The notes: a model not told the origin generated them from the letters alone. A DNA stretch of 63,991 nt, filler included, from Candidatus Babelota bacterium (GCA_017999075.1; 7 parts of 7 records of this genome joined end to end with filler, not necessarily neighbours in it), one strand, 5' to 3'. Positions 1-63,991 are shown, counted from the first letter of the whole stretch. Numbers and translations: made by a program.

Positions 1-69
1 TATTATTAAAAAAAATATTAAAATTGAAATGCTGCGGTTCATTATTAAGGTTTAAAACATAATTAGAGG

Positions 70-219
70 TTATTTCAAAACAAGTGCAAATACAATAACA
101 AAAAATAATAAACCGAGAAGTCCCATGGTCCTTGGATCAAACGAAGAAGCTGCTATTTTAGCTATTATCAAAAGTATTATTGTAAAAAAAACCGTTATCA
201 CCAAATCATCTTTTTTCAT
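70..219 (-). CDS. Small 49-aa two-TM membrane protein (not in ORF track)
   Basis: Manual translation MKKDDLVITVFFTIILLIIAKIAASSFDPRTMGLLGLLFFVIVFALVLK*; two hydrophobic segments; preceded by TTGCAT-N17-TATAAT-N7-ATG. Confidence 0.6.
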   Translation of the reverse strand: MKKDDLVITVFFTIILLIIAKIAASSFDPRTMGLLGLLFFVIVFALVLK

Positions 220-226
220 AAATCAA

Positions 227-255
227 ATTATATTAAAACAGTTTAAAAAATGCAA
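227..255 (-). promoter_or_regulatory. sigma70-type promoter, probably leaderless
   Basis: Minus strand TTGCAT(255-250)-17 nt-TATAAT(232-227), 7 nt before ATG at 219. Confidence 0.5.
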
Positions 256-307
256 TATTTTTTATAATCTGTTTATATTATAATTATTCTATAATGGGAA
301 TGTTTCC

Positions 308-346
308 AAATGGCAGTTCTGCCATTCTGGCAGTTCTGCCATTTTT
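308..346. repeat. Tandem duplicated palindrome TGGCAG-TT-CTGCCA (terminator or operator)
   Basis: TGGCAGTTCTGCCA at 311-324 and 328-341, flanked by AAA and TTTTT; downstream of alr. Confidence 0.6.
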
Positions 347-448
347 TACAAAATTTATATATTGATAAACAATAAGTTTATTTTGTGAAAAAATATATAA
401 ATATATTTTGGAAGCACTTCCATAATATCAGCAAAATCTAAATAAAAA

Positions 449-1609
449 TCAATTACTGCAGCAGTCGTCCATATAAACAATTTTGCCATTTTCAAAATAA
501 TACCTTGGTATACGGGAAGGAATGCGTGATAAAATTTCAGCAGCTGAAGTTCCGGCAATAACTCCAAGTTCTTCTGATCTTATATGCTCATTCCCGTCTA
601 TACCTATAAGAACAGCTTCTTCTCCTTCACAAGCTTCAGGTACATTAGTAAGATCAACCATTATCTGATCAAGAGACATCCCCACTACTTTACAACGTTT
701 GCCGCGAATAAGCACATCGGATTTCAAACGAAGCGAATACGGATAACTATCTCCTGCGCCAACAGAAAGAACTCCTATACGCTGTCCTTCGGATGTACTG
801 TAAAGCAGTTTATATCCTATATTCCATCCTTCAGGAAACGTACGTACCTGAATAATAGGAGCAATCCATTTTAAAACAGGTTTAATTCCCCACGGCCATT
901 CCTGAGAATAACTTAATCCGTAAAGAAGACTGCTGACTCTGACCATATCCATTCTTGAATCAGGAATACAGATTGTACCTGCTGTAGCAGCAATATGACA
1001 AATTATATCCGGAAAAATTTTTTTAGCAAAATCAGATGTTTTTTTAAAAAGAGCTAATTGTCTAAGAGTAAATTCATGTTTTTGATAAGAAACAGCAAAA
1101 TGAGAAAAAATACTTTTAATTCTGATGTTTTTTAATTTCCGGACATTTTCAAAAACCAATAAAACTTCTTCAGGAAAAAAACCTAAACGGCCAAGACCCG
1201 TATCTATTTTTAAATGAACATCGACATTTTGGTTTAAACCATCAGATATTTCGGCAAGAATTTCTAATGTCCTCAAGCTATTAATGGTAATCTGAAAATT
1301 GTTTTTAACTGCTATTTTCAGTTCTGTATCTGTCAATGCCCTGAGTATTAATATTTCCATTCCGGCAGAACAGTATTTTTTCAGCATAAATGCTTCATTA
1401 AGCGTAGCGCATGCGAACAATTCACATCCTTCATTGTATAATTTTTGAGCTATACGCGTCAATCCATGACCGTACCCATTGTCTTTAACAACTGCCATAA
1501 CCCTGGCCGGAGCAACGGCATTTTTCAACCGATGATAATTTTTACCGAGCTCATCAAGATTAATCTCAAGGCGTGTAACTTGATCTGTAACGGCATATTC
1601 ATTACTCAT
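449..1609 (-). CDS. alr: Alanine racemase family PLP enzyme
   Basis: AVVKDNGYGHG (PLP Lys), HLKIDTGLGRLG, SHFA, IGY catalytic Tyr, C-terminal R-IPR-Y. Confidence 0.9.
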   Translation of the reverse strand: MSNEYAVTDQVTRLEINLDELGKNYHRLKNAVAPARVMAVVKDNGYGHGLTRIAQKLYNEGCELFACATLNEAFMLKKYCSAGMEILILRALTDTELKIAVKNNFQITINSLRTLEILAEISDGLNQNVDVHLKIDTGLGRLGFFPEEVLLVFENVRKLKNIRIKSIFSHFAVSYQKHEFTLRQLALFKKTSDFAKKIFPDIICHIAATAGTICIPDSRMDMVRVSSLLYGLSYSQEWPWGIKPVLKWIAPIIQVRTFPEGWNIGYKLLYSTSEGQRIGVLSVGAGDSYPYSLRLKSDVLIRGKRCKVVGMSLDQIMVDLTNVPEACEGEEAVLIGIDGNEHIRSEELGVIAGTSAAEILSRIPSRIPRYYFENGKIVYMDDCCSN

Positions 1610-1850
1610 TTCTAAAAAACTCCGTTATTATTTAATTTTACCAAAAATTAATAATTTTATTTTTTTATTAAAACTATCATAGGTATTTTTTTGATTTAAT
1701 AAATATTTAATATAAAATTATATTTCAGAACATAAATTTATCAAGAAATTTCTTATATGATTTGCCTTGTTTTTTATACAAAATTGTTCTATTATTCTCA
1801 TAAAAGAACATTTCATTTTATAGTTTATATAATTTCCGGAGATGATGTGA

Positions 1851-3161
1851 ATGACAAACCATATATTTAATCCTAAATTTGAATCTATGAATAAAAAAGA
1901 ACTTCAAATATTACAATTTGAACGTTTGCAATCCACATTAAACCGGGTTTATAATAATGTTGAATTTTATAAAAAAAAATTTAATGAAATAAATTTTATG
2001 CCGGAAGATTTAAAATCACTCAATGATTTAAGAAAACTTCCATTCACTTCAAAAAATGATTTAAAAGATTCATATCCTTATCAAATGTTTGCGGTCCCTT
2101 TACGCGATATAATTCAAATTCATTCTTCAACCGGCACTACAGGAAAACCTATAATTGTGGGTTATACAAAAAATGATATCAAACATTGGGCAGAATTAAA
2201 CGCAAGGACTCTTGCATCCGCAGGAGTAACAAACGATGATCTTGTTCAGATATCTTTTCATTACGGATTAACAACAGGTGGATTCGGACTTCATCTTGGA
2301 GCAGAAAAAATCGGAGCTTCAATAGTCCCTGCTTCAACGGGACAAACAAAAAAACAAATAGATATAATGCTTGATTATAAAACCACAATATTGCTATGTA
2401 CGCCTTCCTACGGTTTATATATTGCTGAAAACCTCGAAAAAATGAAAATAAAAAAAGAAGACTTGTATTTACGTGTTGGGATTTTCGGTTCTGAACCATG
2501 GTCTGAACGCATGCGTGAATCAATCGAAACAGGATTAAATATACAGGCATTCGACAATTACGGACTTACAGAAATTATGGGCCCTGGAGTTTCATACGAA
2601 TGTCCATTTAAAAACGGCCTTCATATAAATGAGGATCATTTTATAGCTGAACTGATAAATCCAAATACTCTGGAACCGGTTTCAAAAGGGCAGGCAGGAG
2701 AACTCGTATTCACTACAATAGCCAAAGAAGGGTTTCCCCTAATAAGATATAGAACAGGCGATATAGCGTTTTTAATAGAAGATAAATGCGAATGCGGAAG
2801 AACCTTCACAAAAATGAGCCGAGTATTCGGAAGATCAGACGATATGTTTATCGTCAAAGGAGTTAAAATCTTTCCATCGCAAATAGAAAAAATTTTATCA
2901 CAAGAAAACGAGCTTCTTCCCCATTATCAAATTTTAATCAAGCGTGAACACAGGTCTCTTGACGAAATCGAAGTTAGAGTAGAAGTTAATGAAGAAATAT
3001 TCAACGACGATATAACTGCTTTAAATATTTTAAAAGAAAATATCGAACATAAGATTCACAGCGAAATAGGAGTTGTTTGTAAAGTAACGTTAGTTGAAGA
3101 AAAATCTCTTCGGAGAACCGGAGGTAAAACCAAACGGGTTATTGATACCAGGGAATATTGA
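1851..3161 (+). CDS. paaK: Phenylacetate--CoA ligase family
   Basis: HSSTGTTGKP, DNYGLTE, RYRTGD, GRSDDM..VKGV..FPSQIE, C-terminal GK.KRVID.R. Confidence 0.92.
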   Translation: MTNHIFNPKFESMNKKELQILQFERLQSTLNRVYNNVEFYKKKFNEINFMPEDLKSLNDLRKLPFTSKNDLKDSYPYQMFAVPLRDIIQIHSSTGTTGKPIIVGYTKNDIKHWAELNARTLASAGVTNDDLVQISFHYGLTTGGFGLHLGAEKIGASIVPASTGQTKKQIDIMLDYKTTILLCTPSYGLYIAENLEKMKIKKEDLYLRVGIFGSEPWSERMRESIETGLNIQAFDNYGLTEIMGPGVSYECPFKNGLHINEDHFIAELINPNTLEPVSKGQAGELVFTTIAKEGFPLIRYRTGDIAFLIEDKCECGRTFTKMSRVFGRSDDMFIVKGVKIFPSQIEKILSQENELLPHYQILIKREHRSLDEIEVRVEVNEEIFNDDITALNILKENIEHKIHSEIGVVCKVTLVEEKSLRRTGGKTKRVIDTREY

Positions 3162-3182
3162 TAATTTCAGAGGAATATCATT

Positions 3183-4505
3183 ATGAATAATTTCATTATA
3201 GGCAATGCTGTAGTGGTAACTGTCAATAAGAATATGGAAATAATTTCAAACGGGGCAGTTGCGGTATCGGGAAATATTATAAAAGACATAGGAACAACTG
3301 TAAATATAAAAAAAAAATATCCTTCTTATAAATTTATCGATACAAAAAATTCGCTGGTAATGCCCGGATTGATAAATACACACACTCATCTTCCCATGAG
3401 TATGGTCAGAGGCCTTGCCGAAGATATAGAGCTTCAGGAATGGTTGCTTAAAACGTATGAATTCAAAATGAAATTTCTTCCCGCAGACGCAATTCACACT
3501 GGTGTAAAATTATCTTTGATGGAACTGATTAAAAACGGAACTACTACTATTTGCGATATGAGTTTTCATCAGCATATTATTTCTGAAATCGTAAAAAGTT
3601 TTGGGATCCGCGCAGTATTATGCGACACAATGATGGCAAAATACTATAAACGCGAAATATTCAATGATATAGAAAAATTTCTTAACACCGATTATAAAAC
3701 CGATTTAATTATTAAAGGATTGGCTCTTCACGCTCCTTATACATGCGACATCGAACAATTTGAATGGCTAAAAAAAATGCTTGTCAAATATCCGGGTTTA
3801 TTATACTCAATACATCTGTGTGAAACTAAAAATGAAACTTTTCTGGTTAAAAAAAAATTAGGGGAAACGCCGGTAAATTTATTAAGAAAGAGGGGATTGT
3901 TAACTGATAATTTACTTGCCGTTCATTGCGTATGGTTAACAGATAAAGAAATCGAATTATTTAAAAAGTTCAATGTTAAAGTTTCTTATAACCCTGAAAG
4001 TAATATGAAACTCGGTTCAGGAACTGCTCCAATAGTAAAAATGCTAAAAAAAAATATTATAGTAGGAATAGGCACTGACGGAGCTGCAAGCAACAATGAT
4101 CTTGATTTATTTTCCGAAATAGATTCAGGGGCAAAACTTCAAAAAGCAGGAAATATAAACCCTACTTCTCCTACAGCAACTGACATGGTAAGGATGGCCA
4201 CAATTAATGGTGCAAAATGTCTCGGTATTGAAAAAATCACAGGTTCTCTTGAACCAGGGAAAAAAGCAGATATAATTATTCTTGAACTACAGCAGATTAG
4301 ACTTAAACCTGTTTATGATATTAATTCACAAATTGTTTTCTCTGTAAACGGAAGAGATGTGACCGACGTAATTATAAACGGCAAATTCATTGTTAGAAAC
4401 CGTAAATTCACTATTTGTGATGAAAAAATTTTTTTAGATTACGTTAATAACCTAAATAAAAAAATAAATCAAAAAATAAAATATTTAACAAAAAGCAATA
4501 AATAA
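3183..4505 (+). CDS. Amidohydrolase, MTA/SAH deaminase-like
   Basis: PGLINTHTH, HAPYTC, HLCET, HCVWL, NPESNMKL, GTDGAASNN, GSLEPGKKAD. Confidence 0.85.
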   Translation: MNNFIIGNAVVVTVNKNMEIISNGAVAVSGNIIKDIGTTVNIKKKYPSYKFIDTKNSLVMPGLINTHTHLPMSMVRGLAEDIELQEWLLKTYEFKMKFLPADAIHTGVKLSLMELIKNGTTTICDMSFHQHIISEIVKSFGIRAVLCDTMMAKYYKREIFNDIEKFLNTDYKTDLIIKGLALHAPYTCDIEQFEWLKKMLVKYPGLLYSIHLCETKNETFLVKKKLGETPVNLLRKRGLLTDNLLAVHCVWLTDKEIELFKKFNVKVSYNPESNMKLGSGTAPIVKMLKKNIIVGIGTDGAASNNDLDLFSEIDSGAKLQKAGNINPTSPTATDMVRMATINGAKCLGIEKITGSLEPGKKADIIILELQQIRLKPVYDINSQIVFSVNGRDVTDVIINGKFIVRNRKFTICDEKIFLDYVNNLNKKINQKIKYLTKSNK

Positions 4506-4506
4506 A

Positions 4507-6939
4507 ATGCGTCAAAAACAATTTTTTAAAAACCTTTTAATAACTAATGAAGAAATATTGATGGAAAAAGTTCTTAAATACGCGATTCTCCACAACTATA
4601 CAAAATACACTTCAACTTTAAAAGAAGCGTGGCGAATTTCTATTCAAGGAATAACTCAATCTATAGAAAAAGCTTTAGAAATTATGTTTGATGATTTTGA
4701 ATTCAATCCTGATATGAAATTTGACAATGACTGTGTCTGCGAATTCGGAACAATTGAAGCTAAACGCCATCGTACCCGAGGAATTACTATTGAAATGTTT
4801 TTAGGATTATTCAAATATTACAGGCAGGCGTATCTCGATTTGATAGAAGAACAGCCCGAATTAACTTTTGAAAACAAAAATTTCTATTTACTATTCATTA
4901 ACAGAATTTTTGACAGAATAGAACTTTCATTCTGCAAAGAATGGTCCGGTCATTCAGACAAAGATTTATTGTTTGAATTGCAGAATAAAAACAGGATTAT
5001 GACTAACGAAAAAAATAAATATCTTACAATATTCGAGAGCCTGCTTGATCCTGTCTTTTTTATAGACAACGATGGATTCATTATAAATATGAATTACAAA
5101 GCCGCGCTATTTTTTTTCAATATTAAACTTCAGGGAGGAATTTATTATTCGGAAAATAATCAAAAATTACGTTTGGATTGGCTGGAGAAAGAAACACTTT
5201 TTTTCTTAAACGATCCTGAAAAATATAATTATAACTTTGTAAAAGAATATATTGCCAATAATGAATCTCATTATTTTGATGTCCGTATGTCTAAAATGCT
5301 TGACGTCAGCCTAAAATTCAATGGAATCACTTTAATTGCAAAAAATATTACCATTCAAAAAAATTATGAAAAAGACCTGTATGACGCGAGATTAAAAGCA
5401 GATTCTGCAAACAAATTAAAAAGTGATTTTTTAGCCAATATGTCCCATGAAATAAGAACACCTATGAATGCCATTATAGGTTTTACGGATCTGATGATTG
5501 AAGATAAAACAATAACAAAAGAACAAAGAGATAATCTTACAATAATAAAAGAAAGCGGAAATTACCTTTTAAACCTTATTAATGATATTCTTGATTTTTC
5601 AAAAATCGAATCTGATAAAATAGAAATAGTAGAAAACAAATTTTGTCTTAACAAATTTTTAAATCATCTGTATTCGCTTTTTTTAATTAAATCACGTGAA
5701 AAAAGCATTTTTTTCAATAAAATTCTCCATCAAAATACTGCAGTAATTGTCAAAGGAGACGATTTCAGAATTAACCAGATTTTAACAAATATTTTGGGAA
5801 ACGCATTTAAATTCACTGAAAAGGGTGAAATTATATTTTCCTGTAAATATGAAAATAATAAAGCGGTTATTACTATATCTGATACTGGCATAGGTATTCC
5901 TCAAGAAAAATTCAATGATATTTTTGATTCATTTAAACAGGCTGATTCAAGCATCAGCAGAAAATATGGAGGAACAGGATTAGGCTTATCTATTTCAAAA
6001 AGACTTATTGATCTTATGAATGGAGAGATCATGGTTTCAAGCGAACTTAATAAAGGAACAGAGTTCACTATAATTCTTCCGCTTATTGAAGCGAAGGATA
6101 ATATTCTTGATTATTGTAATGAAGCCTGTTTTGATTACGATTGCAAAACCCGGGAAATAATAATAACTGAAGATTCCGGAGAAAAAATGATCGGCCAGTG
6201 GATAGATAATCTGAAAAAAGAATATGGAAAACACGATATATTTGATAAAATAAAAAAAATCATGTTCGAATCAATAACCCAGTTGCCTCATAAAATATCG
6301 GAACTTAAGTCTGCTATTATAAACAAAGAAACTGCAGCAATAAAATTCATATCTCATGATATCAAAGGAACTTACTCCAATTTTTTAATAGAACCGATTA
6401 AAAATTATGCTATGCAGATAGAAATTGAGATAAAAAAAGACGATCCGGATTTCAATAAAATAGATTCTATTTTTAAGGAGTTAAATAATTTAGTTAATAA
6501 AATTCCAAAAAAATATTTTAAATCTGAACAAATAAACAGTGATAATTTCAACCAAATCAATAAAAATTATAAAAAAAAACCTATTCTTGTAGTTGAAGAC
6601 AATATTATGAACCAAAAATTAATGTGTGCCATTCTAAAAAATTCAGATATAGATTTTGATATTGCAGATAACGGAAAAAAAGCACTTGATTTAATGAAAA
6701 CAAAAAAATATAAACTTATTTTTATGGATATTCAAATGCCGGAAATGGATGGCATTACAGCTTTAAAAGAAATACGTAATAATCCGGATTCATATAATAT
6801 CCCTGTTATTGCTTTAACTGCAAGAGCTTTAAAAGAAGATAAAGAAAAATTTATTTCTATGGGGTTTGACGGATATATGGCTAAACCAATTGTTAAAGAG
6901 CAATTAAATGATTATATAATAAAATATTTAAAAAAATAA
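4507..6939 (+). CDS. Cytoplasmic hybrid histidine kinase (helical N-domain, PAS, HisKA, HATPase, HPt-like, REC)
   Basis: FLANMSHEIRTPMN H-box; N/G1/F/G2 boxes (GNAFKFT, DTGIG, GGTGLGL); SHDIKG; REC with VEDN, MDIQMP, KP. Confidence 0.9.
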   Translation: MRQKQFFKNLLITNEEILMEKVLKYAILHNYTKYTSTLKEAWRISIQGITQSIEKALEIMFDDFEFNPDMKFDNDCVCEFGTIEAKRHRTRGITIEMFLGLFKYYRQAYLDLIEEQPELTFENKNFYLLFINRIFDRIELSFCKEWSGHSDKDLLFELQNKNRIMTNEKNKYLTIFESLLDPVFFIDNDGFIINMNYKAALFFFNIKLQGGIYYSENNQKLRLDWLEKETLFFLNDPEKYNYNFVKEYIANNESHYFDVRMSKMLDVSLKFNGITLIAKNITIQKNYEKDLYDARLKADSANKLKSDFLANMSHEIRTPMNAIIGFTDLMIEDKTITKEQRDNLTIIKESGNYLLNLINDILDFSKIESDKIEIVENKFCLNKFLNHLYSLFLIKSREKSIFFNKILHQNTAVIVKGDDFRINQILTNILGNAFKFTEKGEIIFSCKYENNKAVITISDTGIGIPQEKFNDIFDSFKQADSSISRKYGGTGLGLSISKRLIDLMNGEIMVSSELNKGTEFTIILPLIEAKDNILDYCNEACFDYDCKTREIIITEDSGEKMIGQWIDNLKKEYGKHDIFDKIKKIMFESITQLPHKISELKSAIINKETAAIKFISHDIKGTYSNFLIEPIKNYAMQIEIEIKKDDPDFNKIDSIFKELNNLVNKIPKKYFKSEQINSDNFNQINKNYKKKPILVVEDNIMNQKLMCAILKNSDIDFDIADNGKKALDLMKTKKYKLIFMDIQMPEMDGITALKEIRNNPDSYNIPVIALTARALKEDKEKFISMGFDGYMAKPIVKEQLNDYIIKYLKK

Positions 6940-7006
6940 TATTATTTTTACTAAGACAAATAGTAATAATATTTTAACTGATTTTATTTCACTGGAGGAA
7001 AATATT

Positions 7007-8248
7007 ATGGACACTAAAATAAAATATTTAAAATGCTTTGTTTGCGGCCACGAAATGATTCCCAAAAAAAAAGTTTATATTTGCGAAAAATGCGGAGGAA
7101 ACCTTGAAGTTATATTAAACTACAAGGAAATCAAAAAAAACTTTAAAAAATCCGATTTGCTTAAAAATAAAAAATTCGATATTTGGAGATACGAACCTCT
7201 TCTGCCTGTTAATAATTTAAACCTTATTCCTCCTGTTCAAATAGGAGGAACACCGCTCTACGACAGCATTAAACTTGCCAAAGATATAGGCGTAAAAAAA
7301 CTATTTTTAAAAGATGACGGAAAAAATCCAAGCGCATCTTTTAAAGACAGAGCCGGTGCAATAGCTCTTCTGAACGCCCTGGAAAATAATGAAAAAGTTA
7401 TATGCGGGGCATCTACCGGAAATGCAGCTTCTTCAATGGCATGCCTTACAGCAACAACATCTATAAAAACTATAATTTTTGTTCCTCAAACAGCTCCAAA
7501 AGCAAAGATAGCGCAATTATTAGTATTCGGCGCAAAAGTAATAATGGTGAAAGGGACTTATGATGACGCGTTCGACTTATGCATAAAAGCATCAAATGAA
7601 TTCGGATGGTATAACAGAAATACAGGTTATAATCCATACACGCGAGAAGGTAAAAAAACCTGTTCATTTGAAATAGCAGAACAATTAAATTGGAATGTTC
7701 CTGATAAAATATTTGTTCCTGTAGGAGACGGAAATATAATAAGCGGAGTATGGAAAGGATGGAAAGATTTATATTCAATTGGTTTCATAAAAAAACTGCC
7801 TCAGATTATTGGATGTCAGGCTCAATTCAGCAATTCTGTTCAGAAAGCTGTGGACGGCGACGGTAAAATAAGACCAGTCAGCGGAAAAACTGTGGCAGAC
7901 AGCATTTCAGTATCTATTCCGCGCGATGGTCTCGGCGCTGTAAAAGCTATAAAAGAATCCGGCGGGTTTGCAATCACTGTTACTGATAAAGAAATTTTAG
8001 ATGCCATTAAAACAGTAGCCCGCGGAGCAAGTATTTTTGGAGAACCTGCAGGAGTAACTTCTATAGCCTGCCTAAAAAAATCTGTAAGACTAAAAAAAAT
8101 AAATAAAAATGATGTGGTTGCAGCTTTAATAACAGGAAACGGATTAAAGGATGTTGAAAGCGCTATGAAATGCGTTGGTCAGCCATTTTTAATTAATCCT
8201 GATCTAAAATCATTAAAATCTGTTTTATCGTCGAAATCATTCAATTAA
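7007..8248 (+). CDS. thrC: Threonine synthase
   Basis: N-terminal CxxC..CxxC, NPSASFKDR, ASTGNAA, PVGDGN, TGNGLKD; GGAGG RBS. Confidence 0.88.
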   Translation: MDTKIKYLKCFVCGHEMIPKKKVYICEKCGGNLEVILNYKEIKKNFKKSDLLKNKKFDIWRYEPLLPVNNLNLIPPVQIGGTPLYDSIKLAKDIGVKKLFLKDDGKNPSASFKDRAGAIALLNALENNEKVICGASTGNAASSMACLTATTSIKTIIFVPQTAPKAKIAQLLVFGAKVIMVKGTYDDAFDLCIKASNEFGWYNRNTGYNPYTREGKKTCSFEIAEQLNWNVPDKIFVPVGDGNIISGVWKGWKDLYSIGFIKKLPQIIGCQAQFSNSVQKAVDGDGKIRPVSGKTVADSISVSIPRDGLGAVKAIKESGGFAITVTDKEILDAIKTVARGASIFGEPAGVTSIACLKKSVRLKKINKNDVVAALITGNGLKDVESAMKCVGQPFLINPDLKSLKSVLSSKSFN

Positions 8249-8273
8249 AAAAATAAATAAGGAGGAAAAATAA

Positions 8274-9503
8274 ATGATAAAATACTCTAAAAAATTATTT
8301 TTATTTCTAATCCTTTTTTTTTATATTTATATATTACTCGGTAATTATGCGATTTTCGCTTATTCTAAATCTTCAATTGAAGATTTATCAATAGAAGAAT
8401 TAATGAATGTTTCAATAAGTTCTAATATTGTCAGAGCGGATAAAATATTGCCTGCTTCTGTAACATTATTAACCGGCGAGCAGCTAATAATGTCAGGTGC
8501 CAGAACTCTAAATGAAGCATTATCCCTTCTTGTTCCAGGCTACTGTATGATTGAAGATCAGGACGATGTAATATCAGGTTTCAGAGGATTGGCTCCAGAT
8601 AATAACGCTAAAGTTATGCTGCTCATAAATGGCCAGAATATGAACACCGAATTTTTTTGGGGACCTCCAGACTGCATATTAAACAGTATTGATTTCGATT
8701 GGATTGAAAATATAGAAATAATACGAGGTCCTGGTTCTGTTACATTAGGGCAAGGGGCTTTACTCGGAGCAATAAACATAATTACAAAAAAAAACAATGA
8801 TAATGAATCTTCAGGTTCTGCTTCGTTACGCGCGGGTTCAAACAATTATTATGGTATAAATCTGGAATATACTGGTTCCAAATATTATGTTTATATTGCA
8901 AAAACAAAATTTTCAGGTTTTAAGATGGAAAACAGCGGATGGGGAAGCAGAAATTTTGAAGGAGCTGCTCAAGGATTATTGTATAATGCAGGACATAAAG
9001 TGAAACGTTCTGACAATCATACTATATTCAGCAGAATAGCTTCAAAAAATTTTTCAATTGACATAATTGATATAGAACAAACCCGGGATTTATACAATTT
9101 TTACAGGGACCGTGATATTTTTGATGAACGCCTGCAAAGCATAACCGCTAATTTTAAAACAGAATTTTCTTCAAAACTTAAATTAACAACAACTGCTTCT
9201 TTTACGCGCGATGATTTTTTTTTAAATTCCGTTAACGGCATAAAAACCGGAGGAACCAGAGAAGAACGTTTCGGTATTAAATCTTTACTAAATGCTAATG
9301 AAATACCGTCAGGCAATGATTTAGCTATAGGTGTTGAAGCCCGCTTATATTCTATGGGCAAAAACAATTCAGAAGAAGCAAATTATATAATTAACCGTAT
9401 TGATACAGAAACATTGAGCGAATTGCAAACCGCTAACAATACACGAACATTCGCATGCAAAGATTCAATCCGGGTTTTCAGTTTTTTCGCGGAAAATTTT
9501 TAT
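8274..9503 (+). CDS. TonB-dependent receptor (plug plus start of barrel), truncated at contig end
   Basis: DLSIEELMNVSI, LLINGQ, IENIEIIRGPGSVTLGQGALLGAINIITK plug motif. Confidence 0.88.
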
Positions 9504-9603
9504 NNNNNNNNNNNNNNNNNNNNNNNNNNNNNNNNNNNNNNNNNNNNTTAATTAATTAANNNNNNNNNNNNNNNNNNNNNNNNNNNNNNNNNNNNNNNNN
9601 NNN
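9504..9603. other. Artificial contig linker (same at 19078-19177, 28551-28650, 37985-38084, 47393-47492, 56793-56892)
   Basis: N44-TTAATTAATTAA-N44 with stops in six frames; internal contig lengths descend 9474, 9373, 9334, 9308, 9300. Confidence 0.98.
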
Positions 9604-10052
9604 CAGTCAGGACGTTCTTTCAATAATTTTTCTGTTTCTTCTTTTGTGTAAAATGACCCTACAGGTTTGGTTGGATCTTTGTAATCAGGGTCATCAGCGC
9701 TTACAAGAACCTGATTTACTATCGCTGCTACAGGCAGCGGCATTTTTTCTTCCCAAAGCAAATTTGTCAATACCTGTTCAAACATATAACCTATTAATCC
9801 TTGAGTCATAGCTCCGGCCATTTCAAGCGGAAGAGCAGGGGTTTCTTTACAAGCTTCAAACTGAAGCAGCAGGTTACCAACCTGCGGACCATTACCATGA
9901 GTTATAACAAGCCTATGCCCGGCTTTCAACAAACTTACAAGTTGTTTGCATGTTATATACACATTTCTGAACTGTTCTTCAGCAGTTCCTTTTTCATCTG
10001 CCTGTTTAATGGCATTTCCGCCTAACGCAACTAATATTGTTTTTCGCGCCAT
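9604..10052 (-). CDS. arcC: Carbamate kinase, 3'-truncated
   Basis: VALGGNAI, THGNGPQVG, GAMTQGLIGY, DP...PTKPVG.FY. Confidence 0.92.
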
Positions 10053-10104
10053 ACTTGTTTATCCTCCTTAAAATTTTATTTTTTTATATTAATAATAACA
10101 AGTT

Positions 10105-10977
10105 TTAGCCAACTATCATATTGTCTATCAATCTGACTTTTCCTATTTTCGCAGCAATCAAAAGATAACATTTTTCATTTATTTCAACAGGTTCCTCAAA
10201 AGTTTTACAATTTCTGCAAGCTATGTAATCCAGTTTGATTTCTTTGAATTTTCGAATATGCTTTTCAAGTTTCAATATTACGCTTTTAACATTAACGTGC
10301 TTGCCGCAGCCGAATAATTGTTTTCCTGATTTTAAAGTTTTGTTCAATTCAATTGCAAGTTTATAATCTTCTTCGCTGAGTTTAACGTTTCTTGAACTTA
10401 ACGCCAATCCATTTTTATCCCGAATAACAGGCATAATTTTTATTTTACAGAAAAAATTCAAATCTTCACGCATCTTTAATAATATCACAGCCTGCTGAGC
10501 ATCTTTTTGTCCAAGATACATTACATCCGGCATAACTATATTTATCAATTTAGCTACTACTGTTGTAACACCGCGGAAATGAGTCGGTCTGAACTCTCCT
10601 TCAAGAACTTTGGAAATTTTCTCTACTTCAACATAACTCAAATAATTAACCGGATACATTTCTTTCGAAGATGGATAAAATATATAGTCTGCCCCTGCTT
10701 CTTCGGCCAGTTTTTCATCACGCTTATAATCGCGCGGATATGAATCAAAATCTTCGTTAGGAGCAAATTGTGCAGGGTTAACGAATATTGACAGTATTGT
10801 AACGTCATTTTCACTTACTGATTTTTTCAGAAGAGAAATATGTCCATCGTGAAGATATCCCATTGTAGGAACAAATCCTATAGTTTTACCGCTTAATCTT
10901 AATTTTTTAGCAAGAATCTGCATCTGCTTGGCAGTTTTTATTGATTTCATCATTATTGTTTCCGCCTTTCCAAACAA
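10105..10977 (-). CDS. panC: Pantoate--beta-alanine ligase
   Basis: VPTMGYLHDGH, SIFVNPAQF, RPTHFRGV, GQKDAQQ, GLALSSRN, RLIDN. Confidence 0.95.
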   Translation of the reverse strand: MFGKAETIMMKSIKTAKQMQILAKKLRLSGKTIGFVPTMGYLHDGHISLLKKSVSENDVTILSIFVNPAQFAPNEDFDSYPRDYKRDEKLAEEAGADYIFYPSSKEMYPVNYLSYVEVEKISKVLEGEFRPTHFRGVTTVVAKLINIVMPDVMYLGQKDAQQAVILLKMREDLNFFCKIKIMPVIRDKNGLALSSRNVKLSEEDYKLAIELNKTLKSGKQLFGCGKHVNVKSVILKLEKHIRKFKEIKLDYIACRNCKTFEEPVEINEKCYLLIAAKIGKVRLIDNMIVG

Positions 10978-10979
10978 GT

Positions 10980-11468
10980 TTATTCCGCAGAAATAAACTT
11001 GCTTATTTCTGGTTCGATTGCATTCGCATAACCAGCAATGTATCCGACCGATTCTATAACCTGTTCAAGCTGCGCGTATGCAGCATTAATTTTTATATAA
11101 TAATTCACATAATTTTTATCATCAGTGTATATTGAAAACGATCCTAAATTTCCTTCATCATCATTACGTTGTAATAGATATTTTAATAAACCTGATGTAA
11201 AGGATTTATTGCTTGATGCTACTGTGGTTCCAATTGAAATTGTTTGCATTTCATCAGATTTAGTAAAAATAACCAAAACTGACCATGCTGCCGGCCAATC
11301 AGGAAGTTTTAAGGAAACATTCCACATTGTGTCCCCGGTAGAAGATAAAAAATTATATCCTGTTTCCTCATATTCTCTTAAATATTTATCAACCTGAGAA
11401 TTTGTCAAAGCAAAACAGCTGGATGATAAAATCAACAAAATAAACATTACAAAAATTTTTTTTTTCAT
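10980..11468 (-). CDS. Exported protein, possibly YbjN/T3SS-chaperone-like fold
   Basis: Signal peptide; pattern LLKYLLQRN...GSFSI resembles YbjN-like domains. Confidence 0.5.
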   Translation of the reverse strand: MKKKIFVMFILLILSSSCFALTNSQVDKYLREYEETGYNFLSSTGDTMWNVSLKLPDWPAAWSVLVIFTKSDEMQTISIGTTVASSNKSFTSGLLKYLLQRNDDEGNLGSFSIYTDDKNYVNYYIKINAAYAQLEQVIESVGYIAGYANAIEPEISKFISAE

Positions 11469-11730
11469 ATAAACACCTTCCTAAAATTAATTAAATTTAA
11501 TAATATATATTATATTAACCCAAAAAATGCAATAAAGTTTTCTGCTTTTCAGTAAAAATCCATATAATGAAAAGGTTTATGCATTATTGAATTCTAATAT
11601 ATTTTTATTATTTGCTCGCTGTTAATTTTTTCTTATCTTAATAATATATATTTGAAGATTATTTTCCGTTTGTTTTTTTATTTTTTGAAACCGATAATTT
11701 TAAAAAAACTAAAAAAAAACAAAATTATGC

Positions 11731-11759
11731 TTGAATTTTCCGGAATTAGTTTGTATAAT
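11731..11759 (+). promoter_or_regulatory. sigma70-type promoter for the MCP gene
   Basis: TTGAAT-N17-TATAAT. Confidence 0.55.
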
Positions 11760-11869
11760 TCATTATAATTAAAATTTGTTTTAATTAAATGTCAGTTTTC
11801 GGGAAACATTCCCTTTATAGCCAAAAACCATTCTGACATTTTTCATTTCACTTTTTCATAGTTTAAAAT

Positions 11870-14224
11870 ATGGAGTTTTATAAAATGAAATTAAATTTAA
11901 ATACAAAATTAATCGGCAGTTTTTGTTTGATAGCATCAATAACTTTACTGGTCGGAATAATTTCTTATGCAAGCATTTCTACTATTGGAAAAAGCATAAA
12001 TATTTTAGTTAATAAAAGTTTTCCGGGATTAGAAAATATTCTTGTTGTAACAAAAGAACTCGAAACTGTAAGAGTAGCTATGAGAACCCTGTTAAATCCT
12101 AATTTATCTTTAGAAGAAAGAGAACGTCAAATCTCAAACATTACTAAATCAAGAGAAACTTACAAAACAGCTTTTGAAAAATATGATAAAATTGAAAAAA
12201 ATCCTGAAATGTCCAAAGTATGGAATGATGCAAAATCTATTATAAATGAATGGAGAGAGGCAAACAATAAAATTTTAGAATATAACAAACAGCTTATAGA
12301 ACTTGACATTCTTAATCCTATGGGATTAAACAGAAACCTTGAAAAATTTACTAAGGACCATTACAAACTTTTTTCAGAAATTTTAAACTCAATACAGTCC
12401 CGGTCTGTTTTTGAAGGAGGCGAAGATCATACTTTATGCAATTTCGGAAAATGGATTGCCGTATACAAAACAAAAAATGAAACAATTAATAACAGTCTTA
12501 AAGAAATTGTTGATTATCATCATAAATTTCATTCAAGCGTAAAAAACATTAAAGATTGTATCAGGAAAGGTAATATGGACGCAGCTGTAAAAATCTTCAA
12601 ATATGAAACTAAACCTGATGCAGAAAATGTTTTTAAACATTTTAACATTATCAATGAAGAATCTCAAAAAGCAGTAGAATTATTCAATCAAATGAGTTAT
12701 CAAAGTATGGTTGTAACACGCGAATATCAGTTAAAAGCGTGGAATTTGATAAATACTTTAGTTAAATACGAAGAAAACTTTGCTGTAAACGAATCGAAAT
12801 CTGCTGAAAGAATACAGACGCAAAGCAAGATGATTTCTTTTGCAATGATAACCGCCGCTGTAATTTTTTCATTATTTTTTGGATTTATCATTTCCAAATC
12901 AATAACAAAACCTATTTATAAAATAGTTGAAATAATGAATAAAGTGTCCGGCGGAGATTTTACAGTTAAATGCGGCATAAAAACAAACGATGAACTTGAA
13001 AAACTCGGGTCAAGTATTGATTCAACCATAACCGCATTAGCTGCTCTGATTTCAGAAATAAAATCTGCTTCAGATAAAATAAAAGATTCAAGCTGTATTC
13101 TTGAAGAGAAAGTGCAGCATATAGCTTCTTCTTCTCAGGAAACAGCGTCAAGCGTAGAAGAAACTTCATCTACAATAGAACAATTCAGTTCTAATTTGCA
13201 GAATGTTACTGAAAATGTAGAAATACAGGCATCCGCAGTAACTCAAACAGTTTCTTCAGCTGCCCAGATGTCAAGTTCTGTAAAAAATGTAAGTTCTTCT
13301 ACCATAGAAGTTAACAATTCCGTAAATCAGACTTCAGCTGCTATTGAAGAAATGACTGCAAGCATTTCTGCTATAACAGATAATATAAACGTAGTTAACA
13401 GTAAGGCAAAAGAAAGCGGAGCAACTGCTAATGAAAGCAAGCAGTCTGTTTTCAGATCAAATGAAGGCATAGAAAAAATACGATCAAGTATGCTTGAACT
13501 GGTAGGCGTAATTGAAGGACTCGGAACAAGCGCTGAAAACATAGGAAACATTGTAGAAGTAATCAACGATATTTCAGAACAAACAAATTTGCTTGCTTTG
13601 AATGCTGCTATTGAAGCAGCCCGCGCAGGAGAACACGGAAAAGGATTTGCCGTAGTTGCTGATGAAGTCAGGAAACTTGCTGAACGCAGTTCCAGATCAA
13701 CGAAAGAAATAGCAGCTATTATTCAGAATATTCAAACAGAAACCAAAAAATCTGTAATATCTACAAGAGACAGCTCAAAATTTGCCGAAGAAGGAGTTAA
13801 ACTTTCAAAAGATGTTGAAAATTCACTTGAAAACATAGTAAAAAAAGTTCAGGAAATAATAAATTTAATTATTCAGGTTGCACAGTCTATGAATGAACAA
13901 AATACTACCAGCCATCAAATAATTAGACAAGTTGAAAATATCCAGTCTATAACTAACAAAGTTACACTGGCTGCCAATGAACAGGAAACCGGAATTAATG
14001 AAATTGTAAAAGAAATGGAAAATGTTGACAGGATAACATCACAAATCAAAACAGCAATGATTGAACAAAAAACCGGAGTTGAACAGATTAATCTCGCTAT
14101 GTCTCAAATTAATCAAGCTGCTCAGGAAAACGCAAAAAACTCTGAAGAACTTCAGGTTGAAGCAGATAATTTAAAAAATATTTCCAATAATTTAAGCAAA
14201 TCAATATCTTTTTTTAAAGTTTAA
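11870..14224 (+). CDS. Methyl-accepting chemotaxis protein (4HB + CZB sensor, HAMP, long signalling domain)
   Basis: Two TMs, [47 protein letters not shown] motifs DH..., [14 protein letters not shown]. Start may be the Met at 11885. Confidence 0.93.
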
Positions 14225-14225
14225 C

Positions 14226-14270
14226 AAAAGACTGGCCTGTTTTAAAAACTGAACAGGCCTGTCTTTTTTT
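14226..14270 (+). terminator. Rho-independent terminator
   Basis: AAAAGAC-T-GGCCTGTT...AACAGGCC-T-GTCTTTT followed by a T run directly after the MCP stop. Confidence 0.85.
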
Positions 14271-14334
14271 ATTATTTACTCATAATTTAAAAAACATTGA
14301 TTTTTAATAGTTATTATTTATAATAACTCATTAA

Positions 14335-16683
14335 ATGAAAAAAAAATTTATTTTCGGTTTATTATTTGTATTGTTATCATTGATTCAATTAAAAAACGGC
14401 GAATGTATCCCATATAATATCCGTATAAACAATTCTATAAGAAATGTTATATCCGCAGTCAATCCTGTTATCACATGGAGTTCAGCAGACACATATTCGC
14501 ATATAAATATCCAAATTTCAAATACTTCTGATTTTTCTTCAAATTATATTGATTCTTCAATCGCGTATTCATTAAATTTTATTGAAATAAAAACAGTTTT
14601 AAATGATACGTATTACGTGCGTATCAGGACTTCTCAAAACAGTTTAAATTATACTGACTGGTCTGATACAGACAATACTGATTATTTCATACTTAACTTA
14701 AAATTTACTGATTTAATTATAAATACCGATACTTTTACTCATAAAAGCAGAATAACATTAACCTGGTTGTTGGAAAAACCGGATTTACAGGTTTTTCAAA
14801 CTAAATACGCAATTTATTCAAAAAAAAACTATTCTGCAGACTGGACAGACTCGACTGGTGAAATAGTTTCTATAGATTATGCCGGTTTAATAATTTTTCC
14901 TGACAGCGGAATATACAACATAAAATTAATATTAACCGATAATTTCGGCAATAAAACCGAATGTATCCCAAACTTAACGGTAATTTATGATACTGCTGAT
15001 TTTACAATTCCTCAGCTTATTAATATTTCTTATACAACTCCATTATCTTATACAGACACCATATTTCAGATCACTTCCATGGTTTATGATTCATCCTTAT
15101 TAAACAATGCAGAACTAATTCTGAGTTCAAACGAAAACGAACTTCATAAAACAAGCATTACTCCTTTAAATAATGCTTTCTTTTCTAAAACAATAACAGG
15201 TCTGAACTTATTGCCATATCAGTTTTTATATGTATCAATAAAATTTTCAGATGAATACGAAAATTCATTGCTTATATCCGACAGTATTCAAATCCACAAT
15301 TTTATTTATGATTTCATCGGTCCTCAAATAACAACATATCCTGAAATAACAGATGCAATAATACAAAATCCAAATTATGAATTAACCGTTATTTCACAGG
15401 ATAGCTCTGCAGTAAAATCAATGATTTTATGGATAAACGGGATTCAGACACTTGACACTTCATCTTCAGCTTGCATACTTAGTTTTACTGAATCAGATAC
15501 AGGGATAATTAAAATAAAAGTACAATCATCAGATTATTACAATAATATTTCAGAAGCGGTATTTTATCTTAAAAAAAACACTTCCGCTAATGCAGATTCG
15601 GAAATTGTTCCATATCTTACGAATCATTCATGGTTAGAAGAACTTCAAAACAGAAATGGAATACTGTATTCAATTCCTTCTTCGATAAAGTTGTATTTTA
15701 ATTCAAAAGTATCAACTGATTCTCCAGCTGTTTATTTATACGATGAAGACGGTTTCATAAAACTTAATCCTGTACAATTGTCAGATACCTCTCTGGAATG
15801 CGTCTTAACCGGAATTCCAATAACCTCATGCGAAAATTATTACATAAAAATTTCCGGAACAGATTATAACAATATTAATTTTAATAATGAAGACAATAAA
15901 ATTTATTTCAAACTTATGGGTTCATCTTCTTTACCTGTAGTTATAAACAAATCTTCAGTTGTGATGGAAATACCTCCGAATACATTTTCAGAACCTTACT
16001 GGATAAACATTGAGAAACTCAACTATTCATCTTCTGATATTCAAACTGCATATCAATCTGACTCTTCAGTATCATATCTGAGAACCAGCAGCGAAAACAT
16101 TTTAAAAATTGACGTTTATTCAAATCTATCAGTTAAATTGAATTCTCTAAATATGCCTGTAAAACTCGGGCTCAAATACTCTGATTCTGACAACAACGGA
16201 ATTATCGACGGCTCGAACAATCTTAACGAACAAAAACTTTACATATCATATCTTGATCCGGTTTCAAACCGTTTTGTCAAACCTGAAAACATTCAATATA
16301 TTGATTATGATTCAAATATCGCCTATATAACTTTATCTCATTTTTCTATATGGGCATTAAGTTATAATTCAGCCGGAAATTCTCTTGCAGAATCAGTTAA
16401 AATTTATCCGTCAGGCAGATATGCTGTTATATCAGAAATTCAATTTTTAACCATAATGCTTCATTCTTCAGGCGGAATTTACGATTTCAAAATTTTTTCA
16501 AAAAACGGTTCTAAAATAAAACAATGGTCGCAAAACTTGCCTGCAGGAAATTTAACCGATACAGTCAAATACGATTTAACTGATTTAAATGGAAAAAAAA
16601 TTAGAACAGGAACATACTTTTTAATGGTAAAATCAAATTTGACAGGTGAAGAGATTATTAAACCGTTTATAGTGGTAGAATAA
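14335..16683 (+). CDS. Secreted beta-rich protein with ZU5-like domain and T9SS/FlgD-Ig-like C-terminal domain
   Basis: Signal peptide; Ig-like strands; EIPPNTF...DSDNNGIIDG...HFSIWAL; C-terminus KIYP...KIF..NG..I...D.NGKKI.TGTY...KPFIVVE. Confidence 0.65.
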   Translation: MKKKFIFGLLFVLLSLIQLKNGECIPYNIRINNSIRNVISAVNPVITWSSADTYSHINIQISNTSDFSSNYIDSSIAYSLNFIEIKTVLNDTYYVRIRTSQNSLNYTDWSDTDNTDYFILNLKFTDLIINTDTFTHKSRITLTWLLEKPDLQVFQTKYAIYSKKNYSADWTDSTGEIVSIDYAGLIIFPDSGIYNIKLILTDNFGNKTECIPNLTVIYDTADFTIPQLINISYTTPLSYTDTIFQITSMVYDSSLLNNAELILSSNENELHKTSITPLNNAFFSKTITGLNLLPYQFLYVSIKFSDEYENSLLISDSIQIHNFIYDFIGPQITTYPEITDAIIQNPNYELTVISQDSSAVKSMILWINGIQTLDTSSSACILSFTESDTGIIKIKVQSSDYYNNISEAVFYLKKNTSANADSEIVPYLTNHSWLEELQNRNGILYSIPSSIKLYFNSKVSTDSPAVYLYDEDGFIKLNPVQLSDTSLECVLTGIPITSCENYYIKISGTDYNNINFNNEDNKIYFKLMGSSSLPVVINKSSVVMEIPPNTFSEPYWINIEKLNYSSSDIQTAYQSDSSVSYLRTSSENILKIDVYSNLSVKLNSLNMPVKLGLKYSDSDNNGIIDGSNNLNEQKLYISYLDPVSNRFVKPENIQYIDYDSNIAYITLSHFSIWALSYNSAGNSLAESVKIYPSGRYAVISEIQFLTIMLHSSGGIYDFKIFSKNGSKIKQWSQNLPAGNLTDTVKYDLTDLNGKKIRTGTYFLMVKSNLTGEEIIKPFIVVE

Positions 16684-18671
16684 TGATTTTAATTAAAAAC
16701 AATATATTTTTGTATATCATCTTTTTTTTGGTTGTTCAACCTGCGGCTTTCGCAAAAGGCGTTGACAGTTCGCTAGGTCAGATGACAAGATCTTTCAGCG
16801 GTAACTTTTATAATGATTGTTTGAGGGCAGGAGTTGGAGGTCAGACTCCTGCTATACTGATGAATCCATCATTAAGTTATTCAGATAAATTTTCTTCTTC
16901 AATAGAACTATATAATCTGAACAAATATTCGAAAGTCGAAAACAATTCAAATTACAACAGCCTTAATTTTATTTTAAAAGAACGGGAATTGTATAAATTC
17001 AATGATATCCAATTCGGATTTCATTACTCAAACTTTTCAGTCAAAGATATTGAAGAATATGATTTAACTGGAACGTTCAGGGGCAAAACTTCAGATGAAG
17101 AATCATTGCTGTTAATAAATGCTAATGTTCCTTTTATAATAAAAAACGAAAAATTCAGAACAGGAATTAACTTTAAATACTATACTCATTCTATTGCTTC
17201 TTACAAGGCAGTTTCGTTCGGAGCTGATGCAGGAATATCATTTTCAAAAAATAATTTCAGTTCAGGATTATCTATCAAAAACATTTTTTCTACAAAACTT
17301 GATTATAAAAATTACGGCGGTAAGATTCCTGTTCAAATCTGCGCAGGAACCGGATACTTATTTCAAATATCAAAAAAATCTAATGTTTCAATTGCATTAG
17401 ATTACATAGCAAAATCCGAAAATACAGATAACTGCTTGGCTTATGGCTTTGATTTCGGTTATCTTTTCACTGATAAATTTACGGCAAATTTTATTTATGG
17501 TTCCGACAATATTTATATATCTCATTCCATTGGCATCAAAATCAATTATGACAAAAAATTAAATTGCGGTTTTTCTTATTCTTTAAATAAAAACCCGGAA
17601 CTCGGCGACAATACTGCGGTTTTCCTCGGATGGAATTTCGGAGTGCTTGAAATAGAACGGTTTGAAAAATACAGTAAAATGGAGAAGGAAGGCGATAATT
17701 TTTATAAATCAGGAGAATGGCTGAACGCTTTAAAATACTGGGAATCCGCATATAAATTATATCCTGCAAAACAAACACGTGCAAAAGTATCTTATGATTT
17801 ATTAAAACAGCAGGTTGATTACAGAGAAAATTACAATTCAAATCTCTTTAGAACAAATACCGAAAATTTTCTCAAAGGAAAAGAGAATTTAAATGCTGGA
17901 AAATTATTTGAATCAATAGGATATTTTTCAGGAATTAAATATAATGATGATCCTAAAAATATGGAATTATTCGAAAAAGCCGGAGATTATATAAAAAAAA
18001 TAAGTCTTATTATATTGGAATCCAAAAGCAAATCTGGAATTACTGATGATTCTACAGTTAAAACAACTCAGGATAAATCATATAATACAGTAACATATGA
18101 TACTGAAAGTTTAAAACAATTTATATCAACTTTTATAGATATGGACAGACTTGAACTGGCAAACTCTTATTTTAAACTTTATTCAAAACACTTTTCAGAT
18201 GCCGATTCATTGATTATACAAAATAAAATCTCATCCAAAAAAATTGAAATTGAAAATAAAGAACTTCTGAAATCAGAATTTTCCTCAATTTCAGAAAAAA
18301 TAAAACAGGCTTTCTCTGAAAACAATTATATATCCGTAATAGAACTTTACATATCGGCAAAATCAAAATTTTCAAATTACAATTTTTTGAATTTTTCTAA
18401 TTTAACCATATATTATGAACAATCAAAAATTAAATTGCAGGAAGCAGAATTAAGATCCAGTAAAACAGAACCTGTAAAAATCGATTATCAGCAGATTGAA
18501 AATTTTTATATAAATGCCGCAAAACATTATCTGAACTATCTCCAGACAAACAGCAAATCAGAATTGATTCAAAGTATAGGGTTTTACGAAAAAATCCTTG
18601 AGATTGATCCGCTCCACAAATGCAGGGCTGATTATGAAAAAGCAAAAGCTTTGATTAAATCTATGGAGTAA
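16683..18671 (+). CDS. PorV/PorQ-like (UPF0164-type) beta-barrel with C-terminal TPR/helical region
   Basis: Signal peptide, NPS motif, GINFKYY, FGADAG, GLSIKN, NPELGDN; TPR-like C-half; overlaps the upstream stop (TAATG). Confidence 0.65.
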   Translation: MILIKNNIFLYIIFFLVVQPAAFAKGVDSSLGQMTRSFSGNFYNDCLRAGVGGQTPAILMNPSLSYSDKFSSSIELYNLNKYSKVENNSNYNSLNFILKERELYKFNDIQFGFHYSNFSVKDIEEYDLTGTFRGKTSDEESLLLINANVPFIIKNEKFRTGINFKYYTHSIASYKAVSFGADAGISFSKNNFSSGLSIKNIFSTKLDYKNYGGKIPVQICAGTGYLFQISKKSNVSIALDYIAKSENTDNCLAYGFDFGYLFTDKFTANFIYGSDNIYISHSIGIKINYDKKLNCGFSYSLNKNPELGDNTAVFLGWNFGVLEIERFEKYSKMEKEGDNFYKSGEWLNALKYWESAYKLYPAKQTRAKVSYDLLKQQVDYRENYNSNLFRTNTENFLKGKENLNAGKLFESIGYFSGIKYNDDPKNMELFEKAGDYIKKISLIILESKSKSGITDDSTVKTTQDKSYNTVTYDTESLKQFISTFIDMDRLELANSYFKLYSKHFSDADSLIIQNKISSKKIEIENKELLKSEFSSISEKIKQAFSENNYISVIELYISAKSKFSNYNFLNFSNLTIYYEQSKIKLQEAELRSSKTEPVKIDYQQIENFYINAAKHYLNYLQTNSKSELIQSIGFYEKILEIDPLHKCRADYEKAKALIKSME

Positions 18672-18679
18672 TTTAATTA

Positions 18680-19077
18680 ATGAAATTATCAATAAAATAT
18701 AAGTTATCAGCTATAATACTTATATTTGTAATTATATCAGTTTTCATAACTTCATTTGTTGCTATTTACAGAAACCAGAAGTATTTTACGATTTTTTTTC
18801 AAAAAAAATCAAATGAAAAAAAAATAAGCTACAAAAACAAACGTGAAAAATTATTTTATTTGTATTCCGAACTTTCTTCAAAATATGAAAACCTTTACAA
18901 AACAAATATTTCAAATGATTTCGGCAGATTTTGTGAAAATATCAAATCAGACTTGATTATTGAATCTCTTCCTGCTCAAACAGAAACATTATCCGCCTTA
19001 TCTTCAAAATATAAATCTAAAAATATTCTTCTAATTGAAAAAAATAATATTATTCAAATTGCAAACGATATTAATAT
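18680..19077 (+). CDS. Membrane-anchored sensor protein, truncated
   Basis: MKLSIKYKL plus TM helix typical of HAMP-containing sensors; runs into the linker. Confidence 0.5.
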
Positions 19078-19353
19078 NNNNNNNNNNNNNNNNNNNNNNN
19101 NNNNNNNNNNNNNNNNNNNNNTTAATTAATTAANNNNNNNNNNNNNNNNNNNNNNNNNNNNNNNNNNNNNNNNNNNNGAAGTGAAAGAAAAATGAATTTT
19201 TTAGTGTATCATAAAATATTAAAAAATTGCGCCATAAATAATGATGATGATTCAAAAAAAATTATGCTTAGATTAATAATACTTTTTATTTTGTTTGTAT
19301 TTATAAGAACAGCTTTAGCCTGATTTTGTTTTAAAATTTAATTAGATTCTGAG

Positions 19354-19764
19354 ATGTTAAAAATGTTAAAAAACAGCAGTTTAAGCAAAAGTTTTTTATA
19401 TATAACACTTTTCATTACTATAAGAATATTTTTTTTATTATCTATGATATTTATAGTAATGAAAGAATCTGAAATAACAATATCCGGCTATTATATAACT
19501 CATTATAAAATATTTTTGTGTGCAGTTGGAATATATATAATTGATTATGTAGTATCTTTCGTGATAAATTTAAGAGAAAATTTATTTGGAAATAAAACTG
19601 ACTTCAATATATTCGGTTTTTTATCTTTGATTTTGTTTATTACAATTTTTCTTTCATCAATATACAATACAACTCCTGAAGACTTAATAAAAACGTCTGC
19701 AATTATAATTTTATTTTTAATCATAAAGTATTCATCTAATCCCAAGATAAGATATAATTTATAA
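19354..19764 (+). CDS. Hypothetical 4-TM membrane protein
   Basis: Hydrophobic ORF coupled to the next gene (TAATG). Confidence 0.55.
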   Translation: MLKMLKNSSLSKSFLYITLFITIRIFFLLSMIFIVMKESEITISGYYITHYKIFLCAVGIYIIDYVVSFVINLRENLFGNKTDFNIFGFLSLILFITIFLSSIYNTTPEDLIKTSAIIILFLIIKYSSNPKIRYNL

Positions 19765-20579
19765 TGTTATGTTCATCTGAACTTTTTAATCATAAAAGTT
19801 GTATCTCAGGGACAGTACATTCCATATTCAACACTTCTGTAAATCTTGCCTATAATTCTGACAAAATAATCACTTTACTTAATGAAAATAGATTTCTTTT
19901 GCCTTATGGGATTATTTTTTCAAGCAGAATTTTTGATCAATTAATAAAAAATATTGATATAGGAGAACAATTTAATTTAGATAGCGGTGTTTTGAATGTC
20001 GGACATAAATTTTCAGTTAAAATGAGTGAATTCAATGTTAACGTCCGAACGAATTCCAGGATATTTGATTTTATACTGATTAGAAAATCAATAGACGAAT
20101 TATTTGTTAATTATTCAAACACTTATAAGAATTATTTTAAAATTGAATCAGTTCAGGAATTGTTTTCCGAAATGGAAAAATTGTTTTATAATGGTTCTTT
20201 GATTAAATATCTCATAGGCCGCGGACCAGGGTTAACTCCTTCAGGTGACGACATTATATGCGGATTCATTTATTATTTCAGAAACTGTATTGACAAAAAT
20301 GAAAATATTGAAATAATTAGTTTTCTGAATGAAGATAAAATTATTCCACATTTGAATAAAACCTGTATATTTTCCGGAAATATGATAAAATATGCAATAG
20401 AAAATTGTTATAATGAATTTTTTGATAAAATTTCAATATATTCGGTTTCTTCGAATTATAATGAATTAAAAAAAATAATAGAAACCAAACACGGCTCTTA
20501 TTCCGGGTTTGACTCTGTTGCAGGGTTATGTTTTGCTGAGTATTTAAACAGAAAAATTCGGAAAAATGAGATTAAATAA
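19764..20579 (+). CDS. DUF2877 / AllH-like family protein
   Basis: LIGRGPGLTPSGDD..G signature and G.YSG.D...G near the C-terminus. Confidence 0.8.
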   Translation: MLCSSELFNHKSCISGTVHSIFNTSVNLAYNSDKIITLLNENRFLLPYGIIFSSRIFDQLIKNIDIGEQFNLDSGVLNVGHKFSVKMSEFNVNVRTNSRIFDFILIRKSIDELFVNYSNTYKNYFKIESVQELFSEMEKLFYNGSLIKYLIGRGPGLTPSGDDIICGFIYYFRNCIDKNENIEIISFLNEDKIIPHLNKTCIFSGNMIKYAIENCYNEFFDKISIYSVSSNYNELKKIIETKHGSYSGFDSVAGLCFAEYLNRKIRKNEIK

Positions 20580-20721
20580 GTTTTATAAATTTATAAAAAA
20601 TTCTGCATTGCTTTTTTAAATATTTGATTTTATAATAAAAATCGTAAATGTGTTTTTATAGGGATAAGAGCGTGTTTTTACGGCTCATATCAATTTTATA
20701 ATAATTGTTGATTATATTATT

Positions 20722-21642
20722 ATGATAATATTATCCTTTTTTTTAATTCCAGTCATAATTTTTTTAATTATAAAACTTGTGTTTTATTTTAGAAAAAAAA
20801 AATTATTAACTCAGTATTATAATAATGCAGTATTGTTTCTTGATTCTGAAAAGTTTGAAGAATTAATAGAATATTCTTATAAAATGCTTAAATTGTTTCC
20901 TGAAAATTTTCATATTCATTATTATCTTGCGACATCTTATGCATATTTGAATGACCCTGAAAATGCTGTTCCGCATATTGAAAAATCATTGGCTATTAAT
21001 TCTAAATTCAGTGATGCGCATTATACATACGGATATATTTCAAATTTTTTGCTTGGTAAACCTGACCAGGCTGTTGAACATTTACAGATGGCAATATCAT
21101 TGAACTCTTCAAATGAAAATTATTATAATACATTGTCTGCCGCGTATTCCGAACTTAACCGTTTTGACGATGCTGAAGCAGCGGTTGAAAATGCATTGAA
21201 GATTAACCCTGATTTTATTGACGGATTGAACAATAAAGGCGTTATTCAATTAAAAAAAGGAAAAATTTTTGATGCAATAAAAACTTTCAAACACGCTTGC
21301 GGAATTAATGGTTCCGATTCGGAATTACTTTGCAATCTCGGCAATGCTTATTCTATTGCTCAGGAATATGACGATGCAGTTAAATGTTTTAACAGCGCTT
21401 TGAAATATAAAGAGGATTCATATATTTATTACTGGCTTGGAAGCGCTGAATATCTATCGGGAAAAACTTCCGATGCAGTGAATCATTTCAATAAAAGCAT
21501 AGAACTTGATCCTAATAATGCTCATTCGTATTATCTTCTGGCATTAATATATCAGAAAAATGGAGATACTGCATCAGCGAAATTACATTGGGATAAAGCT
21601 CTTGCTATTGATCCTGAAATAAAAAATAAAGTGATTATATGA
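20722..21642 (+). CDS. Membrane-anchored TPR protein
   Basis: N-terminal TM followed by about 8 TPRs (A...F..AL..NP). Confidence 0.85.
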   Translation: MIILSFFLIPVIIFLIIKLVFYFRKKKLLTQYYNNAVLFLDSEKFEELIEYSYKMLKLFPENFHIHYYLATSYAYLNDPENAVPHIEKSLAINSKFSDAHYTYGYISNFLLGKPDQAVEHLQMAISLNSSNENYYNTLSAAYSELNRFDDAEAAVENALKINPDFIDGLNNKGVIQLKKGKIFDAIKTFKHACGINGSDSELLCNLGNAYSIAQEYDDAVKCFNSALKYKEDSYIYYWLGSAEYLSGKTSDAVNHFNKSIELDPNNAHSYYLLALIYQKNGDTASAKLHWDKALAIDPEIKNKVII

Positions 21643-21664
21643 TTTTTCAAGGAGAGAATAAACA

Positions 21665-22141
21665 ATGGAATTGATCGAATTTTTAAAATCTGTGGAATTG
21701 TTTAATTTTTGTCCTGAAGATTATTTGAATGTTATATCAAAAATAATTGTAATAAACGAATATAATGATTCTGATGTTATATTTGAAGAAGGCAGCAACT
21801 CGGACAATCTTTATATTGTAAAACAGGGTAAAATAAAAATTGTGAAAAAAATAGTTGATGCAGAGATTAAAGTTCTTGCAACTTTGAAATCAGGAGATTT
21901 TTTCGGCGAACTTTCTATTTTTGATAATGAACCAAGGTCAGCCTCAGCAATTGCGTTTGGTTCTGAAAAAATAATAATTTTATCAATTAAAAAGGAAGAA
22001 CTTATAAATTTTAATTATAATTATCCGCATATAATGAATTTGATTTTGCAAAATATCATAATTACTTTAAGCGGCAGGATGCGTAAAATTAACGAACAAT
22101 TACGGGATAAGGTTTTTTGGGGATTTACTTCAAAAAAATAA
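21665..22141 (+). CDS. Stand-alone cyclic nucleotide-binding domain protein
   Basis: IFEEG, LYIV..G.I.I, GDFFGELS, PRSASA; no HTH. Confidence 0.88.
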   Translation: MELIEFLKSVELFNFCPEDYLNVISKIIVINEYNDSDVIFEEGSNSDNLYIVKQGKIKIVKKIVDAEIKVLATLKSGDFFGELSIFDNEPRSASAIAFGSEKIIILSIKKEELINFNYNYPHIMNLILQNIIITLSGRMRKINEQLRDKVFWGFTSKK

Positions 22142-22159
22142 AATTATCGGGTTTAAAAT

Positions 22160-22804
22160 ATGAGTTACTGTTCCAAACACACTTCATCTACAAGCATTGG
22201 CAGATGCGGAGATTGCGGCAGAAATATTTGCGGGCAATGCCGCAGATATTATAATGGAACAATGTACTGCAAAGAGTGCAACGAGAGGATATGGTATAAA
22301 AATAACAAACAATTCAAAGATAAACTGAAATACGGGAAATATAAATATAGTTCCGCTCCTGAAAAATCTACATTATTATCAAATTTTTTACAGTTGTTAA
22401 TTATAGGAATTTCCGGATTGATTATATACAAATTGGGATTAAAATACAATATTTTACCTGAAAATTTAGGCGGAACAATGAAAAATACTATTTCTAAAAT
22501 TCAGAATTTTAATCCTAATGATATGTATAACGAAAAACTTACAAAAACGAAATTGAAAAGTTTTAAACGGATTTTTGAAATTTACCGGACTGATAATGGA
22601 AAATATCCGTCGGATTTTAATTCTTTTATTAATGAAATGTTTGAAGAAGACCAGCGCGAACTTAATAAAAAAGATGCGTGGGGAAATGATTTTGTTTATA
22701 AAGTGGATAATTCCAAAGATATATATACTGTAATTTCTAAAGGACCTGACAATAGACTTGACACTGAAGACGATATTCAAGTTTCCAATAAAAAGAAAAA
22801 ATAA
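22160..22804 (+). CDS. B-box zinc finger + TM + GspG-like pseudopilin head
   Basis: C..H......C..C....C..C......YC..C; TM; YR.DNG.YPS, DAWGN.F.Y, SKGPD...TEDDI. Confidence 0.75.
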   Translation: MSYCSKHTSSTSIGRCGDCGRNICGQCRRYYNGTMYCKECNERIWYKNNKQFKDKLKYGKYKYSSAPEKSTLLSNFLQLLIIGISGLIIYKLGLKYNILPENLGGTMKNTISKIQNFNPNDMYNEKLTKTKLKSFKRIFEIYRTDNGKYPSDFNSFINEMFEEDQRELNKKDAWGNDFVYKVDNSKDIYTVISKGPDNRLDTEDDIQVSNKKKK

Positions 22805-22812
22805 TAAGCTGT

Positions 22813-22839
22813 GAACTTTTATCCGGTAATTTAATCTAA
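22813..22839 (+). promoter_or_regulatory. sigmaE/ECF autoregulatory promoter
   Basis: GAACTT-N16-TCTAA directly upstream of the ECF sigma gene. Confidence 0.75.
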
Positions 22840-22859
22840 AATATAATCAGGACAGATTT

Positions 22860-23441
22860 GTGGTTAATGAAATTTCGCGGAATGAAAGGTTATTAATAGA
22901 AAAAGTTAAATCAGGCGATACAGAATCGTTTATGATTTTGATAGAACCATTCCGTGATAAACTGTTCAATTTTCTTGCTGCCAAACTTAAAGATGATGTG
23001 GTTTCTGAAGATATTTTACAGACTGCTTTATTGAAGGCGTTTGAAAATATAGAAAAATTTGAGTTTAAATCATTGTTTTATACTTGGCTTTTTTCTATAA
23101 CTTTTAATGAATTAAGATATTACTGGCGGAAACAGAATAAAGTATGCGAAGATTCGATTGAACTTGAAATTTCGGGAAATTTAAAAATTTCCGATACATT
23201 ATCTGACACCAAAACAAATATTCAGGAAGAATTAGAAATGCGTGAACTTCAAAATCATGTTTATGATTCTGTTTTAAAATTGCCTGATATGTACCGGGAG
23301 ATAATTTTGTTGAGATATTATGATAAACTTTCATACGAAGAAATAGCGTCAACATTAAAACTTAATATTGGAACAATTAAATCGCGTCTTGCAAACAGCC
23401 GCGATAAACTTAAAGAGATTATTGACATTAATTTTTTGTGA
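22860..23441 (+). CDS. ECF sigma-70 factor (RpoE/SigW-like)
   Basis: Region 2 EDILQ..L..F....F.TWL..I..N; region 4 LP..YREIILLRY...LSYEEIA..L....GTIKSRL..R. Confidence 0.92.
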   Translation: MVNEISRNERLLIEKVKSGDTESFMILIEPFRDKLFNFLAAKLKDDVVSEDILQTALLKAFENIEKFEFKSLFYTWLFSITFNELRYYWRKQNKVCEDSIELEISGNLKISDTLSDTKTNIQEELEMRELQNHVYDSVLKLPDMYREIILLRYYDKLSYEEIASTLKLNIGTIKSRLANSRDKLKEIIDINFL

Positions 23442-24778
23442 TAATTATGGAATGTAAGAATATAAAATTTAAAATTGTCGATTATATTGAAAATAATTTG
23501 ACTCAAATCGAAAAAAAACAGGTTGAGAATCATTTGGAAAAATGTTTATCCTGTAGAAATTATTATGATTCTCAGAAAAAAATGGATAAATTGCTTCAGA
23601 AAGCATTTAATATTTCCGGAGATGCGGATTTGAAAATTTCTGATATTTCAAAATTTAATGAATTGTTAAAATTGCGTCTGGCTGAAAAAAATAATAAACC
23701 TGCTGCAAAAGAAAAATTCAATAAAAATATTTTTAACAGATTCAGAACAGTATTTAAATATGCGGCAATAATACTTATTGTTTTTGGAATGATAGTTATA
23801 AGTTATAAAGAATTGGATAAACAGATTCTTGTTATAAAAACAAAACATAAATTTAATGATTCAATGGGACTGCAATTCGCAGAAAAAGCTGAAATACAAA
23901 GAAAAGAATCTGTTCAGGGTTCAGATAAATTAGAAAATAATTTGAAAAATAAATTAGAAACAGAAAAATCAGAAGTTGTTTCAGAAAAACAAGTTGTTAA
24001 AAAAACAAATAAAATAATTGCACTCCCATCATCTGAAGTAAAAAAAAATATAAATATTCCAGCGTCCAGGGAAATTGAAATTGCCTATAATTCAAAAGCA
24101 GATTTAAAACCTGCAGATTCTGCGGGTATGGTTGAATTTGATAAAATCAACAAAATTTCCGGGAATGATCAATATTCTATAAGTGAATCAGAACCGGCAA
24201 AAGAAGTTGTTTCAAAAGACATTTCTATGAATTTTGAAGTTCAGGAATCAATTCAAAGCCCTGAATATAAATCAAAATCTAAATATGAAAAAAAGTCAGG
24301 GATAAAATCCTTGAAAACAGAATCTTTGAAAACGGAATCTGCAGAAAAAGTATATGATTCGAAAAAACGAATTGCGGCTTCCAGGATGAATTCAGAAGTT
24401 TCCAGCAGTATGAGAATTGATGCTCTTTCAAGCGACTCAATAACTTATTTTTATTCTCCTGCTTCCGGCAGTAATAACATCAAACCTGTTTTATCCGATA
24501 CACGTATAACTGATTCTGCATCAGTGTCAGTGATAAAGAATAAAATAAAGGAATTTTATAAAAATAGGAAATATAAAGAAACTGTGAATCTGTTTGAATT
24601 GAATAAGGACATATTTAATGATGATACTGAAATTCTTAATGTGACTGCAGAATCATATATGAAACTTAAAAATGAAAAATTTGCTTTGAAAAACTTTCAA
24701 AGATCATTTGAAATAGATAAATCTCAGATTTATATTAAAAACAGGATTAATCAAAATTCTTTAAAAAATAAAGATTAA
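23438..24778 (+). CDS. Anti-sigma factor (zf-HC2, TM, long extracytoplasmic region, C-terminal TPR)
   Basis: HLEKCLSC ZAS motif and TM; adjacent to the sigma gene; likely start Met at 23447. Confidence 0.85.
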   Translation: MIIMECKNIKFKIVDYIENNLTQIEKKQVENHLEKCLSCRNYYDSQKKMDKLLQKAFNISGDADLKISDISKFNELLKLRLAEKNNKPAAKEKFNKNIFNRFRTVFKYAAIILIVFGMIVISYKELDKQILVIKTKHKFNDSMGLQFAEKAEIQRKESVQGSDKLENNLKNKLETEKSEVVSEKQVVKKTNKIIALPSSEVKKNINIPASREIEIAYNSKADLKPADSAGMVEFDKINKISGNDQYSISESEPAKEVVSKDISMNFEVQESIQSPEYKSKSKYEKKSGIKSLKTESLKTESAEKVYDSKKRIAASRMNSEVSSSMRIDALSSDSITYFYSPASGSNNIKPVLSDTRITDSASVSVIKNKIKEFYKNRKYKETVNLFELNKDIFNDDTEILNVTAESYMKLKNEKFALKNFQRSFEIDKSQIYIKNRINQNSLKNKD

Positions 24779-24847
24779 CTTTTTTAACAAAATAATTAGA
24801 TTTGATTTTTGTTGACAATACAGCAAAGAATAATTATATTATTCGTC

Positions 24848-25879
24848 ATGTTGAAAAAAATATTTTTATTATTGCTGATAATTACTGCCGTATCATGTTC
24901 TGGTAAAAAAAATATAACTCCTGCAGTTATAAATAATGCTTCTTACAATGCGGAAGAAAAAAAATCAGGGGAATTGTTGTCAAGAGAGGATAAACTTTTA
25001 AGGCAATACCAGAAAAATCAAAACAACAGCGATGCTATTTATGAACTTGGTAAATTTTATTTTGAAACCAAAAAATATGATTTGCTTTTATATTATATAA
25101 ATAAACTGAGGACAGTTGATAAAAAATTGTATAAAAAAGCAGAAGAAGAGTATATTATTAAAACAAGAGCTGATGTTGAAAAAAATATAAAAGAATATGT
25201 GAAAAATTCGAATTTTGAAAAAGCTGTAAACGAATATACAAGACTGATTAATATGTTTCCTGAGATTTCAAAATATAAATATGAGCTTGCTTCTGTATAT
25301 ATTAAAATTGAAAAAGTACATACTGCTCTTTTATACATAAATGATTTTTTTAAAAATAACCCTGAAGATATTTTTTTGAATGCCGCTCTGGGAGATATTT
25401 ATTATTTTTCTAAAAATTATGAACTTGCAAAAGACTATTATAACCGCAGCGAAGGTATTGAAGAATATTATTTTGAACCTGCTATAAGGAGAGCGCTTAT
25501 ATATGCTAATGAATTGAACCTTGATAAATCTGAAAAGATAATGCTGAATGTTTTTGATTACCACAAGGATAATATTGATGTTATTCATCAGATAGCTAAA
25601 CTGTATTCGAAATTTTATAAGTATGATAAAGCTGTAATATACTATAAAAAACTTATTGAATTTTTTGACGGAGATATAATGATACTGATAAATGCCGGAG
25701 AAACAGCCATTCTTGCCAATGATAATGAGTTTGCTATAAAACTTGCCCAGCAGATTTTAAAACTTGACAATTCGGCAATAACAGGCTGGATGCTTTTGTC
25801 AAAAGCATATACGAATAAAGGCGATTATATGTCCGCTTACAGATGCAATGAAGAAATCCAAAAGTTACGTAAATATTAA
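24848..25879 (+). CDS. TPR-repeat lipoprotein
   Basis: MLKKIFLLLLIITAVS-C lipobox from ATG 24848; multiple TPRs; TTGACA-N17-TATATT (24812-24840) 7 nt upstream. Confidence 0.8.
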   Translation: MLKKIFLLLLIITAVSCSGKKNITPAVINNASYNAEEKKSGELLSREDKLLRQYQKNQNNSDAIYELGKFYFETKKYDLLLYYINKLRTVDKKLYKKAEEEYIIKTRADVEKNIKEYVKNSNFEKAVNEYTRLINMFPEISKYKYELASVYIKIEKVHTALLYINDFFKNNPEDIFLNAALGDIYYFSKNYELAKDYYNRSEGIEEYYFEPAIRRALIYANELNLDKSEKIMLNVFDYHKDNIDVIHQIAKLYSKFYKYDKAVIYYKKLIEFFDGDIMILINAGETAILANDNEFAIKLAQQILKLDNSAITGWMLLSKAYTNKGDYMSAYRCNEEIQKLRKY

Positions 25880-27622
25880 ATGCAAATAGATATCCCTCAA
25901 ATTGATTCTGAGTTAATCAGTCATCTTCAAATATCTACCGGACTTCCGGAAATTGTGTTAAAACTTCTGGTAACCCGCAGCATTAAGACTCCTGAATCAA
26001 TAAGAAAATTCCTGTATCCTGAATTCACGGATTTATATAATCCGTTCCTGCTTAAAGATATGTTGAAATCCGTAAAAAAAATACTGACAGAAATTGCTGA
26101 TGGTTCTAAAATGCTGATTTTCGGAGATAAGGACACTGACGGAATAACTTCAGTAACAATATTGTATAAAACATTGAGAGGGTTGGGAGCAAATGTTGAG
26201 TATATGCTTCCTGCGCCTGATGATAATTATGATTTAAGCGAGAAAGCTTTAAATTATGCTGTAGAAAATAATGTCAAACTTGTTATAACTGTAGATTGCG
26301 GTATTACAGCGTCTGAAATAATAAAAAAGTTTAATGAAAAAAATATAGATGTTATTATTACTGATCATCATGAACCTCTTTCTGAATTGCCGCAGGCTTA
26401 TTCAATTATCAATCCGAAACAGCCTGATTGTACGTATAAATGTAAGGTTTTAGCCGGATGCGGAGTAGCGTTTAAACTTGCTTCTGCTTTGATATTGTTT
26501 GATAGTGTGGATGATTTTAAAACAGAATTTTTTGACAAAAAAATAATTGATAAAAATTATAATTACGTTTTGTTTCTGAAAAAATATCTGCCTGTAGCAG
26601 CTATAGGAACGATAGCTGACGTGGTTCCTATAGAAGATGAAAACCGGATTATAACAAAACTCGGTTACGACCTGATAAAATCAGATGTCCCGGTTTATTT
26701 GGAAGTGCTTTTTGAAAAATTGAATATAACTGAAATAACTGGAGATACTATAGGTTACAGGATAGTTCCTGTGCTGAATGCATCGCGCAGAATGCAGAAA
26801 ATAGGATATTCGCTTGATTTCTTGTTGGAAGAAGATAAATTGAAATTATTTAAAATAGCAGACAGTTTGATTGAACTGAATGAACTTAGAAAAAATAAAA
26901 CAGACGATTTTTTTGAAGTTGCGGTTAAAGATGCTGAAAATCAGGTGGAATCTGAAAAATGTTCGGTTATAGTGCTAAAGTACACTCAGTTTGAACACGG
27001 GGTTACAGGATTAGTCGCAAATAAACTTAAAGAATTATTCAATAAACCAGTATTTATTTTTATTATTGATGATGATGGAATTGCAAGCGGCGCTGGCCGC
27101 GGAGTAGAGAATAATGTGAATCTCCATACTGTTTTAACATATTTCAGTGATTTATTTTTAAAGTTTGGCGGCCATAAATATGCAGTAGGAATGAACATAA
27201 GGGCAGAGTTAATTGAAACATTCAAAAAAAAGATAAATGAATATTTTAAAAATAATCAGATTTTTGATTTAAAACCTGTTATGTTTGCAGATGCATTCGT
27301 GGATATTTCTTTAATAGATTTTGATTTGATAAAGTATATACGGATGTTTGAACCGTTTGGCGCGTCCAATTCAAAACCTGTGTTTTATGGAAATAAATAT
27401 TCAATAACAAGAGTTTATACTATGGGCGCAGAATCGAATCATTTAAATATTTATATAAAATCAGGCAGTAATAGAGAGCAGATAAGGGGAATCGCATGGA
27501 AATTAGGCCATTTAAGCGAAAAACTTAATAAGGAAAAACAAATATCAGCGGTATTTAATATTGAAGAAAACAGATTTAACAATAAAACAAGTATTCAACT
27601 AAAAATTCTAGAAATTTTTTAA
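25880..27622 (+). CDS. recJ: ssDNA-specific exonuclease RecJ
   Basis: GDKDTDG, TVDCG, TDHH, LAGCGVAFK, GTIADVV, GGH..A.G, EPFG..N..P. Confidence 0.93.
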   Translation: MQIDIPQIDSELISHLQISTGLPEIVLKLLVTRSIKTPESIRKFLYPEFTDLYNPFLLKDMLKSVKKILTEIADGSKMLIFGDKDTDGITSVTILYKTLRGLGANVEYMLPAPDDNYDLSEKALNYAVENNVKLVITVDCGITASEIIKKFNEKNIDVIITDHHEPLSELPQAYSIINPKQPDCTYKCKVLAGCGVAFKLASALILFDSVDDFKTEFFDKKIIDKNYNYVLFLKKYLPVAAIGTIADVVPIEDENRIITKLGYDLIKSDVPVYLEVLFEKLNITEITGDTIGYRIVPVLNASRRMQKIGYSLDFLLEEDKLKLFKIADSLIELNELRKNKTDDFFEVAVKDAENQVESEKCSVIVLKYTQFEHGVTGLVANKLKELFNKPVFIFIIDDDGIASGAGRGVENNVNLHTVLTYFSDLFLKFGGHKYAVGMNIRAELIETFKKKINEYFKNNQIFDLKPVMFADAFVDISLIDFDLIKYIRMFEPFGASNSKPVFYGNKYSITRVYTMGAESNHLNIYIKSGSNREQIRGIAWKLGHLSEKLNKEKQISAVFNIEENRFNNKTSIQLKILEIF

Positions 27623-27699
27623 TTTAATATGATATCTTTTAATTTTATCTATATAACATATTGAAAAATAACGTTTTAACCAAAAAACATAAAATTAAT

Positions 27700-27727
27700 T
27701 AAAGTTTTTTTTACCTTTCTCCGATAT
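27700..27727 (+). promoter_or_regulatory. sigma28-like promoter upstream of flgB
   Basis: TAAAGTTT-N12-TCCGATAT. Confidence 0.6.
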
Positions 27728-27751
27728 AAAAAATAGGGAAAGGGAAAAAAA

Positions 27752-28177
27752 ATGTTTAAAAATACTTCTTATAACCAAACTTTTAATATACTGCATAGAG
27801 GTCTTGATTGTACAACATTGAGACATCAGACAATTGCAAATAATATATCAAATGTGAATACTCCTCATTATAAACGTAAAGAAGTTACTTTTGAAGGAGA
27901 ACTTCATAGGGCGTTGTATGGTCCTCAGCCCATACCTGCGGCTGTTACGCATGAGAATCATTTAAGATTTAAAGGTCAGGTTGAATTATCTGAAGTTGTT
28001 CCTAAAGTGAATGTAGAAAATGAAACTTTTATCAGAAATGATGAAAATAATGTTGATATGAATCAGGAAATGGCTGAACTTGCAAAAAATAACTTGAGTT
28101 ATGATTCTTATATTACAAGTATGACAGTAATGGTGCAGCAATTGAAATCAGTACTTCAGAAAGGCGGTAGAGTATAA
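27752..28177 (+). CDS. flgB: Flagellar basal-body rod protein FlgB
   Basis: RHQTIANNISNVNTPHYKRKEVTFE; RNDENNVDMNQEM. Confidence 0.95.
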   Translation: MFKNTSYNQTFNILHRGLDCTTLRHQTIANNISNVNTPHYKRKEVTFEGELHRALYGPQPIPAAVTHENHLRFKGQVELSEVVPKVNVENETFIRNDENNVDMNQEMAELAKNNLSYDSYITSMTVMVQQLKSVLQKGGRV

Positions 28178-28550
28178 TGCAGATATCGTCAGCAGTTAGT
28201 TCTGTAGGATTGAATTCATACCGAGTTAAAAATACAGGATTATTCAGAGCAATCAACAGCGCAGCTTCAGGAATGACGGCTGAAACTTTGAGAATGGATG
28301 TTATTTCAAATAATATAGCAAATGTAAATACTACAAGAACTCCTGAAGGCGGAGCATATAAAAGAAAAGATGTTGTGTTTGAACCGAGAAGTTTTTACGG
28401 TTATGATTTTGATGTTCCGAAAATTGAGAATATGAGTGATTTATATGAACTTGCAGGAACCGGCGTTCGTGTAGTTGATATTGTTGAAGATAAAAAAAAT
28501 CCTATGAGACTTGTTTATAATCCGGATCATCCTGATTCATTTAAATATTC
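28177..28550 (+). CDS. flgC: Flagellar basal-body rod protein FlgC, truncated
   Basis: SGMTAETLRMDVISNNIANVNTTRTPEGGAYKRK; YNPDHPD. Confidence 0.95.
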
Positions 28551-28685
28551 NNNNNNNNNNNNNNNNNNNNNNNNNNNNNNNNNNNNNNNNNNNNTTAATT
28601 AATTAANNNNNNNNNNNNNNNNNNNNNNNNNNNNNNNNNNNNNNNNNNNNTTCAACTAAAAAATAAAAAAAAATAAAAATATAAT

Positions 28686-28712
28686 TTAATTTTTTACTTT
28701 TTTTGCCGATAT
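28686..28712 (+). promoter_or_regulatory. sigma28 promoter of flagellin gene
   Basis: TTAA-N15-GCCGATAT; -10 matches the sigmaD consensus, -35 is weak. Confidence 0.65.
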
Positions 28713-28819
28713 ATATAAATGATATAGGATTTTACTATATTTTGAGGTGATTTTAGTCAATTTTTCGTTAATTTACCTCAAAATTATTAAATTTTTGATA
28801 AAATTATTGAGTTTTTTTT

Positions 28820-28855
28820 AATAAACGGATTTATTTAGGTTTCCACGGACGGAAA
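28820..28855 (+). promoter_or_regulatory. Two CsrA-type ANGGA hairpins in flagellin 5' UTR
   Basis: AATAA-ACGGAT-TTATT (28820-28835) and TTTCC-ACGGAC-GGAAA (28840-28855); the second overlaps the RBS. Confidence 0.7.
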
Positions 28856-28858
28856 AAT

Positions 28859-31800
28859 ATGTTAGTTACAACAAATTTAGGCGCGTATCAATCATTAAGA
28901 TATTTCAACAACACGAATAATGTTGTATCAAAAACATTACAGCGTTTATCTTCCGGATTACGCATAAACTCTGCTTCTGATGATTCAGCAGGATTAAGCG
29001 TTTCAGAAAAATTTAAATCCGACCTTCTTGGTATGCAGCAGGCTTTAAGAAATGTTCAAGAGGGTATTTCAATACTACAAATCGCAGACGATTCATATAT
29101 ACAGGTTCAAAATACTTTAAACAAAATGAAATGCTTGGCTATTCAATCTGCTAACGATACTTTATCTGATGACGAACGCGCTGCTTTAGATAATGAATTA
29201 TTTCAGTATAAAGTTGAATTAGATAGAGTTTTCAGAAGAACTACTTCAGGAAATTATCAGCATATTTTCGGAGAACCTGAAACAGGATGGATGACAAAAA
29301 CAAGTTCTGAAACACCTATAACTTACAATACTTCAAAAACATACAACGAAGGTTATTCGGAAAATTATAGTATAGGAACAAATTTAACAACTGCTAACAT
29401 AAGAGCTGCAAATGCTTCAAATATACTTGGAAAACACCAAGCTATAGATATAGGTACTTCTCAAACTGTTTTTACTGAAAGCACTGGACAATCGGAAACA
29501 TTTCAAACAGGAAGAACAGACACTTTTAATGTTACATCAAACACTCAGACAAAATCAGTAGGAATAACTGAAACAACTTATACTCCAGGAGTTACCGATA
29601 CTTTTACACGCGGTTTAATAGATACTTTTACAGCTGGAAATACAAAAACATGGACTAGAGGAACTCATGAAACTCAATTCATTGATGGTTCTATGAATAT
29701 AAATTTAAGTGTATCTCCCGACACTGCTTCGGTTATTGTAAAAAAAATAACAGGAGCCGGCAGTGAAACATTGACTTTAGGAACAGATTATTCTATTGGA
29801 GGCGGCGGAAACCAGACTATAAATTTTTTCGGAGCAGGAATCAGTAGCGGAGATCAGATTTATGTTGAATATGTGGAAGCAGATGGAAGCAAATTTGATT
29901 TAGGAGAATATGCTGAAACAGATTCTTTTATTGTGAAAGTATCTTCGCTAAATGGCGGGGCTGCTCTTACAGAAGGGGTTCATTATCAAATCACAGATAC
30001 AGGAACAGGACACAGAATAGAATTGCTTGACCCTGCTCCTGCAGGTCCCGGCGGCGGAAATTATATGCTTATAGGAGATAACAACGAAACTCATCATTCA
30101 ATTAATATTCAATATACAAAACAGGATGAAAATAAGTTCACGATTTCAGGAGCAGGAGCAGGAGAAAGAATTCTTGATTATGGAGACGGAGTAACCGGAG
30201 AAGTGGTTAAAACCGTGTCTTCTCTTGAAACTGTAGGTGCAGGAACTATTGCAGCAGGAACGACTTTGGTTAAAGGAACTCATTATATTTTATCAGACGA
30301 CGGAAGCGGAAATTACACCGGAATTGAATTAATTGGAAATTATAAGTTAAAAGGGAATAAAAATGGTGCAGCAGGAACTCAGCAGCAATCTCTAAAAATT
30401 GAATATGTTAGAACAGGAGACAATATAATCACACTAAACAATCCTCTTCTTGATTATGCTGGATCTTCTACTGGTTCGGAAAAAGTTACTTTTAACGGTG
30501 CAACTTTAACAAGAGACACTCATTATACAGTTGCAGGCAATGTTATAACTTTATCTTCTGCATCAAATTTTAAAGGTTCAAACAGTGCTGTCAACAACCA
30601 TAGTTTTAATATAAAATATTTGACTGATGTTTCAGAAAATACCATAGCATTAACTAACGAACCTGCTAACGAATCAGTAATGCAGGTAAGGGTAAACGGA
30701 GCTTTATATGCAGATACTCGTTTTACTCTTAATCAAGGAGCTACTATAGGAACAGTCGAAGGAGACGAAACATTAACTTTTGATGACCCGTGGAAATTAC
30801 GCGGTGGAGATAGTGTAACAATAACTTATATGACTCAGGATCCTTACGTGTGGGATATTATAGAAGCTGATCCTATACTAAGCGGAACTGAAAAAGTATA
30901 TATAAACGGAACTTTAAAAACAGCTGGAACTGATTACACTTTAACTTCTGCAGCTGGCGCTAATCAGATTACTTTTTCAGCAGGGTTGATTACTGGTTCA
31001 TCAACTTTAAGCATTCAATATTTGACAACTTTGGAAAACAGCTTTACTTTAAATCAAAACCCGCTTGATTACTTTACTGGAGCAGGTGTTGACGATAATA
31101 AAAAATGCGGTTCTGAAATAGTTAAAGTTAACGGTGTAACCAAAACTGCAGTTACACACTATAATATTGACGGCAACACTGTATCTTTTCAATATAACTT
31201 GTCGGCAGGTGATGTGGTTACTGTAGAATATGCTCATACAGATCAATTTAATCTTACCGACGGAACTCCTCTAGATTATTACGTAGCTGATAATGATATT
31301 TGCGGGTCAGAAATTTTAAAACTTGGCGGCGTAGAATTAACTGCAGGAGCTGCTAATGATTACACTATTAATGGAACAACTATAGATTTATCCAATACAA
31401 CCATTGTAGGAAATAAATCTGTTTCCATAGAATATGCCGATAACGATACGTTCACTTTACGTGATGAAAGCAGCAATCCCGTAACTCCATTTCTTGATAG
31501 TTTAGAAATTTATGTCGAAGCTGATCCGGTAAAAAAAAATGAAGGAACAGGAGCAGGAGATTGGTGGCATTTTATACCTGATCCTCCTGGAACTGAAACT
31601 AATCAAATTCAATTCAATCCAAACGATGGAACAACTAATGGTCTTCGAGGTCAAAACAGCATTGAAGCGCGATTTATAAAAGTTGCAACACCATTAACAA
31701 TAAATTTAGAAAATAACGCTTTAAATTATGCTACAAATACTGCTGATGGCACTATTTATGATTCAGCATTAGTTTATATTGATAATAATCATAACGGTTC

Positions 31801-33490
31801 CGCTGATGCTGGTGATGAACTTCTTCAAGAAAAAGCTGTTCAAGATGACGGTATAGATTGTTACTGGTTCACCGCAGCAAATCAAATAAAATTAAGCGAA
31901 AACCTTCAATCAAAACTTGTAGGGAATGTTGATTTGATCGTTGATTACGCATACGATACAGGAGCTGCACGTTCAGATATAATTACTTTGCCGGCAACTC
32001 CGATGAATTACACTCCTGCAACAGGTTCAGAAAAAATTTATATTAAAGATCAGGATACAAACGGAGACGGACTGGTTACTGCAGCGGACACTGATGAAGG
32101 ATGGCGATTATTAACCAGATCTGAAGACGGCGGAGCTACTGACGATTATGTTTTAACAGGAAATCAAGTTCAATTTGTAAACAATGGCAGATTTGCAGGA
32201 AATCCTGATGTTTATGTTCAATATATAACAGATAATCAAAATTTGTTTACAACCTCAAAAAAATTTCTTGATTATACTGATGGAGCATTAGATGGTTCTG
32301 AAATAGTAACTGTTGATGGAATTCAATTATCACAAACAGGAGGGGACTATACTGTTTCAGAAAGTTCTGCTGGAAATGGATATGATCAGGTAACTTTACA
32401 GGGGTTGGATAGATTGGTGGGAATGAAAAGTAATGGCACTTTAAAACCAACAGATGATACTCAGCATACTATAACAATTGCCTATGATACAAAAAATACA
32501 TTTTCATTAGTTGATTTGCCTTTTTCAGCAAGTAATTACATAGGATGGATAATAGATTATGAAAATACAACAGGCAGCGGAATGACCGTAACTCTTGACG
32601 GAACAACATTGACATACGGAACAGATTACATTGTAAATCTTACTGATGCAGGAAACACTACAGATTATCTTAATCCTACTCCTCCAATTAACAGAACTCA
32701 GCATTATCATTCTTCAAAACCTGTTTATAATTACGAACTTGAACTTATTAATAATGGCAGACTAGTGGGAATGGATGGTGCAGCACAGCATGAACTTATA
32801 GCAACTTTTGATTTTGACGTGTTTGAAGAATATAAAGTAAGCGTTAATACATTAGATGGTACGACTCCAGGGGTAAGAAACATTGAAATAATAAATCAAG
32901 TTACTGGACTCCCTTTAACAGAAGATTTAATTAATGGTTATGAACTTCTTGATGTAGAACAATATTATGATGAAGTAGCCGATATAACTTACAGCAATTA
33001 TTATATTTCAATTCATGGAAGCGATAATGTAGGTCCTCATTCAGTAAATTATGAATTTCTTGATGAAACTGAAATTGACCCGTTTACAGCTCAAATTCAT
33101 TCAGGCCCAAAATCAAATGAGATTATCAATATTGTTTTACCTGGCGCAAGCGTTAAAAGTTTAGGAGTCAGAGAATTATCATTATTGACACAACAGTCAT
33201 CATCCGAAGCAATGACTGCAATTGACAATGCATTGACTCAGGTTACTTCAAACCGAGCTGTTATAGGTTCGTCTGTTTCAAGAATTATGAAAACTTACAA
33301 TAATCTAATGTACCGTATGGAAAATACAGATTATACTCTTGCCCAGATTAAAGCTGCTGATGTGGCTGAAAATGCAATGGAATATTTTAAAGCTAAACTT
33401 GCCACAGCTAAAACGTTAAATTTCTACAATTACTCGAATTTCAGACAATTAACACCTTCAACAATAATAACGCAATTCTATAAAAATTGA
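28859..33490 (+). CDS. Giant flagellin (1543 aa) with ~1270-aa repetitive beta-rich insertion
   Basis: Flagellin N domain (QRLSSGLRINSASDDSAGL, IQSANDT.SDDER) and C domain (IDNAL..V...RA.IG...R, IKAADVAE); ~14 internal repeats. Confidence 0.9.
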   Translation: MLVTTNLGAYQSLRYFNNTNNVVSKTLQRLSSGLRINSASDDSAGLSVSEKFKSDLLGMQQALRNVQEGISILQIADDSYIQVQNTLNKMKCLAIQSANDTLSDDERAALDNELFQYKVELDRVFRRTTSGNYQHIFGEPETGWMTKTSSETPITYNTSKTYNEGYSENYSIGTNLTTANIRAANASNILGKHQAIDIGTSQTVFTESTGQSETFQTGRTDTFNVTSNTQTKSVGITETTYTPGVTDTFTRGLIDTFTAGNTKTWTRGTHETQFIDGSMNINLSVSPDTASVIVKKITGAGSETLTLGTDYSIGGGGNQTINFFGAGISSGDQIYVEYVEADGSKFDLGEYAETDSFIVKVSSLNGGAALTEGVHYQITDTGTGHRIELLDPAPAGPGGGNYMLIGDNNETHHSINIQYTKQDENKFTISGAGAGERILDYGDGVTGEVVKTVSSLETVGAGTIAAGTTLVKGTHYILSDDGSGNYTGIELIGNYKLKGNKNGAAGTQQQSLKIEYVRTGDNIITLNNPLLDYAGSSTGSEKVTFNGATLTRDTHYTVAGNVITLSSASNFKGSNSAVNNHSFNIKYLTDVSENTIALTNEPANESVMQVRVNGALYADTRFTLNQGATIGTVEGDETLTFDDPWKLRGGDSVTITYMTQDPYVWDIIEADPILSGTEKVYINGTLKTAGTDYTLTSAAGANQITFSAGLITGSSTLSIQYLTTLENSFTLNQNPLDYFTGAGVDDNKKCGSEIVKVNGVTKTAVTHYNIDGNTVSFQYNLSAGDVVTVEYAHTDQFNLTDGTPLDYYVADNDICGSEILKLGGVELTAGAANDYTINGTTIDLSNTTIVGNKSVSIEYADNDTFTLRDESSNPVTPFLDSLEIYVEADPVKKNEGTGAGDWWHFIPDPPGTETNQIQFNPNDGTTNGLRGQNSIEARFIKVATPLTINLENNALNYATNTADGTIYDSALVYIDNNHNGSADAGDELLQEKAVQDDGIDCYWFTAANQIKLSENLQSKLVGNVDLIVDYAYDTGAARSDIITLPATPMNYTPATGSEKIYIKDQDTNGDGLVTAADTDEGWRLLTRSEDGGATDDYVLTGNQVQFVNNGRFAGNPDVYVQYITDNQNLFTTSKKFLDYTDGALDGSEIVTVDGIQLSQTGGDYTVSESSAGNGYDQVTLQGLDRLVGMKSNGTLKPTDDTQHTITIAYDTKNTFSLVDLPFSASNYIGWIIDYENTTGSGMTVTLDGTTLTYGTDYIVNLTDAGNTTDYLNPTPPINRTQHYHSSKPVYNYELELINNGRLVGMDGAAQHELIATFDFDVFEEYKVSVNTLDGTTPGVRNIEIINQVTGLPLTEDLINGYELLDVEQYYDEVADITYSNYYISIHGSDNVGPHSVNYEFLDETEIDPFTAQIHSGPKSNEIINIVLPGASVKSLGVRELSLLTQQSSSEAMTAIDNALTQVTSNRAVIGSSVSRIMKTYNNLMYRMENTDYTLAQIKAADVAENAMEYFKAKLATAKTLNFYNYSNFRQLTPSTIITQFYKN

Positions 33491-33532
33491 TATTTTATGT
33501 AAATCAAATTAAATAAGATTTTTTTATTTTTT

Positions 33533-34381
33533 ATGAACAAAGAACTATTATTTAAAGGATATTTTTCTATTTTGACGGGAGCTTTATTATTCACTTTATC
33601 AACGGTTTTTGCAAAATATGTTACTGATATGTCAAATAAAATCAATGGTGCTGAAATAAGCTTTTTCAGATATGCATTAGGCCTTATTATAGTAATTTTC
33701 TGCAGAATTATTTTAAAATATAAAATTAATCCTGTAAATAAAAAAGGACTTTACTTAAGGGCCTTGTTAAATGCAGTCGCTGTGATTTTATTTTTTCTCG
33801 CTGTTCAATATTCAACTGTTACTAACGCAAATATATTAAATATGTCTTACCCTATTTTTGTGGCAATAAGCTCTATTTGGGTTTTAAAAGAAAAAATAAC
33901 TGTTAATATAGGAATTTGTTTAATATTATCTCTTATTGGTTCGTTTATAATAATGAATCCGTCTGAACTAAAAATTAATTACGGAGATATCTTCGGATTT
34001 CTATCAGCAATAATAGGCGGATTCGCCATTACAGATTTAAAATATGTCAGGAAAACTGACGATACCTTCACAATTCTCTATTACCTATTTTTTTATGGAA
34101 CAATTATAACATCATTAGTAGCAGCTCCTTCATTCGTATTACCAAATATGAAAGAATTGATCTATACTCTGTTATCTTCTCTTACTGCTATAGGTGGACA
34201 GTTTGTACTGACTTATGGACAAAAATATTGTTCCGCCACTAAAGGCAGTATAATATCAATGTCACGTATAATTTTTGCCTCACTATTAGGAATTATGTTA
34301 TTCGGAGATAATATTGATTTTTATTTAATAATAGGAACTTTGCTGATTATACTTCCTAACATAATAATTATCAAAGGATAA
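33533..34381 (+). CDS. DMT/EamA family transporter
   Basis: About 10 TMs, FFRY, P.FV......LKEK. Confidence 0.88.
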   Translation: MNKELLFKGYFSILTGALLFTLSTVFAKYVTDMSNKINGAEISFFRYALGLIIVIFCRIILKYKINPVNKKGLYLRALLNAVAVILFFLAVQYSTVTNANILNMSYPIFVAISSIWVLKEKITVNIGICLILSLIGSFIIMNPSELKINYGDIFGFLSAIIGGFAITDLKYVRKTDDTFTILYYLFFYGTIITSLVAAPSFVLPNMKELIYTLLSSLTAIGGQFVLTYGQKYCSATKGSIISMSRIIFASLLGIMLFGDNIDFYLIIGTLLIILPNIIIIKG

Positions 34382-34382
34382 T

Positions 34383-35921
34383 TTATTTTAACTGTGGTTT
34401 TATGCAATTCATTTTTAATTTTACTGTTGTAATATCATTTTTTCTATATATTTCTATGTCGCCTCTATGAAGTTCAATAATTCTTTTGGTAATAGCAAGT
34501 CCAAGACCAGTTCCTGTTTGTTTAGTGGTGTAAAATATATCAAATAATCTGTCTTTTTCTGTATTATCAAAACCGCTTCCATTATCACTTATAGTTATTG
34601 TCAATCTATTTTTGTCATTTTCTTCATACATTGACTTTATTTCTATATACCCGTTTTCATGGTCTATCGCTGAAACTGCATTCAAAAATATATTTAATAA
34701 AGCTTTTTCAAAATATAATTCATCACCAAAAAAATTATCTGTTTCATCAGTATTGTTTACTGCTATAATTTTTTTCTCTTTTAATTCATTCTCTATAAGT
34801 TTTATACAATTTGCAGTTATTTTAAATAAATTAATAGGTTTAATCTCAATTTTCTTATCAGCTGATAAAAATAAAAAATCTGTCGTTACTTTGTTTAATT
34901 TTTCGATTTCCAACTTTATTTTTAAAATCAAACGATCTATCGGCTCGGTCTTTTCTATTTTCCTTTCAAGAAGTTCAAGAAAACCTGAAATTCCGCTTAA
35001 AGGATTTCTGACTTCGTGAGCTACGACAGCTGCCATAGTTCCAAGAAAATATAATCTTTCTGATTCTTTTAGTTTTGATTCCATTCTATCTGCTCGGATT
35101 GTTGCAGCATATTCTTTCTCCTGTAAAACTCTGTTTAATAAAGATATATTTTCTATCATTTCATTGAAACTTTCAGCTAAAAAATTAATCTCATCGTTCC
35201 TTTTCGAAATTGATATTTTTTCTGTAAAATTTCCTGCTGATGCGTTTTTAACATATAAAACTATATTCCCTATCGGTTTCAATATATATTTAGTGAACAT
35301 TAAACTTATAAATAATATGAATGCCAAACTTATTGCAGCAATTATTAGCAAATCATCTAATAATCTGCTGAAAACTATCAATATGTCATTACTTGCTTCA
35401 ACAGCCAACACCGCGATTGTCTTACCATTATCCCGAACAGGAGAATAACAAATTAATATATTCTTTCCATCATAACTTTTAAACATTTCAGATATATTGG
35501 TTTTACCGGTTTTAAAAACTGATTCTATCTCAAATTTATCCTTCTGCATTTTTATAAATTCTGTTGAATTATCAGAACCTGTGGTGACTAATATTTTAAA
35601 ATTTTTATCTATAAGATGAATGTTATCCAGCTTTATTTCATTTTTTATTTTAATAAACTCTTTTATCAAATTAGATGTTATAATGCTGTCAGGCGCTGGA
35701 TTATTAGCTTTAGAAATGTAAGTTTTAGTAGTATCGTTAAAATTTTGAATAAGAATTATTTTTGAAATATTTATTAAACTTTTATCAATTTCAAATGCAA
35801 TCCTTTTTTTTACTATAAAATATAAATATAAAATAATTGTATTAAAAAAAATAAAAAAAATAAAAATATATATTATAAATCTGGTTTTAAGTCCGAATTT
35901 TATCTTATTGTTCAAAGTCAT
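34383..35921 (-). CDS. Membrane sensor histidine kinase (HAMP, HisKA, HATPase)
   Basis: AHEVRNPL, N..LNA, DNGSG, TTK..GTGLGL; two TMs and HAMP (DEI..LA.SFN.M). Confidence 0.92.
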   Translation of the reverse strand: MTLNNKIKFGLKTRFIIYIFIFFIFFNTIILYLYFIVKKRIAFEIDKSLINISKIILIQNFNDTTKTYISKANNPAPDSIITSNLIKEFIKIKNEIKLDNIHLIDKNFKILVTTGSDNSTEFIKMQKDKFEIESVFKTGKTNISEMFKSYDGKNILICYSPVRDNGKTIAVLAVEASNDILIVFSRLLDDLLIIAAISLAFILFISLMFTKYILKPIGNIVLYVKNASAGNFTEKISISKRNDEINFLAESFNEMIENISLLNRVLQEKEYAATIRADRMESKLKESERLYFLGTMAAVVAHEVRNPLSGISGFLELLERKIEKTEPIDRLILKIKLEIEKLNKVTTDFLFLSADKKIEIKPINLFKITANCIKLIENELKEKKIIAVNNTDETDNFFGDELYFEKALLNIFLNAVSAIDHENGYIEIKSMYEENDKNRLTITISDNGSGFDNTEKDRLFDIFYTTKQTGTGLGLAITKRIIELHRGDIEIYRKNDITTVKLKMNCIKPQLK

Positions 35922-36858
35922 AATTTTTTAAATACATACCATTTTGTTCTAAAAAATCGGCAAAATCTTTTTTTACAGGAGCTATTTTATATAATTCAAT
36001 TCCTGTACCAGGATGAATAAACTTTATACTATATGAATGTAGCATTAATCTTGATTCATTTTTATGAGATGTTGAATATAATCTGTCTCCAACTACAGGA
36101 TGATTTATACTTTTAAAATGTGTTCGGATCTGATGGGTTCTGCCTGTTTTTAAATTCACCTCTATTAAAGTATAATTATTTCCTCGTTCAATAGTTTTAA
36201 ATTCCGTTATTGCAGGTTTTCCGTCATCACGTATCTGCATCAACTTCCTGTTATTCTTGTTCCTGCCTATTGGGTAAGTTATTATCCCTTTAACTTCATT
36301 AATATTTCCGTAAACTAAAGCTATATATTTTTTTTCAATCATTCTATTTTTAAATAAATCACTTAATTTCGACTGTATCTCAGGAGATTTTGCAAATACA
36401 ATAAGTCCTGAGGTATCTTTGTCAAGACGGTGAACTACTCCTGGTCTATATTCATAATCTTCCTCATCAAAATCATAAATTTCAGGATTTATTGAACCTC
36501 GGTGCATCAAAGCGTTTACTACAGAACCTGATTTCACATTTCCAGCAGGATGAGTTATCATACCGATATCTTTATTTATAATAATTAAATATTCGTCTTC
36601 ATAAATTACATCAAGATCTATTTTTTCTGATAAAACAGGTTTTGGAGAAAGAACAATATGATTATAATTTATTATATCTCCGTCACATAAAATTCTGTTC
36701 GGCTTATTTACATTCAAACCATTAATTGTTAAACAACCTGATTTAATGTTATTTTGTAATTTTGTTCTGCTTATTTTAAGAATTGAACTTAAAAAAATAT
36801 CTACGCGTTCTCCGGAATAATCAGCCAGTTCATTAGAAATTTTAAATTGATATTCCAT
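35905..36858 (-). CDS. rluD: RluA/RluD family pseudouridine synthase
   Basis: S4 domain, RPGVVHRLDKDTSG, TGRTHQIR.H, LH. Confidence 0.9.
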   Translation of the reverse strand: MEYQFKISNELADYSGERVDIFLSSILKISRTKLQNNIKSGCLTINGLNVNKPNRILCDGDIINYNHIVLSPKPVLSEKIDLDVIYEDEYLIIINKDIGMITHPAGNVKSGSVVNALMHRGSINPEIYDFDEEDYEYRPGVVHRLDKDTSGLIVFAKSPEIQSKLSDLFKNRMIEKKYIALVYGNINEVKGIITYPIGRNKNNRKLMQIRDDGKPAITEFKTIERGNNYTLIEVNLKTGRTHQIRTHFKSINHPVVGDRLYSTSHKNESRLMLHSYSIKFIHPGTGIELYKIAPVKKDFADFLEQNGMYLKNYDFEQ

Positions 36859-37057
36859 AATCTTTAGCGTATGTTTTTATGAATCTTAGAAATGACCTGT
36901 CATAAGTGCTTTCTATACTATCAGGAAAACAACAAGCTGGAAGTTCTCTCATACTTAAATGATACTGTAGACAATCACAGCAAGCTCCTTTTTTTAAACA
37001 ACTATTGTAAGAACAATTGCAATTTCTTAAATTTTTTTCTTTGCTGCAGGAAACCAT
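36842..37057 (-). CDS. Small Cys-rich protein (DUF6485-like)
   Basis: N..NCNC.Y..C.KKG.CC.C..YH....ELPAC.FP.....TYDRS; overlaps the rluD start. Confidence 0.7.
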   Translation of the reverse strand: MVSCSKEKNLRNCNCSYNSCLKKGACCDCLQYHLSMRELPACCFPDSIESTYDRSFLRFIKTYAKDYGISI

Positions 37058-37094
37058 TTTAAAATAACCTTTTATATAAAAAATATTTTAATAA

Positions 37095-37171
37095 TGGTGG
37101 GCAGTACTGGACTCGAACCAACGACCCCCAGCGTGTCGAGCTGGTGCTCTAACCAACTGAGCTAACCGCCC
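37095..37171 (-). tRNA. tRNA-Val (GAC)
   Basis: GGGCGGT TAGCTCAGTTGGTTAGAGC A CCAGC-TCGACAC-GCTGG GGGTC GTTGG-TTCGAGT-CCAGT ACTGCCC ACCA; full cloverleaf with encoded CCA. Confidence 0.95.
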
Positions 37172-37321
37172 ACAATGTTTTCTTTGTTTTCTCGAGCGTG
37201 AAAACGCTCAAACACTGTATTTTATCAATGTTTCAGGTATTTTATATCATTATTTTGTATTGTCAATATTTTTTTCGGTTTTCACGATTTTTCACGGTTT
37301 TTAATGGTGTTTCAGAGATTC

Positions 37322-37354
37322 TATGTCACATTTATGTCACATTTACGGCACAGA
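37322..37354. repeat. 11-bp tandem direct repeats
   Basis: TATGTCACATT x2 followed by degenerate TACGGCACAGA. Confidence 0.7.
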
Positions 37355-37573
37355 AAAATTTAACCATTTATAGCTAAATCGCAACGAATAATAGTATTCT
37401 TTAAGAGAAAACCATATTTCCGAAAATAGATTCGGAATCTTGTAAAATATAAAAAACATTTACAAGTAATATTTATTTAAATCAATACTGATATACTTCT
37501 GTCAATCATTGATACAGTATTCATTTATCGTGTAATAACTATAATCATATTCATTTTCGGTTTTACTTTGCGC

Positions 37574-37978
37574 TTACGCAAACTTACACATCGCTCTTTT
37601 CAATGATTCCTCGGTAAAAAGCTGAATAGTATTTCCCAACCCATTATCTATAATCTTGTTTGCTTCTTCAACACTCTCAGGTCTGTTTAACTTTACTTGA
37701 TATCCAACGCCTATAATTATTTTACCTTCAACAGCCAGTTCAGATAGTAACTGACGGAAATAATTTGAAATTGAAAAAACAAATTCGTTATTTGGACAGT
37801 CCATCCAGTAATGACATTCTCTATCGTCATTAGTATTTAAGCCAGGAAAATCCGTCGGCTTACGGACTATAGAGTCGGCTGCATCTGCTAAAATAGTGTC
37901 GGGATAATTATTGATTTTATCAATAATTTTTTGTTTATCAAGCTTTTTATTATTATTATTATTTTCATTATCATTCAT
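37574..37978 (-). CDS. Hypothetical protein
   Basis: 134-aa ORF, no recognised motif. Confidence 0.55.
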   Translation of the reverse strand: MNDNENNNNNKKLDKQKIIDKINNYPDTILADAADSIVRKPTDFPGLNTNDDRECHYWMDCPNNEFVFSISNYFRQLLSELAVEGKIIIGVGYQVKLNRPESVEEANKIIDNGLGNTIQLFTEESLKRAMCKFA

Positions 37979-38084
37979 TGTAATNNNNNNNNNNNNNNNN
38001 NNNNNNNNNNNNNNNNNNNNNNNNNNNNTTAATTAATTAANNNNNNNNNNNNNNNNNNNNNNNNNNNNNNNNNNNNNNNNNNNN

Positions 38085-38174
38085 GTTTTTCACTGCCAGG
38101 TTTTTGTCGTATGCTACAGAAAGGTTCTGTAGATATAATATCGGATCGGGTATTTGTATAATATTTTGTTCCAT
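38085..38174 (-). CDS. Probable N-terminus of an ABC-transporter ATP-binding protein, truncated
   Basis: MEQNIIQIPDPILYLQNLSVAYDKNLAVKN resembles the ABC ATPase first strands; no Walker A visible before the gap. Confidence 0.45.
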
Positions 38175-38182
38175 TCTATTTT

Positions 38183-40705
38183 GTGTTTGCTGCAATTTGT
38201 TTTGATATAAACAATGATAATAAATCGGAAATAATTGTCGCTTCATCAGATAATTCATTAATTGTTTATGACAATAATCTGTCGGTATTGAAGAAAATTT
38301 ATACTAATGGACCGGTAACGTCATTGCCTGCAATTGCGGATATAGATTATGACGGGATTTTAGATATTGTATGCTGGACATCAACTGGGTATCTTCAGGC
38401 TTTTGACCTATCGACAGGAATTATTAAAACAGGATTTGAAAATATTAAAGTTACCAATTATCAGCCTCGATATATAAGTCCTGTTATAGCAGATTTCAAT
38501 AAAGATAATGAACTTGAAATAATAGTTGGCAATACTCAGTTGTATAGTTTTAATAATCGCGGCATACTGAATCCTAATTATCCTGTAAATTTAATTTCTG
38601 AAGTTGAAAGACCTTTTATTTTATATGACAACAACAGGGATGGATATAATGATTTGATAGTATGCTGTCAGGATAAAAGAATAAAACTTCTAAATTATAA
38701 AAATAACAGCGCCGTAGGGGAATTAACAAGATTATCTTACAAAAGCGAATATCAGACAATGTTTTTGGCTGATTCTTTTGACGGCGACACATATCCGGAA
38801 ATTTTAGTAAATGTCCGTACTAAATTACTGATGTACACATATTCAAATAATATAAGTTTGAAGAATTTTATATTTTTTGACGATTTAAATCTGCCCGCTT
38901 TGCCGTTTTCAGATAATTTTATAGGAGCGGCTCCAATAAAAAAACATAATAATTTTGAAGTGACTTTGACTACTCATTTGGCAACATCTTATAATATTAA
39001 ACCTTACGACTATTTTTTTACAGCGCCTTTTTTATCAGTTATTGCCGATACTTTAAATATAGCGGATTCCATAGATTTTCATCCGGCGCTTATTGATAGA
39101 AAAATTACAGAACGTGTTAATTTCTATACTGCGTCATATCTGGATTATGATAATAACGGAACCCTTGATCTTATTTATCCGGGATACAAAAATTATCTTA
39201 ACATAATAGGTTATCAAGATGAATCATCTCAATTTATGCAAAAACTTGATGAAATTCCGTTAAATGGCAAAGATGTTATGACTGCGGTGATTGCTGATGT
39301 TGACGGGAATAGCCGCGGAGACATAGTTTATAATGATGAAAATCAGGTTTATATTATTTCGACTGATTCTTTGAAAGCGTATTCTGCATATCCGCTTGGA
39401 GATATTCGTAATACTAACACTAATTTTTTTATAACTCATCCTGTAATATGCAATGATTCTTGTTATATAACTCGCGGCAATGAATTTACTGTAAAATGGA
39501 AAAATCCTAATTTTTTTGATACTTATTATTATTCTTATTCTATTGATAATGGAAAAACGTTTACTCAATATTTGCAGGACACTCAGGTTACTTTTACAAG
39601 TCTTGCGGATTCAGATTATATTTTTTTGCTGAAAACAAAAAATGAATTTAACAGAACAACTGCAGAAAATTTGAAATATATTTTTAAAATTGATAATGTT
39701 GCTCCTGAAATAAACATTATATCTCCGCAGCAAAATCAAACTGTCTCTGAGATTTGGAATGTAAAATTTAATGTTAAAGAAAATAATATTGATACTGTTT
39801 TATGCAGTATCAGAACTGATACGGATTATTATATAATTTATGAATCTCATTATAAAACTGATACAATAGAATTTCAGTTTGATTTTTCACAATATACTTC
39901 AGAAACGCTTACTTTTAAAATTTCGGCTTTTGAATTTTTTTCAAATAATAAGACGGAAACTGAAATTGTTTTATTTAATTCGCGAAAAAAAATTTTATTG
40001 ACGCCTGATTTTAATGAAAAGATTTTTTTTAATAATGATGGATTGACAATTTCTGTTCCGCAGAACAGCGTTGAATATAATCAGTTGCTTTCTGTGTTTT
40101 GCGCTCAATTGTCAGAATACCGGAATCTGGCTTTATACAGTCCTGTGTATTATATCGGCGGATCGGATATAAAATTAAAACAGCCGTTAAACTGTTCGAT
40201 ACAGTTAAACGATACTGAATTGAACCACATCAAATTTTCCAAACCGTTATTTTCTATGAATTACAACGGAATACCTGTTTCTGTTTACTATGCGCAGGAT
40301 ACGTCAACTGCCAATGCAGTTAAACTCGGCGGTTCTGTATTTGACAACTATATTAATTTTAATTTTAACGGCAGCGGATATTATTTTGCCGCTTTATATT
40401 CGGATAGTTTTTTATATACGGATACTGTGGATACTTCAGAGTTTAAATTGAATATAATTCCAAGAATAATAACTCAAAATCAAACTTCATTTTTTAATTT
40501 TTATTTTGAAAATCAGCAATATTTATCTGTAAAATCATATAATCTTAATGGTTTATTTATAGAAAATATTTTTGAAGGAAGTTTAAACTCTGGAATTCAT
40601 AATATACCGGTGATTTTTCCCCGGGAGAAATATAGTTCCGGAATATATTTGATATTATTTGAATCAGATTGCAGAAAAATTAAAAAGGTCATTTACATTA
40701 AATAA
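38183..40705 (+). CDS. FG-GAP/VCBS beta-propeller + Ig-like + CTD protein (N-terminus apparently missing)
   Basis: Repeated D.D.DG..[DE]I motifs, IDNVAP, C-terminal YNLNG.....SGIY.I.....KKVIYIK; no signal peptide. Confidence 0.8.
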   Translation: MFAAICFDINNDNKSEIIVASSDNSLIVYDNNLSVLKKIYTNGPVTSLPAIADIDYDGILDIVCWTSTGYLQAFDLSTGIIKTGFENIKVTNYQPRYISPVIADFNKDNELEIIVGNTQLYSFNNRGILNPNYPVNLISEVERPFILYDNNRDGYNDLIVCCQDKRIKLLNYKNNSAVGELTRLSYKSEYQTMFLADSFDGDTYPEILVNVRTKLLMYTYSNNISLKNFIFFDDLNLPALPFSDNFIGAAPIKKHNNFEVTLTTHLATSYNIKPYDYFFTAPFLSVIADTLNIADSIDFHPALIDRKITERVNFYTASYLDYDNNGTLDLIYPGYKNYLNIIGYQDESSQFMQKLDEIPLNGKDVMTAVIADVDGNSRGDIVYNDENQVYIISTDSLKAYSAYPLGDIRNTNTNFFITHPVICNDSCYITRGNEFTVKWKNPNFFDTYYYSYSIDNGKTFTQYLQDTQVTFTSLADSDYIFLLKTKNEFNRTTAENLKYIFKIDNVAPEINIISPQQNQTVSEIWNVKFNVKENNIDTVLCSIRTDTDYYIIYESHYKTDTIEFQFDFSQYTSETLTFKISAFEFFSNNKTETEIVLFNSRKKILLTPDFNEKIFFNNDGLTISVPQNSVEYNQLLSVFCAQLSEYRNLALYSPVYYIGGSDIKLKQPLNCSIQLNDTELNHIKFSKPLFSMNYNGIPVSVYYAQDTSTANAVKLGGSVFDNYINFNFNGSGYYFAALYSDSFLYTDTVDTSEFKLNIIPRIITQNQTSFFNFYFENQQYLSVKSYNLNGLFIENIFEGSLNSGIHNIPVIFPREKYSSGIYLILFESDCRKIKKVIYIK

Positions 40706-43285
40706 ATGAAAAAAGTTTTATACATTGTTATTTTATTTTTTATATTTAACCAATCCGTTTTGTGCGACAATTCCGATTTTAGAGTTTTAACCGGTTTTCC
40801 CTACGCTACATTCGGAGATTTTTATGGAAACGGCGCAGTTGCTGATATTGATGCTGATGGAATAAAAGAGTTTATAATCGGGGATAAAAGCGGATATGTG
40901 TATGCTGTTCAAAGTAATGGAATATCTAAATCAGGTTTTCCTGTTTTTTTAGGTGATGCTATCTGGTCATCGCCTGCTATAGCTGACGTTGACAATGACG
41001 GAAAATCTGAAATAATCATAGGTTCAAAAAATTCAAAGATAAATGTAATAAAATTTGATGGAACCCTGGCATCAGGATTTCCGGTTGAGTTAACTCAGGA
41101 AATCAGAGGAGCTCCGTCAATTGCAGATATTGATAAAAACGGAACTCCTGATATAATAGTTCCTGGACTTGACGGATATATTTATGTGATTGACGGGTCA
41201 GGTAGAAACTTATCAGGCTGGCCGCAAAGAATAGTTCCTAATACGGAAAACAGCGCATATAATTTTGATTATGGCTCAAGGACTACAGTACTGATTACAG
41301 ATTATGACATGGACGGATATTTTGAAATTACAGTGTGCGCTAACGGAGGAGTGTTTTCGATATTCAGACATAATGGAGAAAGAATTCTTTCAAGTAAAAT
41401 CAATGCAAGAATTGACGCGCCGCCAGCAGCTGCGGATATTGATAATGACGGAAAAATAGAATTTATTATTACAGGCTGGGATTATTACGCATATATTTTC
41501 AACATAGATTCATATGGAAAAATTGTGTATAAGACTAATTATCCTTTTTATTTTAATGAGCTGTTGAGGTGTCATCCTGCAATATATGATTTTAATGATG
41601 ACGGTCTTGATGACATGATATTTTTTATATTGACCAATTATAATGCGGCAAATAATCCCGGCCGTTTTCTTATTTTAGAAAATAATGCTGATTTTTTGTC
41701 GATACCGTATTCCGATTCTTCAGGAGTTTCATGTCCTGTTCTGGCAAATCTTGACAATGATACGGAAATTGAAATTGCAGTTGTTACTTATGGAGGAGAA
41801 CTTCAAATATATAATCATAACGGTTCTGCAGTAAAATATCAATATTCCATGCCTGGTAAAAAAACAATGGAATCAACGCCTGTTCTGAATGATTTTGACA
41901 ATGACGGAAAAATGGATATTGTGGTCGCAACTCAGGAACAATTTATTACAGCTTTGACTCTTGAAGGTTCTGCTGATTATAATTCGGTTTACAATTCAAA
42001 ATTTATGTTCACTCTTAACAATACCGGAAATAATTTTGATTTTTCTACACCTCTGATTTATGAACCGACTAATAACTTGATACACGACACTGCAGTTACT
42101 TTTAAATGGATACAGATGGAAAACATTTCCGGAGTGAAAAGTTCTTACAGATTAAATAATTCAGATTATTCTGATTCTGATTTTATATCGGAAAAAACTT
42201 TTTCTGATCTGACTGACGGGGAATACGTTTTTACGGTTGACCAGTATTTCAAAAATAAAAAAACTATGACTCCGGGATACAGGAAAATCATAATTGATAA
42301 TAAACTTCCTGAAGCTTGTTTAACTAAAACTAATTTTTCGGGCGGCGGAATAATTAATTTGAACGGAACAGCTTCTGATTCTAATTTTTATTGTTATAAT
42401 ATAAAAATTTTATCTTCTTCCGGGATTACAGTTGCCGATAATAATTTTTTTAATGTTGTAATAGATACAGGAACGCTGTATTCCTTTAATTCTATATATT
42501 ATCCTGATGATACTTATACTGCGTATTTAACGGTTTTTGAAACTGATACAAGTTATTTTTCATTTGATACTGCCTTGTTTTCAGTCAGAAATGAATCCGC
42601 ATTTGTGTCGCCTTCTCAAAACAGCGTTTTTAACGCGGATAATGGTAATATAAAAATCAATATACCTGTTAAAACCGTTGATAAAAATTTGAAATTAATT
42701 GTATATAAATGGGCTGCGGAAGATATGCCGGGCGAAATTTCTTTTGTTTCAAATAAATATATGATTGAAATTGATGATACTTCGGTAACAAAAAATTTAG
42801 ATATATCAATAAAAATTTTAGATTCGTTGCAGCAGGTGCAATCTGCGCATATGAAGAAACCAATAAGATATAATCCTCAAAATGTTAATAATTATTATAT
42901 AGCGTATAATAATGGAATAGACAGTATATGGCTGAATATAGGCGGCTATTATGATTTTTTTGATAAAACAGTGACAGTATCTTTTAATAAATCAGAAATT
43001 TATGCGGTCGCAATTAATCCCGGGTTATTTGTTCTTGAGTATAAGCTTCCTGTAGCATTGAATAAAAGGATTCTTCAGTCAGAAGATGATGAAATAATTG
43101 TTCAGAATATTTCAGGTTCTGCAGAAATAAGCATTTTTGATATTAATGGAAAATTAATATTAAAAAGCAATAAGAATAAATGGAATGGAAAAGATAAAAA
43201 TGGCAGACATGTTAAATCGGGTTTGTATATATTAATCTCTGAAGATTGCGGAGATGTGTTTAAAAATGTTATTTATGTTAAATAA
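40706..43285 (+). CDS. Secreted FG-GAP/VCBS propeller + Ig-like + CTD protein
   Basis: Signal peptide; SSPAIADVDNDGK.EI repeats; C-terminus IFDINGKLI...WNGKDKNG..V.SGLY.....VIYVK. Confidence 0.85.
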   Translation: MKKVLYIVILFFIFNQSVLCDNSDFRVLTGFPYATFGDFYGNGAVADIDADGIKEFIIGDKSGYVYAVQSNGISKSGFPVFLGDAIWSSPAIADVDNDGKSEIIIGSKNSKINVIKFDGTLASGFPVELTQEIRGAPSIADIDKNGTPDIIVPGLDGYIYVIDGSGRNLSGWPQRIVPNTENSAYNFDYGSRTTVLITDYDMDGYFEITVCANGGVFSIFRHNGERILSSKINARIDAPPAAADIDNDGKIEFIITGWDYYAYIFNIDSYGKIVYKTNYPFYFNELLRCHPAIYDFNDDGLDDMIFFILTNYNAANNPGRFLILENNADFLSIPYSDSSGVSCPVLANLDNDTEIEIAVVTYGGELQIYNHNGSAVKYQYSMPGKKTMESTPVLNDFDNDGKMDIVVATQEQFITALTLEGSADYNSVYNSKFMFTLNNTGNNFDFSTPLIYEPTNNLIHDTAVTFKWIQMENISGVKSSYRLNNSDYSDSDFISEKTFSDLTDGEYVFTVDQYFKNKKTMTPGYRKIIIDNKLPEACLTKTNFSGGGIINLNGTASDSNFYCYNIKILSSSGITVADNNFFNVVIDTGTLYSFNSIYYPDDTYTAYLTVFETDTSYFSFDTALFSVRNESAFVSPSQNSVFNADNGNIKINIPVKTVDKNLKLIVYKWAAEDMPGEISFVSNKYMIEIDDTSVTKNLDISIKILDSLQQVQSAHMKKPIRYNPQNVNNYYIAYNNGIDSIWLNIGGYYDFFDKTVTVSFNKSEIYAVAINPGLFVLEYKLPVALNKRILQSEDDEIIVQNISGSAEISIFDINGKLILKSNKNKWNGKDKNGRHVKSGLYILISEDCGDVFKNVIYVK

Positions 43286-43411
43286 CCGTATAAAATCAAG
43301 AAAATACTTTTTGAAAAACAGATGAAAATTAATTTTATATTTTATTGAAAACAATTTTTTTAAAATTTTATACGTATATTTTGTAAATTTTAAAATACTG
43401 GATTGAAAATT

Positions 43412-45682
43412 ATGAAAATGAAACATTATTTGATTATTTTTATTTTATTTGCTGATTGTTTGAATGCTTATCAAATAATAAATACGACACGGGCAGGAGC
43501 GATATCTGCTTTTACAGGAATAGCTGATGACGCGTCTTCGATTTATTATAATCCGGCTGGTTCGTCATATATCAATAATCATGAAATATATATGTTTTCA
43601 TCGGATATTTATGATTTTGATATCACTCATAATCAGATTTTGTATTCTATGCCGATTTACAAAAATTTAGGACTGGGAGTAGGATATGCTGGAACTGATT
43701 TCAAGGATAACGAACTGTCGTTTTCACAGGATAATTTTATTTTTAATTTTTCAGGGAAATTATTTAAAAATTTAAGTTGCGGATTTAATTATAAGACGTT
43801 TAGCGTGGATGCTGATTATTTGTCCATTATCAAGAATAAAGGCACATCTAATTCTTATGATGCCGGAGCTCTTTTTTTTAAAAATAATTTTAAAGCCGGT
43901 ATTTTATTTGCCAATATAAATGAACCTGATATTAAATATTCAGATGGGGTTAAAACCGGATTTGAAGAAAGTTATGTGAGATTAGGAGTTTCTTATAGTT
44001 TCGACAAACTGTTGTTCGGAGCTGATTATGATGACAGAAAAATATTATATTTCGGCGGGGAATACAGGGTTTTACCCAATATTATTCATATATTCGGAGG
44101 ATTGAAAAAACAATTTTCTCCTGATGATTCGATAAGATATTCTTTCGGGTTAAGATTTTCGGTGAAAGATTTATTCATAGATTATTCAAATGATTTGAAT
44201 TCTGATTTAGGAAATACCCATAAATTTGCGGTTGGGTATAAATTCGGATTTAAAAATTTTGTAAAATTGAGGAATAACAATGATGCAGTTATGTTTTTTC
44301 CACACTTGAAAAATATTTATGCAAATCATGATAACAAATATACAGAATTTATGATTGTTAATAGTTCAGATAAAACTCTTGATATAGGAATGGAAATTAT
44401 AAATAATAAATTTATTGATATGCCGAATAAAAAACAGGTTAATTTTAAACCTTATGAAGAAAAAATAGTTTGCCTTCCAATAAATTTCAATGATAAAATT
44501 TTTGAAATAAATGATTTTGCTTCAGAACAGTTTATGATAAATTTTTATTACAGAATAAACAACAGGGAATATATTGATTCAGAAAAATTTGCAGCTGTTA
44601 TTTTTAATAAAAATTCATTTTTATGGAATGAACCTGAAAAAATAGGAAATTTTATAACTCCTAAATCGTTTTCAGTTGTAAAATTCAACAATGTGCTTTT
44701 TGAGAGAATTAAAATAGAAAATTTATCATTGCCTCTTCCTGAAAATATAAACAGGGGAATTATATTGTTTGATTCTTTAAAAATGATAGGAATGCAATAC
44801 AAAAAAGATTCAATATATCCGTATAATGGTTTTGATGACGAACAAAAACTGCTTGATTTTGTTCAATATCCGGCTCAGACTTTAGAATTAAAAAATGGGG
44901 ATTGCGACGATTTTTCTGTTTTATTTGCTTCATTATTTCTTAATCTCGGAATAAACGTTAAATTAATAATACATCAGGAACACATTTATATTGCATTCGA
45001 TTCCGGAATAAAAAACATCCGGGAATTTGAATATTTGAAAAATAAACTGATGCATATTGACGGTGAATATTATGTACCTGTTGAAGTTTCGGCTCTGAAT
45101 GAAAGTTTTATTCACGCATGGATGATTGGAATGGAAAATTTATCTGAATCCGATTATTTTGTGATTGACGTTAAAAAAATATGGGAAAAATATCCTCCTT
45201 TAAATTTGAAGGATAATTTTAATCCTGATATGCCTTTTATTGAAAATTTGATTTCCGAATTTAATTATGAATATTATGAGTTTACAAAAACATTCATAAA
45301 TACTTCGGGTAAAATTGAAAATAAAACAGGTTCTGAAATAAAAAAAATAGCGGATGATTTGATTGAAAAAAAAGATTATTTTCAGGCATTGAATTATTAT
45401 CTTTTTTTATTTCATAACGATAAACGCAATGCTGCGCATATTAATAATATCGCCAATCTTTATTATCTTATAAACAATTATCAAAAATCAATTGATTTTT
45501 ATTTAATGGCTTCAGAACTTGATAAGGATAATCCTTATTATTTTGCTCAAATATCTCTGTTATATTATAAACTTAACGAAAACTATAAGGCTGAATATTA
45601 TTATAATAAAACTGTTTCGATTGAAAAAAAATATTTTGATAAATATATTGATTCGCTTCAGTTTTGGAATAATTCAAGATAA
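43412..45682 (+). CDS. PorV-like beta-barrel + transglutaminase-like domain + TPR
   Basis: AFTGIADDASSIYYNPAG, DLGNTHKF; YP..TL....GDCDD.S.L..S...G.....HIY..D, YVPVE; C-terminal TPRs. Confidence 0.8.
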   Translation: MKMKHYLIIFILFADCLNAYQIINTTRAGAISAFTGIADDASSIYYNPAGSSYINNHEIYMFSSDIYDFDITHNQILYSMPIYKNLGLGVGYAGTDFKDNELSFSQDNFIFNFSGKLFKNLSCGFNYKTFSVDADYLSIIKNKGTSNSYDAGALFFKNNFKAGILFANINEPDIKYSDGVKTGFEESYVRLGVSYSFDKLLFGADYDDRKILYFGGEYRVLPNIIHIFGGLKKQFSPDDSIRYSFGLRFSVKDLFIDYSNDLNSDLGNTHKFAVGYKFGFKNFVKLRNNNDAVMFFPHLKNIYANHDNKYTEFMIVNSSDKTLDIGMEIINNKFIDMPNKKQVNFKPYEEKIVCLPINFNDKIFEINDFASEQFMINFYYRINNREYIDSEKFAAVIFNKNSFLWNEPEKIGNFITPKSFSVVKFNNVLFERIKIENLSLPLPENINRGIILFDSLKMIGMQYKKDSIYPYNGFDDEQKLLDFVQYPAQTLELKNGDCDDFSVLFASLFLNLGINVKLIIHQEHIYIAFDSGIKNIREFEYLKNKLMHIDGEYYVPVEVSALNESFIHAWMIGMENLSESDYFVIDVKKIWEKYPPLNLKDNFNPDMPFIENLISEFNYEYYEFTKTFINTSGKIENKTGSEIKKIADDLIEKKDYFQALNYYLFLFHNDKRNAAHINNIANLYYLINNYQKSIDFYLMASELDKDNPYYFAQISLLYYKLNENYKAEYYYNKTVSIEKKYFDKYIDSLQFWNNSR

Positions 45683-45999
45683 CGCTGGAAATCAGAATTG
45701 TATTTTCCTGAGTTTATCAGTTCATAACGCTGACAAACTGATGAAAAAAGGTTGGGTTTTGCAAAGACATTAAAGTTTGAATTTCTCCTCATCAGGATTA
45801 TTCCAATAGTAAAACCCATACGGCTCGAAACAAAATATTTCAACATTTCAAACTTGTGGTAAAATCGTGCAGGATTTTCCGCAAGGTATTCATTCTATAG
45901 GCAGATATTTGAAATAAAAATTGAGGATTTATATTTATTGTCTTGAAATCTGGGAAAAAGTGTGGTATAGTAAAAAGAAAAAAAATTGGGAGCAAGCAA

Positions 46000-46203
46000 G
46001 TGCCGGAAATAAGCAGATTTTATGGAATATCTATAAAAATGCTTTTTGATGATCATGCTCCGCCGTATTTTCATGTGATATATAATGAATACAAAGCAAT
46101 TATTACGATAAATGATTTTAGAATGATAAAAGGAGATTTTAAAATGTCTTGTCTGTGTTTTCAAACAAACCGGACAAACATTGAAAAAACAGTGATAATT
46201 TAA
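46000..46203 (+). pseudogene. DUF4160 family (TA-associated) gene, C-terminally disrupted
   Basis: GTG start MPEISRFYGISIKM.FDDHAPP.FHV.Y; family pattern lost after IKGD; promoter TTGAAA-N17-TATAGT at 45943-45971. Confidence 0.7.
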
Positions 46204-46221
46204 GGAAGATTTCGAGAAAAA

Positions 46222-46347
46222 ATGAGTTCTGAAAAAACAGAAGAAATGAAAAAATCTATTCCTATTTATGCAGTTCTAACTAAACCTGACGGATTTTCTA
46301 CGATATACGATGTGATAAAAGATATTGAAACAGGAAATAAACAATGA
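46222..46347 (+). CDS. 41-aa hypothetical peptide coupled to recombinase
   Basis: MSSEKTEEMKKSIPIYAVLTKPDGFSTIYDVIKDIETGNKQ*; ATGA overlap with 46344. Confidence 0.45.
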   Translation: MSSEKTEEMKKSIPIYAVLTKPDGFSTIYDVIKDIETGNKQ

Positions 46348-46925
46348 GGAAGAAAACAGATAATTCTCAAAAATGCTTATTCGATGATGAAATTAAATTT
46401 CTGCTCGATTCAATCGAAAACATTGAGGATAGAGCTGCAATCGAATTCGGTCTTGAAACTGGTTTCCGTGCCTCTGATATAATCGGAATCATAACTTCAA
46501 ACATTGACTTTGAACATCAGTTCATAAAAGTTTGGGATGAAAAAAAAGACGAATGGAGAACAGTCGTATTCCCTAAATCAACAGGAAACATTTTAAAAAT
46601 GTATCTGAACGCGCGGAAGAAGAACGGACAAAAACTTTTTCCATATTCCGAAAAAACATTGCAGCGTAAACTTCAGGATTACTGCCGCAAAGCGAACATC
46701 AGGGCAATAAAAAAATCAAAGACCGGAACATCCGTCGGCTGGCACTGGCTCCGCCATACTTTCATCCGACGTTCTCAAATGTTCGGCCGTGATATTAAAC
46801 TTGTTCAGCAGAATACAGGCGACACAATCGAAACCATCCTGAAATATTACAGGGATTTATCAATCGAAGATCGTATAAAAGAAATGGAATCAAAACCAAT
46901 TTATGGATTTGAAAATAAAAGTTGA
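46344..46925 (+). CDS. Short tyrosine recombinase (catalytic domain only)
   Basis: ETGFRASD (R), HWLRHT (HxxR), LKYY (Y). Confidence 0.85.
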   Translation: MRKKTDNSQKCLFDDEIKFLLDSIENIEDRAAIEFGLETGFRASDIIGIITSNIDFEHQFIKVWDEKKDEWRTVVFPKSTGNILKMYLNARKKNGQKLFPYSEKTLQRKLQDYCRKANIRAIKKSKTGTSVGWHWLRHTFIRRSQMFGRDIKLVQQNTGDTIETILKYYRDLSIEDRIKEMESKPIYGFENKS

Positions 46926-46949
46926 CATTACCCATAAAATAAATATAAT
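46922..46949 (+). promoter_or_regulatory. Consensus sigma70 promoter
   Basis: TTGACA-N16-TATAAT upstream of 46986. Confidence 0.65.
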
Positions 46950-46985
46950 ATAATAAAATTTTAATTTTCTGGGGTATGGTTTTTT

Positions 46986-47315
46986 ATGTCGATTCTTGAT
47001 GTGATGAAAGAGGAAATTGAAAATAAAACTGAATGGATCAGTTTGATGAAAGAAGAATTGCTTACAAAAGCAACTTTGAAAGTCAAGAAACCATATAACA
47101 AAAAGTATTATTATTTGCATTATTACGACAATGGAAAAACAGTTGATAAATATTTAGGTCAGTTGTCAGATGAAGAAGCTGCGGACCTGAAACATAAAAT
47201 ATCAGTTATGAAAAAACAGAAAAAGAAAGTTCCGGTTGTAAAAAATGAAATTAAATTTTTAAAAAAGGTTTTTGAATACGCAAAAAAAATCGATAAAAAA
47301 GGACTTGAAGTTTGA
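46986..47315 (+). CDS. DUF6788-like small basic protein
   Basis: K..YYYL.YY.NGK....YLG core flanked by coiled coils. Confidence 0.6.
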   Translation: MSILDVMKEEIENKTEWISLMKEELLTKATLKVKKPYNKKYYYLHYYDNGKTVDKYLGQLSDEEAADLKHKISVMKKQKKKVPVVKNEIKFLKKVFEYAKKIDKKGLEV

Positions 47316-47392
47316 ATCAGTTAGAACAGTTTAATAATATTATTAATTTTTTGAAAGAACATAATATGCACGATAAAGTCATTATTGCCGGA
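47312..47392 (+). CDS. Possible GSU2403-type nucleotidyltransferase N-terminus, truncated
   Basis: TTGA overlap; MNQLEQFNNIINFLKEHNMHDKVIIAG resembles the NTase start preceding G[SG]W. Confidence 0.4.
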
Positions 47393-47510
47393 NNNNNNNN
47401 NNNNNNNNNNNNNNNNNNNNNNNNNNNNNNNNNNNNTTAATTAATTAANNNNNNNNNNNNNNNNNNNNNNNNNNNNNNNNNNNNNNNNNNNNCTTATAGA
47501 GAGGCATAAA

Positions 47511-48443
47511 ATGATATTAAAACAAATTTTATTAACATTTATTTGCGGATTAATATTTTTTATTGCGCCTGCGCAGGCAGAAAAAACAACTGTTTCCGGT
47601 TTGTTTTTAAATGTTCCGGTCGGAGCAAAACCTACTGCGCTCGGCGGAGCTTATACTTCGATAGCCGAGGGCGTTTATGGATTATACTGGAATCCTGCGG
47701 GCATCGGCAAGACAGAAAATTACGAAGTGATGTTCAGTCACAATAATTATATGCTTGATGTGAATCAGCATTTTATCGGTGTTACAAAAAAAATAAAAAA
47801 CACACAGCATAATATCGGTTTGAGTGTGAATATATTTGATAACGGAAAGTTCGAAGGAACCCTTATAACAGATGCTATCAACCATCAGAACACAGGTGAT
47901 TTTACTTCAAAGGATTATGTTGTTGGCTTGACATACGGCACTGATTGGATTAAGAAATTCAATTTCGGAGTTACATTGAAATTTATAAATTCCAAAATTG
48001 GCGATGCAAATGCAAACGGATTCGGTTTTGATATCGGTTGGATATATAACCGGGAAATAAAGGACATTCCATTTTACTTCGGATTTACAGTAAACAATAT
48101 CGGTTCAAAGTTAAAGTTTGACAGAGAAAAAGAGTATTTGCCGCTGACAGCAAAATGCGGGATATCCGCCAAAATTGATATTGCTGAAAAAATTGCATTA
48201 AAACCAACGATTGATAATATTTTGATGGATGAAGATAAATACCGTTTATCCGGCGGCGTTGAGATTCAAGTTATGGAAAATTATTTTATCCGCTGCGGTT
48301 ATGACGCATTCAATGAAATATCGTCAGGATTAACGCTTGGCTTCGGCGTATCATTTAATAAAAAACTCGAACTTGATTATTCATACAGCAATTACGATGT
48401 ATTAAGCAGCGCGCACAAATTCAGCGTCGTATATAAATTTTAA
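47511..48443 (+). CDS. PorV/PorQ family outer-membrane barrel
   Basis: FLNVPVGAKPTALGGAY, YWNPAG, G.GFDIG, LDYSY.....L...HKFS..YKF. Confidence 0.85.
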   Translation: MILKQILLTFICGLIFFIAPAQAEKTTVSGLFLNVPVGAKPTALGGAYTSIAEGVYGLYWNPAGIGKTENYEVMFSHNNYMLDVNQHFIGVTKKIKNTQHNIGLSVNIFDNGKFEGTLITDAINHQNTGDFTSKDYVVGLTYGTDWIKKFNFGVTLKFINSKIGDANANGFGFDIGWIYNREIKDIPFYFGFTVNNIGSKLKFDREKEYLPLTAKCGISAKIDIAEKIALKPTIDNILMDEDKYRLSGGVEIQVMENYFIRCGYDAFNEISSGLTLGFGVSFNKKLELDYSYSNYDVLSSAHKFSVVYKF

Positions 48444-48949
48444 CCTGAATTTGTGCCTGATAAAGAATCGTCACTTTTGATTTTATATAATCTTCTTGAA
48501 AAACGAAAAAGTGCGAAAAAGTGCCGCAAAAAAAATAAATCTCGAAATGTCCAGCTTAGAACTGCTCATTCTAAAAACATAATGAAGAAATTTAGGAATT
48601 TTTTTAGGAAATTCTCCTGTTTTTTTAAATTTGGAGAAATACTTTTTTAAAATTGTATGAGTTTGATGAAAATATTTTAAAATTTCGGGGTTAATTTTAA
48701 AATTTTTAAGATATTTTATAAGATTATTGTCTTGAGATAATAATAATTTGTTTCTAATATTGAATCTGTGCCGTTCAATTGTTTGCAATGATAAACTTAA
48801 ATTTTCAGCAAATTTTTTGAAGAAAATTCTTTAATATATACTTACCCCAACAAACCCTAAATTAAAAAAAGTATCAAGTAAATCATTATGGGTAAAAGCA
48901 GCCTAGCCGTAAGCACTAGGGACAGGATGAAGTCAGATGAAGGTATGCT

Positions 48950-49324
48950 TCATTTTCGTATATATTTTACATTCCGTAATTTTTCAAAATATTCGTCCTG
49001 AGTCCATAAAATTGCGTCATATTTTAATGTTACAGCATAAATTATACTATCAGCCATTGGAATTTTATTTTTATAACTGATTTTTGCTGCTGATAATGAT
49101 ATAGTATCATCAATATTTTCAATTTTATATTTTTGAAATTGACCTATAGTTTCTAATGCTTTGTCTTCTCCTGCTTCTATTAGTACTTTTTTAAAAACTT
49201 CGTATATTATTACGACAGGAACAATGATCAATTTACTTTTATCTAATATTGGTTTGGAGAAAAAATCAGCATTTTTTCCATCCGTAAAATATTCAAGCCA
49301 ACCAGATGTATCTATAATATTCAT
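48950..49324 (-). CDS. vapC: VapC (PIN domain) toxin
   Basis: IIDTSGWLEYF, YEVFK, MADSIIYA, WTQD. Confidence 0.9.
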   Translation of the reverse strand: MNIIDTSGWLEYFTDGKNADFFSKPILDKSKLIIVPVVIIYEVFKKVLIEAGEDKALETIGQFQKYKIENIDDTISLSAAKISYKNKIPMADSIIYAVTLKYDAILWTQDEYFEKLRNVKYIRK

Positions 49325-49527
49325 ATTCTATCGTCTTCTCTTTCAACATCTGTAGTGATTCCTTTGAGAAATCCTCTCATGGATTTTATGCTTTTTTCTA
49401 ATACCATTTCGATCCTTCCCTCAAAAGGAATCATAATTATTTTTTGGCCTGGATGCAATTCATATTTTTTGCGGATTTCTTTTGGAATAACAACTTGATA
49501 TTTTGGTGATATCGCGACAGTATTCAT
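49321..49527 (-). CDS. AbrB/MazE/SpoVT antitoxin
   Basis: ISPKYQVVIPKEIR..L.PGQ; ATGA overlap with the toxin; promoter TTGACA-N16-TATAAT at 49588-49561. Confidence 0.9.
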   Translation of the reverse strand: MNTVAISPKYQVVIPKEIRKKYELHPGQKIIMIPFEGRIEMVLEKSIKSMRGFLKGITTDVEREDDRI

Positions 49528-49856
49528 ATTATCTCCTATCGATAATTATATTTTACTACGATTATAATATCGAACATTAATTTGTCAAACGTTTTTTCTA
49601 AAACACATGGCAGTTACCGCATTTTTAGTTCTACCAAAAAGTTACGACTAAGCAGCCATCATAAAGCATCTGCCTTTTTTCATTTTTCCAATATTCCCCA
49701 TCACAAACAATCATCAATTTCTTTTTCGCGCTGAGCCGCCGCTTTTGTTACTTTTCAAATTTTACAGCCATAAACTTTTTTAATATTTCTATATTATATT
49801 TATAAAAATTACCTGATTTCAAGATTAATTTTAAAGAAAAATGTCTGATGTCTGTG

Positions 49857-49878
49857 TACGGCACTTTTTTCCTTTTTC
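49857..49878 (-). repeat. Left copy of 22-bp inverted repeat
   Basis: Reverse complement GAAAAAGGAAAAAAGTGCCGTA matches 54840-54861 at 21/22. Confidence 0.8.
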
Positions 49879-49944
49879 TGGCACTTTTTCACCTACAAAA
49901 TAATTTTCTTGAAAAAAATAAAATTGTAAGAGATAATATTTGAT

Positions 49945-50493
49945 ATGAAAAAAATAACTTGCGGTTTACAAAATTTTGAAACTGTAATAAAAGAAAATTT
50001 TTATTATGTAGATAAGACAAAGTATATAGAACTACTCGAAAATTCTAATGAACGATATCATATATTTCTAGGTTCGTGTAAATTCGGCAAGAGCTTATGG
50101 GTTGTTATGATGGACTATTATTACAGTATCCGTCATAAAGATAAGTTTGATAAACTTTTCGGTGAACTTTATATCGGTAAAAATCCCACGTCTTTAAGAA
50201 ATTCATATTATGTTTTGAATACACTCAAAAGCGGATATGAAATAGAAAACGGTTATGTTGATATAATGCTCTGGCGCAGATATCTTGAAATAACTTACGA
50301 ACTGATGTTTGAAATAAAATATCTGCATAAAAAAAAAGCGACTGAAAACGCGATACAAACCAAACTTTCAAATGCGCGTGAGCAAATCCAAAATTACTGC
50401 AAAGCAATAGAATTCGAAAACAAACCATTCTTGCGTAAATATGCGCTTGTCATTGTCGACGATGCAATAGAAATTGCAACAAAAATTAAATGA
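49945..50493 (+). pseudogene. AAA-ATPase-like / PD-(D/E)xK nuclease gene with large internal deletion
   Basis: N-part G.QNFE.V....YYVDKT.YI with degraded Walker A (LGSCKFGKS) fused directly to E.ENGYVDI...FEIKY...A.EQI..Y. Confidence 0.75.
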
Positions 50494-53400
50494 ATAATAG
50501 AATGAAAATAAAAAAAATACTTCTGATATTTTTAATTTTATTGGCAGTCATCTCAACAAATGCTTCTTTAAATATCTTATCATCTCAGATTACTTCGGGT
50601 TCTAATACCCAGCCGGCGAGTGTCAATCTAACCAAACCGGCGCCTGAAGCATACAGTAATATAAAACTTCTTTTTCTCGGTAATAAAAATATAGCGCCGA
50701 TAGTCTATTTAGATGGAGATACCCCCTCAGGAGTAGTTGTGGACATTATAAAGGCGATAGCAAAACATATACCACAGCCTATTGAAATTAAAGCTATGGA
50801 TTGGCCAGAAGCCCAGAAACTTGTTCTCCGTGGTGAAGCAGACGCGTTGATTCAGATAAACCAGACTGAAGAGCGAAAAAAAATATATGATTTTTCCGAT
50901 GCCTTGCTTGAATCACAATTTTCGATTTTTACCGGTACAAATAGAATGGGGATATCAGGTTTATCGAGTCTTAGAGGTTTACGGGTTGGCGTTGAAGCCG
51001 GAGGCCTGCCCCGTCAAGTTTTAGAAAAAAATCCTCAAATTCTATTAACAATTATTCCGAATTTTCTTGAAGGATTTAAAATGTTGAATGCATCTTCTAT
51101 TGATGCAGTTGTGGTTGACTATCGGGTTGGCGCATTTATTATTGCAGATAATAATATTCGAAACATCAAGATAACAGGAAAGCCCATAGCGTTTTCCTAC
51201 TCTTCAATCGCTGTAAAAAAAGGGAATACAAAACTGCTTAATGCAATAAATAATGCGCTGCGAATTATCAAATCTGATGGCACGTACCAGCAAATTATAA
51301 ACAAATGGAAGCCAAAAGAAGTTGTTTTTCAAACGCGCGAACAAATCACTCAAAAAATTTTCTTTGTAACTATAATCATTTTAATTATATTCTTCTTAAT
51401 TGCCGCTATATGGACGGTAACCTTGAAAAGAGAGTTGACTAAAAGAAAAGTAGTCGAGGCTGCGCTTAAAGAACAATATACTACTTTACAGAGTATCACT
51501 AATAGCGCGAATGCGCTGATATTTTCCGTTGATAAAAACTACTGTTATACAAGTTTTAATACAAGCCATGCCAAAGTAATGAATGCTATTTACGGCATCG
51601 AGATTGAAACCGGACATAATATATTGAATTATATGAAAGTTACTGAGGATCGGGATATAGCCAAACGCAACATTGATCGAGCCTTAGCAGGCGAGCAATT
51701 AGTTGATGAAGCATATTCCGGAGAAAAAATCAGATCACGAAAATATTTTCAAGTATCGCACACACCAATTAAAAATGAAGGCGAGATTATCGGCGTTGTA
51801 GTATTCGCTCAAGATATAACTTCACGAAAACAATCAGAAGACGAATTGCGCAATGCGTATGAATATACTCAGCAACTTATCGCATCGGCAAATGTGATGA
51901 TTATAGGTCTTGATTCGGCTGGCTGTATACGGATATTCAATAAAGCTGCAGAAGAAATAACCGGCTACACGATTGAAGAACTATCAGGTATAAACTGGTT
52001 TGAAAAAATTGTTCCAAAAGACCGTTATCCTGAGGTATGGATAACTTTTCAGAATTATCAGGATAAAACCGGGGCTATGCCTATAACATTTGAAAATCCG
52101 ATCCTTACAAAATCAGGTGAAGAACGTATTATTTCATGGCAGAACAGTACGTTTTCAAATCTGAACGCAAAAATTTCTACAATTTCTTTTGGTATGGATA
52201 TCACAAAACGCAAACAGGCCGAGGAAGCGCTGATAAAAAGTGAGGAAAAATACCGGGCGATTTTTGAAGAGTCTTTCGATGCGCTTTTAATTACCTCGCC
52301 TGCGGGAAAAATTCTTGATATGAATCAAAAAGGTATTCAAATATTTGGTTACGATACAAAAGAAGAGATAATGAAACTTGATCTGAAACGGGATCTTTAT
52401 CTATATCCGCATGATAGAAAACGCTTTCTGACAATGACTGATGAACAAGGCACTGCTGAAATTGAAATCGTATTCAAGAAAAAAAACGGAGAACATTTTA
52501 TAGCACATTGCTCATTAACAGCAGTGAAAGACAAACATGGAGCAATTACTACTTATCGTGGTATCTTACGTGATATCACTGATCAAAAACGCGCTGAGGC
52601 AGCGCTGTGTAAGAGCATGGCGGAACTCAGGGAAGCGCAGCGTGTAGGAAAAATTGGTAATTTTGATTGGGACGCTATAACTGATACTATAATATGGTCT
52701 GAAGAATACTACAATATTTATGGTTTTGATCCGAAACAAACTCCGCCTGGATATGAAGAGCATAAAAAGACTTACAGCAATGAGAGCGCTGCCAAATTAG
52801 ATGCCGCAGTCAAAAAAAGCATGGAAACCGGTGAACCGTATGAAGTGGATTTGGAACAGGTATGGCCGGATGGCAGCATAAGGAAGTGGATTACTGCCCG
52901 CGGCGAAGTAAAGAAAAATGATAATGGTCAAATTGTAGGTCTTCGCGGAACTGCGCAGGATATTACCGAGCGTAAATTGGCTGAAACCGAACGATTTGAG
53001 CAGCTTCATTTTTTTGAATCCATGAATAAAATTAACAAGGCTATACAGAAGAATAATAGCCTGGAACAAATGATGAGTGATGTATTCGACGAGATGCTTT
53101 CTATTTTAGATTGTGACAGGGTATGGCTTGTTTATCCATGCGATCCTAATGCCTCTTCGTGGAATGTACCAATGGAGCGAACAAAACCTGAATATCCTGG
53201 CGTATACGAGCTAAAACTTCATATGCCAATGGATCATAGTGTTGCCGAGTCATTCAGAAGTGTTTTAGCCTCTGATGGTCCCATGAAATATGGCGAAGGA
53301 ACAGGTAATCCGTTGCCAGAAGATGTGTCTAAAAAATTTGGTTTCAAATCTTACATTTCAATAGTTCTCCATCCCAAAATAGGCAAACCATGGCAATTAG

Positions 53401-54746
53401 GAATGCATCAATGTTCATATTCTCGTATTTGGACAAAATTTGAGGAAAGGCTTTTACAGGAAATTGCCAGAAGACTGGAGGATTCCCTGACAAGTCTATT
53501 GTCTTATCGTAATTTACTTGAGAGCGAAAACCGATATTATACGGTGTTCGAAAATTCCCCGGTTTCTTTATGGGAAGAAGATTTTTCAAAAGTAAAAGTT
53601 TTCTTTGACGACCTGAAAAAAGAAAAAATTGACGACATTGAAATTTATCTAACTCAACATCCTAAAATAATACGACAGTGCGCAGATATGGTTAAGATTG
53701 TTGATGTGAATAAAGCTGCTCTGCAGTTATATGATGCTGCAAATAAAGAAGAACTGCTGACTGGCGCAAACACATTTACACAAGAATCATTCTCGATATT
53801 TAAGTGGGAGCTGATATACCTGTGGAATGGCAGAACTGAAATGAAAAAAGATACTATTGTGAAGACTTTCAACGGTAACCTTAAAAATGTGACCGTCTGT
53901 TTTTTAGTGTGTCCTGGTTATGAGAAAACACTTTCCAAAGCGCTTGTTTCTCTCGTTGACATTACTGAGCGTAAACAAGCTGAGGAATCTTTAAAGAAAC
54001 TGAATGAAACCCTGGAAGAACGGGTTAATGAAGAAGTTCAAAAAAATATTAAACAGTGTCAGATACTTATTCATCAATCGAGGCTTGCCGCTATGGGCGA
54101 AATGATACGAAATATTGCGCATCAATGGAGACAGCCGTTAAATGCGCTCAGTGTGATTTTAGCTAACATAAAAGATGCTTCTGATTTTGGTGAACTTAAT
54201 AAAAAGATACTTGAAGATTCGTTGAAAAAAGCCGACCAATTTATTCAAGGAATGTCTGTAACAATTGATGATTTTAGAAATTATTTCAATCCCAACAAAG
54301 AAAAACAGAAATTTGACATTATGGAAGCAATTAATGTTGCAGTAAAAATAATGTCGCCTTCGTTTTCAAGACATAAAATAACGCTTGATTATGAAATAAA
54401 TAATGAAACTTATCATGTAACAGGCTTTCCAAATGAATTTTCTCAAGTTTTGGTTGTTGTATTGACAAATGCTAAGGACGCGATTATCAAACATAAAGTT
54501 ACCGGAGAAATAAAAATTAAAGTTACAAGCGAAACTGATAATATTATTGCTTCCATTACTGATAACGGTGGCGGTATATCATCTGAAATTTTCGATAGAA
54601 TTTTTGAGCCGTATTTTACAACGAAAGAGATTGGAACAGGGATTGGATTATATATGTCCAGAGAGATAATGAAAAATATGAATGGATTTATAAAAATCAG
54701 TAATACCAAAGATGGCGTTTGCGTTAATTTAGGGGTACCGAAATAG
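50490..54746 (+). CDS. Sensor histidine kinase (SBP family 3, TM, ~5 PAS/PAC, GAF, HisKA, HATPase)
   Basis: Repeated DIT.RK.AE PAC ends; NIAHQWRQPLN H-box; NAKDA, DNGGG, EPYFTTK.GTGIGL. Confidence 0.92.
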   Translation: MNNRMKIKKILLIFLILLAVISTNASLNILSSQITSGSNTQPASVNLTKPAPEAYSNIKLLFLGNKNIAPIVYLDGDTPSGVVVDIIKAIAKHIPQPIEIKAMDWPEAQKLVLRGEADALIQINQTEERKKIYDFSDALLESQFSIFTGTNRMGISGLSSLRGLRVGVEAGGLPRQVLEKNPQILLTIIPNFLEGFKMLNASSIDAVVVDYRVGAFIIADNNIRNIKITGKPIAFSYSSIAVKKGNTKLLNAINNALRIIKSDGTYQQIINKWKPKEVVFQTREQITQKIFFVTIIILIIFFLIAAIWTVTLKRELTKRKVVEAALKEQYTTLQSITNSANALIFSVDKNYCYTSFNTSHAKVMNAIYGIEIETGHNILNYMKVTEDRDIAKRNIDRALAGEQLVDEAYSGEKIRSRKYFQVSHTPIKNEGEIIGVVVFAQDITSRKQSEDELRNAYEYTQQLIASANVMIIGLDSAGCIRIFNKAAEEITGYTIEELSGINWFEKIVPKDRYPEVWITFQNYQDKTGAMPITFENPILTKSGEERIISWQNSTFSNLNAKISTISFGMDITKRKQAEEALIKSEEKYRAIFEESFDALLITSPAGKILDMNQKGIQIFGYDTKEEIMKLDLKRDLYLYPHDRKRFLTMTDEQGTAEIEIVFKKKNGEHFIAHCSLTAVKDKHGAITTYRGILRDITDQKRAEAALCKSMAELREAQRVGKIGNFDWDAITDTIIWSEEYYNIYGFDPKQTPPGYEEHKKTYSNESAAKLDAAVKKSMETGEPYEVDLEQVWPDGSIRKWITARGEVKKNDNGQIVGLRGTAQDITERKLAETERFEQLHFFESMNKINKAIQKNNSLEQMMSDVFDEMLSILDCDRVWLVYPCDPNASSWNVPMERTKPEYPGVYELKLHMPMDHSVAESFRSVLASDGPMKYGEGTGNPLPEDVSKKFGFKSYISIVLHPKIGKPWQLGMHQCSYSRIWTKFEERLLQEIARRLEDSLTSLLSYRNLLESENRYYTVFENSPVSLWEEDFSKVKVFFDDLKKEKIDDIEIYLTQHPKIIRQCADMVKIVDVNKAALQLYDAANKEELLTGANTFTQESFSIFKWELIYLWNGRTEMKKDTIVKTFNGNLKNVTVCFLVCPGYEKTLSKALVSLVDITERKQAEESLKKLNETLEERVNEEVQKNIKQCQILIHQSRLAAMGEMIRNIAHQWRQPLNALSVILANIKDASDFGELNKKILEDSLKKADQFIQGMSVTIDDFRNYFNPNKEKQKFDIMEAINVAVKIMSPSFSRHKITLDYEINNETYHVTGFPNEFSQVLVVVLTNAKDAIIKHKVTGEIKIKVTSETDNIIASITDNGGGISSEIFDRIFEPYFTTKEIGTGIGLYMSREIMKNMNGFIKISNTKDGVCVNLGVPK

Positions 54747-54839
54747 CTATTGGTTATCACTACTGTCCAATAAAAATTTAAAGAGGCAAAGACAACATCA
54801 AAGAGTCCTCTGGTTCACTTCGTAATCTGTTGTGAAACT

Positions 54840-54861
54840 GAAAAAGTAAAAAAGTGCCGTA
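54840..54861 (+). repeat. Right copy of 22-bp inverted repeat
   Basis: GAAAAAGTAAAAAAGTGCCGTA. Confidence 0.8.
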
Positions 54862-55259
54862 TAGTCAAAAGTCATTTTTTTTTTTTATAATAAAAATCAT
54901 ATTTTCTGATAACACAAAAACGGAACTATTTCACAAATGGAATATTTTTCCGCCTGGTTGACGTACCTAATTATTTTTAATGTAACATTTTGTTTTTTCG
55001 CGAACAAAAAAACAATCAAAAAGAATCCAAAATTGTCTGTATTTTATTATATTATATATAATATCAGTAATAAAACTGGTTATTGATACTGTTTTTCGAA
55101 TTATTTTATTTGGAGTAAAAGATGCGAAAAAAATATTGTGCAGATACAGTAATAATCATCAATCCCTCAACACAACAATCGGAATTTGGATAGAAGAGAC
55201 TAGTTTAAAAAAACTTCCCGGCGGCCTTTTGAAAATACTTATTTTTCTTAGATGCAGGA

Positions 55260-56198
55260 TTAGCCATGAGGATGAAAATTCTTATGAACTTCCTTAATAT
55301 ACCTCAGATCAAGATGCGTATAAATTTGAGTAGCGCTTATATCCGTATGTCCAAGCATTTCCTGAACGGAACGCAAATCAGCGCCGTTATTGATTAAATG
55401 CGTAGCAAATGTATGTCTAAACAAATGAGGAGTTACTTTTCTGCCTATTCCTGATTTAATTGCATAATTATAAAGCATTTTATTTATTGCCTGACGCGTG
55501 AACTTTTCACCACGCTGGGTTATAAACAAATAATCTTCTGAATCAATCCTGCTAAGTTTATGCCTCGCTGAAGCCAAATAATTTTTAAGGGATTCTTCGG
55601 CATATTTTCCAATAGGAATAATGCGTTCTTTTGAACCTTTTCCAAAAACTTTAATGTATCCTTCTTCAAGATACAAATTTTTTATTTTCAGCCCAATTAA
55701 TTCTGAAACCCTGACTCCTGAACCGTAAAGTATTTCTATCATAGCTTTATCCCTGATTCCTGTAATTTCATTTAAATCAGGTGATTCAATCAGACGCTTG
55801 ACTTCTTCTTCAGTCAAATAATCAGGTAATTTCCTTGACATTTTCGGCATTTCAACAGAATCAGTAGGTGAATTTTTTATCACATTATCAATAATAAGAA
55901 ATTTAAAAAAATTTCTTAATGCAACGATATGGCGAATTATTGTTTTTTCATTTTTCCCTTCATTCCGTAACTTATGTATATATTCGGAAACTAAAGATGG
56001 ACGGATGTTTTCAGGCGATTCAATTTTAAATTTATTTATATATTCAAGGAAATCTATCAAATCAAGTTCATAGCTGTCAATAGTATTTCTGGAGGATTTT
56101 TTTTCAGCAAATAAATAAGACTTATATTCTTCTATTAAATTAAAAACAGGATTATTTTTCAGTTTTTGGACACGTAATTCAAAATTATCTTTTTCCAT
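55260..56198 (-). CDS. xerD: Site-specific tyrosine recombinase XerD
   Basis: RDKAM.E.LY.SG.RVSEL, GKGSKER..P, TPH.FRH.FATHL..GADLRSVQEMLGH.DIS.TQIYTH, HP. Confidence 0.92.
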   Translation of the reverse strand: MEKDNFELRVQKLKNNPVFNLIEEYKSYLFAEKKSSRNTIDSYELDLIDFLEYINKFKIESPENIRPSLVSEYIHKLRNEGKNEKTIIRHIVALRNFFKFLIIDNVIKNSPTDSVEMPKMSRKLPDYLTEEEVKRLIESPDLNEITGIRDKAMIEILYGSGVRVSELIGLKIKNLYLEEGYIKVFGKGSKERIIPIGKYAEESLKNYLASARHKLSRIDSEDYLFITQRGEKFTRQAINKMLYNYAIKSGIGRKVTPHLFRHTFATHLINNGADLRSVQEMLGHTDISATQIYTHLDLRYIKEVHKNFHPHG

Positions 56199-56792
56199 TA
56201 CAGATTTTTTTTCATTTCGTAAAACAAATTAATCGCAGAAAATATGAGTTTTTCAAATTTATTTTTTATTTTAACATAAACCGACGGCTGCATATTCTGA
56301 ATCACATTATCAGGATTCCTTATTTCTATTTTCGAAACATAAAAAAACATATCTTTATGTATAATAAGATAACTTATCAGTTCATTAAAATCATTTTTGT
56401 TTGATAAATCAAGTTTTCTGTTTTGGTTATTAATTGAAACCACGTAATTATTTATATTTGATATATCTGAATCTGAAACATAAACCAATTTAAGTTCAAG
56501 CTGAATAGTTTTCTTGTCCGGTTCAAAATTTTTTCTTATAGAAACCGCTGAATACGAATTGCTGAAATCCTTTTTCAATTCATAAATCTGAGGAACAATA
56601 TTCAAAGATTGAAGAAACAATGAAAAAGCCGAAATGTAATCATTATAATTTTCTGATGAAACTGCTCCTAACACCGGAAGGTTATATGTATCGTAATAAA
56701 GCCAGATATAATATTTCCCGCTGTTCAATGTAAACAATTCATTGTTGTCAAGACTGATCTTCGAAAATATAGCAGAAAATAAAGCATTATCT
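56198..56792 (-). CDS. Hypothetical protein, 5'-truncated
   Basis: Frame stays open from 56737 to the contig edge; overlaps the xerD start. Confidence 0.6.
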
Positions 56793-56892
56793 NNNNNNNN
56801 NNNNNNNNNNNNNNNNNNNNNNNNNNNNNNNNNNNNTTAATTAATTAANNNNNNNNNNNNNNNNNNNNNNNNNNNNNNNNNNNNNNNNNNNN

Positions 56893-57087
56893 TTCAAGCC
56901 GTAAGATCAACTCATTTATAAGAGTCCCTTTGCGTGCAGCTTCCCACCCTTCAAAAAGTATGATTACCGGAATTTTAAGGTCTTTTGCCTCTCTTTGAAG
57001 TTCGCCAAGTTTCAATTCCAGCGGTTCAATAATTTTTTTGTATTCTTCTTTTTCAATAGTTTTAGATAAATCCACTTTTTCTAACAT
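56893..57087 (-). CDS. Polyphosphate kinase 2 family (polyP:AMP phosphotransferase-like), truncated
   Basis: MLEKVDLSK...Y......L..LQR......IPVII.FEGW.AA.KG. Confidence 0.85.
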
Positions 57088-57150
57088 TTTAACGCCTCCC
57101 GAAAAAATATTTATTTAAAGATGAATTTTTTTACATCTTACACACACTGT

Positions 57151-59280
57151 TTATCTGTCGTCTGCACTTTTCCTTACCACAAATTTATGTTTTGCTTTTT
57201 TTAAATTTTTCTTCTCATGTTTTTTTATTCCTTCATAAACCTGTTTAAAATAATTCTTATTATCTTTACTTTTTTTTAAAATCGGTTTATATGAGCCTGT
57301 CGGCTGTAAAATATATGAATTAACAGTATCGTCAAGCTGAAGTTTAATTATCTTCTGAATAAATTTTCTGCTTTGCTCATTTCTAACGGGAAATAATAAT
57401 TCTATTCGCCTGTCTAGATTTCTTGTCATTAAATCCGCGCTTGATAAATAATATTCTTCATTTCCGCCGTTATAAAAATAATACATTCTGGCATGTTCAA
57501 GAAATCTTCCTACAATACTTTTTACTTTTATGTTATCACTGATTTTTTTTATGCCGGGACGTAATATGCATATTCCCCTGACTATCAAATCTATTTTAAC
57601 TCCTGCAATAGAAGCTTTATACATTGCCTCAACTATTTCTTTGTCATAAAGTGCATTCATTTTGGCTATTATCCTGGCTTTACCGCCATTTTTAGCGTTT
57701 TCAGTTTCTCTATTTATCATAGAAACTATTTTGTTGCGTAAATCTATCGGCGCAATTGAAACATTATTAAAACCTGTAGGCATCGAAAATCCCGTTAATA
57801 AATTAAATAATGATGAAATATCTTCCCCAAAACCGTCATCTGATGTAAAAAAACTGAAATCAGTATAAATCTGAGCAGTTATTTCATTATAATTTCCTGT
57901 ACCCAAATGAATATATTTTTTTATCTCATTTTTTTCTTTTCTGATTACCATAAGCGCTTTAGCGTGAGTTTTGAGTCCGGCTATCCCGTAAATAACATGG
58001 GCTCCAGCATCCTGAAGTTTTTTGGTCCATTCGATATTTCTTTTTTCATCAAACCTTGCCGTCAATTCAACTACTGCAGTAACGTATTTCCCTTTTTCTG
58101 CAGCTTTTACCAACGCTTTAATTACAGGAGAATTTGAACTTGCTCTGTAAAGCAATTGCTTAATTGCAAGCGTATCCGGATCATCTGCCGCTTGATTGAC
58201 CAATTCTACAACAGGTTCATACGAATGGTACGGATGAAATAAAACAAAATCTTTTCTTTCAATTTCTTCAAAAATATCCTTGCCTGAAAAGTTCGAATCA
58301 AAAATCGGTACCAATGGCAAATCTTTCAAATCCTGTCTGTCTATTTTTCTGTACAATTCCATCAAATCATTTAAATTCAGCAATCCGTTTATTTGATAAA
58401 TATCATTTCTTTTTAAATTATTTTTTTCTATTAAAGTGTTAAGTATTCTTGGAGGAAGACCGTTTTCATATTCAAACTTTGTAACTGATCTTTTGTGCAT
58501 TTGTTTAATTGTAGTTTCCAGTTCCTGAAGTAAATCAGAAGTTTCATCAGCTTCATCAATCGTAAAATCCGCATCCCTTGTAATTTTTATTATATGCGCA
58601 GATTCAATATCATATCCGTTATAAATTTGATCTACAAACAATTTTATAACATTTTCAATAGGAATAAATTTATTATGGGTTTCAATTTTTATGAATCTTC
58701 CCTGTATATTAGTGGGAATTTCTATAAACGATAAATTGCTGCGTTCAATTACATTTCCTATTTCTTCGCGAGGCGATAATCCAACAGCAAGATATAATCT
58801 CCCTGTTACAAGATTTGGAAACGGATGAGTCGGTCCTACTGAAATAGGAGTAAGAATAGGTTTTATCTCGCGTTCAAAAAAAACAGTCAGAAACGTTTTA
58901 TATCTAACCAATGACTCAAAATCAAAAATTATTTCAACTCCTTGTTTTTTAAGAAGCGGAACTAACTTTTTGTAAAATATCAAATATTGATTTTTCAATA
59001 ATTTTTTTACTCGTTCGCGTATGCTTTTGAGTTCTATTTCCGGTTTTATCGAATCAGGAGAACTCCCTTCAATTATCCCGGCATCCTTATGTTTCTTGAC
59101 TCCTGCCACGCGAACCATAAAAAATTCTTCAAGATTTGAAGACACTATTGATAAAAATTTTACGCGTTCAAGCAAAGGATTTTCTTTTTCAAATGATTCA
59201 GCAAGAACTCTGTTATTAAATTCAAGCCAGCTATATTGAGGATTAATATAATATTTAGAATTATTTAAATCAATTTTCAT
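57151..59280 (-). CDS. ppk1: Polyphosphate kinase 1
   Basis: SWLEFN.RVL, NLEEFFMVRVAG, HPY.S, ELTARFDE..N, KTHAK, GTGNYN, GRFLEH.R, SAD.M.RNLDRR.E. Confidence 0.95.
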   Translation of the reverse strand: MKIDLNNSKYYINPQYSWLEFNNRVLAESFEKENPLLERVKFLSIVSSNLEEFFMVRVAGVKKHKDAGIIEGSSPDSIKPEIELKSIRERVKKLLKNQYLIFYKKLVPLLKKQGVEIIFDFESLVRYKTFLTVFFEREIKPILTPISVGPTHPFPNLVTGRLYLAVGLSPREEIGNVIERSNLSFIEIPTNIQGRFIKIETHNKFIPIENVIKLFVDQIYNGYDIESAHIIKITRDADFTIDEADETSDLLQELETTIKQMHKRSVTKFEYENGLPPRILNTLIEKNNLKRNDIYQINGLLNLNDLMELYRKIDRQDLKDLPLVPIFDSNFSGKDIFEEIERKDFVLFHPYHSYEPVVELVNQAADDPDTLAIKQLLYRASSNSPVIKALVKAAEKGKYVTAVVELTARFDEKRNIEWTKKLQDAGAHVIYGIAGLKTHAKALMVIRKEKNEIKKYIHLGTGNYNEITAQIYTDFSFFTSDDGFGEDISSLFNLLTGFSMPTGFNNVSIAPIDLRNKIVSMINRETENAKNGGKARIIAKMNALYDKEIVEAMYKASIAGVKIDLIVRGICILRPGIKKISDNIKVKSIVGRFLEHARMYYFYNGGNEEYYLSSADLMTRNLDRRIELLFPVRNEQSRKFIQKIIKLQLDDTVNSYILQPTGSYKPILKKSKDNKNYFKQVYEGIKKHEKKNLKKAKHKFVVRKSADDR

Positions 59281-59281
59281 A

Positions 59282-60841
59282 TCATTCTCTCGACAATTTT
59301 AAAGTCAGTCCAAAAAAACTTTCAAACAAATCAGATTTGCTTAATACTATATCCCTTAAAATTTCTATGTGATCTCCATAACTGCTTTTTATTTTTATAA
59401 AAAGTTCGCATTCGTTCTCGCAAATATTTACCCTTAAAGATTCTATAAGTTGAGTGTGTGATCTGTCCAAAGCATCGGATATTCTAAGTATCGCCGCTAA
59501 ACTCGAAATAATCAGCCGTTTATTAACAGGCAAAACAGAATAAGCGGAATGTTCAGGTTTCGGAGGGGATTTTCTATGATACCTCGCTATCTGCGCTATT
59601 ATTATCATATCTTCTGCTGTCAAACCAAGTATCTCCGAAGCAGTTATTAAATTCGCAGAATGTTTGTGGTGACCTTTAGAACTTACAAAATATCCTATGT
59701 CATGAAGCAATGAAGCTACTTCAAGATATATGCCTGCTTTAGGTTCAAAATTATAAAAATCAAACATTCCGTTAAAAATCATTTTCGACAACTTTCTAAC
59801 ATGTTCCGAATGTTCATAATCAAATTTATATTTATGCCCTATTTCAAGAGCTCCGGTAATTATATTTTCTGATGTTATATCTGTAAATTCAGCATAACAG
59901 TTATCTTTTAATTTCGGAAGTTTGTTAATCAGAGCTATTGTTCGGTTCATATCTGGAATTATTATTGATTTGGCATCAATCAGCAAACTTATTTTCTGAA
60001 TTATTGATAATGAAATTTTTACAGTTTTCACATTATCTTCCTGAGATTTTAAAACAGATTGCAATTCAAAGTTACTTAATTTATCTATTGATTTGACATA
60101 CTTTTGAAATGACAGTTTTGTAAACCGGAACGATTCTGCGTTTTTTCCAAATCCAGTCTTTTTCAAACAATTCAGTATATCTTCGTTTACAACCACAAAT
60201 TTATCTATATTTTTATGATTTTCAGGCAGAAAATTCAATGATGTCAAAAATTTGGTCGATAAATAATTATAATAAACATCCATAGATTTTTTTTGAATAT
60301 CAAGAGTCTTTACCATTCTTGCAGCGCCTATATTCTGTGTTTCAGAAAATACAATCTTTCCTTTAGACTGAAGAATCAGAATTGTTGTACCCACACCTAA
60401 TACTATTATCAGTATATCAGAATTCTTGTCGCTTATAATTTTTTTTATGTTTTCTATTATCAACTCAGTTTCGACTACTGGTTCTATTAATTCTATCTTT
60501 ATATCTGTTTCATTTAAAACCCTGTCTATCATAGTGTCAAGGTTTCCTGCTTCTTTGAGGTTAGATACAGCAATAGTTTTAAAGTTTTCAACTTTATATG
60601 ATGTAAGCAATTCCTGAAAATTTTTTATAATTTTTATCAAATCGTTTATTGTATTATTAGTTATCTGTCCATGAGAAAAAATATCTTTGCCTAAAGAAAC
60701 TGGCACCCACAATTCTTCTATTTTCCGCAATTTATCCTTAGGCATTGTTTCACTTATATTCAGTCTTACAGAATCCATTGTTATATCTATCAAGCCAATT
60801 GTATAAGTATTGGATTTTTTAACCTTACTTTTCTTCATCAA
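59282..60841 (-). CDS. ppx: Ppx/GppA family protein with C-terminal HD domain
   Basis: Overall Ppx layout; LLHDIG, HHKHS, IARYHRK, LRISDALD.SH; N-domain motifs degenerate. Confidence 0.8.
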   Translation of the reverse strand: MMKKSKVKKSNTYTIGLIDITMDSVRLNISETMPKDKLRKIEELWVPVSLGKDIFSHGQITNNTINDLIKIIKNFQELLTSYKVENFKTIAVSNLKEAGNLDTMIDRVLNETDIKIELIEPVVETELIIENIKKIISDKNSDILIIVLGVGTTILILQSKGKIVFSETQNIGAARMVKTLDIQKKSMDVYYNYLSTKFLTSLNFLPENHKNIDKFVVVNEDILNCLKKTGFGKNAESFRFTKLSFQKYVKSIDKLSNFELQSVLKSQEDNVKTVKISLSIIQKISLLIDAKSIIIPDMNRTIALINKLPKLKDNCYAEFTDITSENIITGALEIGHKYKFDYEHSEHVRKLSKMIFNGMFDFYNFEPKAGIYLEVASLLHDIGYFVSSKGHHKHSANLITASEILGLTAEDMIIIAQIARYHRKSPPKPEHSAYSVLPVNKRLIISSLAAILRISDALDRSHTQLIESLRVNICENECELFIKIKSSYGDHIEILRDIVLSKSDLFESFFGLTLKLSRE

Positions 60842-60877
60842 AAATATCCCTCAATTTTTTACATTTAACAATATTGT

Positions 60878-60944
60878 ATTTTAATATAAATAATTAAAAT
60901 TGTCAAATTAAATAATTGACAATAATATAACTTAATAATATAAT
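60878..60944. promoter_or_regulatory. Back-to-back sigma70 promoters for the ppx-ppk1-ppk2 operon and ppgK
   Basis: Minus: TTGACA(60906-60901)-N17-TAAAAT; plus: TTGACA(60916)-N17-TATAAT(60939). Confidence 0.75.
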
Positions 60945-60978
60945 TCTAAAAAAATAATTACATTTGAAGGAAGCAACT

Positions 60979-61719
60979 ATGAAAAACAATGTTTTAGGTA
61001 TTGATGTCGGAGGTTCTGGAATTAAAGGATCTATAGTTAATGTTCAAACAGGCCAATTATTGTCAGAACGTTTCCGTCTGCCTACTCCTGAAAAAGGCAA
61101 ACCTGAAGATATTGCAGCTACTATTTCAGAAATAATCAAACATTTTAATTGGAAAAATAAAATCGGATGCGGATTCCCTGCAGCTATAAACAAAGGGGTT
61201 TCTTTAACTGCAGCCAATATTCATAAAAATTGGATTGGATTGAATATTGAAAATTTTTTCAAAAAAAAAACAGGATGCGAATTCAAGGTTATAAATGATG
61301 CTGATGCTGCAGGCCTTGCAGAAATGAATTTCGGAGCAGGAAAAAAATCAAATGGAACAGTTCTGATGCTGACCGTAGGAACAGGTATTGGAACCGCACT
61401 ATTCATTAATCATAATCTTTTACCCAACACAGAACTTGGACATATTGAACTTTCGGGAAAAGACGTTGAATTATACGCTTCAGACGCAGTACGTAAAAAA
61501 AAAGATTTATCTTATAAAAAATGGGCTATTCGTTTTAATAAATACCTTATAAAAATGAATTCATTATTTTATCCTGATTTAATTATTCTCGGCGGCGGAA
61601 TAGTCAAAAAAAAAGAAAAATATTTCAAATATTTAGCGTTAAATTCAAAAATTATTCCTGCTGCCTTAGGAAATGATGCTGGAATAATCGGAGCTGCTTC
61701 GTTCGCATCAGGATTATAA
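60979..61719 (+). CDS. ppgK: Polyphosphate glucokinase (ROK family)
   Basis: GIDVGGSGIKG, TAANI...W, NDADAAG.AE, GTGIGTA, PNTELGH, N.AGIIGAA; AAGGA RBS before ATG 60979. Confidence 0.88.
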   Translation: MKNNVLGIDVGGSGIKGSIVNVQTGQLLSERFRLPTPEKGKPEDIAATISEIIKHFNWKNKIGCGFPAAINKGVSLTAANIHKNWIGLNIENFFKKKTGCEFKVINDADAAGLAEMNFGAGKKSNGTVLMLTVGTGIGTALFINHNLLPNTELGHIELSGKDVELYASDAVRKKKDLSYKKWAIRFNKYLIKMNSLFYPDLIILGGGIVKKKEKYFKYLALNSKIIPAALGNDAGIIGAASFASGL

Positions 61720-61792
61720 TTTTATACCGTATGTTTCCAATATCAGTATAGTTCTGTTAAATTTTTTTTAATGACGGACGGAGGAATTAAAT

Positions 61793-62938
61793 TTGAATCA
61801 TTCTTCTAATCTGTTTTTATTATTTTTATTAGTACCTGTAATAAGTTCAACTTTTATCGCTATTTGGTTTATTTTATACATTCAAAGAAAAAACCGCAAG
61901 TCTTTTCAAAACACAGCTAATAATATTGGCGGTTCAGTAATAGGTCTCAACGAAATATCAGGAATTTTCCAGAATACAGATTATACTATAAAATATATTC
62001 ATAGAAAAAAAAATACCCCGCCTCAATGTTGCATTACTGTAAAAGGCAAATCTTCTGCTTTTCCAATAACTTTTTTACGGGAATCGTCAATACATAATTT
62101 TGTAAAACGCATAAAACTTTCTTATGAAATTCAAACTAATGATCCCGAATTTGATAACACTGTATATATAATTTCAAGAAATAATTTGTTTATACAATCT
62201 GTAATCTTGTCTCCTGATATAAAAAAAAATATTTTAACCCTTTTTTTGAATATCAAAAATCTTTATAAAATAGAATTTAATAACCTCGGTGCTGTTCTAT
62301 ATCTTTCTCCATGCGAAATTGATTCTCTCGACAAAGAATTCATAGAAAAATCAGTTTCCATGCTTTCACATACATTACTTCAAATTTCTATGGTTCCAAA
62401 AATCGGACTTCAAACTCCGATTTCTTTTGATATTATTCATTATTCTGTATTTTCGTTGTATTCAATTATAGGAATAATTCTATTTATTTATGCGTTATCT
62501 TACTATAAACCTTTGTTCCACGAACCATATTTTTATGGTATTATATACGGAATTATTGCATTTTTAATCCTGATATTTTTTACTTTTTTTTCTGTACGCG
62601 GCAGATCCAACTCCCATATAATTTTCTTTATATGTTTAATAACCGGATTGCTCGGGTTTATTTTTACAGGCATAGGCGCAACTTTAACTTACAATGGCTA
62701 TTTTGATAAATCTGAAGAAGCAAATCATCAAGTGAGTATTACTAATAAATATACTGTACGTAATAAAAATTCGCATTCCTACTATATCGAATTTAAATAT
62801 TGGGATTCAAATCAAAAAATAATATCGTATTCAGTTGGTTCGGATTTTTATTATAATGTAGATATAAATCAAAAAATAATAATTGTTACCCGCAAAGGAA
62901 AATTGGGATTTGAATGGGTCAAATCAATTTTAAAATAA
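61793..62938 (+). CDS. Hypothetical membrane protein
   Basis: N-terminal TM, soluble domain, 3 TMs, C-terminal G.LG..W motif; GGAGG RBS. Confidence 0.7.
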   Translation: MNHSSNLFLLFLLVPVISSTFIAIWFILYIQRKNRKSFQNTANNIGGSVIGLNEISGIFQNTDYTIKYIHRKKNTPPQCCITVKGKSSAFPITFLRESSIHNFVKRIKLSYEIQTNDPEFDNTVYIISRNNLFIQSVILSPDIKKNILTLFLNIKNLYKIEFNNLGAVLYLSPCEIDSLDKEFIEKSVSMLSHTLLQISMVPKIGLQTPISFDIIHYSVFSLYSIIGIILFIYALSYYKPLFHEPYFYGIIYGIIAFLILIFFTFFSVRGRSNSHIIFFICLITGLLGFIFTGIGATLTYNGYFDKSEEANHQVSITNKYTVRNKNSHSYYIEFKYWDSNQKIISYSVGSDFYYNVDINQKIIIVTRKGKLGFEWVKSILK

Positions 62939-62960
62939 AATTCTCAGTTTCAAGTTTCAG

Positions 62961-63000
62961 CAAAAAAAATGCGGCAAATAAATTTTCTATTTACCGCATT
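62961..63000 (-). terminator. Rho-independent terminator between convergent genes
   Basis: Minus strand AATGCGGTAAATA...TATTTGCCGCATT followed by a T run. Confidence 0.75.
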
Positions 63001-63008
63001 GCTTCAAA

Positions 63009-63991
63009 TTAATATCTGTTATAATAATTAAAATTGTTCACCTGATTCGGAGTGTCTGTCAAATTAAATGAATTAGTTTTATCATTAATAATTTTATTGT
63101 CCGCTTTTACTGAAGAATATTCCTGTTGAAATGACCAGGACTGTTTATTTAACCAGTCATACATTCTGTTGGCATCAGCAAATCTTGTTAATTTTCCATT
63201 GGCTCCTAAAAAAACCATAATAACATCCTTGCCGCAATCAAGTTTATTGGTTGTAACAAGACAATAACCTGCTTCATTAATAAAACCAGTCTTGCCTCCA
63301 AGCGTCTTTTTTCTTGGATCAAGCAACAATCTGTTAGTATTCACATAATCAATAGAGTAATACGCATTCAATGCTCTAATAGTCATGTATTTTGTTTTTA
63401 CAATCTTTGAAAGAAACGGATCTTCCAGAACCTTTCTCATAATTATACTAATTTCATAGGTTGTGGAAACATTATTTTCATCATAACCTGTAGGATCGCT
63501 AAATCTTGTGCTGTGCAAATTCAAACGTTTCGCGTAATTATTCATCAATTGAACAAAATGGCTTTCAGGTAATCCTGAAACTTCAACAAGACAATGAACT
63601 GCCACATTATCAGAACCAAGCAAAGCGCTGTGCAATAAATCAATAGCAGTAAATTGCAATCCTGGTTTTAATCTTGTCTTATAATATGGTTTGAAAACAT
63701 AATGAGGAATTGTATAAACTGTATTCCAATCAATTTTTAAATCTACAAGCACTAAAACTGCCATAAGTTTTGTTAATGATGCAATACTTCTTTGATCAAA
63801 AGCATTTTTAGAAAATAATACCTGGTTGTCATCAAGTGTAATGGCAAGCGCAGCAGCAGATTTTATTCCTGGTGTTTGAGGCTTAATCCTTACAACCGAA
63901 GAAGCTCTTTTTTTGATTTTTTTTGCATGAACAGGCATAGAATAAAACGAGTTATAAATCAAATTTATTATTAAAATGACAAGTATATATT
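63009..63991 (-). CDS. Peptidase S11 D-Ala-D-Ala carboxy/endopeptidase (PBP7-like), start beyond window
   Basis: IASLTK (SxxK), SDN, KTG motifs; frame open to the window edge. Confidence 0.88.
   Translation of the reverse strand, partial: YILVILIINLIYNSFYSMPVHAKKIKKRASSVVRIKPQTPGIKSAAALAITLDDNQVLFSKNAFDQRSIASLTKLMAVLVLVDLKIDWNTVYTIPHYVFKPYYKTRLKPGLQFTAIDLLHSALLGSDNVAVHCLVEVSGLPESHFVQLMNNYAKRLNLHSTRFSDPTGYDENNVSTTYEISIIMRKVLEDPFLSKIVKTKYMTIRALNAYYSIDYVNTNRLLLDPRKKTLGGKTGFINEAGYCLVTTNKLDCGKDVIMVFLGANGKLTRFADANRMYDWLNKQSWSFQQEYSSVKADNKIINDKTNSFNLTDTPNQVNNFNYYNRY

Follow-up and report, generated by a model that had tools for sequence, protein, structure and literature searches.

Organization of the locus

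The DNA analyzed here (the window) comprises 63,991 nucleotides of the Candidatus Babelota bacterium assembly GCA_017999075.1, in which seven records are joined end to end with filler. An open reading frame on its plus strand starts with ATG and encodes a giant flagellin, downstream of flgB and a flgC-like rod gene (Table 1). An N-masked run (28590–28650) covers the last bases of the flgC-like gene and part of the spacer. The GCCGATAT element upstream of the flagellin gene was identified as a putative −10 element by the sigma-28 consensus, and the −35 element upstream of it is imperfect in the window. The orthologue in a related genome (G001) carries TAAAGTTT-N11-GCCGATAT at the equivalent place, a full match to the sigma-28-type promoter, and a ATATAAATGATATAGGAT block lies downstream of GCCGATAT in both sequences. 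The window has 11 GCCGATA sites, of which only the promoter copy is intergenic. A small flagellin of a related genome, L007, has the same promoter. The final segment of the 5′ leader is nearly identical in the orthologue, while the remainder has diverged. The alignment shows that the promoter and leader elements are conserved at the sequence level, and the leader, with its ACGGA motifs, may be a CsrA target. Each of the three related genomes (G001, G002, and G003) contains one copy of fliW-csrA and one of fliS.

Table 1. Features of the giant flagellin locus, with positions counted from the first nucleotide of the window
Feature	Position	Strand	Evidence or remarks
flgB	27752..28177	+	TIGR01396 (FlgB) 106.3 bits, cut-off 59.05
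flgC-like rod gene	28177..28602	+	TIGR01395 (FlgC) 78.9 bits, below cut-off 102.1; Flg_bb_rod E = 4.2e-9
GCCGATAT, sigma-28 (FliA/SigD)-type −10 element (putative)	28705..28712	+	147 nt upstream of ATG
Conserved 5′ leader	28823..28858	+	three ACGGA motifs; ends in ribosome-binding region
Giant flagellin gene	28859..33490	+	1543 aa, 167 kDa
N-terminal D0/D1 helices, aa 1–140	28859..29278	+	Flagellin_N
Thr/Ser-rich linker, aa 141–278	29279..29692	+	34% Ser plus Thr; short G-x-T-(D/E)-T-F-like motifs
R1, aa 279–344	29693..29890	+	leave-one-out 16.3 bits; 0/200 shuffles as high
R2, aa 345–425	29891..30133	+	22.6 bits; 0/200
R3, aa 426–522	30134..30424	+	26.1 bits; 0/200
R4, aa 523–594	30425..30640	+	40.2 bits; 0/200
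R5, aa 595–663	30641..30847	+	15.8 bits; 0/200
R6, aa 664–727	30848..31039	+	33.2 bits; 0/200
R7, aa 728–795	31040..31243	+	48.7 bits; 0/200
R8, aa 796–863	31244..31447	+	48.4 bits; 0/200; unit modelled
R9, aa 864–944	31448..31690	+	7.5 bits; 1/200; borderline
R10, aa 945–1040	31691..31978	+	11.9 bits; 0/200; inserted DxNxNG loop at aa 975
R11, aa 1041–1128	31979..32242	+	25.8 bits; 0/200; inserted DxDxNGDG loop at aa 1064
R12, aa 1129–1213	32243..32497	+	34.8 bits; 0/200
R13, aa 1214–1324	32498..32830	+	20.5 bits; 0/200; large insertion kept across family
R14, beta-rich unit, aa 1325–1408	32831..33082	+	3.2 bits; 27/200; conserved in family
D1 beta-hairpin-like segment, then C-terminal D1/D0 helices and stop codon	33083..33490	+	alignment, motif positions, Flagellin_C

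Flagellin identity of the termini

A reading made from the sequence alone (the sequence-only reading) had placed flagellin N and C domains at the two ends of a giant protein. Both domains exceed their Pfam cut-offs, and the protein is well over 1000 residues long. Flagellin_N (PF00669) matches residues 3–137 (E = 2.5e-29, 102.5 bits; cut-off 26.6), and Flagellin_C (PF00700) matches residues 1452–1513 (E = 3.3e-8, 34.2 bits against 23) over profile positions 1–62 of 86 only. The closest sequence match in the PDB is the Geovibrio thiophilus filament (9au6, E = 2.4e-27), and the best 60 of the 65 PDB matches at E ≤ 0.001 are all named flagellin, flagella, FliC or flagellin homolog. The insert is followed by a segment at residues 1409–1437 with an FQxGAN...LG-type motif, as in the D1 beta-hairpin segment of flagellins; it aligns with the hairpin region lying straight after ND1 in small flagellins. 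The last ~30 residues diverge from the usual ILQQAG...LLR ending, and this divergence could impair polymerization. The small flagellin sharing the promoter has an equally divergent ending, while a member of the giant-flagellin family, P0027, has the canonical one. The gene is real and has flagellin termini.

The assignment as a flagellin rather than FlgL also holds. The best NCBIfam flagellin model, NF006466, scores 126.4 bits, although none of 23 NCBIfam models reached its curated full-length cut-off on the 1543-residue protein. A hook–filament junction or other hook-associated (FlgL-like) protein is highly improbable: TIGR02550 matches the N-terminus at 61.6 bits, but this is about half the flagellin score and under the model's own cut-off of 127.2, and separate frames of 615–663 residues with weaker Flagellin_N scores in the related genomes are likelier flgL genes.

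Integrity of the gene and purifying selection

A chimeric join was sought, and none was found. The orthologue in G001 lies on two abutting contigs and is collinear over nucleotides 1–3694 and 3702–4630, with 74.5–74.8% identity in DNA, about 81–82% in protein, and three one-residue indels. Contigs from four runs of two studies reveal no joint, indel or loose end over the gene; the sole contig break, at 32839–32846 in the likely source run, is spanned by contigs of two further runs. The identical protein is present on two contigs. Comparison of the repeats with those of the orthologue gave pN of 0.112 and pS of 0.748, with low pN in every unit. The N-terminal region (residues 1–140) is the most constrained part (90% identity, dN/dS 0.027), and the linker is the least conserved (70% identity). 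These substitution patterns show that the giant flagellin is under purifying selection. An assembly chimera, collapsed repeat or pseudogene, conceivable for a repeat-containing gene of metagenomic source whose orthologue is split across two contigs, has a negligible probability in view of the independent collinear orthologue, the contigs free of joints and indels, the identical protein on a second contig, the excess of pS over pN, and DNA that lacks tandem repetition (Tandem Repeats Finder reported only an 18-bp CAGGAG x3).

Architecture of the insert

The termini enclose residues 141–1408, and the measured 1268 residues (136 kDa) agree with the ~1270 first estimated. This insert is strongly acidic (net charge −100, pI 4.2). 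It consists of a Thr-rich linker of 138 residues, whose Thr/Ser-rich character is common to all members of the giant-flagellin family, followed by 14 units of 64–111 residues. No flagellin-specific outer-domain family was matched by the insert in a Pfam search, which likewise matched no characterized giant-flagellin domain.

Self-BLAST of 100-residue pieces against the whole protein found 86 off-diagonal pairs (E ≤ 1), of which the strongest links residues 701–799 with 772–867 (E = 5.6e-11, 35% identity). The computed consensus, xFxLxxxxLDYxxxxxxGSxxVxxxxxxxGxxLTxGTxYxxxxxxxxNxIxxxxxxxLxGxxSxxIxY, is essentially the F.L...P....GSE.V pattern noted earlier. Each unit was scored with a profile built from the other 13 and compared with 200 shuffles of that unit. 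Twelve units outscore all their shuffles (11.9–48.7 bits, with shuffles peaking at ≤12.6). The proposed number of ~14 repeats therefore stands for these twelve units, with R9 borderline and R14, equalled by 27 of its 200 shuffles, at most a putative member. The repeats are real and form one family in the 12 units. Their identity to R7 is 18–44%, and from this divergence the repeats are judged to be old. The inserted loops of R10 and R11 are EF-hand-like.

An AlphaFold2 model of a single repeat (R8) is a small beta-sandwich with a pLDDT of 73.2, and a 1200-residue model (pLDDT 43.4) is too low in confidence to show how the modules are arranged. In fold, the R8 model comes closest to the N-terminal domains of podophage tail fibres and to pilin modules; none of these matches is decisive, since VIA Z is ≤6.2 throughout, and the Foldseek E-values against the PDB are 0.35 or worse. 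Comparison with the two-layer Ig-like beta-sandwich of flagellin outer domains (PMC11532411) likewise gave no decisive likeness. The nearest systems include the T7 gp17-type tail-fibre domain (PF03906), with a weak likeness in fold, Gram-positive pilin/adhesin Ig modules (Sgo0707, 4igb), and DUF4183 (PF13799). The latter stays below its cut-off of 25.1 bits, one of the 14 repeats matching at E = 0.046, and one repeat-profile match, P0034, carries this domain. SLH-anchored CBM_X2 (PF03442) repeat proteins have the motif G-x-x-L-T-x-G-x-D-Y-T-V-x-G-N-x-V-T in common with the repeats, and P0028 (2721 residues, 21 X2 copies) is matched by the repeat profile in 20 stretches (E = 8.6e-40). The CBM_X2 module has 83 residues, in contrast to 64–72 for the basic unit of the giant flagellin. 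PF03442 gave no Pfam match on the whole protein at its gathering score of 28.9 bits and touched only one of the 14 repeats, below the cut-off (E = 0.0024). Alignment of the repeats with the 21 X2 copies by hhalign reached 55% probability over 22 columns, likewise below a decisive threshold. The suggested resemblance to phage-tail and surface-protein beta-sandwiches is thus retained in the kind of neighbours found, but all of them are too weak to be decisive.

Distribution of the giant-flagellin family

A search of 1.84 billion proteins with the repeat profile returned 65 matches at E ≤ 1e-3. Six are giant flagellins of up to 1589 residues (the orthologue P0002, and P0027, P0029, P0030, P0031, and P0033), and the non-flagellin matches comprise surface proteins with Ig repeats and proteins of phage tails. 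The flagellin matches are collinear with the query, at 81% identity for the orthologue and 22–31% for the others. None of the 65 is a flagellin from outside this family, and flagellins with DE regions were otherwise compared by description. The profile matches all three species genomes of the small phylum, including a full-length member of 1559 residues in G002 (12 repeat matches, full-sequence E = 8.8e-34). The bacteria inhabit wastewater and activated sludge. On these alignments, the protein belongs to a rare giant-flagellin family with a fixed domain order, which has further representatives in a few other lineages. The uniqueness implied by the sequence-only reading was overstated, as the collinear family has at least five further members. 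Nor is the length a record, since flagellins of 1653, 1589 and 1559 residues exist. Giant flagellins are already known; the repeat-bearing family of wastewater bacteria is uncharacterized.

Comparison with known large flagellins

To our knowledge, no flagellin of more than 793 residues has a solved structure, and none above about 1000 residues has been shown to form filaments. The giant flagellins of Bermanella marisrubri and Oleibacter marinus resemble the present protein in exceeding 1000 residues and in having a large insert in place of D2/D3, which arose partly from internal duplication (Thomson et al. 2018, PMC6248924). They differ in comprising ~1000 residues with two ‘DE’ regions and a DX insert, as opposed to 1543 residues with 12–14 short modules. 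The Geovibrio thiophilus flagellin (PDB 9AU6) has 793 residues and outer domains D2–D5 in a 240 Å filament, and it is similar in its beta-rich outer domains and strongly negative surface (PMC11532411). Its QxGAN hairpin likewise follows the outer domains, at residue 667 of 793. Its four outer domains differ from one another without a tandem repeat, and its insert is ~530 residues long compared with 1268. Sequence likeness to Geovibrio is restricted to D0/D1, the alignment across the insert being of low complexity.

Proposed role and alternatives

We consider it probable that the gene encodes a sigma-28-driven, filament-forming flagellin with a 136-kDa acidic coat. It would be transcribed as a late flagellar gene from the sigma-28-type promoter, and the protein would take the flagellar type III export route and polymerize via ordinary D0/D1 helices. 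In this reading, the 1268-residue insert follows the last ND1 helix and precedes the D1 beta-hairpin, and its 12–14 small beta-sandwich modules, presumably products of ancient tandem duplication, would cover the conserved core, either as a thick outer layer or as arms projecting from it. By arithmetic, a solid coat would give the filament a width of no less than 24 nm; with material packed as densely as in the Geovibrio filament, the width would be ~34 nm. An adhesive or shielding role, as the sequence-only reading proposed for long arms, or a cation-binding one may be envisaged for the coat.

The giant flagellin need not be the main filament component, because G001 encodes ~9 small flagellins (frames of 258–395 residues, among 13 Flagellin_N matches). 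All of them are probably from one organism, since that genome has single copies of fliS, fliW and csrA. It is accordingly possible, though rather unlikely, that the protein is a minor or specialized flagellin, placed sparsely or in one segment of a small-flagellin filament as an adhesin or floc-binding element rather than a bulk propeller. The small flagellin under the same promoter, the sludge habitat, the high acidity of the insert with its two EF-hand-like loops, and the relatedness of the repeat to surface and adhesin repeat proteins are consistent with such a role. Against it, the giant flagellin of Bermanella is the sole filament protein (PMC6248924). Conservation across the phylum and strong purifying selection fit a structural role equally well.

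Every flagellin insert requires an out-and-back topology, to which modules strung in tandem are poorly suited. A more speculative version of the filament-forming reading, which we regard as improbable, is a ‘bottle-brush’ flagellum of new architecture, in which each of thousands of subunits projects 12–14 phage-tail-fibre-like modules. The chain would measure up to ~45–50 nm if extended, and the 138-residue Thr-rich linker, about as long when extended, would run back along it and thereby solve the topology. Such a coat, if real and shared by an entire small candidate phylum, could work as an adhesin that binds sludge flocs through cation bridges, or could shield the cell from flagellotropic phages or divert them as a decoy. 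An exchange of modules with phage tail fibres is also conceivable.

We give little credence to a flagellin-derived protein that is exported without polymerizing, such as a secreted or cell-attached surface array protein. The very large insert, the partial Flagellin_C match with its divergent C-terminal D0, and the resemblance of the repeats to those of S-layer-anchored and phage tail proteins would suit it. However, Flagellin_N is full, scores well and is the most constrained part; the hairpin-like segment and CD1 are retained; and the divergent ending recurs in the small flagellin of the same lineage, with a canonical C-terminus in P0027.

Giant flagellins are known yet barely studied. In the filament-forming flagellin favoured here, every subunit would bear ~136 kDa of repeated modules, which raises the questions of how a tandem array folds back onto D1, how thick and stiff the propeller becomes, and what the coat binds. 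Modules may be shared among flagella, surface adhesins and phage tail fibres. Since all three species genomes from this poorly known wastewater phylum retain the family, filament proteomics and cryo-EM can be aimed at a defined target.

Integrity and class of the giant flagellin

The closest relative of the 1543-aa giant flagellin (hereafter the query) is P0002, a partial "flagellin" from an unclassified MAG (genome G001) with 81% identity. In G001, the orthologous gene is split between two contigs: it runs off the end of one, and after a gap of 7 nt its remainder opens the other. Both pieces are collinear with the query gene at 74.5–74.8% DNA identity. The two proteins are 82% identical with three one-residue indels; their synonymous sites are saturated (pS 0.75) at a pN of 0.11, and this pattern holds in every repeat unit. 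The sequence-only reading had raised the question of misassembly. Logan contigs from four runs of two studies (wastewater and activated sludge) cover positions 28660–33600 and are free of joints, indels, and loose ends; the likely source run shows one 8-nt break, which is bridged by contigs of two other runs, and a protein identical to the query is present on two contigs. No RNA run is found among the five runs listed for the region. The collinear orthologue, the lower pN than pS, and the joint-free contigs of four runs exclude a chimera, a repeat collapse, or a pseudogene for practical purposes.

The Pfam domain Flagellin_N occupies aa 3–137 (E 2.5e-29), and Flagellin_C occupies aa 1452–1513 (E 3.3e-8), the latter matching only the first 62 of the 86 profile positions. 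The best NCBIfam flagellin model scores 126.4 bits, versus 61.6 bits for the model of the hook-filament junction protein FlgL, upholding the earlier assignment of the query as a flagellin. None of the 23 NCBIfam models matching the query reaches its full-length cut-off, which is expected because the middle of the protein is foreign to all of them. The best 60 of 65 PDB sequence matches (E ≤ 0.001) are all named flagellin, flagella, FliC, or flagellin homolog. The insert between the termini (aa 141–1408) comprises 1268 aa and 136 kDa, with a net charge of −100 and a pI of 4.2.

Features of the giant flagellin gene and flagellins matched by its repeat profile
Feature	Position or length	Strand	Basis or state
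Giant flagellin gene, 1543 codons from ATG	28859–33490	+	Uninterrupted single open frame
DxNxNG loop inserted in R10	aa 975–987, window 31781–31819	+	Motif match
DxDxNGDG loop inserted in R11	aa 1064–1078, window 32048–32092	+	Motif match
Putative −10 element GCCGATAT	147 nt upstream of query ATG	+	Sequence and orthologue
Masked N run over flgC-like gene end and start of spacer before flagellin gene	28590–28650		Upstream sequence unreadable there
P0002	1231 aa		Partial orthologue
P0027	1352 aa		Complete; canonical C-terminus
P0029	1370 aa		Fragment
P0030	1589 aa		Complete
P0031	1301 aa		Fragment
P0033	1122 aa		Fragment

Repeat array and linker

Comparison of the query with itself in 100-aa pieces yielded 86 off-diagonal pairs at E ≤ 1 (best 5.6e-11), and 14 units of 64–111 aa each (R1–R14) were delimited in the insert. 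All 14 align to the repeat consensus that had been read from the sequence. The proposed number of about 14 repeats stands for 12 units, which outscore all 200 shuffles of themselves in a leave-one-out profile test; R9 is borderline, with 1 of 200 shuffles equally high, and R14 is indistinguishable from its shuffles (27 of 200 as high). Since the units show 18–44% identity to R7 and no tandem repeat corresponding to them remains in the DNA of the gene, the array is old and does not stem from a recent expansion. Searches of the insert against PHROGs matched no family, and Pfam searches with single repeats gave no match above the cut-off. The array is preceded by a linker of 138 aa, containing 34% Ser+Thr and short G-x-T-(D/E)-T-F-like motifs, and every member of the query's flagellin family possesses a linker of similar character.

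The loops inserted in R10 and R11 lie at conserved positions in five of seven family members. Three DxDxDG-type matches occur in the insert, where 0.27 would be expected; at least three occur in 7 of 1000 shuffles. These loops presumably resemble EF-hand or dockerin calcium sites, and on this motif likeness they may bind calcium. The query contains only four cysteines, at aa 92, 750, 815, and 1001. Cys750 of R7 and Cys815 of R8 occupy the equivalent repeat position, immediately before GSE, in adjoining units, and both are kept in the orthologue; a disulphide linking these neighbouring modules would be possible.

Insertion point of the array

In the small flagellins of G001, an FxVGAN...LG segment, which we take to be the D1 hairpin, directly follows the N-terminal D1 helices. 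BLAST aligns this segment with the query from aa 1404 onward, and a motif scan places the hairpin behind the insert in every family member reaching so far (P0001, P0027, P0029, P0030, and P0033). Among 24 other large flagellins, the motif lies near residue 146 in 17, lies late in four (P0005, P0006, P0011 from Heliorestis, and P0018), and was not found in three. In the Geovibrio flagellin of known structure (9AU6, 793 aa), the motif is likewise late, at aa 667. These positions indicate that the query's family uses a less common insertion site before the hairpin, and that this site is not new.

Fold of the repeat module

AlphaFold2 modelling of aa 209–1408 on a seven-row family alignment gave a pLDDT of 43.4 and a pTM of 0.26, in which only the all-beta character is readable. 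For R8 (aa 796–863) and its short flanks, an alignment of 36 paralogous repeat rows drawn from three genomes yielded a model with a pLDDT of 73.2, a pTM of 0.62, and five or six short strands, in which the flanking strand of the following repeat is undocked. Foldseek comparison of this model with the PDB gave a best E of 0.35, and BFVD gave a best E of 3.2e-3 with many tail-fibre entries; in the ESM Atlas, "Phage T7 tail fibre N-terminal domain" came first at 0.84 and DUF4183 followed at 0.79. The best PDB sequence match of the repeat profile is the Sgo0707 adhesin (E 1.3e-3), and hhalign against CBM_X2 copies gave 55% across a stretch of 22 columns that is in essence the L-T-x-G-x-D-Y-T-V-x-G-N-x-V-T motif. 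Each of these resemblances is weak by the standards of the tools themselves, and we do not assign the module to any named family. In combination, they point to a loose group of small beta-sandwiches common to phage tail fibres and bacterial surface repeats.

Family members and distribution in the phylum

Scoring 1.84 billion representative proteins with a profile built from the 14 units gave 65 matches at E ≤ 1e-3, of which 11 had E ≤ 1e-10. Pfam scanning covered 64 of the 65, the remaining one being the already known P0002. Six are flagellins, which align over the whole length of the query at 22–31% identity (81% for P0002) and share one architecture, in which the linker is followed by the modules, the large R13/R14-like units, the hairpin, and the C-terminus. 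The non-flagellin matches form two groups. The first comprises surface repeat proteins, including P0028, with 21 CBM_X2 copies and SLH (E 8.6e-40), and others carrying Big_13, Big_9, MBG, DUF4183, or Sgo0707_N2. The second, weaker group comprises phage tail proteins carrying DUF2460, Phage_T7_tail, Phage-tail_3, SU10 adaptor, or Peptidase_S74.

The phylum to which G001 belongs is represented by only three species genomes in the collection. For the polyphosphate kinase of the window, identity is 86% with the G001 enzyme and 61–62% with those of the other two, G002 and G003. G002 encodes a full-length family member (L026, the complete form of P0031) of 1559 aa, which is 28% identical to the query and has 12 repeat matches, or 14 units by eye, as in the query. 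In G003, the repeat profile matches two contigs, one of which adjoins a Flagellin_N match. The family is thus present in all three genomes. The insert used as a 1124-aa protein query was found in 1 of 40 relatives and 1 of the 3 phylum genomes, where the blanks mean "not found with this query" only: the G002 homologue was missed in this way and was found via PF00669 and the 76-position repeat profile. Blanks from long protein queries at about 28% identity are unreliable.

Each of the three genomes also encodes several small flagellins, together with a second type of giant flagellin unrelated to the query's: L027 in G002 (1238 aa), L028 in G003 (1019 aa), and L029 in G001 (at least 1120 aa). 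Their N-terminus (MRINSNPIF... type) and central region are distinct from those of the query's family, and none of them is matched by the repeat profile. In all three genomes, fliS, fliW, and csrA are each single-copy, an argument for assigning the many flagellins of G001 to a single organism. Each of the three organisms seems to bear two kinds of giant flagellin beside the small ones.

Upstream region and neighbouring genes

The query gene is preceded on the same strand by flgB and then a flgC-like gene. G001 lacks this gene order: there, a CarD-like gene in divergent orientation is found upstream of the orthologue. At the place equivalent to the putative −10 element, the orthologue carries TAAAGTTT-N11-GCCGATAT, presumably a match to the sigma-28/SigD consensus, followed by the same 18-nt block as in the window. 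Between the two leaders, the final 36 nt, which include three ACGGA motifs, are nearly identical, although the remainder has diverged. A nearly identical putative promoter, TTTAAGTTTT-N10-GCCGATAT, precedes the 278-aa flagellin L007 of G001 (G001:C38); leaders of another kind, in which the ribosome site is CAAGGAGGAA, precede the other small flagellin genes of that genome. Given its GGA motifs and the occurrence of fliW and csrA, the query gene may be under CsrA–FliW control.

Elsewhere in the window, three large same-strand ORFs of 840, 859, and 759 aa (38183–45682), two with FG-GAP repeats and the third with a weak TraF_2 match, may form a surface-protein cluster. ORFs of 782, 662, and 149 aa (14335–19129) lie downstream of a methyl-accepting chemotaxis protein gene and have no Pfam match at E ≤ 1e-5. 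The regions 46344–49324 and 55260–56198 contain an integrase-like ORF that is short (193 aa), a gene with a PIN domain, and a complete recombinase of the XerC/D type; the integrase-like ORF and the PIN-domain gene may be marks of a small element, either mobile or degraded.

Proposed filament architecture and relation to known giant flagellins

The anatomy of the protein suggests a working mode in which the subunit would leave the cell unfolded by predicted export, polymerise through D0/D1, and display the acidic array on the outside of the filament. When extended, the Thr-rich linker would be about as long as the chain, which is suggestive with regard to the return of the tandem chain to D1. 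The insert volume amounts to 1.65e5 Å³ per subunit (136.4 kDa × 1.21 Å³/Da). The flagellar filament rises axially by 4.7 Å per subunit around a core about 60 Å in radius. On this arithmetic, the filament would be at least 24 nm wide if the coat were solid, and about 34 nm wide at the Geovibrio packing fraction of 0.44, which comes from the same calculation applied to the Geovibrio filament, 240 Å in diameter (PMC11532411). Bermanella filaments, whose flagellin has a mass of about 120 kDa, measure 30 nm or more across (PMC6248924).

The query is not the longest flagellin: word- or family-limited searches found longer ones of 1653 aa (P0108), 1589 aa (P0030), and 1559 aa (L026). P0108, the longest among those found, contains full Flagellin_N and Flagellin_C with a weak DUF3748 match. 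Giant flagellins of about 1000 aa are in print (PMC6248924). In a survey of 16,948 AlphaFold flagellin models (PMC11532411), Ig-like outer domains are common, lengths reach at least 1083 aa among the entries listed in the supplementary table, and PF03442, PF13799, PF03906, PF20623, and PF12566 are absent from that table. Literature searches found no flagellin described as carrying such modules in a long tandem array. The query is a genuine protein under selection and belongs to an undescribed family, within a giant-flagellin theme that is itself known.

Follow-up and report, generated by a model that had tools for sequence, protein, structure and literature searches.

The chain of a flagellin leaves the filament core and returns to it, an out-and-back topology already described in PMC6248924 and PMC8306008; the latter also describes how N- and C-terminal moieties together make up flagellin domains. 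Among flagellins solved by cryo-EM, the largest, that of Geovibrio thiophilus (793 aa), has beta-rich outer domains D2-D5, of which D5 is a duplicate of D4 inserted in a D4 loop (PMC11532411). No periodic strand run is reported for this protein in the account of that work, whose supplementary cluster tables could hold a similar predicted architecture. The giant flagellins of Oceanospirillales (Bermanella, Oleibacter) exceed 1000 aa and carry tandem DE regions, and their authors ask whether such tandem repeats are contiguous or are split out-and-back domains (PMC6248924).

Like Salmonella FliC (D0-D3), the giant flagellin analysed here (P0001) has both termini in the core. In FliC D2, the returning chain builds most of the domain and one short outgoing segment finishes it. 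The three nested levels of FliC have unrelated folds, whereas P0001 would have 14 levels of one fold, with the outgoing part shrunk to one 8-10-residue unit per level. Geovibrio thiophilus shares with the design proposed for P0001 a nested duplication inside the flagellin, but as described it has one rather than 13, and its folds differ, being FliD-D2-like and DUF992-like. The Oceanospirillales giants are described as having two DE repeats plus a DX insert, against 14 small sandwiches in P0001, and none of their DE-region flagellins was among the five proteins returned by an exhaustive HMMER search. Chaperone-usher pili, archaeal threads and Bacillus ENA fibres are likewise comparable, as a strand from outside the contiguous domain pairs with an Ig-like sandwich. 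In donor-strand systems a strand from the next subunit fills a missing strand in the sheet. In P0001, in contrast, donor and acceptor would share one chain, and the strand would be an added edge, stiffening and not polymerising.

P0001 is encoded by a wastewater bacterium. The window, by which is meant the whole stretch of DNA analysed (63,991 nucleotides, filler included), contains the gene and few other flagellar features:

27752..28602, +: two 141-aa ORFs with flagellar rod (Flg_bb_rod) N-terminal motifs, directly upstream of P0001 (Pfam PF00460)
28705..28711, +: GCCGATA, 148 nt 5' of the P0001 start codon (sequence)
28859..33490, +: giant flagellin gene P0001, 1543 aa, stop codon included (ORF list and translation)
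28859..29275, +: N-terminal D0/D1 helical core, aa 1-139 (Pfam Flagellin_N), its end placed at the conserved IFGE motif common to homologues
33071..33487, +: C-terminal D1/D0, aa 1405-1543 (Pfam Flagellin_C; alignment with P0003, P0004 and P0005)

P0001 is a flagellin with an ordinary D0/D1 at both ends. Flagellin_N matches aa 3-137 (E 2.5e-29, 102.5 bits against a cut-off of 26.6) and Flagellin_C matches aa 1452-1513 (34.2 bits against 23). The top NCBIfam matches are flagellin models. With more than 1000 aa and a central insert of about 1265 aa, it is a giant flagellin as defined in PMC6248924. The sequence is confirmed by contigs from a run of a second study, which match at 99% or above and have no indels or joints across the pieces covered. 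Because both termini lie in D0/D1, the insert must go out and come back, as the original prediction, which concerned 29285..33080 (aa 143-1407 of the plus-strand ORF 28859..33490), had proposed. The two rod ORFs score 21.6 and 36.6 bits against a PF00460 cut-off of 20.7, and no flagellar genes besides these and P0001 were found in the window. The GCCGATA heptamer is possibly a sigma-28-type -10 element; it is not specific alone, matching 11 times in the window against 3.45 expected.

The family of P0001-type flagellins is tiny, comprising three lineages, all metagenomic. The single non-flagellin among the five HMMER proteins is P0006 (E 2.6e-4), which is phage-like. Flagellin_N matches 13 times in the related genome G001, about nine of these matches lying in open frames of 258-395 aa, and the genome also holds two other decorated flagellins; a close relative encodes some nine plain flagellins besides. 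This abundance, together with an FlgL model that scores P0001 at E 8e-17 in NCBIfam, far below the flagellin models, would suit a minor, specialised or non-assembling paralogue that does not form the propulsive filament. Such a role is very unlikely, as the flagellin domains at the two termini are intact and score above cut-off, rod genes precede the gene and the open frame is conserved in three lineages; moreover, it concerns role and not fold, and is compatible with any structural reading. Tip- or hook-proximal segments and adhesive or secreted forms are examples of what such a paralogue might be, and the architecture would then say little about flagellar mechanics.

The insert begins with a Thr-rich run and continues with an array of domains. 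The features of the run are:

29276..29692, +: Thr-rich strand run, aa 140-278, about 15-16 unit-equivalents of 8-10 aa (composition, period, segmentation)
29456..29689, +: clean x-T-[DE]-T-[FWY]-T-x-G units, aa 200-277, nine units (segmentation)
29663..29689, +: unit 15, THETQFIDG, aa 269-277, leading straight into domain 1 (AF2 strand; F274-I281 spacing)

Its 139 aa include 35 Thr, 13 Gly, 13 aromatics and 12 Ser. Cutting at terminal Gly/Ser gives 13 segments within aa 158-277, in order 8, 8, 18, 8, 9, 10, 9, 8, 9, 8, 8, 8 and 9 residues long. The double-length segment (aa 174-191) is not unit-like, and aa 140-157 are irregular too. All ten units listed in the original prediction are found, at aa 158-274, and its figure of about 14 short units is a fair count, clean over aa 200-277. 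Autocorrelation summed at lags 8 and 9 over aa 140-278 was compared with 2000 shuffles. The period of Gly is matched by one shuffle and that of aromatics by seven, so that periodicity in both exceeds chance; the Thr period is reached by 148 of the 2000 and is not significant. The core [ST][DEQKN][TNS][FWYTKV] occurs ten times in the run against five in the remaining 1265 aa. Each unit has a conserved aromatic, with a conserved acidic residue two positions upstream. At DNA level TRF detects no tandem repeat in the run, and one 18-nt array elsewhere in the gene. The position of the run is conserved in P0002, P0003 and P0005.

The run is followed by the domains:

29693..33070, +: 14 tandem small beta-sandwich domains, aa 279-1404, 64-109 aa each (self-HMM, family HMM)
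domains 1-5: aa 279-342, 343-423, 424-520, 521-591, 592-661
domains 6-10: aa 662-725, 726-795, 796-863, 864-941, 942-1035
domains 11-14: aa 1036-1127, 1128-1211, 1212-1320, 1321-1404
32492..33070, +: domains 13-14, conserved base of the insert and best family signature (alignment A3)

An iterated self-trained HMM, the E-values of which are circular, detects 13 copies (one weakly), after which comes a divergent 14th, in agreement with the approximately 14 domains originally proposed. Boundaries were set by eye on the x-F-x-L and x-I-x-Y motifs. Copies open with an x-F-x-L strand, and canonical domains carry this first strand of their own plus a P-L-D-Y segment. In alignment A4 (13 copies) identity to domain 7 is 25-44%, domains 7 and 8 being the most similar pair (44%). 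Their likeness points to simple tandem duplication; the run would then have had to duplicate separately to match, which speaks against an outgoing strap with one unit per domain. Against PDB the domain profile matches 4igb (Sgo0707 adhesin, E 8e-4) and 7woi (Spa2 pilin, E 1.4e-3). The alignment of domains 13-14 with P0003, P0004 and P0005 (A3) has 20 invariant columns and served as search probe. CBM_X2 (PF03442) scores 31.9 bits in P0003 against a cut-off of 28.9, yet no single stretch passes; it gives E 0.0014 in P0005 and E 0.0081 in P0006, and no Pfam match to it was found in P0001.

The insert (aa 140-1404) is tentatively read as a two-pass rod, with each unit of the outward pass lying along one domain of the return, an arrangement that the layout of strand run and 14 domains fits. 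The run supplies 8.7-9.9 residues per domain, which at about 3.3 Å per residue would span some 29-33 Å; about nine to ten run residues per domain would be what an extended strand needs to cross one small sandwich. That the chain carries one unit for each of its domains speaks for an intramolecular arrangement. Homologues had been expected to vary in units and domains together. P0001 combines 14 domains with a 139-aa run and P0003 combines 13 domains with a 131-aa run, so that one domain fewer goes with a run eight residues shorter. The missing domain is a gap opposite domain 4 of P0001 in alignment A1, and the 8-residue gap in the run falls at different places in A1 and A5. P0005 has about 14 domains, and its run measures 132 to about 149 aa according to where it is taken to end, so that this homologue neither helps nor hurts. 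The expectation is thus partly supported: run length appears to track domain number in one informative contrast.

The original prediction also held that domains 2-14 lack a leading strand, and this stands. From the last-strand aromatic to the next first-strand hydrophobic there are 6-12 residues (median 8) in the 12 junctions measured, which leaves no room for a further strand in cis. The inter-domain junction of P0006 is 21 residues long, against 6-12, and in both its repeats a leading strand (NEIV / NEVV) stands seven residues before the x-F-T-L strand. The same spacing of seven separates F274 from I281 in the flagellin. P0006 is a single sequence, and no relatives of it showing conservation of the leading strand were found.

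Unit 15 and domain 1 (aa 266-342) were modelled with AF2 from alignment A6, which has 12 paralogue rows. The model has mean pLDDT 79.8, pTM 0.67 and pLDDT of at least 70 at 61 of 77 residues. It is six-stranded, its longest strands being 8-9 residues, and aa 267-273 of the unit 15 block form a 7-residue strand (block pLDDT 76). This strand must be paired with domain 1, because DSSP strands need a partner and only domain 1 is present; the innermost unit, contiguous with domain 1 in the chain, is predicted to be an integral strand of it. The model is weakened by a quirk of A6, in which MAFFT put the unit 15 segment of the query on the P-L-D-Y of the paralogues, and the paralogue first strands on gaps. 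The own first strand of domain 1 (MNINL) is only a 2-residue bridge, and AF2 may have placed unit 15 instead of it. If unit 15 replaces the first strand, domains 2-14, which have their own, need nothing more.

The model aligns at 76 of 77 residues to 9ay5_Y (Z 8.3, the best match, among small phage tail and baseplate sandwiches), followed by 8ck1_B (Z 7.9) and 7boz_a (Z 6.0); ENA fibre subunits are found too (9hze_C, Z 6.7; 9i65_E, Z 6.5). These matches are all of middling strength; models that lack a clear match typically score Z 7-8 at best. With Foldseek, TMq is up to 0.68 in PDB and 0.76 in BFVD, where a 'T7 tail fibre protein' has 0.66, and no Foldseek match is at E 1e-3 or below. A language-model lead names the podovirus tail-fibre N-terminal family as well (score 0.90); PF03906 (T7 tail fibre N-terminal) is absent among the Pfam matches of P0001 to E 1. 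Domain 1 is modelled as a putative phage tail-fibre-N-like Ig-type fold, the N-terminal beta-sandwich of podovirus tail fibres and tailspikes (T7 gp17 type) being the best fold class for it together with unit 15. In the phage this is a single virion-attachment domain; P0001 would have a 14-fold array of it inside a flagellin.

The claim that outgoing strands complete the domains is accordingly kept in a reduced form. The strand predicted for unit 15 in domain 1 and the cis strand of P0006 favour it. The extra strand would be an edge strand, and the domains may be complete without it; edge strands are often dispensable. To say that each unit caps a free edge is safer.

A model of aa 143-1342 (1200 aa, 5-row alignment) has mean pLDDT 38.7, with at least 70 at 15 of 1200 residues, and leaves the run as coil at pLDDT 22-28. 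It is best taken as uninformative and not as negative, and gives no support to unit-domain contacts. AF2 often builds repeats that it recognises, and the zero secondary structure given to the run is weak evidence against another reading, in which the run folds alone into a proximal beta-structure, a D2-like stalk, while 14 self-complete domains loop or fold back and so close the out-and-back route. The 8-9 period, terminal Gly and alternating Thr and aromatics do resemble short hairpin strands, the canonical domains with first strand and P-L-D-Y may already equal the six-strand model of domain 1, and the only PDB sequence match of the run, the outer-membrane protein CmeC, is weak (E 0.019) in a search of Pfam and PDB sequences that gave no match of note. 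Variants of such a fold are a meander whose 5-residue strands are joined by x-G-x turns, or a two-sheet roll with two units per coil. No beta-helix is known whose coil is as short as an 8-9-residue unit. The RTX nonapeptide turn GG.G.D is absent from the run and from the whole of P0001 in a motif search. The run of P0005, with 18 Pro and few Gly, especially in its first half, is unlike hairpins or a solenoid, and would suit an extended strap better than either. As an autonomous fold would also leave the shrinkage by one unit upon domain loss unexplained, we consider it unlikely.

The same low pLDDT and coil, and the 35 Thr and 12 Ser, would equally agree with a run in which unit 15 alone is structural, as part of domain 1, and the rest is a flexible extended tether, undocked and perhaps O-glycosylated, that would allow a 14-domain arm to extend away from the filament. 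Surface Ser/Thr of flagellins are often O-glycosylated. Length would match only because a tether must span the 14-domain arm, and the match is explained equally well. A tether has no need for an 8-9 period, an aromatic per unit and an acidic residue two positions before it, all of which persist in P0003 at about 31% identity, and a 14-domain arm would not be held out by a 40-nm tether beside it if both were free. These points make the tether improbable.

In the two-pass rod, the run would leave the flagellin D1 core as one extended strap and turn at the DGS hairpin (aa 276-278), the chain then returning through domains 1 to 14. Each 8-10-residue unit would lie antiparallel along the first strand of one domain, at its free edge, the order being reversed (unit 15 with domain 1, unit 14 with domain 2, and so on), and would set its one aromatic residue against the partner. 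Units would so stand in for the leading strand found in cis in free-standing relatives of the domain. Tied together by the strap, the 14 beads would form a stiff rod about 40 nm long, and the C-terminal D1/D0 helices would come to lie next to their N-terminal counterparts. As flagellin is exported N-terminus first, the strap would emerge first, and the domains could fold and zip onto it singly from tip to base while emerging. The product would be a thick or bristly decorated filament. It is possible, though doubtful, that every subunit forms a stiff rod of about 40 nm, 15 strands being zipped onto 14 Ig-like domains during export and the C-terminal helices guided back across 1265 residues, to give a filament, bristled or thickly sheathed, that resembles no flagellum solved so far.

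The design had been put forward as undescribed at this scale. This applies to the scale alone: out-and-back nesting itself is textbook for flagellins, and the 14-fold serial version would be new. Thomson et al. (2018) left open how very large tandem-repeat flagellins fold with both ends in the core (PMC6248924). P0001 is an unusually readable case, as unit count and length of the strap match the domain array, and the simple rule that it suggests is that every returning domain has one outgoing strand. If this rule is false, P0001 is still a rare giant flagellin known from three lineages, and its 14 phage-tail-fibre-like domains would point to domain traffic between phage tails and flagella. If the rule is true, no flagellin with a more deeply nested domain architecture would be known, and P0001 would be a natural case of intramolecular strand capping that rigidifies a bead-on-string array, a model for co-export folding, and possibly a scaffold for long rigid displays on flagella.

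The whole feature lies in a single open reading frame encoding 1543 aa (P0001; window 28859..33490, + strand). Pfam recognizes a Flagellin_N domain at aa 3-137 (E 2.5e-29) and a Flagellin_C domain at aa 1452-1513, both above the curated cut-off, and no credible Pfam match was found between the two. Flagellin models are also the top NCBIfam matches, and two ORFs featuring flagellar rod motifs are located directly upstream in the window. Taken together, the terminal domains, the NCBIfam matches and the rod ORFs identify P0001, by sequence criteria, as a giant flagellin whose insert spans about 1265 residues. An identical piece of the flagellin sequence is carried by another metagenome contig (L002), and contigs from a run of a second study match it at 99% or more over the covered pieces, free of indels and joints; the sequence is no assembly artefact.

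A stretch of N (window 28590-28650) separates the rod ORFs from the promoter region of the flagellin. The heptamer GCCGATA, found in an AT-rich spacer 148 nt ahead of the flagellin start codon (window 28705-28711), resembles the sigma-28 -10 consensus; since the window has 11 copies of it where 3.45 are expected, the heptamer alone proves little. The remaining window is ordinary chromosomal DNA of about 30% GC. Three large ORFs at window 38183-45682 contain FG-GAP repeats, one of them bearing a C-terminal sorting domain of the T9SS type (Por_Secre_tail, E 4.8e-4); TraF_2-like matches are found in two ORFs (window 16683-18671 and 43403-45682); all these hint at a source phylum that is FCB-group-like or related. 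At window 46344-56198 a 1418-aa PAS sensor kinase is flanked by two phage-integrase-family ORFs, a PIN-domain ORF and an AAA-ATPase/PD-(D/E)XK ORF, a segment that is possibly mobile or prone to recombination.

The insert opens with a Thr-rich run of 139 aa (aa 140-278), which extends from the end of the N-terminal D1 region of the flagellin core (IFGE, aa 136-139) to the first insert domain, and includes 35 Thr residues along with 13 Gly and 13 aromatic ones. Cutting after terminal Gly or Ser divides aa 158-277 into 13 segments, 12 of which measure 8-10 residues; the segment at aa 174-191, 18 residues long, is not unit-like. Clean units fitting x-T-[DE]-T-[FWY]-T-x-G are nine (aa 200-277), and the ten units quoted in the original prediction were all located, at aa 158-274. 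When autocorrelation is summed over lags 8 and 9, 1 of 2000 shuffles attains the observed value for Gly and 7 of 2000 attain that for aromatic residues, while the value for Thr is not significant (148 of 2000). The 8-9-residue period is real, and is a feature of the protein rather than of recent duplication, since no DNA tandem repeat was found in the run. Searches with the run alone returned CmeC as sole PDB match (E 0.019) and two Pfam DUFs (E 0.083), all taken as compositional.

Downstream of the run an iterated self-HMM detects 13 copies of a module of 60-odd residues, one of them weak, with E-values that are circular by construction. A divergent 14th domain follows them, and the array is hereafter called D1 to D14. 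The 13 aligned copies share the pattern x-F-x-L ... G-S-E-x-V-x-V-N-G ... D-Y-T ... x-I-x-Y. Segmentation, shuffles, self-HMM and alignment thus bear out the layout originally proposed, in which a run of short units precedes about 14 domains. The 13-copy profile weakly matches two Gram-positive surface proteins in PDB, Sgo0707 (E 8e-4) and the Spa2 pilin (E 1.4e-3); no PHROGs family was found for the insert.

An exhaustive HMMER search of aa 200-1399 against 1.84 billion representatives yielded five proteins at E <=0.001.

Relatives of the giant flagellin insert
P0002: partial flagellin from a MAG, 81% identical to P0001
P0003: full flagellin, 1352 aa, of high-GC-type composition
P0004: C-terminal fragment
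P0005: full flagellin, 1589 aa
P0006: non-flagellin, 490 aa, top PHROG match 'virion structural protein'

Word-based searches and contig scans gave no relatives beyond this set. Only P0001 itself and P0002 matched among 7999 scored candidates when the P0001 insert was used, only P0003 itself among 8000 when that of P0003 was used, and a base-domain profile matched 3 of 7999 longer proteins. Relatives were found in 1 of 31 genome-contig stretches and in 2 of 341 metagenome-contig stretches, one of the latter identical to the window and the other of the P0002 lineage. As far as sequence searches can tell, this family is very small. P0006 matched nothing among phage records, and viral contigs yielded no confirmed relative for it. 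P0003 and P0005 feature the same order of parts, namely core D0/D1, run, domain array, a conserved two-domain base and core D1/D0. Their runs measure 131 and about 132-149 residues, respectively, and their Gly periodicity is reached by 4 and 16 of 2000 shuffles. Judged from these alignments, the layout is conserved at about 28-31% identity.

The related MAG hosting the P0002 lineage (G001; contigs L004-L011) has 13 Flagellin_N matches, about nine of which belong to open frames measuring 258-395 aa. Also encoded is a second giant flagellin of at least 1120 aa (L010 375..3734), which runs off its contig and has a very different insert that lacks a strand run; the insert of another flagellin (L011 3..1574) resembles by eye a TolB/PD40-type beta-propeller. 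The gene content suggests that this lineage has a large repertoire of decorated flagellins. That P0001 itself plays a non-propulsive role is improbable in our view, and such a role would be an alternative in function, not in fold.

The segment made by the end of unit 14, unit 15 (aa 269-277) and D1 (aa 266-342 in all) has been modelled with AF2 from an alignment with 12 paralogue rows (mean pLDDT 79.8, pTM 0.67). Residues 267-273 form the unit-15 strand, 7 residues long and as confident as the domain. As D1 alone is present in the model, this strand must pair with D1, and pairing of unit 15 with D1 is what the model predicts. Foldseek found no match to the model at E <=1e-3 in PDB or BFVD; both lists begin with T7 gp17 N-terminal-type tail fibres and tailspikes of phages, and continue with pilins. 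A Foldseek-independent aligner places 76 of the 77 residues on a P1 baseplate protein (Z 8.3), and scores a podovirus tail fibre 7.9, the T7 gp17 N-terminus 6.0 and Sgo0707 5.8, values of 7-8 being typical of generic matches for this aligner. All 77 residues, unit 15 included, superpose on complete phage domains. A language-model look-up (ESM Atlas feature) likewise returned the T7 tail fibre N-terminal domain (0.90), as a lead only. On the model, we interpret the insert module as a small sandwich of Ig type, of the kind found at the N-terminus of phage tail fibres; its sequence places it in no Pfam family.

In the MAFFT alignment behind the model, the unit-15 segment of the query lies under the P-L-D-Y segment of the paralogues, whose first strands stand opposite gaps, and the first strand proper of D1 is a mere 2-residue bridge in the model. 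It may therefore be that AF2 put unit 15 in the place of that strand; in this case D2-D14, possessing first strands of their own, would be already complete. A unit would be an edge strand, so that "caps" is a safer term than "completes". It is rather unlikely that unit 15 alone is structural, the run being otherwise a flexible, perhaps glycosylated, tether.

The reading that we favour, at somewhat less than an even chance, is that the run is an extended strap docked unit by unit on the returning domains, forming a stiff two-pass rod; all that concerns units 1-14 we infer. The run would exit the D1 core as a strap and turn at a D-G-S hairpin, and the chain would come back through D1 to D14, each unit lying in antiparallel orientation along the free edge of the first strand of one domain, its sole aromatic residue facing that domain. 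The outcome would be a stiff rod of two passes. Flagellins are exported N-terminus first, and so the strap would emerge before the domains. These could then attach to it one after another like a zipper, beginning at the tip and ending at the base, which would bring the C-terminal helices back to the side of the N-terminal ones.

The original prediction had one outgoing strand completing each returning domain in reverse order, an interpretation that is partly supported. Its claim that a leading strand precedes D1 only, and that D2-D14 have none in cis, holds by comparison with P0006. Both clear repeats of this protein, a single sequence without known relatives, have a leading strand in cis (NEIV or NEVV), followed by S-G-S-G and x-F-T-L; the two hydrophobic positions are spaced by 7, as are F274 and I281 in P0001. 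The junction between the P0006 repeats is 21 residues long. The 12 flagellin junctions measured from the last-strand aromatic to the next first-strand hydrophobic residue (window 29693-32500) are 8, 8, 8, 9, 8, 8, 6, 6, 9, 12, 8 and 6 residues (range 6-12, median 8), and are thus too short for a leading strand of the P0006 type. The commonest distance, 8 residues, equals the unit period of the run, and the D8/D9 junction D-N-D-T-F-T-L is close to the unit V-T-D-T-F-T-R-G; segments made of junction and first strand may be the origin of the run units, or be mimicked by them.

That unit number tracks domain number, a check suggested along with the original prediction, is true of one contrast, P0003 versus P0001. 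P0003 has 13 domains instead of 14, with a domain-length gap opposite D4 of P0001, and a run of 131 instead of 139 residues, that is, one unit shorter. The 8-residue gap in the run sits at different places in two whole-protein alignments (A1 and A5), so which unit P0003 lost cannot be told; in A5 added paralogue windows were aligned to orthologous positions in the whole-protein rows, and this alignment was dropped for the nested construct. D7 and D8, neighbours and the most similar pair (44% identity), indicate by their likeness a plain tandem duplication, which under the strap model would have to be accompanied by a corresponding change in the run.

Run residues per domain are 8.7 in the regular part and 9.9 overall, which at about 3.3 A each correspond to about 29-33 A. 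A sandwich with longest strands of 8-9 residues, as in the D1 model, is of this height. The length of a fully extended run would therefore just suffice to span a straight rod of 14 domains, of roughly 40 nm, up to its tip. The run of P0005 is Pro-rich, a composition that would suit an extended strap and not hairpins; a run folded on itself, as a meander or roll, appears doubtful, to the same degree as the tether. Structure prediction of aa 143-1342 (1200 residues, 5 alignment rows) was unusable (pLDDT 38.7, pTM 0.22), the run appearing as a featureless coil, and a complex prediction of D7 with aa 209-244 carries no weight either way (ipSAE 0.00 and 0.00).

Asp/Asn/Gly-rich loops are found in D10 (DNNHNGSADAGDELL; aa 975-988, window 31781-31822) and D11 (DQDTNGDGLVTAADTDEG; aa 1063-1081, window 32045-32101), and look like putative calcium-binding loops. 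P0005 has similar loops, with a Pfam GEVED match (E 7.8e-6) in the same part of the array, and P0003 has none of this type. Pairing in reverse order would set D10 and D11 opposite aa 174-199, where the run is irregular in P0001 but regular in P0003, an anecdotal coincidence.

Out-and-back nesting is textbook knowledge for flagellins. Thomson et al. (PMC6248924) deal with this topology, and ask how the tandem repeats of giant flagellins fold. The largest flagellin solved, of 793 aa, has as its D5 a second copy of D4, placed within a D4 loop (PMC11532411). Full-text searches of the literature found no paper on a flagellin with a serial strand run; the 682 AlphaFold clusters in the supplement of PMC11532411 might contain a like model. 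The proposed strap would share its working principle with donor-strand complementation, but would be no member of such systems, because donor and acceptor lie within one chain. If real, it would apply the FliC principle 14 times over, using a single recurring fold.
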